A stretch of DNA of 64,000 nt from Candidatus Latescibacterota bacterium (GCA_965248265.1 CBDFJF010000001.1:1824001-1888000), one strand, 5' to 3'; counted from the first letter of the stretch, positions 1 to 64,000 are shown. A program made the numbers and translations. The notes: generated from the sequence alone by a model not told the origin.

Positions 1-781
1 GATCCCGGGCAACCCGTTCGGTATGCTGCTGCAGATTGCGGCGCAATGGCTCGCGCACTTCTTCGAACGCGACCGTATCTGATGCCACAACCTTGACGAT
101 TTCGAATCCTCTATTCGTTGGTATGATATCGGAGATGTCACCCACTTCGATATTCCCGATCCCTGCCGCCAACGCCGGTGGCAGATCCCCAAGACCGAAG
201 TAGCGGGCAAGGTCACCCCCGGCTGCGGCATCGGGCGCACGGGATCGCGACCGCGCTACCTCGGCGAAGTCCGCTCCTTCCGCCAACATCTGGGCCGCCT
301 CGACGGCGCTGACTTCGTCAGACAGCTCAATGTGGGCGAGCCGGACCCGGCGGTTCCAACCGTTCAGGTAGGCCTGCTCTTCCTGGGCCGCAGTGACCCG
401 GACCGAGTCGCCCATCACCGATTCAAGGAGGTGCCTGTTCAGCCACTCTACCGCATGCCGGTGAAGTCGGCGTTGAACTTCAGCAAGCTCGAAATACCCC
501 AGCTTCTGGGCCTCGATCACCATGATCTGTCGGTCAACCAATCCCCCCAGCACATCGCGCATCTGGGCCTCCCCGGTATACACCGATTGCAGGTGCTCGG
601 GCAGTCTGGCCTCGTAGGCTCTCAGATCGGCTTCACTGACAGCGAAGTCGCCGACTTCGACCAGGACCGTGGGAGCATCTGAACCCTGCGTGCACGCCAG
701 CATCCCCAAGAACAGGACCACGGCCCGGGGTATGGCCAGCCTTGCCGTCGGCGACAGGGGTCGAGTTGACAGCGGCGGCAC
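1..781 (-). CDS. Parvulin-type peptidyl-prolyl cis-trans isomerase lipoprotein (PrsA/SurA-like), 3' end runs off the window
   Basis: Not in the ORF track because it has no stop in the window. Manual translation from GTG at 781 gives a signal with lipobox (VVLFLGMLAC) and then RVRLAHIEL...GADFAEVARSRS...GGDLARYF...VGDISDIIPTNRGFEIVKV, which is a rotamase motif set. Confidence 0.85.
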   Translation of the reverse strand, partial: MPPLSTRPLSPTARLAIPRAVVLFLGMLACTQGSDAPTVLVEVGDFAVSEADLRAYEARLPEHLQSVYTGEAQMRDVLGGLVDRQIMVIEAQKLGYFELAEVQRRLHRHAVEWLNRHLLESVMGDSVRVTAAQEEQAYLNGWNRRVRLAHIELSDEVSAVEAAQMLAEGADFAEVARSRSRAPDAAAGGDLARYFGLGDLPPALAAGIGNIEVGDISDIIPTNRGFEIVKVVASDTVAFEEVREPLRRNLQQHTERVARD

Positions 782-797
782 CTGTGAATTCTGAATC

Positions 798-3593
798 TCA
801 GTCGTCAAAGCCTGCGTACACGGTGAAGAAGATGAAGGTTTCTGTCTGTGGCGCCGCCAGGACATCGATGTCGACCCGTGCCACGCGCAGGCCGAAATGG
901 GTGTAGACGACGTATCCCAGGTAGGGACTCCGATTGGAGAGTTGGGCGGCGCTGACGAGTTCCCGGCGGGGCGACCCCTCGAGGGTAGCCTTGGCGCTTT
1001 TGCGAAACTGCCTCGTCCACAGGTACTCGAGGCCGAACTGGGCGCTGGTGCGACTGAGCAACGAACAGTGCGCGATGAGAAATGCGGACTCCCTGAGTTC
1101 TGATGTGGGCGGGTTCAGCGGATCCTGAATCGAGGACGGTACCAGACGCTGAAACTCACTCTTCCACCGAGGTTCAACCCGTATGCTCCCAAGCGGGAAC
1201 GAGTAGGCGATCTTGTTGATCACACCGAAAAAACTCGCGGTGCGCCGAATCGGGAGAACGCTGGGGATTCCGGGGCTATCGTCCACCTGACGGAAAAACT
1301 CGTACTTGACCTTGGACTGCAGGTTCATCCCAGACACCTGTGTGAGGTCGTGGCGCAGGTAAAAGGTGTTGGCCCATGCATCGCGCGCCGGTAAGGGGTC
1401 GGCCCGGTCCCTTACCTCTCCAGCTATGCCGTCGGCGATACGCCAGATCAGGATATCGTCCTCGATGTCGTCCCGTGCCCGGCGCAGGTTGTCGAACACC
1501 CGCACGCGGCCCATCCGGGGAAAATCTCGTTCGTAGGTGAACAACAGGTAGTCGGTTTCATTGCGGCGTTCATCCGCCAGCTGTCTCTCATCCAGCCTCC
1601 CCACGGTCAGCCGGGCGAAGGGTCCCAGATGAGCGCCACCGTAGATGTTGTACCCCCGGCGATCGCGCTTGTAGGGATAGTCGGGCTCATCGTCGTTCTC
1701 GAAGCGATCGATGTAGCCGTTGTTGTTCATGTCGACGCCGAACAAAAACTGAGGTCGGTCTACGTGGTATCTCAGGAACGGCTCCTCCCAGTCGGGATTG
1801 AGATTGGGCCTGACGATGTCTACGTGATTCTGATTGAAGTCGGCGACGAAGTCGTTGTTCTCGTCCCAACCCGGGAAGACGAAGTCATCTCCCGCCCCCT
1901 GCCCGCGTCGTTGCCAGTCTGGATGGCGATCCTGATCGTCGTTGTCTTCCACCAGTTCGTAGACCGATTGGGTCGGTTGATCGTATCGCACCGGGCCGGT
2001 ATCGCCCGCCTCTGAAGCGACGAAGGAACTGGTGCTGTAGTCGGGATCGATGCGATAGATCTCGGCGAAGGTGAAATACGGGTACAGTTGGCGCGACGCA
2101 TTGATCAACCACGCGTTAGCCGCCTCGACGTGGTGGTGATGTCTTGTCGGATCGGGCTGCGCGAATTGCGGGTAGCGCATGTGCCGCCGGTTTCTGGCGA
2201 ATTCGGCCTGTACGTCGAATCCCCCCAGGTCGCGCAGTTCGGCTGTCATGCCGACGATCTCGTTGGCCGTGGGCAAGCCATACTCCACGGACACGAAACG
2301 CTGATTGGATCCGTCCTTGACGTTGCCGGGGGCCCTCACCGTTCGCTCCGCCAACCCCTGCGAGAGAAAAACCGGCTGGTTGAGTTCGTTTACCTGAACA
2401 TTCGAGGTCAGATCGACGCGGTAGTCGTTGGCCAGTAGCAAACGAAACTCAACTTGCGTGATCTGTGCAGGGACGGGGCCTGCGGCGGCGCGGTAGAGCT
2501 CTCCGGTGAAGTCGTAGCGCAGTGAGATCGTCCGAAATCCGTCGGCGACTCGGATGCCCCCGCGATCGACACCGCCCTCAACGGTCGGATGATAGTTGAG
2601 GATTGCTTCTCCAGCCGGGCCAGTACGCTGATTGCTGACGCGGCGCCCGTCTGTGGTGGAGATGATGATTTCTTCCAGGAAGTAGGCCGCCCCTCCCTCC
2701 TGGTCCTCGGGCGAGTCGTCGCTCAACTGGATCACGATCTCGCGGACCTCGCCGTTTTGCTGTTCCGTCAGCGAGCCCTTGAGAGGATTGCCCTCAAAGG
2801 CCCCACCCCGCGTCGTGGCGTTGAAGGCATTGACATAAGTAACTCCGACGCGAGCGAAGTCGCCTACTTGAGCCTGGAATCGGCCTCCGAGAAGATTCGT
2901 GACGTTGGAGCGGTCGTTGGCCTCGGTGTCGTCGCTGCGAAAACCGCTCGGCCTGGAGGCGATGATGGTGGTTTCGTACTTGTCGCTGGCCAGATCGAAT
3001 TGAATCCCGTCGAATGCCGGTTTTGAGAAGGTCAGCGGCGTCAAGGTCGTCCGGATCTCATCTCCCACGGTGACACTGGCGTGGTATTGCCCCCTCGCAT
3101 CCGAAGCGACGATCAGGTTCGAGAAGAAGTCGCTGTACTGGGAAGTCTTGAGGAGGCGACTGCCTGCCGCCTCGGGTTCGGACACGGTCCAGTCGAACAC
3201 CAGCCAGCCTCTGGTAACGTAGCCTCCGTAGATATCGTAAAAGTGGTCCCCCTCAAGACTGGTGCGAACGTAGCGTTGGTACGGAGTGCGGGCGTAATTG
3301 CTGGTCTCCCACTGTCTCCAGCGATACGCATTGAACAACTCCTGCGGCACGTACCACTTCCGCACCGCGGGATCGAGGGCGTCATACAGGACTCCGGGGC
3401 CCTGTGGTTCGAAGCCCACTTCACCCCCAACCCGTGGCGTGCCCAGGCGATTACCGGGATCCTCTGCTGCAACACGACAAACCAACCACAGACACACGAT
3501 CACCGCGAGTGCGAGCCAACCACGTCGCCTACGCGCGGCGGGTGTTCTCCCGTCCCTGTGATGAGATGAAGCGGTATCAGAGCACATGGACAC
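798..3593 (-). CDS. Large exported protein, probably an outer-membrane beta-barrel with Asp/Asn-rich (Ca-binding-like) loops
   Basis: 931-aa ORF with a basic plus hydrophobic N-terminal signal. Alternating amphipathic strands occur in the C-terminal third, which ends FFTVYAGFDD. Loops include EDNDDQDRHPD, WDENNDFVADFNQN and DMNNNGYID. Confidence 0.6.
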   Translation of the reverse strand: MSMCSDTASSHHRDGRTPAARRRRGWLALAVIVCLWLVCRVAAEDPGNRLGTPRVGGEVGFEPQGPGVLYDALDPAVRKWYVPQELFNAYRWRQWETSNYARTPYQRYVRTSLEGDHFYDIYGGYVTRGWLVFDWTVSEPEAAGSRLLKTSQYSDFFSNLIVASDARGQYHASVTVGDEIRTTLTPLTFSKPAFDGIQFDLASDKYETTIIASRPSGFRSDDTEANDRSNVTNLLGGRFQAQVGDFARVGVTYVNAFNATTRGGAFEGNPLKGSLTEQQNGEVREIVIQLSDDSPEDQEGGAAYFLEEIIISTTDGRRVSNQRTGPAGEAILNYHPTVEGGVDRGGIRVADGFRTISLRYDFTGELYRAAAGPVPAQITQVEFRLLLANDYRVDLTSNVQVNELNQPVFLSQGLAERTVRAPGNVKDGSNQRFVSVEYGLPTANEIVGMTAELRDLGGFDVQAEFARNRRHMRYPQFAQPDPTRHHHHVEAANAWLINASRQLYPYFTFAEIYRIDPDYSTSSFVASEAGDTGPVRYDQPTQSVYELVEDNDDQDRHPDWQRRGQGAGDDFVFPGWDENNDFVADFNQNHVDIVRPNLNPDWEEPFLRYHVDRPQFLFGVDMNNNGYIDRFENDDEPDYPYKRDRRGYNIYGGAHLGPFARLTVGRLDERQLADERRNETDYLLFTYERDFPRMGRVRVFDNLRRARDDIEDDILIWRIADGIAGEVRDRADPLPARDAWANTFYLRHDLTQVSGMNLQSKVKYEFFRQVDDSPGIPSVLPIRRTASFFGVINKIAYSFPLGSIRVEPRWKSEFQRLVPSSIQDPLNPPTSELRESAFLIAHCSLLSRTSAQFGLEYLWTRQFRKSAKATLEGSPRRELVSAAQLSNRSPYLGYVVYTHFGLRVARVDIDVLAAPQTETFIFFTVYAGFDD

Positions 3594-3601
3594 CTGGCAG
3601 A

Positions 3602-6600
3602 CTAGTAGACGACCGTTACGGTGCGGACGATCTGCACCTCATCGGCGTCCGTTCCCAGGCGCAGATTGAACAGGTACAGTCCCGGTGCGACCAACCGCCC
3701 ATCCTGCCGACGGCCATCCCATACATACCGCAATGCTCCGGTGGTGATCGGTCCGCCTCCCGCCTCGGTGCGAGCCCGAGCCACGAACCGTCCACTGAGA
3801 TCGTGAAAGGTGATGTGAGCTGGCCGCGGTTCCAACAGGTGGACGACCGTGAATTCGATAGCCAGCTCGTCGTTGACGTTGTCTCCGTTGGGCGAAAACA
3901 CGGAGGGCAGCTGTAACTCCTCTATGACGCCCAACTGCTCGAAGACTGTCGCCCGCGCCGTCTGGCTGTCCACCAGCTCAGTGGCATCGAGGCTCTGTAG
4001 AGGTACTCGCTGAAGAGAACGCTTGCTCTGCCGGCTGTTGCGCACAAAGGCCTGTACCGTAGAGGTCGGATCCAGGAACTTCGCCTTGAAACGAATCTCC
4101 ACCAGCGCGTGAAGGTCGGCGGCGGCCTTCGAGCCCAATACCTGGGGCAGGCTGATGACGGTTGTGTCTCCGCGTACCTGGAGGCTGAGATTTCTTCCCC
4201 GCGCATCCGTGAAATGGGGCGATTGGCTCTGGTTGGACGCAGGATCGAAGGAGGTGTCAAAGCGACTGCTTCCCAGCGGTTGGGGCGGTGCAGGCTCGTC
4301 TTGTCGCGTTGGCGCGACGGTCCCGGATCGGACCTGCACCAGCTCCGGTCGCCGCGGAACCACCAGCCAGACCTCGTCGAAACCAGCTGTTGCAGAATTG
4401 CCAGAGACCTGCCCGGCACGCAGAAAATAGGCGAACACCTGCTCTGACAGGGCGGGAATGTCGCGCGGGGATCGATAATCCTCGGTTTCGGCGCCCAGGT
4501 CACCAGGTGGCCTCGAAGTTCCTGATGGAGTCACCAATGCCAGCTCTCCGGCCAGTTCATCGGTGAGCGGGGTTGCCACCTCGACCTGGATGGAGCGCAG
4601 CCGGGCGCTGACCTGCGGATCCTCCGACTCGATCTGTGCCCGAATCTGGAGAAACCGCTGTGGCCCCCTGGAGTCGATGGTTGCCCGATTGAGATCAGAG
4701 ACCGAGCGGTATGGCTGGCTCCAGGCGCTCCACTGTGACAGCACCTGGCTGACGCTGAACTCCGCTTCGACGCGCGGATCGGACTTGCGCCGGCCGTCCT
4801 CGTCGATGAGTTGATCACCATCTTCGTCAACCCCATCGATACCGTCCTCGTCAATCAGTCCGTCGCCGTCGTCGTCACGGTCGCTGGCGTGGCGCATGAG
4901 GGTGATGGAACCACTCGCCCCCTGTGGCCCGCCACGATCATCAGTAAGGCCATCCTCGTCAATCAGTCGATCTCCGTCATCGTCGATTCCGTTTGGACCA
5001 TCCTCATCGACCAGGCCGTCGCCGTCGTCGTCACGCCCACTGCGGTGCTGCTGCAGGTTGATGGTGTGGGTCTCCGGCATCTGCAGCCAGACAGCGTAAT
5101 CGGCCTGCAGGGACCGTATGTCCTCGTACGCCGCTGAATCAATCACCGTCCTGCGCTCGCTGGAGGTGCCGGCAGCGATGATCTGATGGTAAGTGATTAC
5201 GGAATCGACTCGTGCACTGGTCCGCGTCTGCAGCCATAGCGCCACCTCAGGATGGCGGGAAATCGGTTCAGCCAGTTCGGCTGTGGCCGCGGCGTCAGCA
5301 TCCAGCGATCGCACGACAGCCTCGGCTTCCCAGACGATGTCTCCGAGTATGCGACTGGCATGCGACCCGTCGGGGTCCGCGGGGGCCATTGGGATTTCGG
5401 GAGAATAGAGCCCGATTTTGGCAGGAAAACCACTCCCGTACATCTGTATTTCATTGAAATTCGCGAAGGCATTGGAAAACCCGGACGTGCCGCCCGTCGG
5501 GTCCACATTCCGCAGTTGAAAAAAGCGCAACCGCCGCGGCGCGAAGCGTTCCCGCATCAGGCGAGCGGTGGCCGTGGTATTGTCCTTGTTGAGATCGCTG
5601 GCCAGATCTGCCCATCGTAATCCGCGTTCAAACTCGGGGTAATCCTCCAGATCCTGCAGCACCAGTGGCCGTACCGCGGTCCCGTCGGAGCCCAGCAGAT
5701 GCAATCCTTGAAGCGTGCCGACTACGTCGTTTTCTGTCGTTGGCAGGAACCCCAGAAAAATGGTGTCTATCCAGAACACGGCACCCAGATCCAGCCACAT
5801 CGTGCAACAGGCCGTGGTTGGACCACCAACCTGTTCGGAAAGCTGTGAATCCCAGGATGTGGCCAGCCAGCGGGTCAAGTAGACGCCGTCGGTCGCGGCA
5901 GCTGGCGAACCCCTCCCTCCTTCCTCGAACGCACCACCGGCACGCATGTGTGGTCTGTAGGCGACGTTGTCCCCAGGCCCCCACACTTCGATCTCAGAGA
6001 ATCGCGGTCGTTCGCGTTCGAAGTAGACGATATCTCCCTGCTCTGCCGGCGGGAGCTCGTCGTAGATCGCTGCCGCTGTCTTGATAGTACCACCGTCGGC
6101 GTCGACGGCTCGAAGCTCCGTGATCGTGCCGCCGGCAGTCACCCGTTGAAAAAGACGGCGGCCCCGGCGTGCAGACGGGAGCGCCTGGTATGCCTGCAGC
6201 CCGTCAGCCCCCTCGCCGAGCCGTGCTTTTTGATCGAAGTCACTGGAAACAATCGTGATCCGGATGAAGTGGATGAAACTGCCCTCGAGATCGGCTCGGC
6301 CATCCAGGTCCCCGTCGGCGCGATCCAGGGGATGAACTGCGAATACGTAGCGCCCGCCCCCGCCCTGACCGCGGCCACTGCCGATGGCATCGTAGCGATA
6401 GCCGCGCCCTGATGCTGTGCCGATCTGCTTGCCCATCGACGCTTCGACGGCAAACAGTTTGGGGGCATCCGATGGTGGAGTGCGTATGACGATGCTGTCC
6501 ACCCAAACCGCGCGGCCGAGGTCGATGTTGATTTGCCACCTGCTCAGATCGCCTCGATCTAAATCAGTTGAAGGCGGTTCCCAGCAGGAATCGACGTCAC

Positions 6601-6943
6601 CGTCGACGAGAAGGCCGGCCAGGTGGGCATTGGCCAGCGCCGTGATGTTGCCCCGGACACTATTGCCGCCCTGACGGACACCGTCAGCGTATTCGAACTG
6701 GCCCATGTCCGTCGTATAATTGCGCTTTCGCGCCTGGAAACGAGGGGCGATGCCGCCTGAATCGAGGTGAAATAGGCGAGTGGAATCGATAGCGGCCGCT
6801 CGCTGCTCGACGATGTCGTTTTGATAAATCCAATTGCGCCAGTGCTCGACGCCACGCACCACGATCCCGTCAGCCGTGTGCTGGTATGCCTCACCGTAAG
6901 CGCCGGCGCTCAAAGCAGTCACGACGAGCAGGAGGATGGCCAT
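3602..6943 (-). CDS. Large secreted protein with discoidin/F5-8-like domains, Asp-rich repeats and a C-terminal CHU_C/FlgD-Ig (T9SS-CTD-like) domain
   Basis: 1113 aa with a signal peptide. Motifs INIDLGRAVWVDSI and MWLDLGAVFWID are present. The C-terminus reads PSVFSPNGDNVND...DLSGRFVA...WDGRRQDGRLVAPGLYLF. The ATG overlaps the upstream stop (TGATG at 6941-6945). Confidence 0.75.
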   Translation of the reverse strand: MAILLLVVTALSAGAYGEAYQHTADGIVVRGVEHWRNWIYQNDIVEQRAAAIDSTRLFHLDSGGIAPRFQARKRNYTTDMGQFEYADGVRQGGNSVRGNITALANAHLAGLLVDGDVDSCWEPPSTDLDRGDLSRWQINIDLGRAVWVDSIVIRTPPSDAPKLFAVEASMGKQIGTASGRGYRYDAIGSGRGQGGGGRYVFAVHPLDRADGDLDGRADLEGSFIHFIRITIVSSDFDQKARLGEGADGLQAYQALPSARRGRRLFQRVTAGGTITELRAVDADGGTIKTAAAIYDELPPAEQGDIVYFERERPRFSEIEVWGPGDNVAYRPHMRAGGAFEEGGRGSPAAATDGVYLTRWLATSWDSQLSEQVGGPTTACCTMWLDLGAVFWIDTIFLGFLPTTENDVVGTLQGLHLLGSDGTAVRPLVLQDLEDYPEFERGLRWADLASDLNKDNTTATARLMRERFAPRRLRFFQLRNVDPTGGTSGFSNAFANFNEIQMYGSGFPAKIGLYSPEIPMAPADPDGSHASRILGDIVWEAEAVVRSLDADAAATAELAEPISRHPEVALWLQTRTSARVDSVITYHQIIAAGTSSERRTVIDSAAYEDIRSLQADYAVWLQMPETHTINLQQHRSGRDDDGDGLVDEDGPNGIDDDGDRLIDEDGLTDDRGGPQGASGSITLMRHASDRDDDGDGLIDEDGIDGVDEDGDQLIDEDGRRKSDPRVEAEFSVSQVLSQWSAWSQPYRSVSDLNRATIDSRGPQRFLQIRAQIESEDPQVSARLRSIQVEVATPLTDELAGELALVTPSGTSRPPGDLGAETEDYRSPRDIPALSEQVFAYFLRAGQVSGNSATAGFDEVWLVVPRRPELVQVRSGTVAPTRQDEPAPPQPLGSSRFDTSFDPASNQSQSPHFTDARGRNLSLQVRGDTTVISLPQVLGSKAAADLHALVEIRFKAKFLDPTSTVQAFVRNSRQSKRSLQRVPLQSLDATELVDSQTARATVFEQLGVIEELQLPSVFSPNGDNVNDELAIEFTVVHLLEPRPAHITFHDLSGRFVARARTEAGGGPITTGALRYVWDGRRQDGRLVAPGLYLFNLRLGTDADEVQIVRTVTVVY
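4793..5036 (-). repeat. Four intragenic DD(D/E)GDxL(I/V)DED-type peptide repeats arranged as two pairs
   Basis: The translation contains DDDGDGLVDED, DDDGDRLIDED, DDDGDGLIDED and DEDGDQLIDED. Boundaries are approximate. Confidence 0.85.
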
Positions 6944-9519
6944 CAGTAAGCCAACGCCACGTGCCGTGCGATCCTGAAGTCAGCCGCGTCCGTCCGCACT
7001 CGCAGCTGCAGCAGATAGATTCCAGGAGGCACGAGGTCTCCCTGGTCATCCTTGCCATCCCATCCATCGGCGACTTCACCCGGAGGGACCCGCCGCTGCC
7101 ACCCGCGCAGGCGGCGGCCGGACAGATCGAAGATTCCGGCCTCGACGTCCACTTCCCGCAAAACGCGAAGCAGGTCGTAGCCGATGTGAACGCGGTCATT
7201 GATGCCGTCACCATTGGGTGTGAAAGGATTCGGTTGCAGGGTCACCCGCGCCACGAGGTCCCCCACAGGGGCATGGGCGGCCGTGATCGCACTCAGACTG
7301 TTGCGGTCGCGCCGGTCGGCGCCGAAATCGATCGCATTACCGGCACGCACCCGCTGCGGCAGGATCCTTGTCTCGCTACCAACGACAACGATATCTCCAT
7401 AGGACCTCTCCAGACTCGGGTCCAGCGTATCGAGAAAGGCCTGACTCTCGAAGAACGTGGTGGTGCCCAGCACGCGGGTGCGAAAATGGATGAGTAGCCG
7501 TGTATCCTCGGTTGATGCCCGGGTGATCGCCGGCAACTCGGGTATGGCTACGACAAAGAAACCAGGCTCTACAGTCGCCGTGTCGAAGCTCAGCGGTCGC
7601 GTGGACACACCTTCTTCATCCAGCTCCAGAACCAGCTCTACTCCGCGCACCTGGCTGAACGCAGGGGTACCAACACGAATTCTGTTCACTCCTGCATCCT
7701 CAACCTCAGCATGCAGCTGCAGGGCGTAGGTGAACAGCGTATCCACCGCAGGATTGATGCCGGCAGCTGGCACTACCTCTGCCTGGAGCCGGGAGACAAC
7801 CGGGGGCACCACAAGCTCGAAGTGGAGGTTTTCCACGATTGTGGCAGCATCGGGATCGCTGCTGGTGAAATCGACTCGCAGCTGAAAGAATGGGCGCCCT
7901 CCCCGTGCGCTGATTACCTGGCCGTTAGTGAGAGGCTGGAACGGACTCCACCAAACAGGGTCTCGTACCCGCGGCAAAGCCGATCCATTGCGCTCGCGTC
8001 GGGCAGCCGGCAATTGCATGTACTCGGCGAAGGTAGTCTGGGCTCCGGCGCGCACTTCGGCTGGCAAGACCTCCCAGACGGCGCGCGATCCCGTCCGCAA
8101 CAGTGGATCATCGAGCCAAACGGACGTGCCTTCGGTAGGACTGCCGTCGCGGTGATCGATCACCTGGGTATCGGCCCGCCACTCGACAGCATCCCCGTTG
8201 CCGTTCACCCGGAACAGCAGCAATGGTTCCGGTGTCGTTCCGGTGCGCATACTTATGGAAGCACTCGAGTGAGCCGGGTCCCCGATCGTGCGCTCGTCCC
8301 AAAACACGCGCCCTAGTGTGGCCCCCGGCAAGGCGTCGAGTTGGGCGCGGCGCGCGCGATTGCCCGCCTGATATTCGAGCATGGCTGACGCGGCCTCGCT
8401 CTGAAAGGGCAGCGCCCGCGTGACATAGGTGGCCTGAGGAACAAAGCCGCGTCCGAAAACCTCGAGCTCAGCGACGTCGAAATCGAGCGCAGTCAGTGAC
8501 TTGAACTGCAGAAAGCGCAGGTATTGCGGGGGGTCGAGCGCGATGGCTACGGTGTCGGCATCGTTGCCACGCTCGATCCTTAGCATGTCGTACAACGGAA
8601 CCCCTTTTTGCGCCAGGGCTTCGTCACCCAACAGTTCGTAGGCGGCATTGTTGACTGGCGACAGCGTTCCCGTGAGTGTGGGCTTGAGGTTGATTCCATC
8701 ATTGATCTCAATGCTGTACCCACTGATCGCAAGAGGGAGGTCTCGCGGACGCGGGTAAAAGCGCACCAAGCCCACCGGAAAACGCGACACCAGGTCCATG
8801 CGAATGACAACACTGCGTTTTTCTACGACTCGATTGGGGGCGTCTTCACGAACAAACGCCGTGCTCGCGTCGACGTCGATGAGATGCTCCAGGTTGCTGC
8901 GCAGTTGCTGATCGTTGAGCTGCGTTTCGTACTGTGTCGGCGACCACAGCAGAGACTCAAAGCGGAACTGCGGATTGCGTGGCCACAAAACGGCGTGCGC
9001 CAGATTGACCATCGTCCGCACACTGTCGACGCCGGCGCCAGTGAACAACCGGATGCCTGCCAGTGACCGCGGCAGATCCGCTCCCGCCTCCAGCAACACC
9101 TGTCCTGCGTGTGCCAGGGTGTCGCCATCCACGATGAAATCCCGTTGCGCGATCACATGGTCTCGAGCAATGTGTCCGGTAAAGCGGCTCAGGCGATCGA
9201 GCTCTTGGGGGCTGAGCTCATCGATCGCCGCAGCTGTGGACAGGATGGGGACTTCTATGACTACCGTCGTGTCCAGCGGTGCGATGCCGCTGGCGGAAAG
9301 CGCGTAATCAATCTCAGGGAAGTAATTGCCTGGTGAGAAAGGAGGTTGCTGAGCCTCCTCCCAACCGATGTCGCCCGGAATCGAGAACTGGATCACCGAG
9401 GATTGCGCCATCACTGCCGTGACGCTGAGGGCGGCGTACAGGTGCAAGGACAGCGTTCGCCGGACGATCCGGACGATGTCGTGAAGGAGGATCGATGTTC
9501 GATGGTTGCACATCGACAT
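6943..9519 (-). CDS. Large secreted protein, paralog of the downstream gene, with a discoidin-like domain and a C-terminal CHU_C/FlgD-Ig domain
   Basis: 858 aa with a signal ending AVMA-Q. Motifs RMDLVSRFPVGLVRFYPR and AELEVFGRGFVP are present. The C-terminus reads PNPFTPNGDGIND...IFDLSGRRLR...WDGKDDQGDLVPPGIYLL. Confidence 0.75.
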   Translation of the reverse strand: MSMCNHRTSILLHDIVRIVRRTLSLHLYAALSVTAVMAQSSVIQFSIPGDIGWEEAQQPPFSPGNYFPEIDYALSASGIAPLDTTVVIEVPILSTAAAIDELSPQELDRLSRFTGHIARDHVIAQRDFIVDGDTLAHAGQVLLEAGADLPRSLAGIRLFTGAGVDSVRTMVNLAHAVLWPRNPQFRFESLLWSPTQYETQLNDQQLRSNLEHLIDVDASTAFVREDAPNRVVEKRSVVIRMDLVSRFPVGLVRFYPRPRDLPLAISGYSIEINDGINLKPTLTGTLSPVNNAAYELLGDEALAQKGVPLYDMLRIERGNDADTVAIALDPPQYLRFLQFKSLTALDFDVAELEVFGRGFVPQATYVTRALPFQSEAASAMLEYQAGNRARRAQLDALPGATLGRVFWDERTIGDPAHSSASISMRTGTTPEPLLLFRVNGNGDAVEWRADTQVIDHRDGSPTEGTSVWLDDPLLRTGSRAVWEVLPAEVRAGAQTTFAEYMQLPAARRERNGSALPRVRDPVWWSPFQPLTNGQVISARGGRPFFQLRVDFTSSDPDAATIVENLHFELVVPPVVSRLQAEVVPAAGINPAVDTLFTYALQLHAEVEDAGVNRIRVGTPAFSQVRGVELVLELDEEGVSTRPLSFDTATVEPGFFVVAIPELPAITRASTEDTRLLIHFRTRVLGTTTFFESQAFLDTLDPSLERSYGDIVVVGSETRILPQRVRAGNAIDFGADRRDRNSLSAITAAHAPVGDLVARVTLQPNPFTPNGDGINDRVHIGYDLLRVLREVDVEAGIFDLSGRRLRGWQRRVPPGEVADGWDGKDDQGDLVPPGIYLLQLRVRTDAADFRIARHVALAY

Positions 9520-9542
9520 CGACGGCCGTCGTCGAACCCTGC

Positions 9543-10487
9543 CTAGTCGGCGAAGCTCGCTTTGATACGCCCCCAGGAGTTGCTCTCAACTGCCGTGATA
9601 GGAGATGCGGCCGCACCGCAGTCACCGGTGTTGCAGGAAATCAACTCGCCGTCGACAAAATTGTCGGCCTCCCTCCACGTCAGTGGTTGTCCTGATAACG
9701 TGTGGTACCCGTGGAACAAGAACAGGTCATCACAGGCGAAACAACCAGCGTCGAAGTCTGGGATCGACACCTGGAACCCGAGGATCTTGCCGGCGACCAA
9801 TTCCGTGCGCCTGCTGCGCTCCGGTCCACGCCAGTCCAACTCGTCCCAGGGGGTGATGAACATTTCGATCACGGACGTGTTGGGTGATTCCTGATTGTCG
9901 GTAAAACCGCCGGCATTGGAAAAAGGTGGGGCGATTGCCCAGGTCGCGGCGCCTCCGTATCCCAGGGTGTTGTTGTCGGGAGATACGGCGATGGCGAAGT
10001 ATTGCTGGGCTTGAAAACCAGACAGCAACTTCGCTTCTTCAGCTCCGAAGCCGTCCTCTTCGAGGTATCGGTTGTACTTGCCCCCGGTATGATCGCCATC
10101 TACCATGAATTCGATACTGTCATACTGCCACACGTTGCCCAGATCCCCACCTTCGTAGGTATTGACGTAGACGTCATCCACGCGCTCTATGGCCACGTAT
10201 AGATGGTTGCCGGCGCTGTGCCAGGCCATGAACACGCGATAGGCCAGGTCGGCCGTGTCGATACCGGCCCCGTCGTTGACATTCAGAGGTGCAAACTGGT
10301 CCTGATTCAGCGAAAACGTAGGCAAGACCTCTACCCAATCATCGAGGCTGCCATCGTGAATATCGGGTAACTCATCCGTCGATAGTTCGAATATCGGGAA
10401 TGGTTGTCCTCCACCCACGTGCGCTGACGCAGCTTGACTAATGATAACGAGCACAACTATGCAACTCGGGACTGTGAGGCGCGTCAT
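9543..10487 (-). CDS. Secreted CBM9/DOMON-like sugar-binding-fold protein with a C-terminal TAVExxSWGRIK tail
   Basis: ATG at 10487 follows a GAGGAGGAG RBS, and the signal ends AASA-H. CBM9_1-like motifs are HDGSLDDW, MAW..LYVA..DD, DSIEFMVDGDH and E..I..P..GFQVSIPDFD. The protein ends ITAVESNSWGRIKASFAD. Confidence 0.65.
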   Translation of the reverse strand: MTRLTVPSCIVVLVIISQAASAHVGGGQPFPIFELSTDELPDIHDGSLDDWVEVLPTFSLNQDQFAPLNVNDGAGIDTADLAYRVFMAWHSAGNHLYVAIERVDDVYVNTYEGGDLGNVWQYDSIEFMVDGDHTGGKYNRYLEEDGFGAEEAKLLSGFQAQQYFAIAVSPDNNTLGYGGAATWAIAPPFSNAGGFTDNQESPNTSVIEMFITPWDELDWRGPERSRRTELVAGKILGFQVSIPDFDAGCFACDDLFLFHGYHTLSGQPLTWREADNFVDGELISCNTGDCGAAASPITAVESNSWGRIKASFAD

Positions 10488-10644
10488 TTCGCTCCTCCTC
10501 TTGTCAATTGTGATGGCGATCACGTCTCCGACGGAGAGGCGTGATCAAAGCAAGACCATGTGCGTCGGGGCGGACTCAGGCCTAACCTATTACTGGCCAG
10601 CCACTTAGTAACTAGTAACAGCCATCGTTCAAGATAGTCACGGA

Positions 10645-12623
10645 GTGAGACAGATACAACACATCAATTGCCGGGCCCATTCCCATTCCCAGGGCTTATT
10701 TCAGTGGGGAGTCCTGGTAGCCGTGCTCCTGTCCGCGAGCGGTGACATCGGATGCGGACGGGAACCGGAACACCGTCCGAACCCAGTGCGCGAGAGCGTG
10801 GTTGATCATCTGGACGCAGGCAGCGGCCTCAGCAGTCCCAGAACCCGCCAGGGTATAGCGCTCCCCTCAGGCGACATCTGGGTGGCGACGGAGAAAGCCC
10901 TTGATCGACTGCGAGACGGCAGGTTTGTAGACAGCTACGATCATTCCCATCCTGCACCGATACCGGTGGGCCGCATAAACGCGATAGCCACGGACGGGAC
11001 GGGTGCAACCTGGATCGGCACCTCGGACGGGCTGGTCCGCTTCGAGGACGGCGCGTTTACGGAGTCGTTTACCGGTCTGCCAGACTCGCGGGTCCTGAGC
11101 TTGCTGTCGACGGATGATGCCATGCTGGTCGGAACCTGGCATGGTCTGGCGCGAATCGCCAATGGCCACCCCAGCGCATCGACCCTCGGTGGCGGATTGC
11201 CGGACCGTCCGGTGACAACCATGCTGGCAGGGGATAGCCTGTGGGTCGGGTTTGCTGACAGCGGTCTCTGGGTTGGCAGCCTGGCAGGTCCATTCACACC
11301 GGTAGTAGAGTCCTGGCAGGACCAGGCGCTGACGGTATCCTCGTTGACCCTGGACCCAGCCGGAGATGTCTGGATCGGAACTTCGGGCGCTGGTCTACTG
11401 CGCTGGCGTTCGTCAGGGACGGTGGAGTCGATTCTGCCCTCAGCGAATATCCTGTCCGCCACCATCGACTCCACTGGGGAAATCTGGGTTGGCTCGAACT
11501 CGGGGGTGTATCGATGGCGCGGATCCAGCCTGTCACAGTGGTCAACACCGCAAGACAGCATCGCCGTGACAGCGTTCGCTCGTCTTGACGATCGAATGCT
11601 TGCTGGTACTTGGGGTGAAGGTCTGCTGAATTGCGATGATATCGGGAACTGCAGCGCCGCCGGCCTCGATGACGGCGAAGTCGTCGATATCGCCGTAATC
11701 GATGGCACGGTCTGGGTGACGACGACGGAGGGGCTCATCGTCGTCGATGATAGGACTGAAACGGGGCCTCGAAACCAGGTACTCAAGGCGTCGCGCTGGG
11801 GTCCATACATCTCGAGCGCGGCGACGTCTGGATCACCGCCGAAAGCGGAGGCTTGTACCAACTCGATCGCCAGGGATCGGTCATTCGGCATTACCATTCC
11901 GGCAACCGTCTCCCGAGAGCCAGAATCCTCAGTCTTGCCTATGACGGTAACATGCACAGCGAAAAGCTGTGGGTCGGCACCGCGCTGGGGTTATTCCATT
12001 TCGACGGGATGCAGTTCACACCCCACGAGCTGCAAGTCCCAGTCTATTGTTTGCACCTAGGCCCGAACGGCGATCTGTGGGTGGGATCTGATTCGGGCCT
12101 GTTCCGGCGGTCTGGACATCATTTCGAGGTCGTGGCAATTCCTGAAACGACAGGTCCGCCGGTTGTCCGAGCGCTCCTGGACGATGGCGACGCCTTGTGG
12201 GTGGGAACCGACGAGGGCCTATACGTCCGCGATGCTCACGGACGTTGGCAGCGAATCGACCGTGAATTGCCCTCCCAGCGCATTCGAGACCTTGCTGTCG
12301 ATGATGATCGACAGGTGTGGATTGCCACGACCGGAGGAATGGCGATGTATTCCGCTGGCAGAGTAGTCACCGTCGGGCAGCCACGGCTGGAGGATTCACC
12401 ATTCACTTGCGTGCTCGTCGATGCCGGTGGCCAGATCTGGATGGGCAGCCTGGCCGATGGTGCCTGGCGTTTTGACGGCCTGGATTACCATCACTACTCT
12501 GCCGGCAACGGCCTGAACAGCAACGCTGTGTGGGACCTGTTCGAGGACCAGCAAGGCGCTGTTTGGCTGGCCACCGACCGCGGCTTGACGAGGATTGCCA
12601 GAGGTGAAGGAGACAGCCTTTGA
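10645..12623 (+). pseudogene. Multi-bladed beta-propeller (Reg_prop-like) exported protein split by one frameshift; true pseudogene or sequence error
   Basis: ORFs 10645..12060 and 11853..12623 both carry D..G..W(I/V)GT..GL blades. The second frame is open from 11760 (GVALGSIHLERGDVWITAESGGLYQLD), while the first frame loses the blade pattern after about 11760. Confidence 0.7.
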
Positions 12624-13789
12624 TCGCCGTTCTCAGCATGATCTTCGTCATCCAGTTGACGACGGCCGTCTGCGCCGGTGAACGAGGAGACCCACTCAAC
12701 CGAGCGGTCCAGCTCGACCGACCGGACCTGCTCGAAGTGCGCGCCGAGCGTCGACCGGGAAGCGGATGGATAGACGTCTCGTACATCACTTCGCAACTGC
12801 TGTCGCCAGCCTGGGTGATCGTCTCAGCTTCTGATGACGGTGGTGATTCCTTCGATCTTCCCGTTCGCAGCGTGGTCGGTGATGTCGGGCGCCTCGATGC
12901 TGGCAACCCCGGGGCGCACAGGTTGCAGTGGCATGCACTCGCAGACGTCCCTGATCTGTTCATCCATGACTGGCGTGTGGAACTGACGATCTCGGAAACG
13001 CCCCCGGTACCCACCTGGCAGGACATGATCCACGTGCCAGAAGGCACGGTAATGATGGGATCAGGTGGGGGGGATGCGGATGAACGCCCGCAGCGTGATG
13101 TCCGGCTCCCAGCATTCTACATCGACCGGTTCGAAACTACCAGCCGAGCCTTCATGTGGTACGTCCAATCCACAGGGAGACGTACGGCGGCCGAGCACGT
13201 CGATAGTTCGCTGATATACGAGGACGGCGGTTATGAGACCGTCCGGGGAGCCTCATGGTGGCGTCCTGAAGGTACTGCGGTCGTTTCACTGGACCATCCC
13301 GTGGTGCAGGTGGACTGGTACGATGCCCAGGCCTACTGCGAATGGGCGGGCAAGCGCTTGCCCACGGAAGCTGAGTGGGAACAGGCCGCCCGCGGCGACG
13401 ATGGCAGGACCTTTGCCTGGGGATGGGAAGGACCAGAGGGCGGCAACCGCGCCAATTTCGGCGATAGTCGCTGCTGCCATGAGAGTGACCGCGATGGCTT
13501 CTTGCGAACAGCTCCGGTGGGAAATTTTCCCCGCGGACGATCGCCCTTCGGAGCCGAGGACATGGCAGGCAACGTCTGGGAATGGGTCGCCGACTGGTAT
13601 GGTGAAGACTACTACTCCACCGGGGCACCTGCGGTGGCGCCAACCGGACCGCGGCGTGGATCAGCACGGGTCTTGCGCGGCGGTTCCTGGATCAGCTACC
13701 CGTTCATGCTACGCGCATCCTACCGCGGTAACCACGAACCAGAAATGCGCCATAATTACGGGGGCTTCCGCTGCGCTCGAACACCCTGA
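12620..13789 (+). CDS. SUMF1/FGE-sulfatase-fold (CLec-like) secreted protein, lacking the FGE catalytic cysteines
   Basis: Motifs FYIDRFETT, HPVVQVDWYDAQAYC, RLPTEAEWE, DMAGNVWEW, RGGSW and GFRCA are present. It has a signal peptide and an N-terminal Ig-like segment. The start overlaps the upstream stop. Confidence 0.9.
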   Translation: MIAVLSMIFVIQLTTAVCAGERGDPLNRAVQLDRPDLLEVRAERRPGSGWIDVSYITSQLLSPAWVIVSASDDGGDSFDLPVRSVVGDVGRLDAGNPGAHRLQWHALADVPDLFIHDWRVELTISETPPVPTWQDMIHVPEGTVMMGSGGGDADERPQRDVRLPAFYIDRFETTSRAFMWYVQSTGRRTAAEHVDSSLIYEDGGYETVRGASWWRPEGTAVVSLDHPVVQVDWYDAQAYCEWAGKRLPTEAEWEQAARGDDGRTFAWGWEGPEGGNRANFGDSRCCHESDRDGFLRTAPVGNFPRGRSPFGAEDMAGNVWEWVADWYGEDYYSTGAPAVAPTGPRRGSARVLRGGSWISYPFMLRASYRGNHEPEMRHNYGGFRCARTP

Positions 13790-13804
13790 GCCGATCCCGA
13801 TCGA

Positions 13805-14704
13805 TCACGGGCTGGCAGGCTGGGTCACACCCTCGCTGTCGGGCTGCTCTTCAGTCTCCTCCCCAACGGCCGGATGAAACCGAATCAGCTTGATTTCGTG
13901 CATACCCGCGCTGAACCTTCCCGCCGCCAACTTGCCGGTGACTGCCGCGCCGGTTCTTCTGGCGTACTGCCTGTCCGTCTCACCAGCGAATCGTGCAATC
14001 GTGGCATCCACGGATCCGTGAAGCATCTTGCCACTCCAAAGGGTGATCGTCACCGGCCGTTGCTCCTGAGCTGAGGAGTATTCTGCGAACTGGATCCTAT
14101 CGACCTTGGCCAGTTTGAGGGTCCTGTTGCTGCGATTGCGCATGTATCGCAGGATCTGCTTTTCTGCCACCAGCAAATCGGTTACCTCGTACAGGCCCCC
14201 ATGCGTGGTTACAACGGCGGCCTTCAAGGCCGGTAACTCACCAGGAACGGGCTCGCCAGCAGGATGCCGAAAACGCACTTCGCGAACATCGTCCAGGGAC
14301 AGCAACCAGGGTCCCAGACTGGTGTTTCCGCTGACGCCGGTCGGAGCCCGGGCACCACCACCAGTGGAGCCGTCACCGATATTCTGGTTGAACGAGGCTC
14401 CATGCCCGCCCGTGAACAGCCTGCCCGCGTCCACGCGACCGGTGCGCAGATGGACCTTGACCGGTCTTTCCTCATCACCGGATGGCCCATCCACGACCAA
14501 CTTATCGATATGGTCAAAACCGGCCGTGCGCCGTTCAGCTCCGACGTAGTACTCGAGTTGGGTCCGGCCCTTGATCCTGATTCCGGACAAATCATGCCGA
14601 TTGCCGAAGCGATCGATCACGGTCGCACCAATCGGTTTGGCGCTGGATGCGGGCGTCGCAACAAGGACCGAAACCGCGATACCGATGAGAATGAAAACCG
14701 GCAT
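13805..14704 (-). CDS. Secreted hypothetical protein made of two tandem homologous halves (Sm/LSm-like pattern)
   Basis: ATG at 14704 gives the signal MPVFILIGIAVSVLVATPASSA. The halves align as ERPVKVHLRTG..LDDVREVRFRHP versus QRPVTITLWSG..MHEIKLIRFHP. Confidence 0.65.
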   Translation of the reverse strand: MPVFILIGIAVSVLVATPASSAKPIGATVIDRFGNRHDLSGIRIKGRTQLEYYVGAERRTAGFDHIDKLVVDGPSGDEERPVKVHLRTGRVDAGRLFTGGHGASFNQNIGDGSTGGGARAPTGVSGNTSLGPWLLSLDDVREVRFRHPAGEPVPGELPALKAAVVTTHGGLYEVTDLLVAEKQILRYMRNRSNRTLKLAKVDRIQFAEYSSAQEQRPVTITLWSGKMLHGSVDATIARFAGETDRQYARRTGAAVTGKLAAGRFSAGMHEIKLIRFHPAVGEETEEQPDSEGVTQPASP

Positions 14705-14726
14705 CAGATGACCTGGCGTCTGCAGC

Positions 14727-15407
14727 CTACTGGTCGTCACCCTCATCATCATCCTGCGTCGTGGAGGTGCCGATCTGGATCGGCGTGATGCGGCCAAAGC
14801 TCACTTCCAGGGGCCGTTGGACGTCGAGACCGCTTGAGGAGTTCTCGACTCGGATCTTGTAATGACCTTCCGGCACGATCAGATGCCGCACATCCGGCGA
14901 GGTCATGGCTCGTCCAAGGATATTGCTCATGTTGTAGTCCATGATCACGAACGGCCGCCGTAACCCGGGGTTGGCCCCGCTCATTATCACCTGGAAACGG
15001 CCGACCCGCACCACCTTCAGGGTCTCCAGCCCCATGCGAATCTCGACATCAGGCACCTCTACGTTGTCGTCGATGTGGGTGTTGACGACGACTTTGTAGA
15101 TCCCCGGGTCGAGGTCCACGATCAGGTTGGTCTCCACCTGACCCGACTGGAACGCACTGGCTGAAAAGGCGGCATGCAGTGGCGTGTCGGAGTACACCTC
15201 CTCCTCGGTCTCCTGGTCGATGATGTAGAAATTGAGCCGCGGTATCCCACCGGCCTCGAGCGTCAGCCTGCCCTTGCCCTGCGGTATAGGACCAGGACCG
15301 TAGTGATCGTATTCGCCGGTCGCTGCACAGGACACCAACAGACTCGTCGTCCATGTCAGCACGCCGGCGACAGCGAGGCTGCGAAAGTGGATACGGATCA
15401 TACGCAT
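14727..15407 (-). CDS. Hypothetical lipoprotein with two beta-sandwich (PEGA/prealbumin-like) units
   Basis: AGGAG RBS lies 8 nt before ATG 15407. Lipobox LVSC is present, with repeated LDPGIYKVVV / VPEGHYKIRV motifs. Confidence 0.65.
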   Translation of the reverse strand: MRMIRIHFRSLAVAGVLTWTTSLLVSCAATGEYDHYGPGPIPQGKGRLTLEAGGIPRLNFYIIDQETEEEVYSDTPLHAAFSASAFQSGQVETNLIVDLDPGIYKVVVNTHIDDNVEVPDVEIRMGLETLKVVRVGRFQVIMSGANPGLRRPFVIMDYNMSNILGRAMTSPDVRHLIVPEGHYKIRVENSSSGLDVQRPLEVSFGRITPIQIGTSTTQDDDEGDDQ

Positions 15408-15565
15408 ACGGTCTACTCCTTGTCGTCGAAAGCTGTTGTTCCCGGCTACTCTACCTGGGCATACGTTCATCCATCGACCATGGAGTGTCAACCTGCGCCG
15501 TAAACCGCCCTCCACGGGGTACAACGCATGAGTGAACGGAGCGTTCCTGGTCGCGCCCTGGCGGA

Positions 15566-16282
15566 TCAGTCTTCCAGGGACCTTGTCCCTGTCTCTTTGA
15601 AACTTAGCGACTCAATCGACTCACCCAGAGCCGACATGACGCTGGCCGTGTCCTCGAATTGGTCCGAGAAAAGCAGCTCACCAACGCGAAAGTGAATCGT
15701 CGACCGCGGCTTCGTCGGCACGTACTCGATCCCGACCGGAACCATAGGTACGCGAATGCCCGACTGCTGCTCTACCGCCACCAGATGCTCGACAATCTCC
15801 TTCTGTAGCACCCCCATCGAATCGGCGTGTCTGGTACCCTCGGGGTGCGAGATCACGCACTCCCCGCTGCGATAGAGCCAGGCGAGATACTCGATCGTAT
15901 CTGAGTTCCGTCTTCGTGCCTCTTCCAGCCGTCGCCGTCTCTCGTCGCGGTCCTTTGCCCGACGGATATCCTTGGGTCGCACAATCCTGACACCGCCAGG
16001 CAATTCCAGGAACGCGGACAACCCCGTCTTCATAACGTAGTTGGCATAGCGGCGGGTGGCCCGGTGGAGGAGAACACCTTCCACCAGTATGTCTCTGTAC
16101 GAGCAGTGCTTGGGCAGTATCAAAGTTGGGCCCGACACGGGAATCCGGTCGCCATCCTCGAGGACCAGGCGGTTGGCCGTCAGCGCCAGTTGGGCCAGTC
16201 TGCGAGCGAAACTGGCGTACAGCAGCTTGCGCTTCAGACGAAAAACGGGAGGTGGTGACTCGACAATACCGGAGTGGGTCAT
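15566..16282 (-). CDS. 1-acyl-sn-glycerol-3-phosphate acyltransferase (PlsC family)
   Basis: HxxxxD (HCSYRD), HPEGTR and VPMVPVGI motifs. Start codon is uncertain (16282 or 16318). Confidence 0.85.
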   Translation of the reverse strand: MTHSGIVESPPPVFRLKRKLLYASFARRLAQLALTANRLVLEDGDRIPVSGPTLILPKHCSYRDILVEGVLLHRATRRYANYVMKTGLSAFLELPGGVRIVRPKDIRRAKDRDERRRRLEEARRRNSDTIEYLAWLYRSGECVISHPEGTRHADSMGVLQKEIVEHLVAVEQQSGIRVPMVPVGIEYVPTKPRSTIHFRVGELLFSDQFEDTASVMSALGESIESLSFKETGTRSLED

Positions 16283-16389
16283 GTAGGCTGGCTGGACGTT
16301 GCGTGGACGACTCCACAAAAAACGAAGGGGCTCCGATCACGAAGCCCCAATCAAAACGGGTGAAGAAAATTTGGCCGCTGAACTGGGCT

Positions 16390-16944
16390 CTACTGGAAGA
16401 GCTCCTTCACCTTGCCCCAGGTGTGAATCTCGACCCTGGTCGTTACGGCCACGGAAGGTATCAGGCTATCGAGCTGATCCAGCTGCGATCCCGCTCCCTG
16501 CAGTCGAACGCCAGTGGCATCCTCGAGAATGAAGTGGTCCTCGCGCGGCCTTGGGCTGTGGGCCAACCACGAAATCACGCTCTCTCCGGCGAGGCGCTCC
16601 ACCTGAGCGCTGCCTTCGGAAACGGTCCTGAACTCTATCGTTCGGTCACCGCGCTCAAGTGCCGTGTTGACATCGACATCCCCTCGGATCACACCCAGTA
16701 CAGAGATCTGAGTAGGGGCACTGCGTACGAGGGATTGCACCTGCAACGCCCGCTCCAGGTGCACATCAATCAAGGGATTGAACACATAGATGAGACGTAG
16801 CGGCGCGGCTGTGTTCCCCGCCTCGGTTACGGACGATTGGCCCTCGCTTGGAACGACCGTGCACAGCAACAGGAACATCATGCTGACGATCCCGATCCTG
16901 TTGTGCCCTCGTATGCTTGATTTTTCGTCCATGGTCTTGGTCAC
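16390..16944 (-). CDS. Secreted hypothetical protein (possible Cys-less thioredoxin-like fold) with a C-terminal TRVExxTWGKVK tail
   Basis: Signal-like hydrophobic stretch, then LIYVF..helix..ISVLGVI..HFILEDATG. The protein ends TTRVEIHTWGKVKELFQ. Confidence 0.6.
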   Translation of the reverse strand: MTKTMDEKSSIRGHNRIGIVSMMFLLLCTVVPSEGQSSVTEAGNTAAPLRLIYVFNPLIDVHLERALQVQSLVRSAPTQISVLGVIRGDVDVNTALERGDRTIEFRTVSEGSAQVERLAGESVISWLAHSPRPREDHFILEDATGVRLQGAGSQLDQLDSLIPSVAVTTRVEIHTWGKVKELFQ

Positions 16945-16963
16945 CAGTTTGTTGAGCCGAATC

Positions 16964-18025
16964 TTATTCGGCCCGAATCGAGAAACCTTTCTTCACCTGC
17001 TCCGCCCCATCCAGCACCCTCACCAAAGATAGATGCGGGTTGAGCACCTGTTCGATTTGTACTACCCCAATCCGCGAGGGCAAGCCGATACCGAGTACCG
17101 TTCCCGTTTGCGGATCCTTGAGCTCTCGACCGCGGTTATACACACCGAATTTGTCGCCGTTTTTGACAGCTTCAGCCGAGCCCACGTTAATATACGCGAC
17201 TGTGCCTTCAATATCTACTATTTGTGGATCAGAGATACTGAATTCAGGCGTGGGCCGGATTAGCCCGCTTATTTGTACGGCCAGATCCTGCAGGCTCTGA
17301 CCGACCGCCTGTCCTATCAGCGTAGTCTGGAACTGCTCTGATCCCCATGCGGATTCACCCATCAGATCAAACTGGCGCTCGAGGGGAACATGCACTGCCG
17401 GATTGACTATGCCTGTCCGCTTCGAATCAACTGCGGCATCGGTATGCGCCTCCCCTACCGAACGACCATCCACCTCGCCGATGAGGTTGACGGTGACGGT
17501 GCTGATACCTTGATAACTGCGGTAACCGCCGAGTGGAACCGTAACTCGTTGCCTTTTCATGGTCAGCACTTCGATCTCCGCCATCACGCTGATATCGGCA
17601 CCCGTCAACCGGGCCAGCTGAATCGCCCGCGCTTTGCCGAACAGGCCCTTTAGCTCATCGTCAGTAAGGTGCTGAACCACGGCATCCACGGGGATGATGT
17701 GCAGAAAATCGAATTTGCGCAGACTGTCACCCAGACCGCGTGCGAACTCGGTTTGAATTGCCCACGGTCCCTTGTGGTCTGTCATATCCCTGAAGGGCAG
17801 CAACAAAACGCGCTGCTTAAGCGGGTCGACGTCCTCCTTCGCTGAGCTGGGAGCAACAGCTGGGGGAGGCTCGGCAACTGTAGACGGCTTGGCCTCATCC
17901 GTTTGAGCGTCTGGGGTATTTCCGGTATACCACTCGCTTGCAGGAGCACAACCCTGGTGGCAGAGCAGAGCAGCCATCAAAAATGCTGCTATGCCCCCCC
18001 CTGAGCGCGCGCTGGATCTCATCAT
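16964..18025 (-). CDS. CsgG/TolB_N-like lipoprotein with a FlgT C-terminal-like domain
   Basis: Lipobox-like HQGC. Motifs RVLLLPFRDMT, AIQLARLTGAD and YINVGSAEAVKNGDKFGVY...KDPQTGTVLG. Confidence 0.7.
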   Translation of the reverse strand: MMRSSARSGGGIAAFLMAALLCHQGCAPASEWYTGNTPDAQTDEAKPSTVAEPPPAVAPSSAKEDVDPLKQRVLLLPFRDMTDHKGPWAIQTEFARGLGDSLRKFDFLHIIPVDAVVQHLTDDELKGLFGKARAIQLARLTGADISVMAEIEVLTMKRQRVTVPLGGYRSYQGISTVTVNLIGEVDGRSVGEAHTDAAVDSKRTGIVNPAVHVPLERQFDLMGESAWGSEQFQTTLIGQAVGQSLQDLAVQISGLIRPTPEFSISDPQIVDIEGTVAYINVGSAEAVKNGDKFGVYNRGRELKDPQTGTVLGIGLPSRIGVVQIEQVLNPHLSLVRVLDGAEQVKKGFSIRAE

Positions 18026-18043
18026 TCCTCCACTCTCTCTTCC

Positions 18044-19411
18044 TCAGGCAGCCCCGCGAAGTCGGGGCAGGACGTAGGGCCCGCGCGGAACTACGGCGAT
18101 CCGCGATTCTGCGATCCGCGATTCTGCGATCCGCGATTCTGCGATCCGCGATTCTGCGATCCGCGATTCTGCGATCCGCGATCCTGCGATCCGCGATTCG
18201 GGTCCATGATGCTCGACGGCAGAGCGCAAGGCTGCACCGACGGAATCAGCCAATCGGAACAGAGGTAGGGACTCGACTCGTGATGACACCCCTTCCGAAT
18301 ATAGCCACACATCGGCCTTCTGCATGACCTTGCACAACTCCTGAAGTTGCCACTGATCGACGACAAAAAATCCCGGTTGCCTGATACGCTGAAGAAATTC
18401 GTCCACAGTCTCGACTCCGAGCAGTAATTCCGAGAACTCCGGACTGCCGATGCCTTCCTCACAGCGAGCCGCGATGATGATGCTGCCGCCCTCCTTGACG
18501 ACTGGTAGCACTGCCGTCAGCCCTTTGACCGCCTGGTACAGCGTCAGATCCAGCGGATGACCCGCGCTGGAAGTAATCACAATGTCGGCCGGCTCTTCGA
18601 GGAATGCCGATGCCTGCTCGGCGACGTAGCCAACTCCGAGTGCATGCGCGGCCTCGAGCTCCCCACAGAACACGCCGGTTACCTGTCGCTGCTCGTTCAT
18701 GGTCACGTTGACGGTGAAGTCCACCCCCACCGCCTTGGCGACCGCCAGGGATTGCTCGTGCACGGGATTGCCCTCAATGCAACCCTCGGTGGCCTTCGGA
18801 TTGGACAGAATCTCGGGCCCGTGAAAAAACCTGATCGTTTCGACACCGCAAATACCTGGACAGATGGCTTTGCGTCCACCGGAGTATCCAGCCATCAGGT
18901 GCGGCTCGATAAGCGAGATCGCTATTTTCAGGCCGGCGTTCACGAACGTGGAGTTGACCCAGGTCGGCATGCCCATGGCGGTTTGGCCAAGGTGGGTGAG
19001 TTGGTCTTCCTGGCGCGCAACATGGTTGACGATGCGGTAACGGGCCACGATGGATTCTCCTACCAACTCGACGAGTTCTTCGCCTTCGTTCGGCCGGTGG
19101 AGCCCGGTTCCAATGAGAATGGTGATAGCCTCGCGCGCCATGCCTGAATCCTCAAGAACCTGCAGGACTTCCGGTAGAATCAGCGAGTTCGGAACCGGGC
19201 GGGTGATGTCTGAAATGACTATGCAGGCATCCTGGTGTAGGGCTGCCTGTTGCGCCAGCGGCGTGGTCGCGAGTGGGTTTGATAGGCCTTCCCGTACTCG
19301 CTCGGTAGGAGCGTCCAGACCCGATGTCGAGACCATGTTGAGAACCTGTGCATGATCCGGCAATTCAATCGGCAGTCCATCCTTGCCGTAGTCTAGATGA
19401 ATCCGCTGCAT
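18044..19411 (-). CDS. larA: Nickel-pincer-dependent lactate racemase family protein (LarA homolog)
   Basis: Motifs ISDITRP, GTGLHR, NHVAR, IEPHLMAGYSGGRK, GNPVHE, DLTLYQAVKG and CEEGIGS. Confidence 0.92.
   Translation of the reverse strand: MQRIHLDYGKDGLPIELPDHAQVLNMVSTSGLDAPTERVREGLSNPLATTPLAQQAALHQDACIVISDITRPVPNSLILPEVLQVLEDSGMAREAITILIGTGLHRPNEGEELVELVGESIVARYRIVNHVARQEDQLTHLGQTAMGMPTWVNSTFVNAGLKIAISLIEPHLMAGYSGGRKAICPGICGVETIRFFHGPEILSNPKATEGCIEGNPVHEQSLAVAKAVGVDFTVNVTMNEQRQVTGVFCGELEAAHALGVGYVAEQASAFLEEPADIVITSSAGHPLDLTLYQAVKGLTAVLPVVKEGGSIIIAARCEEGIGSPEFSELLLGVETVDEFLQRIRQPGFFVVDQWQLQELCKVMQKADVWLYSEGVSSRVESLPLFRLADSVGAALRSAVEHHGPESRIAGSRIAESRIAESRIAESRIAESRIAESRIAVVPRGPYVLPRLRGAA
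18096..18200. repeat. Seven copies of a 15-bp in-frame tandem repeat (GCGATCCGCGATTCT) encoding (E/G)SRIA inside the 3' end of larA
   Basis: Units counted directly at 18096, 18111, 18126, 18141, 18156, 18171 (one variant base) and 18186. Confidence 0.97.
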
Positions 19412-19419
19412 CGCGTGGT

Positions 19420-20310
19420 TTACTCGGCCAGCTTTTGCTTCAGATACTGCTTGAGGACCTCGCCATGCTCGCCATCGGCCAGTGCAAAATCGACGAATGC
19501 CCGATAGTAGGTGGACGGCGTGCCGATATCATAGCGCCCCTCCTGCTCGGTCAGACGGACACAGCGCACCTTCTCCTCATTTTTTATCTGGTGCCGGATG
19601 GCGTCGGTGAGCCACAGCTCGCCACCCAGACCCGGCTCGATATTGGCAATCGCGTCGAAGATGGAATTGGTGAAGACATAACGAGCGGCCACGGCCAGGC
19701 GTGTGGGAGCATCTTCGACCGCCGGTTTCTCGATGATATCCTCGATGGCAAACTCCGCACCTCCGTCGTCACGCCCCCCCACGGGCTGCACGATGCCGTA
19801 CTTGACCACATCTTCCGGAGCCACCTCCCAAACGCCGATCGTGGCTGCGGATTGGTTGCTTTCGTGCGATGCGACCATACGAGCGACGACACCGGGATCG
19901 CGGTCTGAATGGACGATGGTGTCGCCGAAGGCGACGACGAATGAGTCGGAGCCGACGAACTCGGCCGCCATGCGCACCGCGTCTGCGTTGCCCGCCGCTC
20001 GCCGTTGGCGGACATAGAAGAAATCCACCCCACGTGCAGCATAGTCGAGTTCGCCGAAGTTCGATTCCCCCTTGCCTGACAACCGGGCTTCCAGCTCGGG
20101 ATCATCATCGAAGTGATCCTCGATCGAGCGTTTCTTGCGTCCGGTAATAAAAAGGAACTTGTCGATGCCCTGCTCGATCAGTTCCTCGACCACATACTGA
20201 ACCACCGGCTTGGAAGCGACGGGCAACATTTCTTTCGGTTGCGACTTTGTCGCGGGCAGCAAACGGGTTCCGAGTCCGGCAACGGGCAACACTGCTTTGG
20301 TGACGGCCAT
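19420..20310 (-). CDS. galU: UTP-glucose-1-phosphate uridylyltransferase
   Basis: Motifs KAVLPVAGLGTRLLPATKSQPKEMLP, IEDHFD, IIEKP, GGELWLTDAI and RYDIG. Confidence 0.93.
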   Translation of the reverse strand: MAVTKAVLPVAGLGTRLLPATKSQPKEMLPVASKPVVQYVVEELIEQGIDKFLFITGRKKRSIEDHFDDDPELEARLSGKGESNFGELDYAARGVDFFYVRQRRAAGNADAVRMAAEFVGSDSFVVAFGDTIVHSDRDPGVVARMVASHESNQSAATIGVWEVAPEDVVKYGIVQPVGGRDDGGAEFAIEDIIEKPAVEDAPTRLAVAARYVFTNSIFDAIANIEPGLGGELWLTDAIRHQIKNEEKVRCVRLTEQEGRYDIGTPSTYYRAFVDFALADGEHGEVLKQYLKQKLAE

Positions 20311-20441
20311 GTTTGTTTCGATCTCGATGAGTCAGAGAAGCGGGAAGCGTGTCTGAAGTTGCATCTGGTCCAGCATCAAGAATTGACTTAACTTTCGTAA
20401 AAATATGATATTATCTCGTGTAGATCAACGCGATGTGACCG

Positions 20442-22361
20442 CTACCTGGCGTTCTCAATCAAGTCGGCGTAGCGCTCTTCGATGGCGCCCGGAACGATCT
20501 TCTTCAATCCCTTGGTCAAGGTCCCGGTTTCTTCACTGAGTGGTTCGGGAATTACGATGACCTTCTGCGGCCGCTCATGTGCTGGCAATCCCGCCTCGTC
20601 CGCCTCGCGCAGCAGCTGCCGGCGTATCAGCTCGGCAACCTGGCCGGATCCACGCAGGGCCGTCTCATCATCTGGCATCCCCCCTTCGACGGCGGCGAGC
20701 TTCGCCGCCTCCTCCATGTCGACGGTCACGAGCACCAAAGGGGAAGTCCACTCTTGTCCCCCGGTGACGAGGGCGTGCTCGACCAGGGCAGCTCGAGAGA
20801 ATACCCGCTCGAGCTGCTCGGGATTGACGAACTCCCCGTTGCTCAGCTTGAACTGACGTCCCATTCGGCCTCTGAAGGTCAAGAAACCCTCGTCATCGAT
20901 TTCGAACAGATCTCCGGTTCGGTACCAGACCTTTCCTTCGCCCACCCCCGATTCGTCATGTACCAGTACCCTGGCTGTCTGCTCCGGGTCTTCGAGGTAC
21001 CCCTTCATGACATTGGGACCGCTTGCCCACAATTCGCCCGAACGTCCGCCGCTGCCACGATACTGGCCGGTGACTGGATCTCCAAAACCGAGCTCCGTGC
21101 CGTCGGAGGACATCAGCTTGACTTCCAGCAGCGGGCGACCGACGGTCCCACTCTTGCGCCCACCCAAATGATTGGCAGCGATCAGGGGTGCGCATTCTGT
21201 CGTGCCATAGCCCTCATAGGCACGGATGTCGAGGACCTCGTGAAAGAAATCGAGCGCTTCCGGGTCCGCTTTGGCTGAACCGACGATCAGCAACTCCAGA
21301 TTGGGTCCCACCCGCTTGGCCAGTTGATCGCGGATCTTGGCGATCACTTTGCGCCCGATCGTCCCGTGCACGACCCGATCGGCGAGACCACCCCTGCCGC
21401 GGGCCAATCGCTGCTTTGCCTTTACCGAACGCGCTATCATGCGACCCTTGGCTCCGCCTGCGTCAATCTCCTTCCGGACATTCCCGAAGACCTTATCCAG
21501 TACCAGAGGCACGGTCAGAAAGCCCTCGGGGGCCGACAGGCGAATGTCGCTGAGGACGCGATCTGGTGAGCGCGCCAGGTCAAGGACCCATCCCTTGGCG
21601 AGCGGATAGTAGATGTTGAGGATGCCCATGGAGTGATAGTCCGGAGCGGACTTGAACATGCGGAAGGGCTCGCGCTCGCTGATGACATCCCAGACCTCGT
21701 CGACATTGGCCATGATGTTGCGGTGCGTCTGAACCACGCCCTTGGGCAATCCCGATGATCCAGAGGTGTACAGTACCTTGCTCTCGTCGTCAGGCTCTAC
21801 ATGAACTGTTGGAGGAGGTTCGGGGTCGGCGATCAACGCCTGCCAGGAAGTGGCATTTTCCTGTGTCGGTTCACCCTCCGTGAGCACGGTGCGCGGCGGG
21901 TGTGCCAGCTGGGATGTGAGCGCCTGTAGCTGGTCCTGACCCGCCGGATCCACGACCAGCAAGCCAACACCCGAATGGTTGATGATGTGGGCGAGAATAT
22001 CCGGTGCCAGCTTGTTGCACAGTGGCACCACGCTGACTCCGATCAGGTCAGCAGCCAGAAAGACCAGCAGCGGTTCGAGACCACCGTCCATCAGCAGGCC
22101 GATCCGCGTGCCCTTCACGCACTCTGACCGGAATAGTCCGCTGGCTACAGCATCCCGGTCACGCCGCAGTTCGTCGTAGGTGATCGGTTGATACTGCATC
22201 CGGCCCGCAGGGCCGGCGTCCGCAGGGCCGGCGCCCTCGGGTCCGGAGCGGAGCACGCGCACCGCGGTTCGCCGGCCGTACAGGCTCACGCTTCGATCTA
22301 TCAGCTGCCCAAGGTTTTCTGGCAGTTGTTTGGTGTTTTTTGTGCTGGCTTCAGGCATCAT
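20442..22361 (-). CDS. Long-chain acyl-CoA synthetase (AMP-binding family)
   Basis: Motifs YTSGSSGLPKGV, YEGYGTTECAP, GPNVMKGY, YRTGD and FKLSNGEFVNP. Confidence 0.9.
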   Translation of the reverse strand: MMPEASTKNTKQLPENLGQLIDRSVSLYGRRTAVRVLRSGPEGAGPADAGPAGRMQYQPITYDELRRDRDAVASGLFRSECVKGTRIGLLMDGGLEPLLVFLAADLIGVSVVPLCNKLAPDILAHIINHSGVGLLVVDPAGQDQLQALTSQLAHPPRTVLTEGEPTQENATSWQALIADPEPPPTVHVEPDDESKVLYTSGSSGLPKGVVQTHRNIMANVDEVWDVISEREPFRMFKSAPDYHSMGILNIYYPLAKGWVLDLARSPDRVLSDIRLSAPEGFLTVPLVLDKVFGNVRKEIDAGGAKGRMIARSVKAKQRLARGRGGLADRVVHGTIGRKVIAKIRDQLAKRVGPNLELLIVGSAKADPEALDFFHEVLDIRAYEGYGTTECAPLIAANHLGGRKSGTVGRPLLEVKLMSSDGTELGFGDPVTGQYRGSGGRSGELWASGPNVMKGYLEDPEQTARVLVHDESGVGEGKVWYRTGDLFEIDDEGFLTFRGRMGRQFKLSNGEFVNPEQLERVFSRAALVEHALVTGGQEWTSPLVLVTVDMEEAAKLAAVEGGMPDDETALRGSGQVAELIRRQLLREADEAGLPAHERPQKVIVIPEPLSEETGTLTKGLKKIVPGAIEERYADLIENAR

Positions 22362-22530
22362 ATCGGTTCAAAACGATACGGGCGTCCAGTGCGCGAGGCA
22401 AGATAGCGGCGCAAAACAGCTATTTGGCCACCACCGTCAACGTACCAGGCTGTTTTTGTTGACTTTCAAGACTTATACAAGCAGTATATAGGCAACCCTG
22501 CCCCGTATAACCGAGATACAGGCCTCATAA

Positions 22531-25485
22531 ATGGCGGACGAGAAACCCGATACAGCCGAAAACGAGCCGGAGGAACTGGCCACCGCAGCGGACGAAGACG
22601 TTCTGGGGGGACTGGAATCCCTGTTGGATGAAGAGGGCGCTGGACTCGCGCTTCCCGATGAGGATCTGACTGAGGATGATCTCAACGACCTCTTCGAGGA
22701 TGATGACGACGACGCTGAACTGGAGGACGTGGCACCGGCCAGTCGTACGGGACGGGAGGCTAGGCAGGAGCGCAAACAGCGTGACCGAGAGGACTACCGC
22801 AATCTCGAAGCCCACTTGCAGGCGACCCCGTTGGGACTGGTGGTCTCCGACGACAAGATGGCAGTGCGGGTCAGTCGCATTACGGGTGACAATTCTGCCG
22901 AAGAGATCCTCGCTCTGCTCAAGAGAGAGAAGATCGTCAACGGCATCGACCACGAAGCCATTCGCTCCGCCCTTTCCAAAGCGGCCACCGGGCAAAATCA
23001 GTTCGAAGTCACCGTTGCCCGCGGCCAGCGGCCCAAAGTCCTCGAAGAGACCCACGTAGTCTACCACATGCCGGACGACTTGATCACCGATCCCGAAGCC
23101 CAAAAGACCGACTTCGAGCGTCTCAAGCGCCTCATGGAGGGCGAATATCTCGAAGCCTGCAAGAACTGGCAGGGGCCGGTCAAGATGGTGCGCAAAGGCG
23201 ATCTCGTCGCTGAACTGAAACACGCGGAAATCGAGTTGGGATGTGACGTCTTCGGAGAAGAGGTCAACCTCGAGGGTCGAGGTGGCATCTCCCTCGAAGT
23301 CGGCGATAACGTGACCCTCAGCGAAGACGGAACGAAGGCCACTGCCGATCTATACGGCTACGCCGGCCTGCTGGCCGGTCTGGTCACCGTGGTCCCGCCG
23401 ATCTGGATGTCCTCCGATCACATGGAAGCCCGATTCATCTTCTACACCGCTCGCAAGGCGCCGCCCGTGCCGACGGAGGAGGACCTCAACGAGCTGCTGG
23501 AGATGAAATGGATCGAGTATGGCGTGATGGAGAAGCAGATCGAGCTGATCTGCCAGCGGCTGGCGGAAAAGCAGGCGCTGCCCACCACCGTGCCACTCGC
23601 CCAGGGCTCGCCCGAGATCCACGGCGGTGACGCCCAAATCAAGTACTCCTTCGACCCTTTCGAGCTGATCAAGTGGAATCAACTGCAGAGCCTGCTCAGT
23701 GCCAAAGCCCCGGAAGCGATCCAGCACAACCTGACCGAACTCTACGATGGCGAAGAGGAATGCACCATACGCTTCAAGGCCGTGCGCCCGGGTGAGGTTG
23801 TGGCTGAGAAGCTGCCAGCTACGCAGGGCGTCGTCGGCCGGGATATCCAGGGAGAGGAAGTGGCCCCTAACGAGGGCAACGACGTGCCACTCGAGGTCGG
23901 CGAGGGACTGGCCATCGACGATGACGGATTGCGGGCCAAGGCCGAGCACTATGGTTACGTGGCGCTTCGCTGGGACATCGAGACCAACGTCCTCTCACCA
24001 CTGTGGATCTCCCCCGACCGCACAGCCGTGTATTTCCTGAACCTGCCCCAGGCACAGAACCCGAGATTCCCCTCAGTCGAGGACATGCAGAACCTGCTGG
24101 ACAAAGAGGGGGTCGTTCACGGGTTCACCCCTGAGCGATGGGCGGAGATCCTCGCGGAACTGGAAGAGGGCAAACACACCAAGGACTATGTCATCCTCGT
24201 CGCCCAGGGAACGCTGGCGCAGCCTGGCTCGGACGCTGAGTTCGACTGGATGGTAGCGATCGACAACAACAAGCCCGGCCGCATCATGGACGACGGCTCC
24301 ATCGACTTCCGAGACCGAAATCTGAACACCGTCGTCAAAGAAGGTGATATGCTGGGCAAGCTGGTGCCCCCCAAAGTCGGCGTTGCCGGCAAGGATGTGT
24401 TCGGCAACGAGTTGCAGCCTCCGTCACCGCTCAACATCGAGGTCGTCACCGACTCTCGCATATACGCAGAACCCGTCGAGGGCGGGGCCATGGCCTTCTA
24501 TTGCGAGACGGGCGGCGGCATTTCCACGGACGCGGAAATCAAGAAAGTGAAGGGCCGCACCCACAAGCGCATCAACATCGGCGTGTACCCGATCTCCAAC
24601 ATCGAAGGGGATATCGACTACTCCACCGGCAACATCGATTTCAATGGCGATGTCGTGGTCGGCGGCTCCGTTCAGTCACAATTCTCCGTCAAGGCTACCG
24701 GCACGGTTACGATCGGCGGCTATATCGAGGCGGGCGCTTATGTCACCGCGGGCCAAGATATCCTAATTCAGCGGGGTGTCGTCGGAGCCAGCACCGAACT
24801 GGTCGCGGGCGGGGACATCATGTCCAAGTTTATCCAGGAAGCCACAGCCCGGGCCGGTGGCAACGTCAAGGTCGGCAGCTATATCTTCAATGCCTCCGTG
24901 CGCGCTCGTGGAGAAGTCATCGTGCCGGGGATGGGCGAAGGCAAGTCTCGGGCGCTGGTCGGGGGATTGATTTGGGGGGCCAAGGGCATTTCGGCCCGCT
25001 CCATCGGATCTCCCTACAATGCGGGCACGCGGCTCGTCGTCGGCATTGATCCCGATCAGGTCAACCGTGCCGATCAGATCCGTGCCAACATGCACGCCTG
25101 TCAGGAGAAACAACGCAAACTGCTCAAGAAACTGGGAGTCGAGAGTCTCGACGTATCCTTGATCAAGCAGAGACTCGCCCGATGTCCGTCACCCAAGCAG
25201 AAGCAGGCCATGTTGATGGCGGTCAAACGCATCGCCAAGGTTGCTGAGTTGGAGCAAAATCAGCAAGCCGAGTTGGAGGAAATTGCCGAGGCTCAGCGCA
25301 AACTTTCGCACCAGACCAACATCAATGTCGTCAGCGAACTCTTCGCCGGGGTCGAACTGCGCATCGGTGAACAGACCGAGACCGTCCGCGAGGACAAGGA
25401 AAAAGTCAGCTTCAAGTTGGTAACCGAGGACGAGGAAGTGAAGATCCAGGAGGAAGTCCTCTCTAAGACAATCAAACTGAGCTGA
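22531..25485 (+). CDS. FapA/DUF342 family protein with three tandem N-terminal modules
   Basis: Motifs DDGSIDFRD, GDIDYSTGNIDFNGDVVVGGSV (beta-solenoid), GGDIMSKFIQ and GSPYNAGTRL, followed by a coiled coil and ELFAGVELRIG. Confidence 0.88.
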   Translation: MADEKPDTAENEPEELATAADEDVLGGLESLLDEEGAGLALPDEDLTEDDLNDLFEDDDDDAELEDVAPASRTGREARQERKQRDREDYRNLEAHLQATPLGLVVSDDKMAVRVSRITGDNSAEEILALLKREKIVNGIDHEAIRSALSKAATGQNQFEVTVARGQRPKVLEETHVVYHMPDDLITDPEAQKTDFERLKRLMEGEYLEACKNWQGPVKMVRKGDLVAELKHAEIELGCDVFGEEVNLEGRGGISLEVGDNVTLSEDGTKATADLYGYAGLLAGLVTVVPPIWMSSDHMEARFIFYTARKAPPVPTEEDLNELLEMKWIEYGVMEKQIELICQRLAEKQALPTTVPLAQGSPEIHGGDAQIKYSFDPFELIKWNQLQSLLSAKAPEAIQHNLTELYDGEEECTIRFKAVRPGEVVAEKLPATQGVVGRDIQGEEVAPNEGNDVPLEVGEGLAIDDDGLRAKAEHYGYVALRWDIETNVLSPLWISPDRTAVYFLNLPQAQNPRFPSVEDMQNLLDKEGVVHGFTPERWAEILAELEEGKHTKDYVILVAQGTLAQPGSDAEFDWMVAIDNNKPGRIMDDGSIDFRDRNLNTVVKEGDMLGKLVPPKVGVAGKDVFGNELQPPSPLNIEVVTDSRIYAEPVEGGAMAFYCETGGGISTDAEIKKVKGRTHKRINIGVYPISNIEGDIDYSTGNIDFNGDVVVGGSVQSQFSVKATGTVTIGGYIEAGAYVTAGQDILIQRGVVGASTELVAGGDIMSKFIQEATARAGGNVKVGSYIFNASVRARGEVIVPGMGEGKSRALVGGLIWGAKGISARSIGSPYNAGTRLVVGIDPDQVNRADQIRANMHACQEKQRKLLKKLGVESLDVSLIKQRLARCPSPKQKQAMLMAVKRIAKVAELEQNQQAELEEIAEAQRKLSHQTNINVVSELFAGVELRIGEQTETVREDKEKVSFKLVTEDEEVKIQEEVLSKTIKLS

Positions 25486-25576
25486 CTTCATCAGTGGCGT
25501 CAGTCCACAAACCCAGCTGACAATCTCCCTTCATCATCATCATCTTGTTCAATCATCATCGCCATCCGCAACCGCA

Positions 25577-26689
25577 TTGAGAATTACCAATGTCAGCGCC
25601 ATCGTCCTGCGCCTCCCAGAGGTTACGGCAGCTTGTGATGGCACCCAGGATACCTGCCTGCTCAAGGTCGAGACGGACGCCGGAATTACGGGGTGGGGCG
25701 AGGTGGATTCGGCACCGACGGTTGTCAAGGCCATCGTTGAGGCACCGCTATCCCATCTAATCTCCAACGGGTTGGCCAACGCTCTGATCGGCGAGAACCC
25801 GCTTGCCGTGGAAGCCTGCATGGCCCGCATGTGGGAGGCGGTCAACTACTATGGACGCTCCGGTGTGGGTACGCATGCCATGGCCGGCATCAACCTGGCG
25901 CTGTGGGATATCGCCGGCAAGGCCTACGGATGCCCGGTCTACGAACTGTTCGGGGGACCCTTCGAGACCCGCTTCAGAGCCTACTGCTCCATCCTTTTCG
26001 GTGACACGCCGGCGCAGACCTACGAGTTGGCACGCCAATTCAGCGACAACTTCACTGCGATAAAGTTCGGCTGGGGGCCGATGGGGAGTATGGATGAGTC
26101 CCTTGATGTCGACCTGGTGCGGCAGGCGCGACGGGGTGCCGGCGATGAGGTCGACATCCTCATCGATGCAGGCCAGGTTTGGGACTGGAAGACCGCACTG
26201 AAGCGCGCTGAGGCCTTCGCCGAGTTCCGCCCCTTCTGGCTGGAGGAACCCCTGCAGCCCAACGACGTGTCCGGATACGCCCGGCTGTCCCAAGCCAGTC
26301 CGGTGCCGATCGCGGCGGGTGAGGCGGAATCCCTTTATGGTGATTTCGAACACCTGATCGTTGATGGTGAGATAGACTGGGTGCAGCCTGATCCAGCTCG
26401 TTGCGGCATCTCAACCATGGTGGAGGTCGGGCGTCTGGCCACACGTCAGCATACCCGATTCGTCAATCACAGCTTCAAATCCGGCATCACCATCGCCGCT
26501 TCGCTGCATGCCCTGGCGGCCGTTCCCGGTGGTGAGATGTTCGAGTTCTGCATGTCCGACTCACCGCTGCGTCACGAACTCACTCGCGAGTGCTTCGAGG
26601 TGAAGGATGGCTTCGTCCATGTCCCTGAGGGGCTTGGACTCGGCATCACCGTCAACGAAGAGGTCGTCGAGCGCTATTCAGTCGACTGA
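25577..26689 (+). CDS. Mandelate racemase/muconate lactonizing enzyme family (acid-sugar dehydratase-like)
   Basis: Motifs VETDAGITGWGE, ALWDIAGK, LIDAG, WLEEP, AAGE, VQPD and NH. TTG start with no clear SD. Confidence 0.9.
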   Translation: MRITNVSAIVLRLPEVTAACDGTQDTCLLKVETDAGITGWGEVDSAPTVVKAIVEAPLSHLISNGLANALIGENPLAVEACMARMWEAVNYYGRSGVGTHAMAGINLALWDIAGKAYGCPVYELFGGPFETRFRAYCSILFGDTPAQTYELARQFSDNFTAIKFGWGPMGSMDESLDVDLVRQARRGAGDEVDILIDAGQVWDWKTALKRAEAFAEFRPFWLEEPLQPNDVSGYARLSQASPVPIAAGEAESLYGDFEHLIVDGEIDWVQPDPARCGISTMVEVGRLATRQHTRFVNHSFKSGITIAASLHALAAVPGGEMFEFCMSDSPLRHELTRECFEVKDGFVHVPEGLGLGITVNEEVVERYSVD

Positions 26690-26853
26690 AAAGCCACCCG
26701 TTCCAGCCTCCCGTCCGTCATTACCAGCCTTATCGCCTGACCCATCCTCTCCGTTCGTGCTGTTTTTTGTTGCAAAATGGATCATTAGACTGCTTCATAC
26801 GTAGTGAACAGGGTGTTTTTTTGTGCAAATCGACCATTTTATTCTAAAGTTCA

Positions 26854-26882
26854 TTGCCATTGTGCCGTTTATAACATATAAT
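26854..26882 (+). promoter_or_regulatory. Sigma70-type promoter for ilvBN
   Basis: TTGCCA (26854-26859), 17-nt spacer, TATAAT (26877-26882), in an AT-rich intergenic region. Confidence 0.75.
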
Positions 26883-26950
26883 TGACATATTCAAGAAAAT
26901 CTACGCTTTTAAAGTGACACTTTTACACCAAACAAGCTCTTTTCCACGCC

Positions 26951-26978
26951 TGACGAATAGAACATGACGAATAGAACA
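26951..26978. repeat. Perfect 2x14-bp tandem repeat TGACGAATAGAACA in the ilvB leader
   Basis: Read directly from the sequence. Confidence 0.95.
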
Positions 26979-26997
26979 GTGGAGAAGAGGAGGGAGA

Positions 26998-28713
26998 ATG
27001 TGGGTACCAATGAGAGGAGCTGATCTGGTCATAAAGGCGCTGGAACGGCACGGCGTGGAGTATGTCTTTGGCCTTCCCGGCGGGGCGGCGATGCCCATTT
27101 TTGACGCCCTCGTTGACTCAGACAAACTGAAACTCGTCTTGACCCGGCACGAGCAGGGTGCCACCCACATGGCAGACGGCTACGCTCGAGCCACCGGGAA
27201 GCCCGGCGTCGTCCTCGTCACATCAGGGCCTGGCGCGACCAACACGATCACCGGGATTTTGACGGCTCAAATGGACTCCGTTCCGATGATCGTGCTTACC
27301 GGACAGACCATCACACCCATGTTGGGTAAAGACGCCTTCCAGGAGGCTGATGTCTTCGGGGTCTCCATGCCAGTAGTCAAGCATTCATACCTGATCAAGA
27401 ACGCGGCCGACGTCCCGCGAGTCATGATGGAGGCCTTCCATATCGCGACAACCGGACGACAGGGGCCCGTTCTCGTCGACCTGCCCAAGGATGTTACCCA
27501 GGACGAGTGTGTCGCCGAATTCCCCGAAAAGGTCTACTTGCCCGGCTACCATCCGGTGTCCAAAGCCAATCCCGAACGACTGAGGGAAGCCGCGCAGTTA
27601 TTGAGCAAAAGCCGCCGCCCGCTGCTGTACCTGGGAGGAGGATGTATCGCTGCCGGCGCCCACGAGGCGGCGCTTGCCTTCGCCGAGAAAACCCGCATGC
27701 CGGTGACGAACACGCTGCTTGGGAAGGGCTCCTTCCCGGAACAGCATGAACTCTCCGTGGGCATGCTGGGAATGCACGGCACCGCCTACGCCAACAAGAC
27801 GGTGGTCGGTTGCGATCTCATCATGTCGGTTGGCGGCCGCTGGGATGATCGCATCACCGGCAAGCTCTCTGAGTTCTGCTCTGACGCGGTCAAGATCCAC
27901 GTCGACATTGACCCTGCCGAGTACAACAAAGTGGTCATGCCCGATGTGTTCATCCAGGGTGATGCGCTGGAAGTTCTGGAAGAGCTTATCAATTTCGTCG
28001 AGCCCCTGGACACCAGCGACTGGTTGGAGCAAATCGATGAGTGGCGCACCAAGTTCCCGCTCAAATACGGCCGCAAGGGTGGCTTGAAGATGCAGGCGGT
28101 CTTCGACCGGCTCTACCATCTCACCGAGGGTAAGGCCATCGTCACCACCGATGTCGGGCAACACCAGATGTGGGCGGCGCAGTTCTACAAGACCGCCTAC
28201 CACAGGCAGTGGCTCTCCTCAGGGGGGGCTGGAAGCATGGGCTACGGATTCCCCGCCGCCATCGGCGCCCAGCTCGGATGCCCGGACAAGACCGTCATCG
28301 CCATCGCCGGAGACGGCGGCTTTCAGATGACCCTGTGCGAACTGTCCACGGCCGTTCTCGAAAAATTGCCGGTGAAGATCCTGGTAATGGACAACCGCTT
28401 TCTGGGGATGGTCCGGCAGTGGCAGAATCTGTTTTATGACAATCGACTCTCGGGTGTCGATTTGGATGGCAATCCCGACTTCGTGAAGCTGGCCGAATCC
28501 TACGGCGTCAAAGGGTTTCAACTGAAGCGCACTGCTGATATCGACAAGGTCCTCACTCGCATGCTGGAGTGGAATGAGGGACCCTGCCTCGTCCATGCGC
28601 ATTGCGAGAAAGAAGACAATGTTTATCCGATGATACCGGCTGGTGCCGCAGTCAGCGAAATGCTCATTGAGGCACCCAAACGCACGCTGGCCAAACCGAC
28701 GGGGAGTACATGA
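26998..28713 (+). CDS. ilvB: Acetolactate synthase large subunit
   Basis: Motifs [49 protein letters not shown] and GMVRQWQ. Confidence 0.97.
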
Positions 28714-29279
28714 TGGCCGACAACAATGGTAGCCCGGGCACCCCGCCAGCCACCGCCGTGGAGCTCGAAGGCATTCCGGCGGCTACACCGACGAAGCGGA
28801 CGACCATAGGGCTATTGGTGAACGACCAGCCCGGCGTATTGATGCGCATCAGCCAGGTGTTCGCCCGCAGGGGCTATAACATCGAGTCCCTCGTCGTCTC
28901 ACCCGCCCATTTGACCAATTCCTCGCGCATGACGATCACCTGCTCCGGCCCGGAGGATGTCCTCCACCAGATCATCCTTCAACTGGACAAGCTGGTCGAC
29001 GTCGTCCACGCCAAGGATCACACCGATGATCAGGCGGTAACGCGTGAACTGGCCATGTTCAAGGTGGGTTGCACATTCAATGAGCGTTCGGAGATTCTGC
29101 AGATTACCGAAGTGTTTCGCGGTAAGACCGTTGATATTTCCGACGAGACGATCACGATCGAGGCCACCGGTACCAGTGACAAGATGGACGCCCTGGAGCA
29201 GTTATTCAGTAAATTCGACCTGCGCGAGATGGTGCGCACGGGCAAGGTGGTGATGGCCCGGGGTGGTGACACCACTTGA
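28710..29279 (+). CDS. ilvN: Acetolactate synthase small (regulatory) subunit
   Basis: Motifs [42 protein letters not shown] and EMVRTG. ATGA overlap with ilvB. Confidence 0.96.
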
Positions 29280-29287
29280 TGTGAATG

Positions 29288-29328
29288 ACGGGACGGCGCG
29301 GCCGCACATGACGGCCGCGCCGTCCCGT
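29288..29328. terminator. Perfect 17-bp GC-rich hairpin between convergent ilvN and TonB-receptor genes
   Basis: ACGGGACGGCGCGGCCG, 7-nt loop, CGGCCGCGCCGTCCCGT. There is no long U tract. Confidence 0.75.
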
Positions 29329-29330
29329 TG

Positions 29331-32258
29331 TCAGAACGTCAGACCCAGTTGGGCGTAGGTCATTCTGCCGATCTCCGGAGCCCCCACGAAGGACCGGTAC
29401 TTATTGTCCAACAGGTTGTCGATGCTGACAGTGAGAGATAGTCCCTCGCCGTAGGGAATGTCGTACACGCCGCTGGCATCGACGACGGTGTGGGAATCCA
29501 CGTCCCCCTCGAACACCCCCGACCTCATGCGGAAGGATCCGGCATAGCGAGCCTGTCCTCTCAGCCGCAGGCTCCACTCGGGAATTCGGTAGGTCCCTCC
29601 CAGTTTGAGCTTGTGCTGCGGAGCGTTCAGAGCCACATCGGCGATGCCACCCAGATTCTCGAAGAAACTGTCGTCAACGTACGAGTAGTTGCCTGTCAGG
29701 CTCCAGACTTCACTCGGATAGAAGCCGGCGCTCAAATCGAGGCCGTAGAGCGTGACGTCGCCGAAATTTCGGTAGGTGACGATCACATCGTCGTCGTCGT
29801 AGGCCTGCAGCGGAGACACGGTCCCGTACGGTATGCCGGCCGCTCCTGGCCTGGCTTCCCCCCCGATCTCGGCTCCATTCGTGAAGATCTGCGCCAGCTC
29901 CGGTACTGGATCGCCATCACCATTTCCACCCAAACCCAGAAGCGGATTGTCCACCTGCGCCAGCACGGCCGCGAGCTCGGCGAAATTCGCGTCCTGCATG
30001 TTTTCGGCGAACGCTTCAGTCAAAGCGGCGTTCAATAGCGTCGCATCGAGGAAGACGTTCGGCGTCTCAATCGCGAGAGGTCCTACGAAGTCTTCTCTCT
30101 CCGTGCGGTAGACGTCGGCCGCCACCACCAGATTGCCGCCGATGATGCCCTTGTACCCAACCTCCAGTGTCTGCGTCGTCGTCGGCTTTGTCCGCGGCAC
30201 GTTGACGACGTCATCGGTGGCGTCGAATCCGCGGGTCTCCTGATTGAGCTTCCTCATGTCTAACCCCAGACTGGGCAGCGTCGTCGGCACGAATGCATCC
30301 AAGCCAGGGCCAATGGCGGCCACTTGTTCATCCGTCAAGCCCAACGCCGGCCCGAGCCCTTGAAGGGCGGGCACCACCCCGTTGATTACTGCTCCACGCC
30401 CCACGCTCCACAGAACGCCAGTAGCCAGTGGATCAGCCAGGGCGATGTACCCTTCATCATCCATCGAATACCCCGTGTCGCCTGGCTCCAGTCCCCTTCC
30501 CTGCAGCGCTGCTGCGATGACGGGAGCAAACGGTGTTCGGAACATCGGCCTGCCGTCAGCGCTGCGCTTGAAGGTGAAGCCTTCATCGAATCCATCACGG
30601 TAGGTGCCTTGTGCGCGGATATCGATGGGGCCGACACCCAGGCTGCTGAAACTGGAAGCGATCGTATAGGGATCCGACTGCGCCCGCCGATCCAAATAGA
30701 GCTCCGTCGTCGTCGGGGTGGCGAATGCCCGGTTGTAGGTCAGGCGTACGGTCTGGTTTTCCTGCGGCGAATAGACCAGACCAGCGCGAGGCGACAGGAC
30801 GCCGTCTTCGATACGGTTGTGGTCGTCGTAGCGCAAGGCGAGAACAAGATCCAGATCCGGCGTCAGGTCCGTTTCGCTCTGCAGATAGACTCCGTACTCG
30901 TTGATGTCATCATCGTTCTCGTTCTGGCCGTTGATGGTACCCTTGGTGTCCGGCCGCGTCAGCAACAGGTCAGCACCGTAGGTGAAGCGCTGCCGTGGGT
31001 TCAGCTGGGTCACATGCTGCACCTGAAACACATCCAGACTGGATTTGTCCCGGATCGGATCGCCGGTGGCCAACACGAAGGTATCGCCGGCATCGTTCCA
31101 ATTTCGATAGTACTGAAGGAACAGCTCGCGGTAGATGACACGGGCCTGGGCGTAGTTGTAGTTCCAATCGATTACCTGACCCGACCCTAGACCGGTCATT
31201 TCGATGTGGTCACCCAGATTGTACCCGTATGTCAGTATGCCGGTGAGGTCTTCGTTCGGCCTGAAATCGATACGCGCCTCCAACCCCTGACGCTCAATGT
31301 CGTAGTCGCGGGCCTTGAGCGCCGGATCGGCGGCTCGCGCACTGACCTCCACGGGATCGTCGTATTTCCAATCCGTGCCGGTGTAGTACTGGCCGGAAAT
31401 CTTGTAGGCGATGTGCGGGCTCGCGGAACCGGCATGGCGGAAAGCCGTCTTTCGCAGACTGCGCTCGCCCAAACCCATCTGCACCGTGGTTCCGGCGGAA
31501 TTGAATGGCGAGGTCGTAATCACGTGCATGACACCGTTGGCACTGTTGGGACCGTAGAGGGCAGAGCCGGGACCGAGGACGACCTCGATGCGCTCGACGT
31601 CTTCATTGATGATCGGCACGAAGTTATAGGCGTTGAGCCGCAGTGATGGAACACGAGCGATGCGGTTGTCCGTCATCGCCATCAGCGCCCCTGAGAATAC
31701 GTTGTTGAAACCGCGCACGACGACGTTGCTCTGAACCAATCCCGTCTGGGAGAAGTCGACTCCCGGCAAATCACGTACGTGGTCGGAGATGGTCAGCGCT
31801 GGATTGTCCAAGACGGTCTCGCCTTCGACCGTGGCGATGGAAGCGGGTGCATCGAGTGCTTTTTCGCGGGTGCGCGATGCCGTGACGACATTGCGTTCCA
31901 GGTAAAGAGCCGCTGGCTCCAGCACGACGTTCAAGGTAAGGGCGAAGTCACCCGCGCCAAGATCGATTTCGGATGAGTAGCTGCGAAAACCGATATGGCT
32001 GACCGTGACTGCCAACTTGCCGGATGGCAGACCGGAGACGATGTAATTCCCGGCGTTGTCGGCCGTCGTACCTGTGGGCCGCGGCAAGGCGGCGCCGGAA
32101 ATGCTGACACTGGCTCCTGGTAACGCCTGGCCATCAGTTGAGGCAATGGTACCTTGGACGCGTCCGGAAAACTCGTCCTCGGCTCCTGCCGAGCCGGCAC
32201 TTGCCGAGCCGGCGTGAAGTATCCATGCGATCATGACGACGGGGATTGAACGAACCAT
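29331..32258 (-). CDS. TonB-dependent outer-membrane receptor with an N-terminal carboxypeptidase-regulatory-like domain
   Basis: GGAGG RBS precedes ATG 32258. Motifs VVTASR, LPGVD, VRGF, ERIEVVLGPGSALYG and NLLDNKY, with a terminal Phe. Confidence 0.93.
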   Translation of the reverse strand: MVRSIPVVMIAWILHAGSASAGSAGAEDEFSGRVQGTIASTDGQALPGASVSISGAALPRPTGTTADNAGNYIVSGLPSGKLAVTVSHIGFRSYSSEIDLGAGDFALTLNVVLEPAALYLERNVVTASRTREKALDAPASIATVEGETVLDNPALTISDHVRDLPGVDFSQTGLVQSNVVVRGFNNVFSGALMAMTDNRIARVPSLRLNAYNFVPIINEDVERIEVVLGPGSALYGPNSANGVMHVITTSPFNSAGTTVQMGLGERSLRKTAFRHAGSASPHIAYKISGQYYTGTDWKYDDPVEVSARAADPALKARDYDIERQGLEARIDFRPNEDLTGILTYGYNLGDHIEMTGLGSGQVIDWNYNYAQARVIYRELFLQYYRNWNDAGDTFVLATGDPIRDKSSLDVFQVQHVTQLNPRQRFTYGADLLLTRPDTKGTINGQNENDDDINEYGVYLQSETDLTPDLDLVLALRYDDHNRIEDGVLSPRAGLVYSPQENQTVRLTYNRAFATPTTTELYLDRRAQSDPYTIASSFSSLGVGPIDIRAQGTYRDGFDEGFTFKRSADGRPMFRTPFAPVIAAALQGRGLEPGDTGYSMDDEGYIALADPLATGVLWSVGRGAVINGVVPALQGLGPALGLTDEQVAAIGPGLDAFVPTTLPSLGLDMRKLNQETRGFDATDDVVNVPRTKPTTTQTLEVGYKGIIGGNLVVAADVYRTEREDFVGPLAIETPNVFLDATLLNAALTEAFAENMQDANFAELAAVLAQVDNPLLGLGGNGDGDPVPELAQIFTNGAEIGGEARPGAAGIPYGTVSPLQAYDDDDVIVTYRNFGDVTLYGLDLSAGFYPSEVWSLTGNYSYVDDSFFENLGGIADVALNAPQHKLKLGGTYRIPEWSLRLRGQARYAGSFRMRSGVFEGDVDSHTVVDASGVYDIPYGEGLSLTVSIDNLLDNKYRSFVGAPEIGRMTYAQLGLTF

Positions 32259-32584
32259 GCGGAACCTCCCTTTGCTGGACTGCCGTGCTTGGCTCACCCT
32301 GCGATCATGGCGTGGTACCTTCTACCATGCTATCACTTCGGGCTCGCAGCATCGACTGCTTGCAACATTCGTTCGGGGGAATATAACCTAGTTGTCCTGT
32401 CCAGAAACACGTTATTTCTCCCTGAAAAGAGACCGTGGATGCGTCCTTGCCTGGCTTTTTGGCGATCGATATATTCGCTCGCACCGCAGCCGGATCAAAC
32501 CACCGGATGGCGCACTATCGTAGAACCGTTCGCCCATTGTTGCTGCCGGCTGCCTGAAACACGGTCCCTCCTTCCTGCATATAG

Positions 32585-35232
<2,648 letters not shown>

Positions 35233-35236
<4 letters not shown>

Positions 35237-36063
35237 CCACGACCATGACCCAGGCGCCAGAGCAGAGCCGCTTCGAGTCGACCTCCGCCACGAAGACGGC
35301 GCATCGGATTATCGCGGTCGCCAATCAGAAGGGTGGGGTGGGCAAGACGACGACCGCCGTGAACCTGGCTGCGTGCCTTGCTGTCGCCGAAAAGCGCACC
35401 CTCCTCGTCGACATGGACCCCCAGGCCAACGCCACAAGCGGCTGTGGCGTGGACGCACGTGAGGTCGAGTCGCTGAACATCTATCATGCACTCCTGGGTG
35501 ACAAGACGGCGCAGGAAGTCGTACACGAAACCCAGATTCCTCACCTGTCTCTGATGCCATCACACATCGATCTCACCGGCGCCGAGGTCGAGATGGTGAA
35601 CATGATAGCGCGCGAGCAGAAGCTTGAGTCCATTCTCGCTCCGATCACCGCCGACTACGATTTCGTCATCCTGGACTGCCCGCCATCGCTGGGACTGTTG
35701 ACGCTCAATTCGCTGACGGCCGCCGATTCCGTGCTGATACCGATCCAGTGTGAGTACTATGCACTGGAGGGCCTCGGAAAGCTTCTGAATACGATCCGGC
35801 TGATCCAGCGGCACCTCAACAAGAAGCTACAAATCGCCGGCGTCCTGCTCACCATGTTCGACTCGCGTCTCAACCTGTCACGGCAGGTCGCCGAGGAGGT
35901 CAAGTCCTACTTCGGCGCCAAGGTGTACAAGACAGCCATCACGCGCAATATCCGGTTGGCTGAAGCGCCTGGTCACGGCCAACCCATCGTCCTCTATGAC
36001 ATCGTGTCTCCAGGAGCACAGAACTACATGAGCCTGGCTGGAGAGATCATCAGACATGGCTAA
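35233..36063 (+). CDS. parA: Chromosome partitioning ATPase ParA/Soj
   Basis: Motifs NQKGGVGKTT, DMDPQANAT, DCPPSLG, PIQCEYYALEG and LAEAP. Confidence 0.96.
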
Positions 36064-36934
36064 GAAGCAAGTTCTCGGCAAGGGCATTCACGCCCTGATC
36101 GCGGAGTACGGCGAGGAGGCCAGCGACGCGGACGGCCGTCAGGTCGTCAACCTGCCGGTCGCGGAAATCGACCCGAATCCGCACCAGCCACGGATGGACT
36201 TCGACGAGGACGCCCTCGAGCAACTCACCTCCTCGATCCGTGAGAAGGGTGTGATCCAGCCGATCAGCGTCAATCGCGTCGGGCAATCCTACCACATCAT
36301 AGCTGGAGAGCGCCGCTGGCGGGCTTCCAAAAAGGCCGGCTTCGAGACGATACCGGCGATCGTTCACGAGATCGAGTCCGAAGAGGAGCTCATCGAGCTC
36401 TCGTTGATCGAAAACATCCAGCGGGAAGACCTGAATCCCATCGAGGAAGCCGAAGGGTACCGGGCGCTACGCGACACCTGCATGCTGACGCAGGAGGAAA
36501 TCGCCCAGAGGGTCGGGCGCGAACGTTCCACGGTCGCCAACATGCTGCGATTGCTGAACCTGCCGGAAGAGATCCAGCTGTCCCTGCGCGACGGCGCCAT
36601 CCAGATGGGGCATGCTCGTGCGCTGAGCGCCCTGGATGAGCAGGCCAGCCTCGCCCTGGGTCGTAAAGCGGCGGCAGAGGGTCTCTCAGTACGCGAGTTG
36701 GAGAAGGCGGTGCGCTCGCATGGCAAAAAGCGCGACCCCCGCAAGAGCAAGGACAAGCACGCGGGCCAATCCGGGGACGAGCGCGTGATCGCCGGATGGG
36801 AAGAGAAACTGCGGCATCGTTTCGGGACGGCGGTGGAAATCAACCGGAAGGCCAGCAACAAGGGCCGCGTCGAAATCGAGTTCTACGGTGACGACGACCT
36901 GGAGCGCATCCTAGATCTTCTCTTACCTGGATAA
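36056..36934 (+). CDS. parB: Chromosome partitioning protein ParB/Spo0J
   Basis: Motifs LGKGIHALI, NPHQPR, IIAGERRWRA, ENIQREDL, HTH RSTVANMLRLL and GHARAL. Confidence 0.96.
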   Translation: MAKKQVLGKGIHALIAEYGEEASDADGRQVVNLPVAEIDPNPHQPRMDFDEDALEQLTSSIREKGVIQPISVNRVGQSYHIIAGERRWRASKKAGFETIPAIVHEIESEEELIELSLIENIQREDLNPIEEAEGYRALRDTCMLTQEEIAQRVGRERSTVANMLRLLNLPEEIQLSLRDGAIQMGHARALSALDEQASLALGRKAAAEGLSVRELEKAVRSHGKKRDPRKSKDKHAGQSGDERVIAGWEEKLRHRFGTAVEINRKASNKGRVEIEFYGDDDLERILDLLLPG

Positions 36935-36948
36935 GCACAAACCTGCCG

Positions 36949-38361
36949 GTGCCTCCAACCAACCGAGTCCTCTTGGCGCGCGTTGAATCGCCAGCTGCAC
37001 GGGTGATGTCGGGTATTGTAGTCTTGACTCTCCTCATGACCCTCGGGGCGTGCAGTCTCTTTCATCAGGACCTGCCCAACGAAGCCCCCATCCTCTCCTC
37101 GACTCAAGCCGATACCCTGCGGGTAAAGCGGGACGGCTCCGTTACCCTGAATGTGCTGGCCTCAGACGAAGACGACGACGTGCTGGACTACGTATGGGAG
37201 GCGACCGGCGGCACGCTGGAGCCCTCAGGCTCCCGCGCGGAATGGATCGCCCCGGGGCATATAGAGGGTACTTCCCAGATCTTTACGGTGAGGGTCACCG
37301 TATTCGATCGTCAGTGCGACTTGATCGCCGAACCGCAGGATCGCCATAATTGCGAAACGACGGCGCTTGCGAGCACGGACAGCTTCCGTATCGAAGTGGT
37401 TCAGAACCCGCCCACTCTGTCGTCGATTGCATTCGATGAGGCTCCATCGTTTCGCAGTCCGATGATGACCGTCAGCGCTTCGGCGTCCGACCAGGACGGG
37501 GATCTGTTGGCCTTCGAATGGTCTGCGGAAGACACGACGTTGACGGCCCTGATCGATTCTGTTGGACCTGAAGTGGACTTCATCCCGCTGTTCCCGGGAG
37601 TGCATGTCATCAGGGTCACCGTCCACGACAGGGCGGACTCGGTCGTCAACATCATCATCCTCGACGTGCCGTCTCCAGCCGACGTTCCGGACGGCGGCAC
37701 TGTTCGGTTGGAACTGCCGGAGAGCGATGACATGCCCGCGCGAGCCTTCGAGATCGACGTGTTCGAGTACCCGAATCAACGAGGTCAGGTACCGATGCTC
37801 GTCGATTCCTTTTTTGAGGCGGAGCAGATCTGCTCCGATTTGGGAGCTCGACTGTGCACGAATGAGGAATGGGCGTTGGCGTGCGCGGGACAGGAGAGCG
37901 GGGAGTTTTCATCCGTCGACGACCCCGGCGCACTGCCGGCTCGTTTCGGTCGCCGGTTCTGCAATACCACCGGATCCGCCGTCAATCCGGTGGCGGCGAG
38001 TACGGGGCAAGACAGCGCCGGAGTATTGGCGGAATCCGGGAGCTTCCCCAACTGCAGTAGCTTGACGGGAGTCTACGATTTGACCGGAAATGCGCGAGAG
38101 TGGCTCGAGGAACGAGGAGACTCCACCCTTCAGGTCGGAATGCGATCGTCGAGCAGTGCGACCGCAAAGGATGCTACCTGCCAGGAATTCGAGGTCTTGC
38201 CCGCCGTGAGCCAGATTCAGGACGAGAGCGATGTCAGGTACTTCGAGTCAGGCTCAGGCTTCCGTTGTTGCCGCGACCTGGAGGTCGTCGATGCCGGCAA
38301 GCTCAGGAACAAAGTCGGGGGCGACATGGTCGACGACATCGTCGGCGATATCGGTCAGTGA
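36949..38361 (+). CDS. Lipoprotein with two Ig-like (PKD/Big-like) domains and a Cys-rich FGE-sulfatase-like domain
   Basis: Lipobox LGAC (true start may be ATG 37006). Repeats ASDEDDDVLDYVW / ASDQDGDLLAFEW, then FEIDVFEYPN, RLCTNEEW, YDLTGNAREW and GFRCC. Confidence 0.8.
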   Translation: MPPTNRVLLARVESPAARVMSGIVVLTLLMTLGACSLFHQDLPNEAPILSSTQADTLRVKRDGSVTLNVLASDEDDDVLDYVWEATGGTLEPSGSRAEWIAPGHIEGTSQIFTVRVTVFDRQCDLIAEPQDRHNCETTALASTDSFRIEVVQNPPTLSSIAFDEAPSFRSPMMTVSASASDQDGDLLAFEWSAEDTTLTALIDSVGPEVDFIPLFPGVHVIRVTVHDRADSVVNIIILDVPSPADVPDGGTVRLELPESDDMPARAFEIDVFEYPNQRGQVPMLVDSFFEAEQICSDLGARLCTNEEWALACAGQESGEFSSVDDPGALPARFGRRFCNTTGSAVNPVAASTGQDSAGVLAESGSFPNCSSLTGVYDLTGNAREWLEERGDSTLQVGMRSSSSATAKDATCQEFEVLPAVSQIQDESDVRYFESGSGFRCCRDLEVVDAGKLRNKVGGDMVDDIVGDIGQ

Positions 38362-38674
38362 AACGGCCGGTGTCGGGACGAACTCGGGCCCGGCGAAAAC
38401 GCTGCCGTGGCGCTGTACTTGAACCAGCTCGTCGGCCTTGCGGTCCCGGCGTGTCGCCGCCCACTTCTGACGATCACGGACCTGTTCAGCGGCCCCTATC
38501 ACCACGTCGTATTCGCGGTCGAGTAGCGTTCAGCTTGGCGGTAAGACCAGCCAGCTCCCGTTCCCGTGCCTTCATCAAAGAGACTAGATTCCTCATCTCG
38601 AAAGCGAGAACGTACTTTAGGGATATGGGCACTCCCACCAAAACTGCGCTCAACAAGATCAATTCGGCGCTCAT
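38254..38674 (-). pseudogene. Small membrane-anchored coiled-coil protein with an apparent +1 frameshift near 38524
   Basis: ORF 38486..38674 (TM helix plus coiled coil ...LTAKLNA) continues in a second frame as LDREYDVVIGAAEQVRDRQ... to the stop at 38254 if one base at about 38524 is removed. Confidence 0.5.
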
Positions 38675-38904
38675 ACGATACCTGCCTGTGGTGTTATTCG
38701 TGAGGGACGCAAATAGGCGGCATGCCGGCTCTTCCCTGTAACGGGCATCAGCAGCTCCTGTTTTCCTGTTTTGAGCAACCGGTGTGCCAGAGAGGCTGCG
38801 ACTCGAATCGGGCCGGTTCCCTCCGTGAAATTGCTGGGTTTGGATCGTCGCGCCCTCCCTGAGGGGCTGTTTTTTCCCCCGCGGTGGACATACTTTCCTT
38901 TGTC

Positions 38905-39681
38905 GTGGATAAAGAGCTGATCAGAGAACTACTGGCGCAGGTGGCCGATGGCAGGCTTACGCCCGATGATGCACTCGAGCAGCTGAAGTTGCTGCCGTTC
39001 GAGGATCTTGGGTTCGCCCACGTCGACCACCATCGCACCCTTCGCAAGGGCCATCCTGAGACCATCCTGTGCGCCGGCAAGACGACAGAGCAAATCGTCG
39101 CCATCGCCGAGCACCTGGTGGAGCGCGGCTCCATTGTGCTGGGAACCAGGATTTCGGATGAGGCGGCCGCCGCCTGCCGGCAGCGATGGTCTCATGCGGA
39201 CTTCGATTCGACCGCTCGCACGGTCGTCATCCGTCCTCCTGATGCTGAGCCCACCGACCCCGTCGGGCGGCTTCTGGTGGTTTCGGCGGGCACCTCTGAC
39301 ATCCCGGTCGCACAGGAAGCCGTGGTCACGGCGCGTACAATGGGTGCGAACGCGGAAGCCATCTTCGACGTCGGTGTGGCCGGAATCCATCGTCTCTTCG
39401 CCCACGCGGAGCAGCTGCGGCAGGCCAACGTCATCGTCGTGGTGGCCGGCATGGAGGGAGCCCTCGCCAGCGTCGTCGGCGGACTCGTCGATGTGCCCGT
39501 TATCGCAGTCCCGACCAGCATCGGGTATGGGGCCAGTTTCGGTGGGGTCGCCGCGCTGCTGAGCATGCTGAATTCGTGTGCATCCGGCGTCCTCGTCGTC
39601 AACATCGACAATGGCTATGGAGCGGGCTACGCGGCTGCCGTCATCAACCAGCAGGCGGTGGACTCCACGTCCTCCCCGTGA
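38905..39681 (+). CDS. larB: Nickel-pincer cofactor biosynthesis protein LarB
   Basis: Motifs FEDLGFAHVDHHR, GKT.EQ, AGTSDIPVA, DVGVAGIHRL, AGMEGAL, PTSIGYG, MLNSCASG and VNIDNG. Confidence 0.95.
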   Translation: MDKELIRELLAQVADGRLTPDDALEQLKLLPFEDLGFAHVDHHRTLRKGHPETILCAGKTTEQIVAIAEHLVERGSIVLGTRISDEAAAACRQRWSHADFDSTARTVVIRPPDAEPTDPVGRLLVVSAGTSDIPVAQEAVVTARTMGANAEAIFDVGVAGIHRLFAHAEQLRQANVIVVVAGMEGALASVVGGLVDVPVIAVPTSIGYGASFGGVAALLSMLNSCASGVLVVNIDNGYGAGYAAAVINQQAVDSTSSP

Positions 39682-40313
39682 CGACACAGCCGCAACCGTC
39701 TACGTCGGTGGCCATTCTGGTCGGGGGGCGGAGTCGCCGCATGGGTGTAGACAAGGCGCGCCTTCGTCTTGGAACAGGCACGGTGCTGGAGCGAGTCATC
39801 GAGGCAGCGACTCCGATGGGGTTACCGTTGTGCCTGATCTGTGCTTCGTCATCCGAGGAAACGGATGAGCGCACGCAATGGTTACACTCCTTCGATGTAC
39901 CGATCATCCCCGATCTGCGACCGAACCGGGGGCCGCTAGGTGGATTGCATACCGCCCTCTCGAGCAGCAGTGCCGACCGGCTGCTGCTGCTGGCCTGTGA
40001 CCTTCCCTTTCTGACCACCCCGTTTCTGTCCTACATCCTTTCGATGCAGGGAACAGCCGACGTGGCGCTGCCGCAGGATGAGCACGGCTTGCATCCGCTG
40101 TGCGCCGTGTACACGGGCAGCTGTCTTCAGGGTCTCGGCAAATGCCTCGAGGAATCGCGACTGAGCCTCATAGACTTCGTCCGCTCGGTAAACCATCAGC
40201 CCCTCGCGCACACCGACTACGCGGACCTTGACCCCGGTGGCTTGCTGACGACCAATCTGAATACGATGGAGGACTATGAGAGGGCGAGGACGCTACTGGC
40301 AAAGCTCACGTAG
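39678..40313 (+). CDS. mobA: Molybdenum cofactor guanylyltransferase (MobA-like)
   Basis: GTG overlaps the larB stop. Motifs ILVGGRSRRMGVDKA, GPLGGL, LACDLPFL, HPLCAVY and NLNT.ED. Confidence 0.88.
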   Translation: MTTQPQPSTSVAILVGGRSRRMGVDKARLRLGTGTVLERVIEAATPMGLPLCLICASSSEETDERTQWLHSFDVPIIPDLRPNRGPLGGLHTALSSSSADRLLLLACDLPFLTTPFLSYILSMQGTADVALPQDEHGLHPLCAVYTGSCLQGLGKCLEESRLSLIDFVRSVNHQPLAHTDYADLDPGGLLTTNLNTMEDYERARTLLAKLT

Positions 40314-40395
40314 TGAGCTTCGTTCTCGTAAGAGAGCTTTCGCACTCAGTAAGAGAGCTTTCGCGTTCAGTAAGAGAGCTCGGACTCGTGAGAGA
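40313..40395. repeat. Degenerate ~21-bp tandem repeat (GTAAGAGAGCTTTCGCxxTCA) between convergent mobA and cyoE
   Basis: Two full units at 40328 and 40349, with decayed units on either side. Confidence 0.85.
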
Positions 40396-40422
40396 CACCG
40401 CCTTGGCGGTGGTACCACCCTC

Positions 40423-41328
40423 TCAGAATCCAGAATCCAGTACGGTCAGGACCAGTAGAACTGGCAGGTAGACGACAGAGGCCTTGAGCAGCCGCCTGGC
40501 AGCCAGTGAAGAGCGCGTGACCGAAAGGGCGATGCCGACGGCGAGCAGGGCTGTTCCCATCAGCAGCGCCCCGATAAGGTAGAGACTCCCTGACAGCCCG
40601 AGTAGAGTCGGCATCGTCGACGCGGCGATCAACAACACGGAAAAAAGCACCACGTGCCGGCAGGTGCGTTTGCCATCGGGCTCGACGACGGGTAGCATCT
40701 TGAAACCGCCCCGGCGGTAGTCGTCCTTGAAAATCCAGGCGATGGCGTAGAAATGCGGATGTTGCCAGGCGAACAGGATAGCGAACAGGGCCCAGGCACC
40801 CAACTCCAGCTCTCCTGACGCAGCCGTCCAACCACCAACAGGAGGCAACGCACCTGGGATCGAACCCACCGAAGTATTCCACCAGGTCAGCCGTTTCAGC
40901 GGGGTGTAGACGACGACGTAGAGGAAGGCCGTCGACAGTGCCAGGAAGGCCGTAAGCATGTTCACCTGCTGGAGAAGCAATCCCAGGCCGGCCACCAGCA
41001 GCAGCAACCCATAGGTCATAGCCACTGTCGGTTTCATTCGCCCCGATGGTAACGGCCGATCCCTCGTCCGCAGCATATGAGCATCGACGCCGCGCTCGAA
41101 GTAGTGGTTGAGGACAGCCGAGCCACCCGCTACCAAAGCGGTACCCAACAAGGTCCAAAGCAACAGACTAAGGGAGTGAATCCCTCGCCCCCCGAGAAAG
41201 AAACCGAGTGCCGTGGTTACCAGTACAAGCGCGGTAATACGTGGCTTCGCCAGCTCGACAAAGTCACCGAAATTCGGTTTCGCAGCTGATTTGGTAGCTG
41301 TATTCGATTTGAGCACAGTGAGTACCAA
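40423..41328 (-). CDS. cyoE: Protoheme IX farnesyltransferase (heme o synthase)
   Basis: Motifs LAKPRI, N...E...D..M.RT..RPLPSGR, YTPLKR, GALPPVGGW and WQHPHF.AIAW..KDDY. Confidence 0.95.
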   Translation of the reverse strand: MVLTVLKSNTATKSAAKPNFGDFVELAKPRITALVLVTTALGFFLGGRGIHSLSLLLWTLLGTALVAGGSAVLNHYFERGVDAHMLRTRDRPLPSGRMKPTVAMTYGLLLLVAGLGLLLQQVNMLTAFLALSTAFLYVVVYTPLKRLTWWNTSVGSIPGALPPVGGWTAASGELELGAWALFAILFAWQHPHFYAIAWIFKDDYRRGGFKMLPVVEPDGKRTCRHVVLFSVLLIAASTMPTLLGLSGSLYLIGALLMGTALLAVGIALSVTRSSLAARRLLKASVVYLPVLLVLTVLDSGF

Positions 41329-41348
41329 CTCTGATAGGCTATCTTTGG

Positions 41349-41376
41349 GTTATCTGATAGTCGTTATCTGATAGTC
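41349..41376. repeat. 2x14-bp tandem repeat GTTATCTGATAGTC, each unit containing the palindrome TATC-T-GATA
   Basis: Read directly. It lies just upstream of cyoE in the divergent cyoE/ligA gap. Confidence 0.9.
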
Positions 41377-41413
41377 GAAACAGCTCTGAGGGCCTGGGAG
41401 CCTGTCAATATAG

Positions 41414-43492
<2,079 letters not shown>

Positions 43493-43509
43493 TCCTCACC
43501 GCCTTACCG

Positions 43510-44985
43510 TTACAATGAGGCGAAGCTCCACTCCTCCAGGGGCATCATCGAATCGGCATCGACATCGGGGCCGTTGCCCAGTCCGGGTACCTGCAACGAA
43601 CTTACATCGATCTGCCCACCCTGCACGTTCAGCGCAACCAGTGCTCCTTCGCGCTCGCTGTAGAGGGCGGCGTGGCTGTGGACGCAGGCGCTGCGCTCCG
43701 GGGCCGAAAGGTGATCGAGGCCGCGCACGTAGTGATGTCCGTTGCGTTCGACATGTGAGATTCCCAGCGCCGCGGCATGCGTCAGGTCTTGATGCAATGG
43801 GACGACAGGCAGGTTCACCAGATCTTCACCTGATAGAAAATAGGGACGGCGGATACCCGGTTGCTCCGAGTGGTACCTGGCCAGTGCTTGATTGGTCAAT
43901 GCCTTGATTAACCCCTTGCAGTTTTTCGACGACACGCCCGAATACCCCAGGGACACAGCCCGTTTGAATGAGTCCAGATCACCGTCGGACTCGTCGATGA
44001 GCATGGCCTTGCGTTCGGATATCGCCCGGATCCCCGGTTCAAGAGTGTCGTTGAGAGCAACACTCCGCTCCAGCGGTTGCTCAAGATAGATGATGCGTTC
44101 GTAGAAGCTCGCCAGCGCTTCGCTTTCGGCATCCTCGAGCTTGGCCAACAGTTCCTGAAAACTCTCCATTTCAACGTACTGCTCGTTGCCGTCCAGTGTT
44201 ACCGAATAATCATCTCGACACCGTGCCTCCAGCAGGGTTGCGACCTCGCGCAAGCGTTCGAGATCCGCGTCGAGATCACCGTTGACTTTGACTTTGAAAT
44301 AAGTCAGCCCCTGTTCCTCGATGTACTCCTCCAGAGCCTGCGGAAGACCATCCTCGAGAATTTCGGAGGCGGGGATGTCCCCTCGATGAATTGGGTCGGC
44401 GAGTCCGACGCAATGTCTGACTACGATGCGATCGAGGGGCTGTTTGGGGAGTACGTGCCCGGGCTCCACTCCCTGTAGTTCATCGTGAATACGGCCGAAA
44501 TCGATACCCAGCGCGTTCGTCGACAGCATCTGGGTGTAGGTTTGACTTCGAGCCGAGCCGACAGCATCGATGAGAGCGCGCTCCAACAAGCTACTACCGT
44601 GACTCGCCGTCAGGTGATTGAGGCCGTTGTCGTCGCCGAAGGCCAAGGTCTGGTGGTACCCGGCGTACCAGGTGTCGAACACCGACTGGGGGGTCCTGGC
44701 CGCTGAGGTGTAGGCCTGAGCAGCGGCACGAGCGACAGCGATCAGATCATCGACGTTGTCCTCGTACTCCTTTTGTGGATCCTTGTCGAACCACTTTGGC
44801 GGCAGGATATCGGCTGCCCAACCCGTTGCCAATTGACCACCGGAGAGCTCGCCCTCCAAACGCAGATGCAGGATCGGCACCGATGTGAGGGTCGCCACGC
44901 CGTACTTGAAGGGCATGCGCGTGCGCACGTTGCGTATGAAAAAACGGATGTCCTTGATGGCGATTCGTGCTGGATCCGCGGCCAT
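43510..44985 (-). CDS. Divergent enolase-superfamily protein (mandelate racemase-like), paralog 2
   Basis: FKVKV, LDGNE, LEQP and IDES metal-ligand pattern, plus SSKNCKG, EDLVN and VERNG. Confidence 0.75.
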   Translation of the reverse strand: MAADPARIAIKDIRFFIRNVRTRMPFKYGVATLTSVPILHLRLEGELSGGQLATGWAADILPPKWFDKDPQKEYEDNVDDLIAVARAAAQAYTSAARTPQSVFDTWYAGYHQTLAFGDDNGLNHLTASHGSSLLERALIDAVGSARSQTYTQMLSTNALGIDFGRIHDELQGVEPGHVLPKQPLDRIVVRHCVGLADPIHRGDIPASEILEDGLPQALEEYIEEQGLTYFKVKVNGDLDADLERLREVATLLEARCRDDYSVTLDGNEQYVEMESFQELLAKLEDAESEALASFYERIIYLEQPLERSVALNDTLEPGIRAISERKAMLIDESDGDLDSFKRAVSLGYSGVSSKNCKGLIKALTNQALARYHSEQPGIRRPYFLSGEDLVNLPVVPLHQDLTHAAALGISHVERNGHHYVRGLDHLSAPERSACVHSHAALYSEREGALVALNVQGGQIDVSSLQVPGLGNGPDVDADSMMPLEEWSFASL

Positions 44986-44991
44986 TGCCTA

Positions 44992-45153
44992 GTGCCCTGT
45001 CACGGAAGTAGGCTTGTGGAATGAGGGCGCCGAGTCGCCCGGCCTGCAAGGCGCGCGAGTGAGGCATATCGATGGGATATGCCGATTGAGCGCAACGCAG
45101 CAGGTCGGGATGAATCGGCGGCCGAATACAAGAATACTTTCGTGACAGGGCAC
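44992..45153. mobile_element. 162-bp MITE (non-autonomous IS derivative)
   Basis: 19-bp terminal inverted repeats GTGCCCTGTCACGGAAGTA / TACTTTCGTGACAGGGCAC (18/19 match), flanked by CTA direct repeats at 44989-44991 and 45154-45156. Internal hairpin GGCATATC-N5-GATATGCC. Confidence 0.85.
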
Positions 45154-46560
45154 CTAGCTCACCTCCGAGACGACGGCTGCCGGCAGTTCGCGTTGAATAT
45201 TCGGCAACGCATAGCCGAAACCTGGCCCCTGAACCGAAGTCAGGTCCACCCGACCACCTCGCCGTCGATACACCCCCGGATGGACCGCAGCTTCGGCGGC
45301 TGAAGCTTCCGGATAAAACTGCATGCTGTTGGTCTCTACCCCCATGATGGTGCCGGCGTGAGCCGCCAACTGAACATGAGGTATTTGTGCCAGCATGGGA
45401 TTCGTCAGGTCTTGCACCATCAGTCCCATGCCGTGTGCCTTGGCCCAACACAGACTCAGCAGAGCTCCCGTCTGCGTCTTGCAGGTCTTCAGAGCGACCC
45501 CCGTCCAACCGAGGCTACGCCCAAGGCGGATCAGCTCCCAGTCATGAGCACTCTCATCCATGTAAAGCGGTTTGCGCGCCGCGACACTGTGGACGTCAAT
45601 GCAGTGCTGCTCGAGGTCGTAGGGAAAGGGCTGCTCGACATAGAGGATCATTCCGTATAATCGGGGCTCATTCTGTATTAACTGATCCAGAATGTCGTTG
45701 ACGTATCCTGGCTCGTTGACGGTGCAGTTGAAATCGGCCGTCAGCCAGCTCACCCCGTGTTCGATCGCGATTGCACCGACCCGCTGCAGGCGCCGGTGGT
45801 CCCAGGCCGCATCATCGCCGCGCAGTTTGATCTTGAGACAGGTGAGTCCGTCCCGCTCGATCCAGTCGGCGAGCAACACGGGATGACCATCCGATGGTTC
45901 TTCCCCGGTGAGTTCCTCTGCCGAGAGCGGATCAAGTCCCCCTACCAGGTGCCAGGCCGGCAGTGTCTGTGCGCGGGGCAGCTCGAAGTAGTCGGTGGGG
46001 TAACGACCATCGAAAGACACATCGCGGGACCCGTCGGCCGGCTGCAAGTAGCTGCTCAGATCCCGATTCATGTAGCCGGAGTTATACGTATCGTAGACCG
46101 GGCAATCGTGCAGAATGCCGTAGGCATCATGGACGGCAAGGTCGAAGGCGGAGCAACAGACCAGAGCCGCGAGCCAGGGCATGGGGTGAGAACGCTCACG
46201 GTTGAATTGCTCCAGCAACCCCGGCAGGCATTGTCGCTGAAAGGCGTGTCCGATTTCGAGCGGGTGGCCGCGGTGATCGAACCCGGCCCAGGACCGTGCC
46301 AATCGTTCACAAAAAGCTTTCAACGCCTGATGACGATCCTCAAAGGAAATGACCGCCGGCCAGACCCATTGAACACTCAAGGGCGTCTCCCCCCACCCCG
46401 CACCCGTCGCGGCTGTGGCTGGTGCTTCGAGGAGGACCCTGACCCGCGCACAGGTCACGTGCGTTAGCGTCTCCGGCCCGAACTTGAGCGGAACCCGTGT
46501 CTCTACGGGGAGAAAATGCAGGGAGACTTCACGGACACGAGCGTCGCGCTGCACCGACAC
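45154..46560 (-). CDS. Divergent enolase-superfamily protein (mandelate racemase-like), paralog 1
   Basis: Motifs RVPLKFG, GWGETP, LKIKL, ADFN, VEQP, MDESA, ALKTCKT, QDLTN and VETN. GTG lies 1 nt after the argH stop. Confidence 0.78.
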   Translation of the reverse strand: MSVQRDARVREVSLHFLPVETRVPLKFGPETLTHVTCARVRVLLEAPATAATGAGWGETPLSVQWVWPAVISFEDRHQALKAFCERLARSWAGFDHRGHPLEIGHAFQRQCLPGLLEQFNRERSHPMPWLAALVCCSAFDLAVHDAYGILHDCPVYDTYNSGYMNRDLSSYLQPADGSRDVSFDGRYPTDYFELPRAQTLPAWHLVGGLDPLSAEELTGEEPSDGHPVLLADWIERDGLTCLKIKLRGDDAAWDHRRLQRVGAIAIEHGVSWLTADFNCTVNEPGYVNDILDQLIQNEPRLYGMILYVEQPFPYDLEQHCIDVHSVAARKPLYMDESAHDWELIRLGRSLGWTGVALKTCKTQTGALLSLCWAKAHGMGLMVQDLTNPMLAQIPHVQLAAHAGTIMGVETNSMQFYPEASAAEAAVHPGVYRRRGGRVDLTSVQGPGFGYALPNIQRELPAAVVSEVS

Positions 46561-46561
46561 C

Positions 46562-47989
46562 TCAAGTCCCCACTGCAGTAACGTCCCGCTCGAGCGGATG
46601 CAGGTCCTCCAAGGCCTGGCGGGCCTGCAACAGCTGCGCCGTCACTGCTTCCGAACCCGTACCTCCGGGGATCTGCCGCAAGTCGATACTGTGATCCACA
46701 TTGAGAAGCTTTAGAGCATCAGCTGCGAACAGCTCACTCTGGTCCTGCAGGTCTTCGATCGTCAACGATTGCAGACCTTCTCCTCTGTCGACGGCGGTCT
46801 TGACCAGCGCGGCCACCGCGCCGTGGGCATCCCGAAACGGCAGACCACGCTTGACCAGGTAATCGGCCAGGTCGGTTGCCAATGTCCCGTCATCGATCAC
46901 TGCCCGCATGCGGTCTTCATGTACCGTCATCGTCGCCCAAACCCTGGTGAACACATCGAGGCAGTCATGGACCGTTTCGAAGGAATCGAAGACCGGCTCC
47001 TTGTCCTCCTGAAGATCCTTGGAATAGGTCAGCCCTAGGCCTTTCATCGTCGTCAGCAACGCCGTGAGATTACCGTAGACACGCCCGGTCTTGCCCCTCA
47101 CCAGTTCCAAGGAGTCCGGATTCTTCTTCTGTGGCATCATACTGGATCCGGTCGAGTAGGCCTCATCGATCGAGATGAAGCCGAACTCGGCCGTGGACCA
47201 AATGATCAGATCCTCACAGTAGCGGCTCAAATGCATCATCAGCACCGACAGCGCTGCCAATGACTCCAGCAGGAAATCCCGGTCACTGACGGCATCCAGG
47301 CTGTTGGTCGTGATCGCCTCGAATCCCAGTTCCTGTGCCATGAACGCGCGATCGAGTGGGTAGGCACTGCCGGCCAGTGCGCCCGAACCCAGAGGTAGAT
47401 AGTCCGCTCGCTTCCAGGCATCAGCCAAGCGTCCGCGGTCGCGCTCCAGCATCCAGAACAGGGACAGGGCGTAGTGGGCGAACAGAATCGGCTGGGCTTG
47501 CTGTAGATGGGTGTAACCCGGTAGCGCAACTGCCATGTGCTGCTCGGCACTCGCCATCAACGTCGACTGCAGCTTGTGAACTCTCTGAGAGGTCCCCCTA
47601 ATGGCTTCTCTCAAGTAGAGGCGTTCATCCAGGTTCACCTGGTCGTTGCGACTGCGACCCGTGTGCAGCTTGCCCCCAAGGGGACCGATACGTGCGGTTA
47701 ATCGCTCCTCCACGGCCATGTGGATGTCTTCGAAGCGATGGCCGAATTCAAATTCGGCAGTCATCATCTCCTCGAGAACGGCCTCGAGTCCCTGGGTGAT
47801 GAGGGCGGTCTCCTCCGCCGTCAGGATACCAACACGTTCAAGCGCCCGTGCGTGTACCTTGCTGCCGGCGATGTCGACTTCCAGCAACTTGCGGTCGAAG
47901 CTGATGGAGGCGTTGAAGCGTGCCATCAACTGCGCCGTGTCAGCGGAAAATCGACCCCGGAGGGTAGTCGTCCCCTGTGACTCTGTCAT
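46562..47989 (-). CDS. argH: Argininosuccinate lyase
   Basis: Motifs EDIHM, LHTGRSRNDQ, PGYTHLQQAQP, STGSSMMPQKKNPD and KDLQEDKE. Confidence 0.98.
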   Translation of the reverse strand: MTESQGTTTLRGRFSADTAQLMARFNASISFDRKLLEVDIAGSKVHARALERVGILTAEETALITQGLEAVLEEMMTAEFEFGHRFEDIHMAVEERLTARIGPLGGKLHTGRSRNDQVNLDERLYLREAIRGTSQRVHKLQSTLMASAEQHMAVALPGYTHLQQAQPILFAHYALSLFWMLERDRGRLADAWKRADYLPLGSGALAGSAYPLDRAFMAQELGFEAITTNSLDAVSDRDFLLESLAALSVLMMHLSRYCEDLIIWSTAEFGFISIDEAYSTGSSMMPQKKNPDSLELVRGKTGRVYGNLTALLTTMKGLGLTYSKDLQEDKEPVFDSFETVHDCLDVFTRVWATMTVHEDRMRAVIDDGTLATDLADYLVKRGLPFRDAHGAVAALVKTAVDRGEGLQSLTIEDLQDQSELFAADALKLLNVDHSIDLRQIPGGTGSEAVTAQLLQARQALEDLHPLERDVTAVGT

Positions 47990-48016
47990 GGGAAGTGTGG
48001 TTGCGGGCTGATTGCG

Positions 48017-49219
48017 TCAGCCCTGTCTCAGGATTTCGTCGAAGACATCGACGGCCTCGTCGATCTGGTCTTGCTCGACTATGAGAGGCGGAAGAAATCT
48101 CACGACATCCGTCGCACACGGAGCCACCAGGATATCCCGCTCCCTGAAGGCTGCCAGGATCTCAGCCGGAGCCCGCTCACTCATGACAGCACCGGCGATG
48201 AGGCCGCTGCCCCGTATCTCGCTGATCTGCTCGGGCCAGCGTTGCTGCAGTTTTTCGAGCCGCTCCCGCAGATGCGTACCCTTTTCGGCCACGGACTCCA
48301 GAAAACCCTCCCCCGTCAGCTTCTCCATTACGGTCAAAGCAACGGCTGCAGCGACAGGATTGGCGCCGAAAGTCGCAGCATGGTCGCCTGGCTGGATGGC
48401 GTCGGCGACGCGCTGCCGCAGCAATGAGACACCGATGGGCAATCCGCCTCCGAGTGCTTTGGCCAGGGTCATAATGTCCGGCTCGACACCAAACTGCTCA
48501 TAGGCCCACAGGGAGCCCGTGCGACCTAGGCCGACCTGAATCTCATCGAATACGAGCAGCATCTCGTTTTCATCACACAGCGCCCTCAGCCCTTCGAGAA
48601 ACTCTTGCGAACTGACGTGAATGCCCCCTTCAGCCTGGATCGGCTCTACCAGGATCGCACAGGTTTGCTTGGTGACGGCCGCCTCGACTGAAGCCAGGTC
48701 GTTGAAATCGGCGAAGCTGATCCCGGGCAGCATGGGCTCGAAGCCCTGGTGGTATTTCGGCTGACCGGTGGTTGATACCGAGCCGTAGGTGCGCCCGTGG
48801 AAGGAGTTCGTCATTGACACGAAGTGGCTCTTCTTGACCTTGCCGAAGGTCGTGTTCCCCCACTTACGACAAAACTTGAGCGATGCTTCCCAGGCCTCGG
48901 TGCCGCTGTTACAGAAAAAGGCGCGATCAGCGAACGAATTCTCCACCAGGACCCTCGCCAGATCAGTCGAAGGAATCGTGTGGAACAGATTGGAGCAGTG
49001 CATGAGCTGAGCCGCCTGCTCCTCGATGGCCTTGAGGATCGCCCGATCCCGGTAACCGAAGGCGTTGACCGCGAGGCCGCTGACGAAATCGAGGTATCGA
49101 TTGCCGTCGGTGTCGAACAGGTACATACCGTTGCCCCGTTCCAGAACAAACTCAGGCCGCCCGTAGGTCTGCAGTATGTATTCATTCTCCTGCTTGACTA
49201 TGTCTGCTGTCCGCATCAT
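48017..49219 (-). CDS. argD: Acetylornithine aminotransferase
   Basis: Motifs FCNSGTEA, SFHGRT, EPIQAEGG, FDEIQVGLGRTG, AKALGGG and TFGANP; arg operon context. Confidence 0.93.
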   Translation of the reverse strand: MMRTADIVKQENEYILQTYGRPEFVLERGNGMYLFDTDGNRYLDFVSGLAVNAFGYRDRAILKAIEEQAAQLMHCSNLFHTIPSTDLARVLVENSFADRAFFCNSGTEAWEASLKFCRKWGNTTFGKVKKSHFVSMTNSFHGRTYGSVSTTGQPKYHQGFEPMLPGISFADFNDLASVEAAVTKQTCAILVEPIQAEGGIHVSSQEFLEGLRALCDENEMLLVFDEIQVGLGRTGSLWAYEQFGVEPDIMTLAKALGGGLPIGVSLLRQRVADAIQPGDHAATFGANPVAAAVALTVMEKLTGEGFLESVAEKGTHLRERLEKLQQRWPEQISEIRGSGLIAGAVMSERAPAEILAAFRERDILVAPCATDVVRFLPPLIVEQDQIDEAVDVFDEILRQG

Positions 49220-49240
49220 TGGCTACTCCTATTCACTTAT

Positions 49241-50128
49241 TCACTGTACTATTTGCGTTCCCACGCCCTCATCGGTAAAGAACTCGAGCAGCATCGAATG
49301 GGGGATGCGGCCGTCGACAACGTGTGTCTTGTGTACGCCGGCCCGAACTCCGTGCGCGCAGGCACGGACCTTGGGGATCATGCCCCCGCTCACGACGCCT
49401 TCATCTATCAGGCCGTGCAACTCGTCGACGTGCACGGTGGAAAGCAGCGATGCCGAATCGTTGGGGTCCCGCATTATTCCAGTGACATCGGTCAGAAAAA
49501 CCAGCTTCTCGGCCTGCAGCGCCGCGGCCACTTCGCCGGCCGCCGTGTCTGCATTGACGTTATAGGGAGCCCCGGCCTCCCCCTTGCCGATCGGTGCCAC
49601 GACAGGAATCGCGTCTGTTTCCACCAACCTCAGCAGCGGTACGGGATCGACACTCTCCACCTCGCCGACGAAACCGATGTCGAGGGGACCATCGGGGGTG
49701 TCGGCGAAGTGCTTGCGCACGTTGAGGACGCCTGCGTCCCTGGCCGAGACTCCGACCGCCCGTCCCCCCAGTTGGTTGATCTGCTTGACGATGCCGGCGT
49801 TCACCTCACCGAAGAGAGTCTCCTCCACCACCTCCATGACTGCTTCATCGGTGATGCGCAGGCCGTTCACTCGCTTGGTCTCGATGCCCTTTTCCTTCAG
49901 CCGCCGATCGATCGCCGGACCACCTCCGTGCACGACAACAGGCCGCATCCCCACCGATTCCATGAAGACGATGTCCTTGAGCACAGTGTCGCCTTCGGGG
50001 CCCTCACCCATGGCGCTACCCCCGTATTTTATGACCACCGTCTTGTTGCGAAACGATTGAATGTATGGCAACGCCTCCACCAGGACAGCAGCCTTCTCAA
50101 TGTATTCCTCCAGGGATTTCACTACCAT
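49241..50128 (-). CDS. argB: Acetylglutamate kinase
   Basis: Motifs EALPYI, VIKYGG, VHGGGP, GLRIT, NVNADTAA and GGMIPK. Confidence 0.97.
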   Translation of the reverse strand: MVVKSLEEYIEKAAVLVEALPYIQSFRNKTVVIKYGGSAMGEGPEGDTVLKDIVFMESVGMRPVVVHGGGPAIDRRLKEKGIETKRVNGLRITDEAVMEVVEETLFGEVNAGIVKQINQLGGRAVGVSARDAGVLNVRKHFADTPDGPLDIGFVGEVESVDPVPLLRLVETDAIPVVAPIGKGEAGAPYNVNADTAAGEVAAALQAEKLVFLTDVTGIMRDPNDSASLLSTVHVDELHGLIDEGVVSGGMIPKVRACAHGVRAGVHKTHVVDGRIPHSMLLEFFTDEGVGTQIVQ

Positions 50129-50152
50129 GCTCTGACTGCCGCTCCCTCAGCC

Positions 50153-50632
50153 TCATCGGCCGCCGAATCTGGCTCCGGTGATGGCCAGAATCCGCTTCAC
50201 CAGGGACTCGGCCTCCTCCACCGTTCGCGTCAACGCGAAAATCGTGTTCTCCCCCGCGATCGTCCCCATCAACTCCTGCCAACCGATCCGGTCCAGGGCC
50301 TCACACAGGCTTTGGGCGTGGCCGGACACTGTCTTTATTACAGCGATATTCTCCGCCTGGTCGATCTCGACCAGAAAATCGGAAAGCTCGCGCTCGAGAA
50401 TGTGCTGGTCGCGAAGCGTGGCTCGGACCTCGTTTCCCAGTCCGTAGCGGAATCCGCCATCTGGCCTGGGGACGCGAACCACCCCGAGTTCCCGCAGGTC
50501 CTTCGAGAGGGTGGACTGACTCACCTCTATCTGCTGCCGCTGCAGGGCCTCAGCCATTTCCTCATGCGTACGGATATTGGCCTCCTGTAGCATCTCCTTG
50601 ATCTTGGCATGTCGGACTTGCTTGGAATTCAT
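50153..50632 (-). CDS. argR: Arginine repressor
   Basis: HTH VSQSTLSKDLREL, VIKTVSGHAQ and GTIAGENT (canonical is GTIAGDDT). Confidence 0.93.
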   Translation of the reverse strand: MNSKQVRHAKIKEMLQEANIRTHEEMAEALQRQQIEVSQSTLSKDLRELGVVRVPRPDGGFRYGLGNEVRATLRDQHILERELSDFLVEIDQAENIAVIKTVSGHAQSLCEALDRIGWQELMGTIAGENTIFALTRTVEEAESLVKRILAITGARFGGR

Positions 50633-50650
50633 CGCATACCGGACAGAGGG

Positions 50651-50688
50651 ATGGAATAATTATTCGTTAAAATCAATAATTATCGTAA
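50651..50688. promoter_or_regulatory. Tandem ARG boxes (ArgR operator)
   Basis: ATGGAATAATTATTCGTT and AATCAATAATTATCGTAA at a 20-bp period. The core palindrome GAATAATTATTC resembles the TGAATAAwwATKCA consensus. Confidence 0.75.
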
Positions 50689-50715
50689 TATATGGGGCGT
50701 CCGTTGCGCTGTCAA
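50687..50715 (-). promoter_or_regulatory. Sigma70-type promoter of the argRBDH operon
   Basis: TTGACA (50715-50710), 17-nt spacer, TATATT (50692-50687), abutting the ARG boxes. Confidence 0.75.
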
Positions 50716-50782
50716 CAAGCTCTCGACAACACGAGAAGGGCCGGGGTTTGACTTGGTAGGAAGGGGGTTTTCCAGGGTTATC

Positions 50783-51601
50783 TCAGGCCTCTTCGGCGAC
50801 TGTAGCCGGTGTTCCGGTCAATCGTTCCTTTGGTGACAGCAACTCGGTGAGGCGCTGCTTGAGATCGCGAGCACTGAGACCACGGTCCAACTCCCCAGCC
50901 ACGGTGAGAGAAATGGTCTGGCTTTCTTCGGAGACGACGATCGTGATCGCGTCGGTTTCCTGAGACAGTCCGATCGCAGCCCGGTGGCGGGTACCCAATC
51001 TCTGGTCCTCCACCTCCTCGGCGAGCGGCAGCGTGCATCGAGCGGCAACCAGGTTTTCCCCGTCGATGATTACAGCTTGATCGTGCAGCGGCGATCGTGG
51101 GGTGAATATGGTTGTCAGGAGATCCGCGGAAACTCGAGCATTGAGTTGCACCCCGGATTCGACAATTGCTTCGAGGCCGGCCTCGCGCCCCAGGACGATC
51201 AGGGCACCGTATCCCCGTTCGGCGAGTTGGCGGGTACCGGATACCACCTCGTCTATGACCCGGCTGGGTTCCACCTTGTAAAACCAGTTCAACAACGGAC
51301 TCTGCCCCAGCGCGACCAGCATGCGACGAAGCTCCGGTTGAAAGAGGATGACCAGGAGGATGAGCAGAATGGACCGCATCTGCTCGAGGAGGTAGGTCAG
51401 ACCAATCATGCCCTGCCAGTGTGCCGCCAGCGCCAGGGTGACCAGGAGGAAGAGTCCGCCCAGCATCTGCGCTGCCCGAGTCCCGCGAATCAAGCCGAAG
51501 AGTCGGTAGACGACAAAAGCGACGATGAGAATGTCGACGGCCGACAGAACCGAAAAGGGAATGAACCCGAACAGATGGAACAGGACCAGGGTGTCTTGCA
51601 C
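50783..51601 (-). CDS. cdaA: Membrane diadenylate cyclase CdaA/DacA
   Basis: Three TM helices, IRGTRA, LFQPELRR, GALIV, SPLHDQA (canonical is DGA), LGTRHRAA and VSEE. Confidence 0.92.
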   Translation of the reverse strand: MQDTLVLFHLFGFIPFSVLSAVDILIVAFVVYRLFGLIRGTRAAQMLGGLFLLVTLALAAHWQGMIGLTYLLEQMRSILLILLVILFQPELRRMLVALGQSPLLNWFYKVEPSRVIDEVVSGTRQLAERGYGALIVLGREAGLEAIVESGVQLNARVSADLLTTIFTPRSPLHDQAVIIDGENLVAARCTLPLAEEVEDQRLGTRHRAAIGLSQETDAITIVVSEESQTISLTVAGELDRGLSARDLKQRLTELLSPKERLTGTPATVAEEA

Positions 51602-51610
51602 TGAGCTATC

Positions 51611-52510
51611 TCAACCCTGAGACGGTACGGTTGACAGCGCGAGTTTGTCCGCCACTATAACGGGCGCACCCTCTACAATCCGAGTCATGCGCAGAGCTCG
51701 AACGGTCTCGACGACATCGTGCACACGCAGGATCTGAGCCCCTCGAGCGGCCGCCAGAACGGCTACGGCGAGGCTCCCCTCCAGGGCCTCGTCAGCCTTG
51801 AGACCTAGGCTCTTCCAGATAAAGGACTTTCGAGAGGCACCGATGACGACGGGCAACCCGAGGGCCGTAAACACCCCGACGTTGCGGATCAGCGAGAGAT
51901 TGCTGGCCGTGTTCTTGCCGAATCCGAGGCCGGGATCCACGGCCAGACGTTGCCTGGCAACACCGCCGGCAACGGCCGCATCAACGCGATCGGCGAGAAA
52001 CCCCTGCACCTCCCCAAGCAGGTCATCGTAGTTGGTGTTTTTCTGCATGACGTTGGAGCGTCCCCGGCGATGCATGAGCACGGCGGCAGCCCCGGTGGAG
52101 GCAACGACGTCAAGCATACCGGGATCGTCCGTGAAGGCACTGATGTCGTTGACGATGTCGGCGCCTGCGTCGAGAGCCTGACGCGCCACTTGTGCCCGAG
52201 TCGTGTCCACGGAAATTGGCGTGTCACTGCGCTGCCGGAAGCCCTCGATTACTGGCAGAACGCGGGAGCATTCTTCGGCGACACTGACTTCAACCAGATC
52301 ACCGTACATCGGAGGTCGCGAGGACTGGCCGCCAATGTCGATGACATCGGCTCCTTCGGCAACCATGGCCAGTGCCCGTTCGATCGCCTGGTCGGCGAGC
52401 TGGTAGTGTCCCCCGTCATAGAAGGAATCCGGTGTGACGTTGAGGATTCCCATGACATGAGCGCGCTCCGAGAGGTCCAGCCCCCTGGCGTCACTCAGCT
52501 GCCAGATCAT
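51611..52510 (-). CDS. folP: Dihydropteroate synthase
   Basis: Motifs MGILNVTPDSFYDGG, IDIGG.SSRP, ISVDT, NDIS, DPGLGFGK, SRKSF and RVHDV. Confidence 0.97.
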   Translation of the reverse strand: MIWQLSDARGLDLSERAHVMGILNVTPDSFYDGGHYQLADQAIERALAMVAEGADVIDIGGQSSRPPMYGDLVEVSVAEECSRVLPVIEGFRQRSDTPISVDTTRAQVARQALDAGADIVNDISAFTDDPGMLDVVASTGAAAVLMHRRGRSNVMQKNTNYDDLLGEVQGFLADRVDAAVAGGVARQRLAVDPGLGFGKNTASNLSLIRNVGVFTALGLPVVIGASRKSFIWKSLGLKADEALEGSLAVAVLAAARGAQILRVHDVVETVRALRMTRIVEGAPVIVADKLALSTVPSQG

Positions 52511-52526
52511 GTGCCTACCCTACCAC

Positions 52527-54674
52527 CTACTGATCGGGATCTGACAGCCCGCTCCGAGTAACCGGGTCGTCTTCGGCAGGGGCTGCGGCGTCCACGAACT
52601 CACCATTCCCGTTATCGTTGGAATCCTGGCGGACCACGGCCTCGCCGGCCATGATCTTGTCGAGGTCGGCGCTATCGAGGACCTCGTGCTCTAACAGCGC
52701 TTCGGCCACGGCACTCAATTTGTCCCGGTTCTTCTCCAGCAACGCACTCGCGGACTCCTCCGCTTCGAGGACGAACTTCCTGATTTCGGTATCGACGACC
52801 TGGGCGGTGTGCTCACTGAAGTTCCGCGTCCGGGTAAACTCCTTGCCCAGGAAAACCTCATCGTCTTCGCTGCCCAGGGAGAGCGGACCGAGGTTATCGC
52901 TCATGCCCCAGTCACAGACCATTGCCCTGGCCAGCGCTGTGATTTGCTTGTAGTCAGACGTAGCCCCGGAGGTCAGCTCCCCGAACACCAGCAGCTCGCT
53001 GCAGCGACCGGCCAGGCCGGTGGTCAGTCGGGCCTTGCATTCGGTCAAGGTGCTGGTATGCGTTTCCTCCTCGAGCCAGGAGACCATTCCCAATGCCTGG
53101 CCTCGCGGTATGATCGACGCCTTATTGATAGGCGGTGCGCCGGGCACCAGTTTGGCGATCAACGCGTGACCGGCCTCGTGATAGGCCGTCAGCTTCTTCT
53201 CCTTGTCCGTCATCTGCATGCTTCGTCGCTCTGCTCCGAGCATGACTTTGTCCTTGGCCTCTTCGAAGTCACCCATGATCACGGCGTCGCGATCGGTGCG
53301 CGATGCCAGCAGCGCCGCTTCGTTGACCATGTTCTCCAGGTCGGCACCCGAGACGCCGGGAGTGGCTCGGGCCAGGCGTTTGAAGTCCACGTCATCGCTC
53401 AGCGGCACATGACGGCTGTGTACCTTGAGAATGCCCTCGCGACCTCTCACATCGGGCAGTGGCACGACGACGCGGCGGTCAAAACGACCCGGGCGCAACA
53501 GCGCCGGATCCAGGACATCGGGCCTGTTGGTCGCGGCGATCAGGATGACTCCGTCGTTGGACTCGAAGCCATCCATCTCGACCAAAAGCTGATTGAGGGT
53601 CTGTTCACGTTCGTCGTGGCCTCCGCCGATGCCCGCTCCCCTGTGCCGGCCGACCGCGTCGATTTCGTCGATGAAAATGATGCAAGGGGCGCTGGTCTTG
53701 CCTTGCTCGAACAAGTCGCGCACCCTGGAGGCTCCCACGCCGACGAACATCTCCACGAAATCCGACCCGCTGATACTGAAAAACGGCACCTCTGCTTCAC
53801 CAGCGACTGCTCTCGCCAGGTGAGTCTTGCCGGTTCCTGGATGACCGACCATCAGTACCCCTTTGGGCGCCCGTCCGCCGAGGCGCTGAAACTTCTTGGG
53901 GTCTTTCAGGAACTCGATGATCTCTTCGAGTTCGGCTTTGGGTTCATCGGCTCCGGCAACATCTCGGAAGGTGGTCTTACGCTTGTCTTCGGTGAGAACC
54001 TTCGCCCGGCTTTTGCCGAACGAGAACAGTCCCTTCGGGCCTCCCTGCATCTGGCGCAGGATGAAGATCCAAAGACCGATGAAGAGCAACCAGGGAAGGA
54101 AGTTGAACAACGCGTTGTACCACGGAAACGGCTTGTCTTCGAAGGAAAACTCGATGCCGGCGTCGATCCACTGCTGCTTGGTGGCGGTGTCGATGGGACC
54201 GAGATTGACCCAGAACTGCGTGCCGTCGGTCAGCGTCCCGTGAAAAACCTCCATCCCCACGACCTTGCCACTTTCGATGGAGCCGCTATTCAGGTAATCC
54301 TGATACTGGGGATAGCGCACCTCTCGAGAGTCCGTCGGCATGCTGTCGTACAGCTTTGCGGCGAAGACCATCACCAGAATTAGGAATATCCAGAAGGCAC
54401 GGCTACGCGAGGGCCAACTCCAGGAAAATCGAGGTGACTCGTCTTCCTTGTGCCCGTCGGACGACTCGTCGGCGGAATCGGTTACCGGGGTATGGACCGG
54501 CATCGTTTCACCATCGCCATCCGGAGTCTTTTCGCCTTGCGAGGTTTCGTCGCCCCTCGGAATCACGACGTCGTCAGGTGGCCCAACGCCAGGCTGATCA
54601 TTCGTCACTGGTGGACTCGGTTCAGGCGGCTCGTGTGCTCGAGGTGATCTATCAGGCTGATTCGGTTCGCTCAT
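52527..54674 (-). CDS. ftsH: ATP-dependent zinc metalloprotease FtsH with a low-complexity acidic/Pro-rich N-terminal extension
   Basis: Two TM helices, [31 protein letters not shown] and HEAGH. Confidence 0.98.
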
Positions 54675-56106
54675 TATCAACTTCAGGGTGTGGTGGAAGC
54701 TCTCCAGCTAGCTGGAGAAACAACAGCTGTTTTGACGTCGGCTTGACCCGGAATGGCTGTGCGATGCGCAATCCAGCGACCCAGGCGATCTGCTCCCCGC
54801 TGGTCAGGAGAACTACCTCATCTCTCAAGAGGCGTGGCCATTTTTCATCCACGAGCAGGTCACTGATCTTCTTGCTTCCCGTCATGCCCATCGGCTGCAC
54901 TCGATCACCATTGCGCAGCGATCGCACCGACAAGCTCCGATGATCGATCTGGTCGGCATCCAGAACCGCTCGCCATGTGCCCAGCAGCGGCCTCAGTTCA
55001 TCCATCGAGGAAGCAGGCAGAAAGCGCGCCTCCAAAGCGATATCGCGCTCGGGAATCCAGGTCGTCCCCGGCAACTCGACAGACGCCTCGAATGAACCGG
55101 GAGATCCGTCGCGGATGATCAACCACTGTAACGTGCGCTGCGCCCGCAGATCAGCACAGAGGTGGACGACCCCGCCTGGCCCCGCGCGCATCAAGCCGGC
55201 AAGACGTTCAACGACATCGAAACCGACCTCGGCATCGACCGAGGACATCCCCGCCAGCAACTGCCGCAAGACCCTGCGTTGGACTGCTATATGATAACGG
55301 AGTAGGGATGGCGCAGCAAGGATGATTTTTCCGGTCGCCTGCGCGCAAACTACTGTTTCCAAAGCTGTTTGCGACTTTCGGTAGAGGGCATCGTCCTCGT
55401 CTCGAAGCACGGTGGCTGTGTGGGCAAGCGTGCTCGTCAGTCTCGGGTTGTAGTCCGACTCGAGCAGTGGCAGCAGTTCGTGCCTGATTCGATTTCGCAG
55501 AAACCGGGTATCCATGTTTGTTGCGTCCTCACGGTAATCGATGCCTCTCGATTCTGCGTACTCGGCCACCGTCCTGCGTTCGAACGCCAACAGAGGTCTC
55601 AGATGATTCCCGCCAACTCGGAGAGGCTCCATGGCAGCCAGCCCTCGGGTCCCGCTGCCGCGCAACATCCTCATCAGCACGGTTTCTGCCTGGTCTGATG
55701 CGTGATGACCAGTGGCGATGTAGCGACTGCCCGTTCCCACCCGGATGTCTTCCAGGAATTGGTAACGCAGTTCACGCCCCGCCGCCTCAACAGAGAGACC
55801 CACCCGCTGGGCGTACTCACTCACGTCTACCCTACGAGTATGAACAACCAGTTCGTATGCTCGTGCTGACGCGGCAACGAATTCGGCATCACTGGCCGAA
55901 TCCGCCCGCAGACCATGATCGAGGTGAGCTACCGATACCTCATACTCGAATTTCCCTCTCAGTTCACACAACACATCCAGTAGGGCCATCGAGTCGAGTC
56001 CCCCAGATACAGCCACAACGATCGAATCGCCCTGTCGGATGGACGCGACGTGCCGGAGGAATGACTCGACACCGGGTTGAATTGCCTTTGCCCCTTGCAG
56101 CTGCAT
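54652..56106 (-). CDS. tilS: tRNA(Ile)-lysidine synthetase
   Basis: Motifs [36 protein letters not shown] and RNRIRH. Start is uncertain; ATG 56106 chosen. Confidence 0.95.
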
Positions 56107-56231
56107 CTCTGAAACCTTGCCCTCTGCGACGACTGTGTGCCGGCGAATAGGGCCTAAAGTGGCATGGAACAGGGATTGCTCTAACGAGATTGATATTACA
56201 ACGAAAGTATTGTGAAAGGACGATACCTGCG

Positions 56232-56654
56232 ATGGCTTCCTCTCCCAACTCAAAGCTGGATTCGATCAGAATACAGACGGCACGGATGCTCGAGATCTAC
56301 GCCCTGCTCAGGCGACAATTGAAAGAAGGTAACATCCACCTACCCCCGGAAAAGCACGAGCAACTCAGTGGCGCAATCCGTACGATCGCCAAGAATATGC
56401 TGCAGTTGCAGTCCTACCACATATCCCACCAACCGAAGGAAGAAACTTCCTCGAGGGCGGAGCGCGAGGAAGTGACTTCCCGAGGCGATGGGATCGAGGC
56501 CCCGAACCTGAACGACCTGGCGACCAACGCTTCGTTGGCTCCCAAAGATCCCTCATCCGAAGGGTTGCCCGTATCTCCCGCCGAATTGCAGGAACTGGAT
56601 GACATCGTCAATCAGGTTCTGCAGTGGCACATGGCAAACGGCGGTGTGGTCTGA
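56232..56654 (+). CDS. Hypothetical helical protein
   Basis: ATG 56232 follows AAAGGA. The 140-aa ORF fills the tilS-lexA gap and has no motif I recognise. Confidence 0.6.
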   Translation: MASSPNSKLDSIRIQTARMLEIYALLRRQLKEGNIHLPPEKHEQLSGAIRTIAKNMLQLQSYHISHQPKEETSSRAEREEVTSRGDGIEAPNLNDLATNASLAPKDPSSEGLPVSPAELQELDDIVNQVLQWHMANGGVV

Positions 56655-56730
56655 CGAACCACCGGCAGGAAAGCCTCAAATGCCTGCTGAACCCAGTTCC
56701 AACCGACGTCCCCGCCGTAGCGCCAACCCC

Positions 56731-56760
56731 TTGACAAATGCACGAATGTGCAGTAAATAT
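56731..56760 (+). promoter_or_regulatory. lexA promoter with a candidate SOS box TGCAC-N4-GTGCA in the spacer
   Basis: TTGACA at 56731-56736, palindrome TGCACgaatGTGCA at 56739-56752, and an AT-rich -10 region TAAATAT at 56754-56760. Confidence 0.8.
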
Positions 56761-56813
56761 TTGGATAGGAGTTGAGGTACATACGCGCATCCTCCCCGGA
56801 CGGAGACCGCCCC

Positions 56814-57440
56814 ATGCCCAAGCAACTGACGGACAGACAGCAAGTCATCTACGACTTCATTGCCCGGATCATCCGCAGTCGCGGGGCCCCGCCCACGATT
56901 CGTGAGATCATGGACGAGTTCGAGATCAGCTCTACGAATGGGGTCAGGACCACGCTGGCTGCTCTCGAACGGAAGGGGCATATCCGGCGCCTGCCCCGGC
57001 TCTCTCGCGGTATCGAGCTGGTTGATTATGCTGAACCCGAGACCCTGTCGCTGGAAACCGTGGAAGTACCCATTCTCGGCAGAGTTGCCGCCGGCGCGCC
57101 CATCCTGGCGGCCGAGAACTTCGAGGGTGCCGTGCATGTGGATAAGTCGTTGACCACTGGAGGCGACCTGTTTGCCTTGCGGGTCCACGGCGAGAGCATG
57201 AAGAATGCCGGCATACTCGACGGTGACATCGTCGTCGCACGGCAGCAGGAGAACGCCGATCGTGGTGAAATCGTCGTCGCCATCATCGAAGATGAGGCTA
57301 CCGTCAAGCGCTTCTTTCGGGACCCGGATGGAGTGCGCCTTGAACCTGAGAACGAGACCTTCCGGCCCATCCACGTCACCGCTGACAGCGGAGAGTTCCG
57401 CATCGCGGGCAAGGTCGTGGGCTTGATGCGCCGGTTCTGA
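56814..57440 (+). CDS. lexA: SOS repressor LexA
   Basis: Motifs LTDRQ, PPTIREI, cleavage site VAAG, catalytic GESM and ATVKR. GGAG RBS precedes ATG 56814. Confidence 0.97.
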   Translation: MPKQLTDRQQVIYDFIARIIRSRGAPPTIREIMDEFEISSTNGVRTTLAALERKGHIRRLPRLSRGIELVDYAEPETLSLETVEVPILGRVAAGAPILAAENFEGAVHVDKSLTTGGDLFALRVHGESMKNAGILDGDIVVARQQENADRGEIVVAIIEDEATVKRFFRDPDGVRLEPENETFRPIHVTADSGEFRIAGKVVGLMRRF

Positions 57441-57512
57441 GCCCCTCCCACCACCGGAAGTGAGTGCCGACTTGAACACACCGAGTCGGTACGCGTTCGT
57501 ATTCCCTCTACC

Positions 57513-58871
57513 ATGAAAACGACGAGTCATGCCATCGACGCCACCGGGCGACGACGGGATGCTCTGACGATCTTCCAGTCCGCCGTCGATGCGGCCGATC
57601 CTGAGCGCTGCGTGCACGCCGCCGTTCAACTGGATGACGACGAGCTCCACGTCGCCGGCGCAGATTCCCCCTACGACCTGAGCACGTTCTCGCGCATCTG
57701 TATCGTCGGGGCCGGCAAAGCCACCCCTGCGATGGCAGCTGCGGTGGAAGATATTCTCGGCGACCGCATTGCCGTAGGAGCGATCAACACCAAGTACGGA
57801 CACGCCGACTCGCGCTTGCGGCGAATCTCCACCACCGAGTGCGGCCATCCGATCCCGGATGAGGCCGGAGTGGAGGGCACTGCCGAAATGGTCCAACTGC
57901 TCAAGGATTCGGACGAGGACAGCCTTGTCATCTGCTTGTTCTCGGGCGGCGGATCGGCCCTGATGCCTGCGCCCGTGGAAGGTATTTCACTCGCCGAGAA
58001 GCAGGAGACCACGCAGCAGTTGCTCGCCTGCGGCGCCACCATCGACGAGATCAACACCATCCGCAAGCACCTGTCGTTGGTGAAAGGTGGGCGTACGGCC
58101 AGGCTCGCGGCACCGGCCACGGCCATCTCGCTGGTCATATCCGATGTCATCGGTGATCGACTGGATACCATTGCCTCCGGACCGCTGTACCCGGATCAGA
58201 CGACCTACGGTGATTGCCTAGAGATCTTCACCCGCTTCGGGTTGCTCGAACGGCTGCCACCGAAGGTTCTCGATTACATGAAAGCTGGAGACCGCGGTGA
58301 TGAGCCAGAGACCGCGGGGCCAGACGACCCCTCCTTTGCCCGCTGCGCCAACTACGTTGTCGGCAACATCAGCCTCTCCATCGATGCAGCGCGCCGTTCT
58401 GCTGCTGAACTCGGATATGAACCGCTCATTCTCTCATCACGAATAGCCGGTGAAACACGTGAGGTGGCGGCCGTCCACACCGCGATCGCCCAGGAGGCTG
58501 TAGAGAGTGGTCGTCCGGCTGGAGCACCAGCCTGCATCATCAGTGGTGGCGAGACTACCGTGACTCTGAAGGGTTCGGGGAAAGGCGGACGCAACCAGGA
58601 ATTCGCCCTTGCGGCAGCCATTGAACTGGATGGATGGGACGGGATCACAGGGTTGAGTGGCGGTACCGACGGCACCGATGGTCCGACCGATGCCGCTGGA
58701 GCCATCTCCGATGGGGGCACGGTTGCACGAGCTGCGGCCCTGGGAATGGATGCCGCCGGCTATCTGGATGACAACGATTCATACCATTTCTTCAGTGCCC
58801 TCGATGATCTGGTGATTACAGGACCGACGGGGACCAATGTCATGGATCTGCGGCTCTTCTTGATCTCCTGA
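57513..58871 (+). CDS. Glycerate 2-kinase (MOFRL family, GckA/TtuD-like)
   Basis: Motifs GAGKA, GHPIPD, SGGGSAL, IRKHLS.VKGG, SDVIGD, GGETTV, GGRNQE, GTDGTDGPT and TGTNVMD. Confidence 0.93.
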   Translation: MKTTSHAIDATGRRRDALTIFQSAVDAADPERCVHAAVQLDDDELHVAGADSPYDLSTFSRICIVGAGKATPAMAAAVEDILGDRIAVGAINTKYGHADSRLRRISTTECGHPIPDEAGVEGTAEMVQLLKDSDEDSLVICLFSGGGSALMPAPVEGISLAEKQETTQQLLACGATIDEINTIRKHLSLVKGGRTARLAAPATAISLVISDVIGDRLDTIASGPLYPDQTTYGDCLEIFTRFGLLERLPPKVLDYMKAGDRGDEPETAGPDDPSFARCANYVVGNISLSIDAARRSAAELGYEPLILSSRIAGETREVAAVHTAIAQEAVESGRPAGAPACIISGGETTVTLKGSGKGGRNQEFALAAAIELDGWDGITGLSGGTDGTDGPTDAAGAISDGGTVARAAALGMDAAGYLDDNDSYHFFSALDDLVITGPTGTNVMDLRLFLIS

Positions 58872-59111
58872 TTCATCTGCCTCCCGTCTCACGCCCTGCC
58901 GTGTGCCAAATTGGGGTTGATCCTGAGTGAGGAACGGATCCCCCCGGTCGCGCGTATAACGAGTAGGACAATGCCTGACCGTGTTCCCCGTGGGCACCCC
59001 TGCTGCCTTTGTCGCTACTGAGGCGCGCTTGACACCTCCAAGGTGACGGGTATAGGTTTGTTTTTCCTTCGGTTATCCACCACTGCCATCATCGTGAGCC
59101 ACCGATCTTTC

Positions 59112-60068
59112 ATGCTCCGACTGTTCTCAACTTTGTTGTTCGCCAGCTTGTTCGGGGGGACTCTGCTCCTGGCTCAGCGCAGTACGGCGGCAACCGCCTA
59201 CGCAGGAGAATTCCTGGCTGTGGGGGCTGGCGCCCGGGCCAGTGCCCTTGGCAACGCTTACGTCGCCATGGTCGACGACGCCACGGCCGGATACTGGAAC
59301 CCGGCAGCGCTGGCGACGGTCACGCAGGGCGAATTGCATTTTACCCACGCGGACCGCTTTTCCGGTCTCGTGAGTCAGGACTTCGTGGCGGTGGCCTTGC
59401 CGCGTTTCGCCCTGTTCGATACCGGAGCATTCAGTCTGCTGCGCGTCGGCGTTGACGACATCCCGTTCACTCGTCTGCAGAATGAGGCGCTACCGGTAGG
59501 ACCGGATAATCGTCCGCTGGTGGCGTCAACGGAGACCAGCCAGGATCTTGCCTTCCTGCTTTCCGGGGGTCGGAAGCTCACTGAGGCGCTGGATCTTGGT
59601 CTTACCGGAAAGCTCATCTACCGGACAGTCGATCAGTTCTCTGCCTACGGCTTCGGCGTCGACCTGGGCTTGCGTTACCGTCTGGCCAACGGCCTCGTGC
59701 TGGCCGCCAATGTCCGCGACCTGACGTCCACTCCAATATTGTGGAATGAGGGGCTCGGCACCGATCGCATACAGCCGTCGCTGGGACTGGGACTGGCCCT
59801 GCAGCGGGCCCTCGGCGCCGGCATGGCCTCACTGTCGCTGGGCTCCAGGTCCGGCGGCAATGCTGAGGACAATTCGGGTGCCGAGCCAGTCAACGCTGGC
59901 ATCGAATACGTGGTCGGCAAGGTCGCCCTGCGAGGTGGCCTGGAGGAGGGGCGCCAATCGTTCGGACTGGGTCTGGAAGTGCACAATCGGCTGACACTCG
60001 ACGCCGCGTACCTGCAGCACGACGATCTCAAATCCACCTACTTCTTCAGCGGCTCGATCGGACTCTGA
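59112..60068 (+). CDS. PorV/PorQ-family outer-membrane beta-barrel (FadL-like)
   Basis: Signal peptide, then FLAVGAGARASALGNAYVA..DDATAGYWNPAAL, D.G..Y and amphipathic strands. Confidence 0.82.
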   Translation: MLRLFSTLLFASLFGGTLLLAQRSTAATAYAGEFLAVGAGARASALGNAYVAMVDDATAGYWNPAALATVTQGELHFTHADRFSGLVSQDFVAVALPRFALFDTGAFSLLRVGVDDIPFTRLQNEALPVGPDNRPLVASTETSQDLAFLLSGGRKLTEALDLGLTGKLIYRTVDQFSAYGFGVDLGLRYRLANGLVLAANVRDLTSTPILWNEGLGTDRIQPSLGLGLALQRALGAGMASLSLGSRSGGNAEDNSGAEPVNAGIEYVVGKVALRGGLEEGRQSFGLGLEVHNRLTLDAAYLQHDDLKSTYFFSGSIGL

Positions 60069-60097
60069 GCTCAGCTACTTCTTCTTCGAATGCCCCG

Positions 60098-60991
60098 ATG
60101 GGGGACGGCGGCCGCTGCGGCTATGCGGCGATAGTCGGCCGCCCCAACGCCGGTAAGTCGACCTTCTTCAACGCAGCGCTCGGACAGCGTTTCTCCATCG
60201 TCACATCCAAACCCCAAACGACCCGGTCACGGATCGTCGGTGTGCTGACACGCGGATCGACCCAAACTGTGTTCCTGGACACGCCCGGACTCCTGGAGCC
60301 CAGCTATCGGCTGCACCACTTTATGGTACGGCAAGCCGAACGCTCGGCTACCGAAGCCGACGTCGCTCTCCTGCTGGTGGACGGAACCCGTCCGTTCGAC
60401 CGCTTCGACCTGGTCACTGACCTGGTCGACCGGCTTCATGTGCCGCTGATCGCGGCCATCAACAAGATCGACAAGGTCCCGTTGGAGAGACTGAGCGGGA
60501 TGGTCGAGGAAGTGCGCACCCGCCTGAGGTTGGACGAGGTGCTGACGATGTCCGCTCTTCGTGGACAACACGTCGACGAAACGCTGGACCAACTCGAGCA
60601 GAGACTTCCGTTCGGCCCGAAGCTTTACCCCGACGATATGATCGCCGAGCAACCGGAGCGTTTTTTCGTCGCCGAATTCATTCGACAGGCTGCCTTCGAT
60701 CAACTCTCCGACGAGCTGCCTTATTCGATCGAGGTAACGATCGATGAATTCAGAGACGGCTCCGGGCCTGACAAGACCTACATTCACGCCACCTTGTTCG
60801 TTGAGCGAGAGAGCCAGAAGGGAATCGTGATCGGTCGCAAGGCCAGTCGCCTGAGAAGCATCGGCAGTGACGCCCGTCGGGAGGTAGAAACCCTCCTGGA
60901 CAGGCCGGTGTTTCTGGATCTGCGCGTGAAGGTAAGACCCGATTGGCGCGACAAAGACAGGGATCTGAAAGAGTTCGGGTATGAACAATAG
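60098..60991 (+). CDS. era: GTPase Era
   Basis: Motifs GRPNAGKST, KPQTTR, DTPG, NKID and KH-domain SQKGIVIG. Confidence 0.97.
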   Translation: MGDGGRCGYAAIVGRPNAGKSTFFNAALGQRFSIVTSKPQTTRSRIVGVLTRGSTQTVFLDTPGLLEPSYRLHHFMVRQAERSATEADVALLLVDGTRPFDRFDLVTDLVDRLHVPLIAAINKIDKVPLERLSGMVEEVRTRLRLDEVLTMSALRGQHVDETLDQLEQRLPFGPKLYPDDMIAEQPERFFVAEFIRQAAFDQLSDELPYSIEVTIDEFRDGSGPDKTYIHATLFVERESQKGIVIGRKASRLRSIGSDARREVETLLDRPVFLDLRVKVRPDWRDKDRDLKEFGYEQ

Positions 60992-61009
60992 GAAGGAGGG
61001 TGAACGGCG

Positions 61010-62353
61010 ATGAAGGTTCTAGTCGTTGGCAAGGGTGGTCGGGAGCACGCGTTGATCTGGAAGATCGCCCAGTCACCGAGGGTCGAAGCCATCTTTGCTG
61101 CTCCGGGCAGCCCGGGCATAGCACCCCTGGCGACCTGCCTCAGCGATTTGCGCCTGGATAAACCCGCCTCGGACCGCGAAGGTTTGTTGCAGGAAATCGA
61201 CCACCTGTTGGATTTCGTCGACGAGCAAGCCATCGATCTGACAGTTGTTGGACCGGAAGATCCCCTCTCCGTCGGCATCGTCGATCGGCTCGAGGCTGGT
61301 GGCCACAAGGTCTTTGGACCCTCCGCGGCAGCTGCCAGGATAGAGAGCGACAAGACCTTCTCCAAGGATCTGATGGCCCGTATCGGTGTTCCCACGGCCG
61401 CGCATCGATCGTTCTCCGATAGCGACGAAGCCCGCGCCCACATTCGTACGGTAGGTGCCCCGATTGTAATCAAGGCATCCGGCCTCGCGGCCGGCAAAGG
61501 CGTGACCGTGGCGGCCACCATCGATGAAGCGCTCTCGGCCGTCGACCGGATCATGGATCAGTCGATTTTCGGCGAGGCTGGCGCCGAGGTCGTGATCGAA
61601 CAGTTCCTCGAAGGCGAGGAAGCCTCCTTGTTCGCCATAACGGACGGCAACGAATTCGTCACCCTGGTCACTGCTCAGGATCACAAGCCTATCGGGGAAG
61701 GCGACGTCGGACCAAACACCGGAGGAATGGGGGCCTACGCACCCGCGCCGGTGATGACGGCACAGCTCGTACGCACTGCCGAAGATCAGGTGATCATGCC
61801 GGTTTTGGCCGAAATGCGTCGGCTGGGGACCCCCTTTTGCGGCGTGCTCTATGTCGGGTTGATCATCACCGAAGAGGGCCCGATGGTGATCGAGTTCAAT
61901 TGCCGATTCGGAGATCCTGAAGCACAGGTGGTCCTACCCCTGCTGGCGTGCGACCTCGTTGACTTGATGGAAGCCGTCGCCGACGGCGATCTCAGTCGCG
62001 TCGACAGCGCGCCCGTCCGTGACGGCGCCGCGGTCTGTGTCGTGCTGGCATCTCAGGGATATCCCGACGCCTATGAAACTGGCAAAGTTATCGAAGGACT
62101 GGACTATTTCACGGGTCGCGACGACCAGATGGCTTTCCACTCCGGAACGACTTTGAAGGATGGCTCTGTCGCCACTGATGGCGGGCGGGTTTTGGGCGTC
62201 ACCGCGCTGGGAGAAGACATACCCTCCGCTCTAAAAGGCGCCTACGACGCGGTCGACGAGGTCTCCTTCGAAGGTAAGCTGTACCGGCGCGATATCGCTC
62301 ACCGAGCCATGGCTCGGCTGGGCCTCCCCATCGCCCATGGCGGCAAGTCCTGA
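61010..62353 (+). CDS. purD: Phosphoribosylamine--glycine ligase
   Basis: Motifs GGREHA, VGPE, KASGLAAGKGV, QDHK, GPNTGGMGAY, EFNCRFGDPE and GGRVL. Confidence 0.98.
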   Translation: MKVLVVGKGGREHALIWKIAQSPRVEAIFAAPGSPGIAPLATCLSDLRLDKPASDREGLLQEIDHLLDFVDEQAIDLTVVGPEDPLSVGIVDRLEAGGHKVFGPSAAAARIESDKTFSKDLMARIGVPTAAHRSFSDSDEARAHIRTVGAPIVIKASGLAAGKGVTVAATIDEALSAVDRIMDQSIFGEAGAEVVIEQFLEGEEASLFAITDGNEFVTLVTAQDHKPIGEGDVGPNTGGMGAYAPAPVMTAQLVRTAEDQVIMPVLAEMRRLGTPFCGVLYVGLIITEEGPMVIEFNCRFGDPEAQVVLPLLACDLVDLMEAVADGDLSRVDSAPVRDGAAVCVVLASQGYPDAYETGKVIEGLDYFTGRDDQMAFHSGTTLKDGSVATDGGRVLGVTALGEDIPSALKGAYDAVDEVSFEGKLYRRDIAHRAMARLGLPIAHGGKS

Positions 62354-62464
62354 TCTCAAAAGAAAACAGCGCCTCGCCATTTGGGGATTGACGAGACGCT
62401 GTTTGATTGATCGCCAGGTTGTCGGGGTCGGGGGCAGCGACCCCGCGATGCCGAACGTGCTTCC

Positions 62465-62523
62465 TATCCGGCCAGCCGCTTCTTATCCAGCCAGCAGTTA
62501 TCCGGCCAGCAGTTATCCGGCCA
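62465..62523. repeat. 3-4 copies of a ~15-bp tandem repeat (TTATCCGGCCAGCAG) reiterating the stop-codon region of the adjacent minus-strand gene
   Basis: Units at 62483, 62498 and 62513, plus a decayed copy at 62465. Confidence 0.9.
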
Positions 62524-62884
62524 TGGTATCGACGATTTCGCCCATACCCTCCTGCTGCTGGGTGCTCGGAGCTTGGCTTTCTTCCTGCGCCTGCGTCCGG
62601 GTCTCCTGAACCCGGGTGCGTTGCTCCTCGCGATCTGCTCTTGCGGCTGCTGCGGACGTCCGTCGCTCTTCGTTCTCTACCTGCTGAGCGGTGGCCGCCG
62701 CTGTCCGGGATTGAGTTTGTCGCTCCGCCCGTGCATCACGTTCTTGACGGATTTCATTGCGACGCTCATTCCTTTCTGCTTCGCGCTGTTCGCGGTCCTC
62801 ACGGACTTGCTGCTGCTGCTGTCCATTCTGGGCCGCGGTCTGCGCGCCTCTGAGCTGCTGGGCAGCTCCGCCTACTTCGGACAT
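62513..62884 (-). CDS. Small Q/E/R-rich coiled-coil hypothetical protein ending GMGEIVDTMAG
   Basis: Strong AAGGAGG RBS before ATG 62884; 123 aa. TTGACT-16-TATATT lies upstream at 62955-62928. Confidence 0.75.
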   Translation of the reverse strand: MSEVGGAAQQLRGAQTAAQNGQQQQQVREDREQREAERNERRNEIRQERDARAERQTQSRTAAATAQQVENEERRTSAAAARADREEQRTRVQETRTQAQEESQAPSTQQQEGMGEIVDTMAG

Positions 62885-63122
62885 GGCATACCTCCTTGAG
62901 AGTACTCTTGCCTCCTTGCTGTCGAGCAATATAGTAAACGCCAATCCAAAGTCAAGGTAAATCAACGCGGGGCAAGCAGTTACCTCCTCCTGACGCAGCC
63001 TGCCACGACCTCGAGATGAGGGCGTCAGAGTGTCTCGCGAGCGTCGGGAGGTGGTCTTATGTTCAAGGTACCGACCGGAATTACGGCAACTCCATCCCAC
63101 ACTGAGAAATTGCTGAAAACAG

Positions 63123-63488
63123 ATGCCTGACGACGTCCTGCGCCTCCGAAACATGCGTTTTTATGGCTACCACGGCCTGTTTCCCGAGGAGGAGACCCTG
63201 GGCCAGCCTTTCGAGGTCGATGTGGAGCTCATCCGCGATCTATCGGCTGCCGGGAAGACGGACGATCCAGGACAAACCGTCGATTACGTGGCGATCTACA
63301 AGCTGGTGGAGGAAGCGATGACCCAGGAGCGCTGCAAACTGGTGGAGGCGCTCGCCGAGCGCATCGCCGACCGCGTTGGCGGAGCCTGCCAACCAGTGGA
63401 AGTCGTAGTTCGGGTCCGCAAACCCCATCCCCCCGTCCAAGCCCACTTCGACGGCCTGGAAGTGGAAATTCGACGAACCTATGGGTGA
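63123..63488 (+). CDS. folB: Dihydroneopterin aldolase
   Basis: Motifs FYGYHG..PEE...GQPF.VD, TVDY, LVEALAE and KPHPP. Confidence 0.96.
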   Translation: MPDDVLRLRNMRFYGYHGLFPEEETLGQPFEVDVELIRDLSAAGKTDDPGQTVDYVAIYKLVEEAMTQERCKLVEALAERIADRVGGACQPVEVVVRVRKPHPPVQAHFDGLEVEIRRTYG

Positions 63489-64000
63489 TACCGCCTATAT
63501 CGGTATCGGCTCGAACCTGGGTGACCGTCTGGATTTGATGCGCCGGGCTGTCGACGATCTGAGACAGCAAGAAGGCATCGTTGTCGCGGATCGTTCATCT
63601 GTGTATGAATCACCCGGAATCGGGTTCGAAGAGCAGCCGGACTACCTCAATGCCGTCATCTCGGTCCAGACCGACTTGGCACCCTCCGAATTGCTGGAAA
63701 CGATGCTGTGCGTGGAGAAGCGCCTTGGCCGTACCCGCGAGAAGAAATGGGGACCACGCACCATCGACCTGGACCTGTTGCTTTACGGTGATCTCATCAT
63801 CTCGGAACCTGGACTCGTGGTTCCGCACCCGCACATGATGGAACGAGGGTTCGTGCTCTTGCCACTGTGCGAAATCAACCCGAGGCTCCTACATCCAGTG
63901 CAGGGCTTGCCTATCGCCGACTTCGCGCGCGCCTGCGACGACGGTACGGTGCGGATCCAGCTCACGAAGATCACTTCAGGTGGGTCAAGCGCCGATTCTC
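63481..64000 (+). CDS. folK: 2-amino-4-hydroxy-6-hydroxymethyldihydropteridine diphosphokinase, 3' end runs off the window
   Basis: Not in the ORF track. Manual translation gives MGDTAYIGIGSNLGDR...QPDYLNAV...GRTREKKWGPRTIDLDLL...PHPHMMERGFVLLPL. Confidence 0.95.
   Translation, partial: MGDTAYIGIGSNLGDRLDLMRRAVDDLRQQEGIVVADRSSVYESPGIGFEEQPDYLNAVISVQTDLAPSELLETMLCVEKRLGRTREKKWGPRTIDLDLLLYGDLIISEPGLVVPHPHMMERGFVLLPLCEINPRLLHPVQGLPIADFARACDDGTVRIQLTKITSGGSSADS

Follow-up and report, generated by a model that had tools for sequence, protein, structure and literature searches.

The analysed stretch of DNA, here called the window, is 64,000 nt long and comes from a Candidatus Latescibacterota bacterium (GCA_965248265.1 CBDFJF010000001.1:1824001-1888000) whose genome is 61% G+C and 92% complete. 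At its start lie five co-oriented genes, g1 to g5, all on the minus strand, as are all their features given below. A sequence check placed them where the initial annotation had put them, with spacings of 23, −1, 8 and 16 nt. Gene g1 (9543..10487; open reading frame 9543-10523, read from the ATG at 10487 that the initial annotation had chosen) encodes an exported CBM9-like protein of ~314 aa (DOMON/CBM9 superfamily), with a C-terminal tag (9546..9599) that ends in ..TAVESNSWGRIKASFAD-COOH. It is followed by g2 (6943..9519), encoding an exported protein of 858 aa with a lectin-like body and a type-B-like C-terminal domain (CTD), and by g3 (3602..6943), whose exported 1113-aa product also has a type-B-like CTD and which lies directly upstream of the barrel gene g4. 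The latter (798..3593) encodes a 931-aa predicted outer-membrane beta-barrel of ~26 strands. The N-terminal 260 of the 571 aa of g5 fall in the window (1..781); the gene starts with a GTG at 781, 16 nt past the g4 stop, and runs off the window start. By eye, each of the five translations shows a hydrophobic N-terminal segment, and g5 also carries a lipobox (..LGMLAC), in keeping with the export signals annotated before.

The description of the cassette as five genes was an understatement. It comprises eight genes over ~16 kb and extends beyond window base 1, where genes for a third CTD protein of 971 aa, another CBM9-like protein (322 aa) and a lipoprotein of 252 aa come after g5. Most of one copy of this Latescibacterota envelope module, which is present in multiple copies, lies inside the window. 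A scan of positions 1-11000 found one consensus promoter-like site (shuffle mean 2.6) and four terminator-like sites (shuffle mean 7.2), neither being enriched, a result that is compatible with the cassette being one operon but short of proof. Seven sequencing runs from two studies, DNA or unclassified, cover all or part of window positions 600-10500, and the runs listed over this interval include no RNA run.

Two classes of C-terminal domain

The common tail ascribed to g2 and g3 was recovered in both: PNPFTPNGDGIND or VFSPNGDNVND is followed by WDG, then PPGxY and a final tyrosine (Y-COOH). In each protein the CTD is the last 109 aa, encoded at 6946..7272 and ending ..VALAY in g2, and at 3605..3931 and ending ..VTVVY in g3. 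Full-length g2 and g3 scored 21.3 and 24.9 bits against CHU_C, both below the Pfam cut-off of 27, and g2 scored 17.4 bits against TIGR04131 (cut-off 35). The g3 tail in isolation reached 31.1 bits with CHU_C, above the 27-bit cut-off, and 21.2 bits with FlgD_ig. When isolated cassette CTDs were scanned at E ≤ 0.01, CHU_C matched all 92, TIGR04131 (type B) 81 of the 92 and TIGR04183 (type A) 59 of the 92. The g2 and g3 tails can thus be placed in the T9SS CTD superfamily, with type B as the nearest type, in line with their annotation as CHU_C-type.

A CTD profile from the window's own genome gave 113 bits for the g2 CTD. In that genome 32 ORFs scored 96-130 bits with this cassette-CTD profile, every one of them ending in ..[VAIT]Y-COOH (32/32), while the matches at ranks 33-90 scored at most 66 bits and are generic T9SS CTDs, the majority ending in K, R or Q. 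The training set of the profile consisted of those 32 sequences and a single generic CTD; neither the Tyr end nor the N-terminal motif depends on it. In a larger set of distinct cassette CTDs (n = 202), the C-terminal residue was Tyr in 197, Phe in two and Trp in one. The cassette CTD is a second class, distinct from the generic T9SS CTDs in the genome.

The bodies of the two proteins gave leads towards binding modules. The nearest ESM-Atlas cluster to g2 (score 0.95) has F5_F8_type_C in 70% of its members. The g3 protein has a weak discoidin match (F5_F8_type_C_2, 20.2 bits) and two acidic blocks of DxDxDG-type repeats.

The predicted barrel protein g4

The initial annotation had suspected a large barrel in g4, and AlphaFold2 predicted an outer-membrane barrel that resembles generic large barrels only. 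The first model had a pLDDT of 66.0 and a pTM of 0.66; a later one had a pLDDT of 75.4, a pTM of 0.75 and ~26 long strands. The remark that g4 carries no recognised motif also held, with zero Pfam or NCBIfam matches at E ≤ 0.1. None of 34 relatives matched any Pfam family at E ≤ 0.01, and the Plug/TonB-dependent receptor signature (PF07715, PF00593) was absent from g4 and from all 34. The same window contains a genuine TonB-dependent receptor at 29331-32297, which was readily detected (121.6 bits). Searched against solved structures, a g4 family profile built from 127 sequences had no PDB match at E ≤ 10. Fold searches with the g4 model matched SlpA (7zgx_A, Z 14.6, 425 aligned residues, 12% identity), MtrB (Z 12.2) and SprA (Z 10.9), with TonB-dependent transporters appearing only as generic matches (Z 9-12) and unrelated porins at Z 12-13.

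Two regions of g4 stand out. A beta-rich insertion (2301..2813, residues ~261-431) lies between barrel strands 7 and 8 and is modelled in blocks of pLDDT ~80-96 (DSSP elements of the model). It is probably extracellular, judging from the alternation of long loops and short turns in the model, counted from the C-terminus. An acidic Asp/Asn-rich region (1662..1952, residues ~548-644; model confidence 50-82) is the best-conserved block in the family, with invariant and near-invariant alignment columns. It would be placed outside the cell or inside the lumen, and it contains a loop, D621-E632, which we take to follow the EF-hand loop pattern.

The g4 family is large and undescribed. Relatives numbered 929 among 8000 scored candidates, and in the 120 rows listed every source-given name was 'hypothetical protein'. 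At 50% identity and E ≤ 0.001, the family made up 1028 clusters among 1.84 billion representatives.

Other members of the cassette

Against CBM9_1 (PF06452), g1 scored 13.9 bits, below the cut-off of 23.4, and its cassette paralogue just outside the window, g1', scored 26.3 bits, above it. Most of 70 listed members of the g1 family share the g1 tail. The 'WG tail' had been taken for a feature of the cassette; it is instead a genome-wide C-terminal tag, SWGxIK, on ~31 proteins, as 31 of 47 motif matches in the genome are followed by a stop codon within 12 aa, compared with 0 of 10 in reversed frames. Placement of the tag ahead of generic CTDs was ruled out, none of the 16 non-terminal motif matches being so arranged.

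The identity of g5 as a parvulin lipoprotein was upheld by matches to Rotamase (52.1 bits, cut-off 21.7) and Rotamase_2 (76.6 bits, cut-off 27). The rotamase domains are two separate stretches, 161-231 and 397-523, in a full protein of 571-599 aa. In a scan of the first 288 aa, no NCBIfam equivalog cut-off was reached. Among eight long-form g5 paralogues (558-732 aa), six are immediate neighbours of a g4 gene, and one more is ~2 kb from such a gene.

Linkage and distribution

The count of paralogous cassettes that the initial annotation had proposed gave several in the genome: g4 has 13 close and five distant full-length paralogues plus one fragment, and cassettes with relatives of all five genes occur at at least seven other places in the window's genome. 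Of the 32 cassette-type CTD genes, 26 are at most 6 kb from a g4 gene (11 within 200 nt) and six lie far away, so adjacency is not obligatory. With about two CTD proteins per barrel, the pairing is not one-to-one either. Among the matches listed, each generic CTD gene was separated from the nearest g4 gene by over 13 kb.

Other genomes were surveyed at 80 loci with 93 g4 genes; these genomes are closely related and not independent of one another. Barrel and CTD genes showed very strong synteny here, as they did in the window's own genome: in 77 of 84 testable cases a co-oriented CTD gene stood directly upstream of g4, and when both sides were counted the figure was 77 of 79. In the 55 loci with full flanks, a g1-family gene was within 9.5 kb of the barrel gene in 44 and a g5-family gene in 49, which makes the parvulin a recurrent member, as proposed.

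Among 168 genomes of the phylum, g4 was present in 107 and the CTD (E ≤ 1e-20) in 102. The pattern by family was the same for both: each was found in all 75 genomes of the family that the window's genome belongs to and in none of the 56 from three sister families. SprA was found in 163 of the 168, including all 56 genomes without g4 and CTD. In this phylum set there was no genome with g4 and zero sign of a T9SS; G031 (96% complete), the sole well-assembled genome without a SprA match, still has PorU (603 bits). Tight linkage and a common phyletic pattern can also arise when the cassette is duplicated and inherited en bloc; since cassettes duplicate as units, a correlation between barrel and CTD divergence would not be evidence of co-evolution.

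T9SS genes in the window's genome

Of the T9SS parts that the initial annotation had named, SprA and PorU were recognised above cut-offs, and scans with the GldM and GldK models recognised none of the PorK/L/M/N motor-ring genes. SprA matched over two stretches (297 and 277 bits), and three copies of PorU were above the cut-off. A PorV-like gene (155.6 bits, cut-off 250) adjoins one of the PorU genes. The genome had no match to PorP/SprF (TIGR03519, PF11751), a weak negative as both models were silent in control genomes too. The single 20-bit match to GldM (TIGR03517) sits in an MCP-domain ORF and was a false lead, PF12081 matched nothing, and all 23 matches to GldK (TIGR03525) were generic FGE-sulfatase domains.

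Discussion

The five genes could not be assigned to any characterised system, and the module stays unassigned, as the initial annotation had left it. In the available excerpts of the literature on Latescibacteria or Latescibacterota with type IX secretion, outer membrane or polysaccharide, no published description of it was found; a term search of the accessible part of PMC11205867 returned no mention of Latescibacteria or Gemmatimonadota.

The explanation that we favour, and to which we give about an even chance of being right, is that the g4 barrel receives or anchors type-B-like T9SS cargo, as a functional analogue of PorP/SprF, in a module that captures surface glycans. The core would be the pairing of one to three large exported lectin-like (discoidin/CBM-like) CTD proteins with a dedicated barrel of ~900 aa and ~26 strands. 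The CTD proteins, which we infer to depend on the T9SS, would use Sec to pass the inner membrane and the SprA translocon to pass the outer one. The cognate g4 barrel would then bind them and hold them at the surface, the docking face likely being the acidic, probably Ca-binding region together with the beta-rich insertion. The two-parvulin lipoprotein g5 may chaperone the giant barrel or its cargo in the periplasm, and the small lipoprotein and the SWGxIK-tagged CBM9-like protein may be accessory surface subunits. The assembled complex would most likely capture glycans or other polymers at the cell surface. A complex prediction for g4 residues 45-931 with the g3 CTD returned no answer (0.00 in each of two runs, made without controls) and counts neither for nor against binding.

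The closest parallel is with the type B cargo of Bacteroidota. According to the excerpts available, type B CTD proteins bind PorP-like barrels (PMC9143113) and need cognate PorP/SprF shuttles, which are often encoded beside them (PMC12618676). As far as those excerpts go, the Latescibacterota module resembles such pairs (SprB-SprF, PG1035-PorP-PorE) in that CTDs of the g2/g3 type score best against type B models, the cargo gene adjoins the barrel gene, several cognate pairs occur per genome, one barrel may serve more than one cargo, and a general T9SS, as far as its parts were recognised, coexists with type-A-like cargo in the same genome. It also differs from them in several respects. PorP/SprF models span ~270-290 positions, whereas g4 has ~900 aa and ~26 predicted strands and matches neither PorP_SprF nor TIGR03519. 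As g4 has no detectable sequence kinship to PorP/SprF and is three times larger, gene linkage is the sole ground for the analogy. Unlike known type B CTDs, the cassette CTD has a FlgD_ig-like second half and an almost invariant Tyr end. The cassette has further components (parvulin lipoprotein, small lipoprotein, CBM9-like protein), and its host belongs to Latescibacterota, not Bacteroidota.

The same genes could be read as a PUL-like uptake locus, in which g4 would be a large-pore channel for oligosaccharides or polymers, fed by lectin-like CTD and CBM9-like binders and followed by inner-membrane permeases. As in the SusC/SusD PULs of Bacteroidota, there are many paralogous cassettes per genome, and a large barrel, of a size within the range of channels and translocons, is accompanied by exported binding-module-like proteins (CBM9_1 in g1', the hints of discoidin in g2 and g3, and, next to six cassettes, FG-GAP/ASPIC proteins). 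Unlike in PULs, however, g4 has no Plug, TonB-dependent-receptor or other Pfam match, there is no SusD-like gene, and the partners are CTD-tagged proteins and not lipoproteins. Almost no CAZyme genes (glycoside hydrolases or lyases) were seen among 59 neighbouring ORFs scanned, the one exception being an oligogalacturonate-lyase match of 37.4 bits, and no regulator is consistently adjacent. Candidate permeases are the DUF6785/DUF6784 proteins (~12 hydrophobic segments; we found no literature on DUF6785), which occur at 34 places in the genome. Ten of these are within ~10 kb of g4, where a rough estimate of chance gives one or two, but the other 24 are far from any cassette, and no DUF6785 gene lies within 10 kb of the cassette in the window. 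We regard uptake as a possible but doubtful explanation; it partly overlaps with anchoring of cargo by g4, and the two could coexist.

A further alternative is that g4 itself acts, independently of SprA, as translocator of the CTD proteins encoded next to it, much like an usher or two-partner-secretion transporter. The CTD would then act as a targeting or plug domain, its Tyr strand would be beta-signal-like, and the parvulin encoded in the cassette, as a dedicated periplasmic chaperone, would keep the passenger export-competent. The nearly invariant aromatic end of the CTD is reminiscent of the C-terminal signal of outer-membrane proteins, PorK/L/M/N went unrecognised in the genome with the GldM and GldK models, and g4 is near ushers and LptD in size, with FimD and PapC among its fold matches (PapC, Z 9.0-11.1). 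These matches to ushers and two-partner-secretion transporters are no better than those to porins, however, and no POTRA or usher plug domain was detected in g4 with Pfam or NCBIfam. The CTD moreover falls in the T9SS superfamily, and every g4 genome found shows some T9SS sign, G031 through its PorU. Such autonomous secretion seems to us quite improbable. More improbable still is a mainly structural role, with g4 distantly related to the giant SlpA-type barrels of Deinococcus-Thermus and serving as an abundant outer-membrane scaffold or porin among only loosely related surface proteins. Deinococcus radiodurans SlpA (PDB 7zgx, 8ae1), also a very large barrel, is the best structural match to g4, having come top in three fold searches (8ae1_A, Foldseek E 4.4e-8; 7zgx_A, Z 12.6, tied with FhaC; and 7zgx_A, Z 14.6). 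The highest of these Z scores is only slightly above that of unrelated porins, and the family profile found no solved chain. SlpA_C (PF21620) matched 3 of 15 distant g4 representatives in the same profile region, at 16.7-19.8 bits and below the cut-off of 35 in each case, but matched none of the 34 close members. Unlike SlpA, g4 has no detected coiled coil and no SLH domain (Pfam, NCBIfam), and it is multi-copy and cargo-linked: a protein with 18 paralogues in a genome, all of them linked to CTD genes, does not look like a single bulk structural protein.

The ~26 strands predicted for g4 exceed the needs of a mere anchor, and a channel function would fit equally. Anchoring of cargo by g4 could be extended, in a form that we consider unlikely, to a new kind of T9SS-coupled receiver barrel that captures its cargo via the Tyr strand and the Ca-binding region and whose lumen doubles as an uptake pore for the ligands of the docked lectin-like proteins. 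It would be a counterpart of the SusC/D polysaccharide-utilisation machinery that Latescibacterota evolved on a T9SS chassis and duplicated to as many as ~18 copies per genome.

To our knowledge, almost nothing is known outside Bacteroidota about the sorting of T9SS cargo after it has crossed the outer membrane. The analysis distinguishes a second class of CTD and a barrel family that is large, well conserved and undescribed; in an abundant uncultured phylum the two are tied to each other both by gene linkage and in phyletic distribution. Were the barrel a receiver, an unrelated protein would have reinvented the shuttle/anchor principle that PorP/SprF embodies, and pairs of cargo and partner would be predictable from genomes. 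Should it be a pore as well, substrate uptake by these polymer-degrading bacteria in the absence of SusC/D-type loci would be accounted for. For surface display, candidate building blocks are the CTD, the barrel and the SWGxIK tag. As for the putative chaperone, g5 is like the parvulins SurA, PrsA and PpiD in having two PPIC-type rotamase domains together with a lipoprotein signal, and unlike these single housekeeping proteins it sits inside the cassette and has several paralogous copies.

Layout and extent of the cassette

The region 1–10523 of the window (which is G000:C1:1824001–1888000, on contig C1 of its genome) contains five minus-strand ORFs. The first, g1 (9543–10523, first ATG at 10487), is a 326-aa ORF whose product appears to be CBM9-like. 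It is followed by g2 (6943–9519, 858 aa), g3 (3602–6943, 1113 aa), g4 (798–3593, 931 aa) and g5, which starts at a GTG at 781 and continues past the window start, giving 571 aa from the GTG and 599 aa as an ORF in the genome sequence. Measured on the sequence, the gaps between these genes are 23, −1, 8 and 16 nt, the same values as in the initial annotation. Each of the five translations, as read, opens with an N-terminal hydrophobic segment, and g5 has a lipobox and two parvulin domains. The G+C content of the cassette is even (0.59–0.62), and promoter-like or terminator-like sites within it are not commoner than in shuffled sequence.

The genes and their spacing thus stand as first described, but not five as the full extent. 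Beyond g5, outside the window, the same strand carries genes for a 971-aa protein with the same C-terminal domain (CTD) as g2 and g3 (g2'), a 322-aa g1 paralogue (g1'; CBM9_1 at 26.3 bits, above the cut-off) and a 252-aa lipoprotein. With these three further genes the local module is therefore one of eight genes and ~16 kb. The 252-aa lipoprotein is the orthologue (42–48% identity) of a small gene lying between the barrel and parvulin genes in related genomes. The barrel–parvulin gap is 645–909 nt in 25 of the 28 closest related loci with both genes found, and ORFs of the lipoprotein family were found in those gaps. The order g1, g2, g3, g4, lipoprotein, g5 is kept in the orthologue group of the window cassette.

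Predicted structure and family of g4

No Pfam or NCBIfam match was obtained for g4, nor for 34 of its relatives. An AF2 model built from 34 sequences reached pLDDT 66.0 and pTM 0.66, and one built from 127 sequences reached 75.4 and 0.75. From residue 125 to 928 the model has ~26 long strands (a hand count from DSSP, in which an error of one or two is possible), and g4 is accordingly predicted to be a giant barrel, as had been proposed from its sequence. Two insertions interrupt the strands: a beta-rich domain at residues ~261–431, with pLDDT mostly 80–96, and an acidic region at ~516–644. In outer-membrane proteins, short turns and longer loops usually tell the two faces apart. Since longer loops alternate with short turns in the model when followed backwards from the C-terminus, both insertions would face outwards. 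Conservation across the family peaks in the acidic region, which contains D621-x-N-x-N-G-x-I-D-x-x-E632, a stretch that we take to fit positions 1–12 of an EF-hand loop. The N-terminal region 45–115 is also conserved, yet modelled with low confidence.

Fold searches with g4 returned large outer-membrane barrels only. The main Foldseek matches were SlpA (8ae1_A, E 4.4e-8), MtrB, LptD and FimD. With VIA-align, the first g4 model matched mainly FhaC and SlpA (both Z 12.6) and SprA (Z 9.9), while the second matched SlpA (7zgx_A, Z 14.6, 425 residues aligned at 12% identity), DcaP (Z 13.3), MtrB (Z 12.2) and SprA (Z 10.9). The family profile found no solved chain. Among 8000 scored candidates, 929 relatives were obtained at E ≤ 0.001; in the 120 listed, all source-given names are ‘hypothetical protein’, and those with a label are from Latescibacteria/Latescibacterota or from ‘Gemmatimonadetes’-labelled MAGs. 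A search of 1.84 billion proteins placed the family in 1028 representative clusters, 341 of them at E ≤ 1e-30.

C-terminal domains and tags of the exported proteins

The C-terminal domain shared by g2 and g3 is ~105 aa long. At full length the two proteins score 21.3 and 24.9 bits against CHU_C, just below the Pfam cut-off of 27, while the g3 tail as an isolated domain scores 31.1 bits. We compared 92 isolated tails from the window's genome and other genomes at E ≤ 0.01. All 92 matched CHU_C, as the initial annotation had claimed for the two giants, and 81 matched TIGR04131 (type B); FlgD_ig was matched by 90, the C-terminus of PorU by 85 and TIGR04183 (type A) by 59. By these matches the tail belongs to the T9SS CTD superfamily and comes nearest to type B. 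Ahead of the tail, g2 and g3 have bodies that appear lectin-like: the discoidin matches of g3 are weak, and F5_F8_type_C occurs in 70% of the proteins in the ESM-Atlas cluster nearest to g2 (score 0.95), which we treat as a lead.

When all ORFs of at least 150 aa in the window's genome were scanned with a profile of the cassette tails, the scores were bimodal, with an upper group of 32 ORFs at 96–130 bits, Tyr-ended in all, and ranks 33 onward at no more than 66 bits, a gap that arises partly by construction, since these sequences also went into the profile. Ranks 33 onward typically end in K-[LM]-x-L-[LV]-[KR], the generic T9SS tail. Neither the terminal Tyr nor the PNPFTPNGDGIND motif nor the genomic location of the cassette-type (class-2) CTDs depends on the profile training. 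Twenty-six of the 32 cassette-type genes have a g4 gene within 6 kb, and none of the 58 generic CTD genes listed has one within 13 kb. Tyr is also the last residue of 197 of the 202 distinct cassette tails from other genomes.

Most members of the g1 family end in ..TAVExxSWG[RQ]IKAxFxx; in the window this tail is at 9546–9599 (minus strand). A scan of frames of at least 120 aa gave 47 occurrences of W[GA]x[IVLM]K[ASTG], 31 of them within 12 aa of the stop, compared with 0 of 10 in a reversed-frame control. About 13 of the 31 tagged proteins are g1-family members or cassette neighbours, and the others are encoded elsewhere in the genome. The tail noted initially is thus present, but with so many bearers outside the cassette it is a genome-wide C-terminal tag, not a mark private to the cassette. 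The tag, of the form ..TAVExxSWGx[IV]KAxx-COOH, has the look of a sorting or docking signal not yet described.

Recurrence and conservation of the module

The window's genome has 13 close g4 paralogues (41–47% identity to g4), five distant full-length ones and one fragment. With the five proteins as queries, tblastn and blastp located cassettes of the same gene families at further places: at 133–144, 1323–1336 and 1428–1442 kb on contig C1, and at 1326–1337, 1813–1826, 1911–1921, 2110–2148 and 2166–2189 kb on contig C2.

Synteny was examined at 80 loci from GTDB species genomes, containing 93 g4 genes, with ORFs scored using profiles from the window's genome. A CTD gene lies immediately upstream of g4 on the same strand in 77 of the 84 cases with enough upstream DNA, immediately downstream in 26/86 and on either side in 77/79. 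Within 9.5 kb of g4, a g1-family gene was found in 44/55 cases and a g5-family gene in 49/55. The association of the barrel with CTD proteins and parvulins proposed in the initial annotation is conserved across these genomes.

We then surveyed 168 genomes of the phylum, including the window's own, with class-2 CTDs called at E ≤ 1e-20. Overall, g4 was found in 107/168, class-2 CTDs in 102/168 and SprA in 163/168. In the window's own family (here excluding the window's genome) all three were present in 75/75, and in three sister families of the same class g4 and class-2 CTDs were each found in 0/56 and SprA in 56/56; these counts are not independent events because the genomes are kin. Disagreement between the g4 and CTD distributions is confined to two families, f8 and f10, where matches are weak. 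Absent from 56 SprA-bearing sister genomes, the pair of g4 and CTD is therefore an accessory added onto a phylum-wide T9SS.

One genome with the barrel and a class-2 CTD (G031, 96% complete) gave a best SprA score of 21 bits, below the cut-off, and a PorU score of 603 bits. Many public records with the module bear the labels Gemmatimonadetes, Gemmatimonadaceae, Gemmatimonas phototrophica or Handelsmanbacteria (loci L038–L117), and their barrel genes are 42–65% identical to those in Latescibacterota-labelled records. The odd labels probably reflect inconsistent MAG taxonomy.

A candidate role for g4

The T9SS context supposed for the tails was recovered in part: SprA (a 2090-aa frame) and three copies of PorU are above cut-off in the window's genome, with a PorV-like gene adjoining one PorU gene, and GldM and GldK were unrecognised there. 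PorP/SprF was found by neither of two models, a soft negative because both also matched no control genome. In Bacteroidota, PorP binds PG1035 and SprF binds SprB (PMC9143113), and cognate shuttles exist and secretion needs five motifs (PMC12618676).

The most economical reading is that g4 would receive and hold CTD cargo after export, as PorP/SprF do in Bacteroidota, since barrel and CTD genes are linked and co-distributed, the tail resembles type B and PorP/SprF was not found. A PUL-like reading, in which g4 may be a channel, would fit the size of the barrel and its lectin-like partners and could coexist with anchoring. An autonomous translocator is a less likely role for g4, since its CTD partners belong to the T9SS CTD superfamily and g4 was met in no genome devoid of T9SS markers. 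A SlpA-like structural protein, to which the fold searches might point, is also less likely: the SlpA match hardly exceeds those to porins, and its sequence support is sub-threshold (3/15 distant and 0/34 close members). On the reading of g4 as a cargo receiver, the principle is that of Bacteroidota T9SS cargo with a cognate barrel, and the difference is that the barrel here comes from an undescribed family. A literature search, beyond whose reach most subscription journals lay, found no paper on the module.

Neighbouring genes

Recurrent neighbours of the cassettes are TPR proteins (PMT_2 domains occur in some), FG-GAP/ASPIC proteins (six times) and DUF6785/DUF6784 proteins (five times). The last are about 650 aa long with about 12 hydrophobic segments (for example L029:17390–19345, L030:1543–3528 and L035:2048–3991, all in the window's genome). 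The DUF6785 family occupies about 34 places in the genome, 10 of them no more than about 10 kb from a g4 gene, and is enriched close to the barrel cassettes; the literature search found no mention of DUF6785.

At G000:C2:1326092–1337177 (L037:4092–15177), three tandem distant g4-like barrels of 948, 966 and 1060 aa (25–30% identity to g4) stand behind one class-2 CTD gene and are followed by a protein that weakly matches oligogalacturonate lyase. Just below the window's cassette, L026:5296–11093 (G000:C1:1811296–1817093) encodes a 1080-aa TPR protein, ExbB, ExbD and a DUF4159 protein, and a 315-aa ORF without a known family lies between this row and the cassette. Divergent from g1, the plus strand at 10645–13789 carries two overlapping Reg_prop ORFs in different frames (10645–12060 and 11853–12623) and then an ORF with an FGE-sulfatase domain (12620–13789, 209 bits), which represent three separate genes or else a single frameshifted one. 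Further along the window and outside the module are a 984-aa FapA-domain protein with four FapA_N stretches (22531–25485, plus strand) and a CarboxypepD_reg–Plug TonB-dependent receptor (29331–32297, minus strand).
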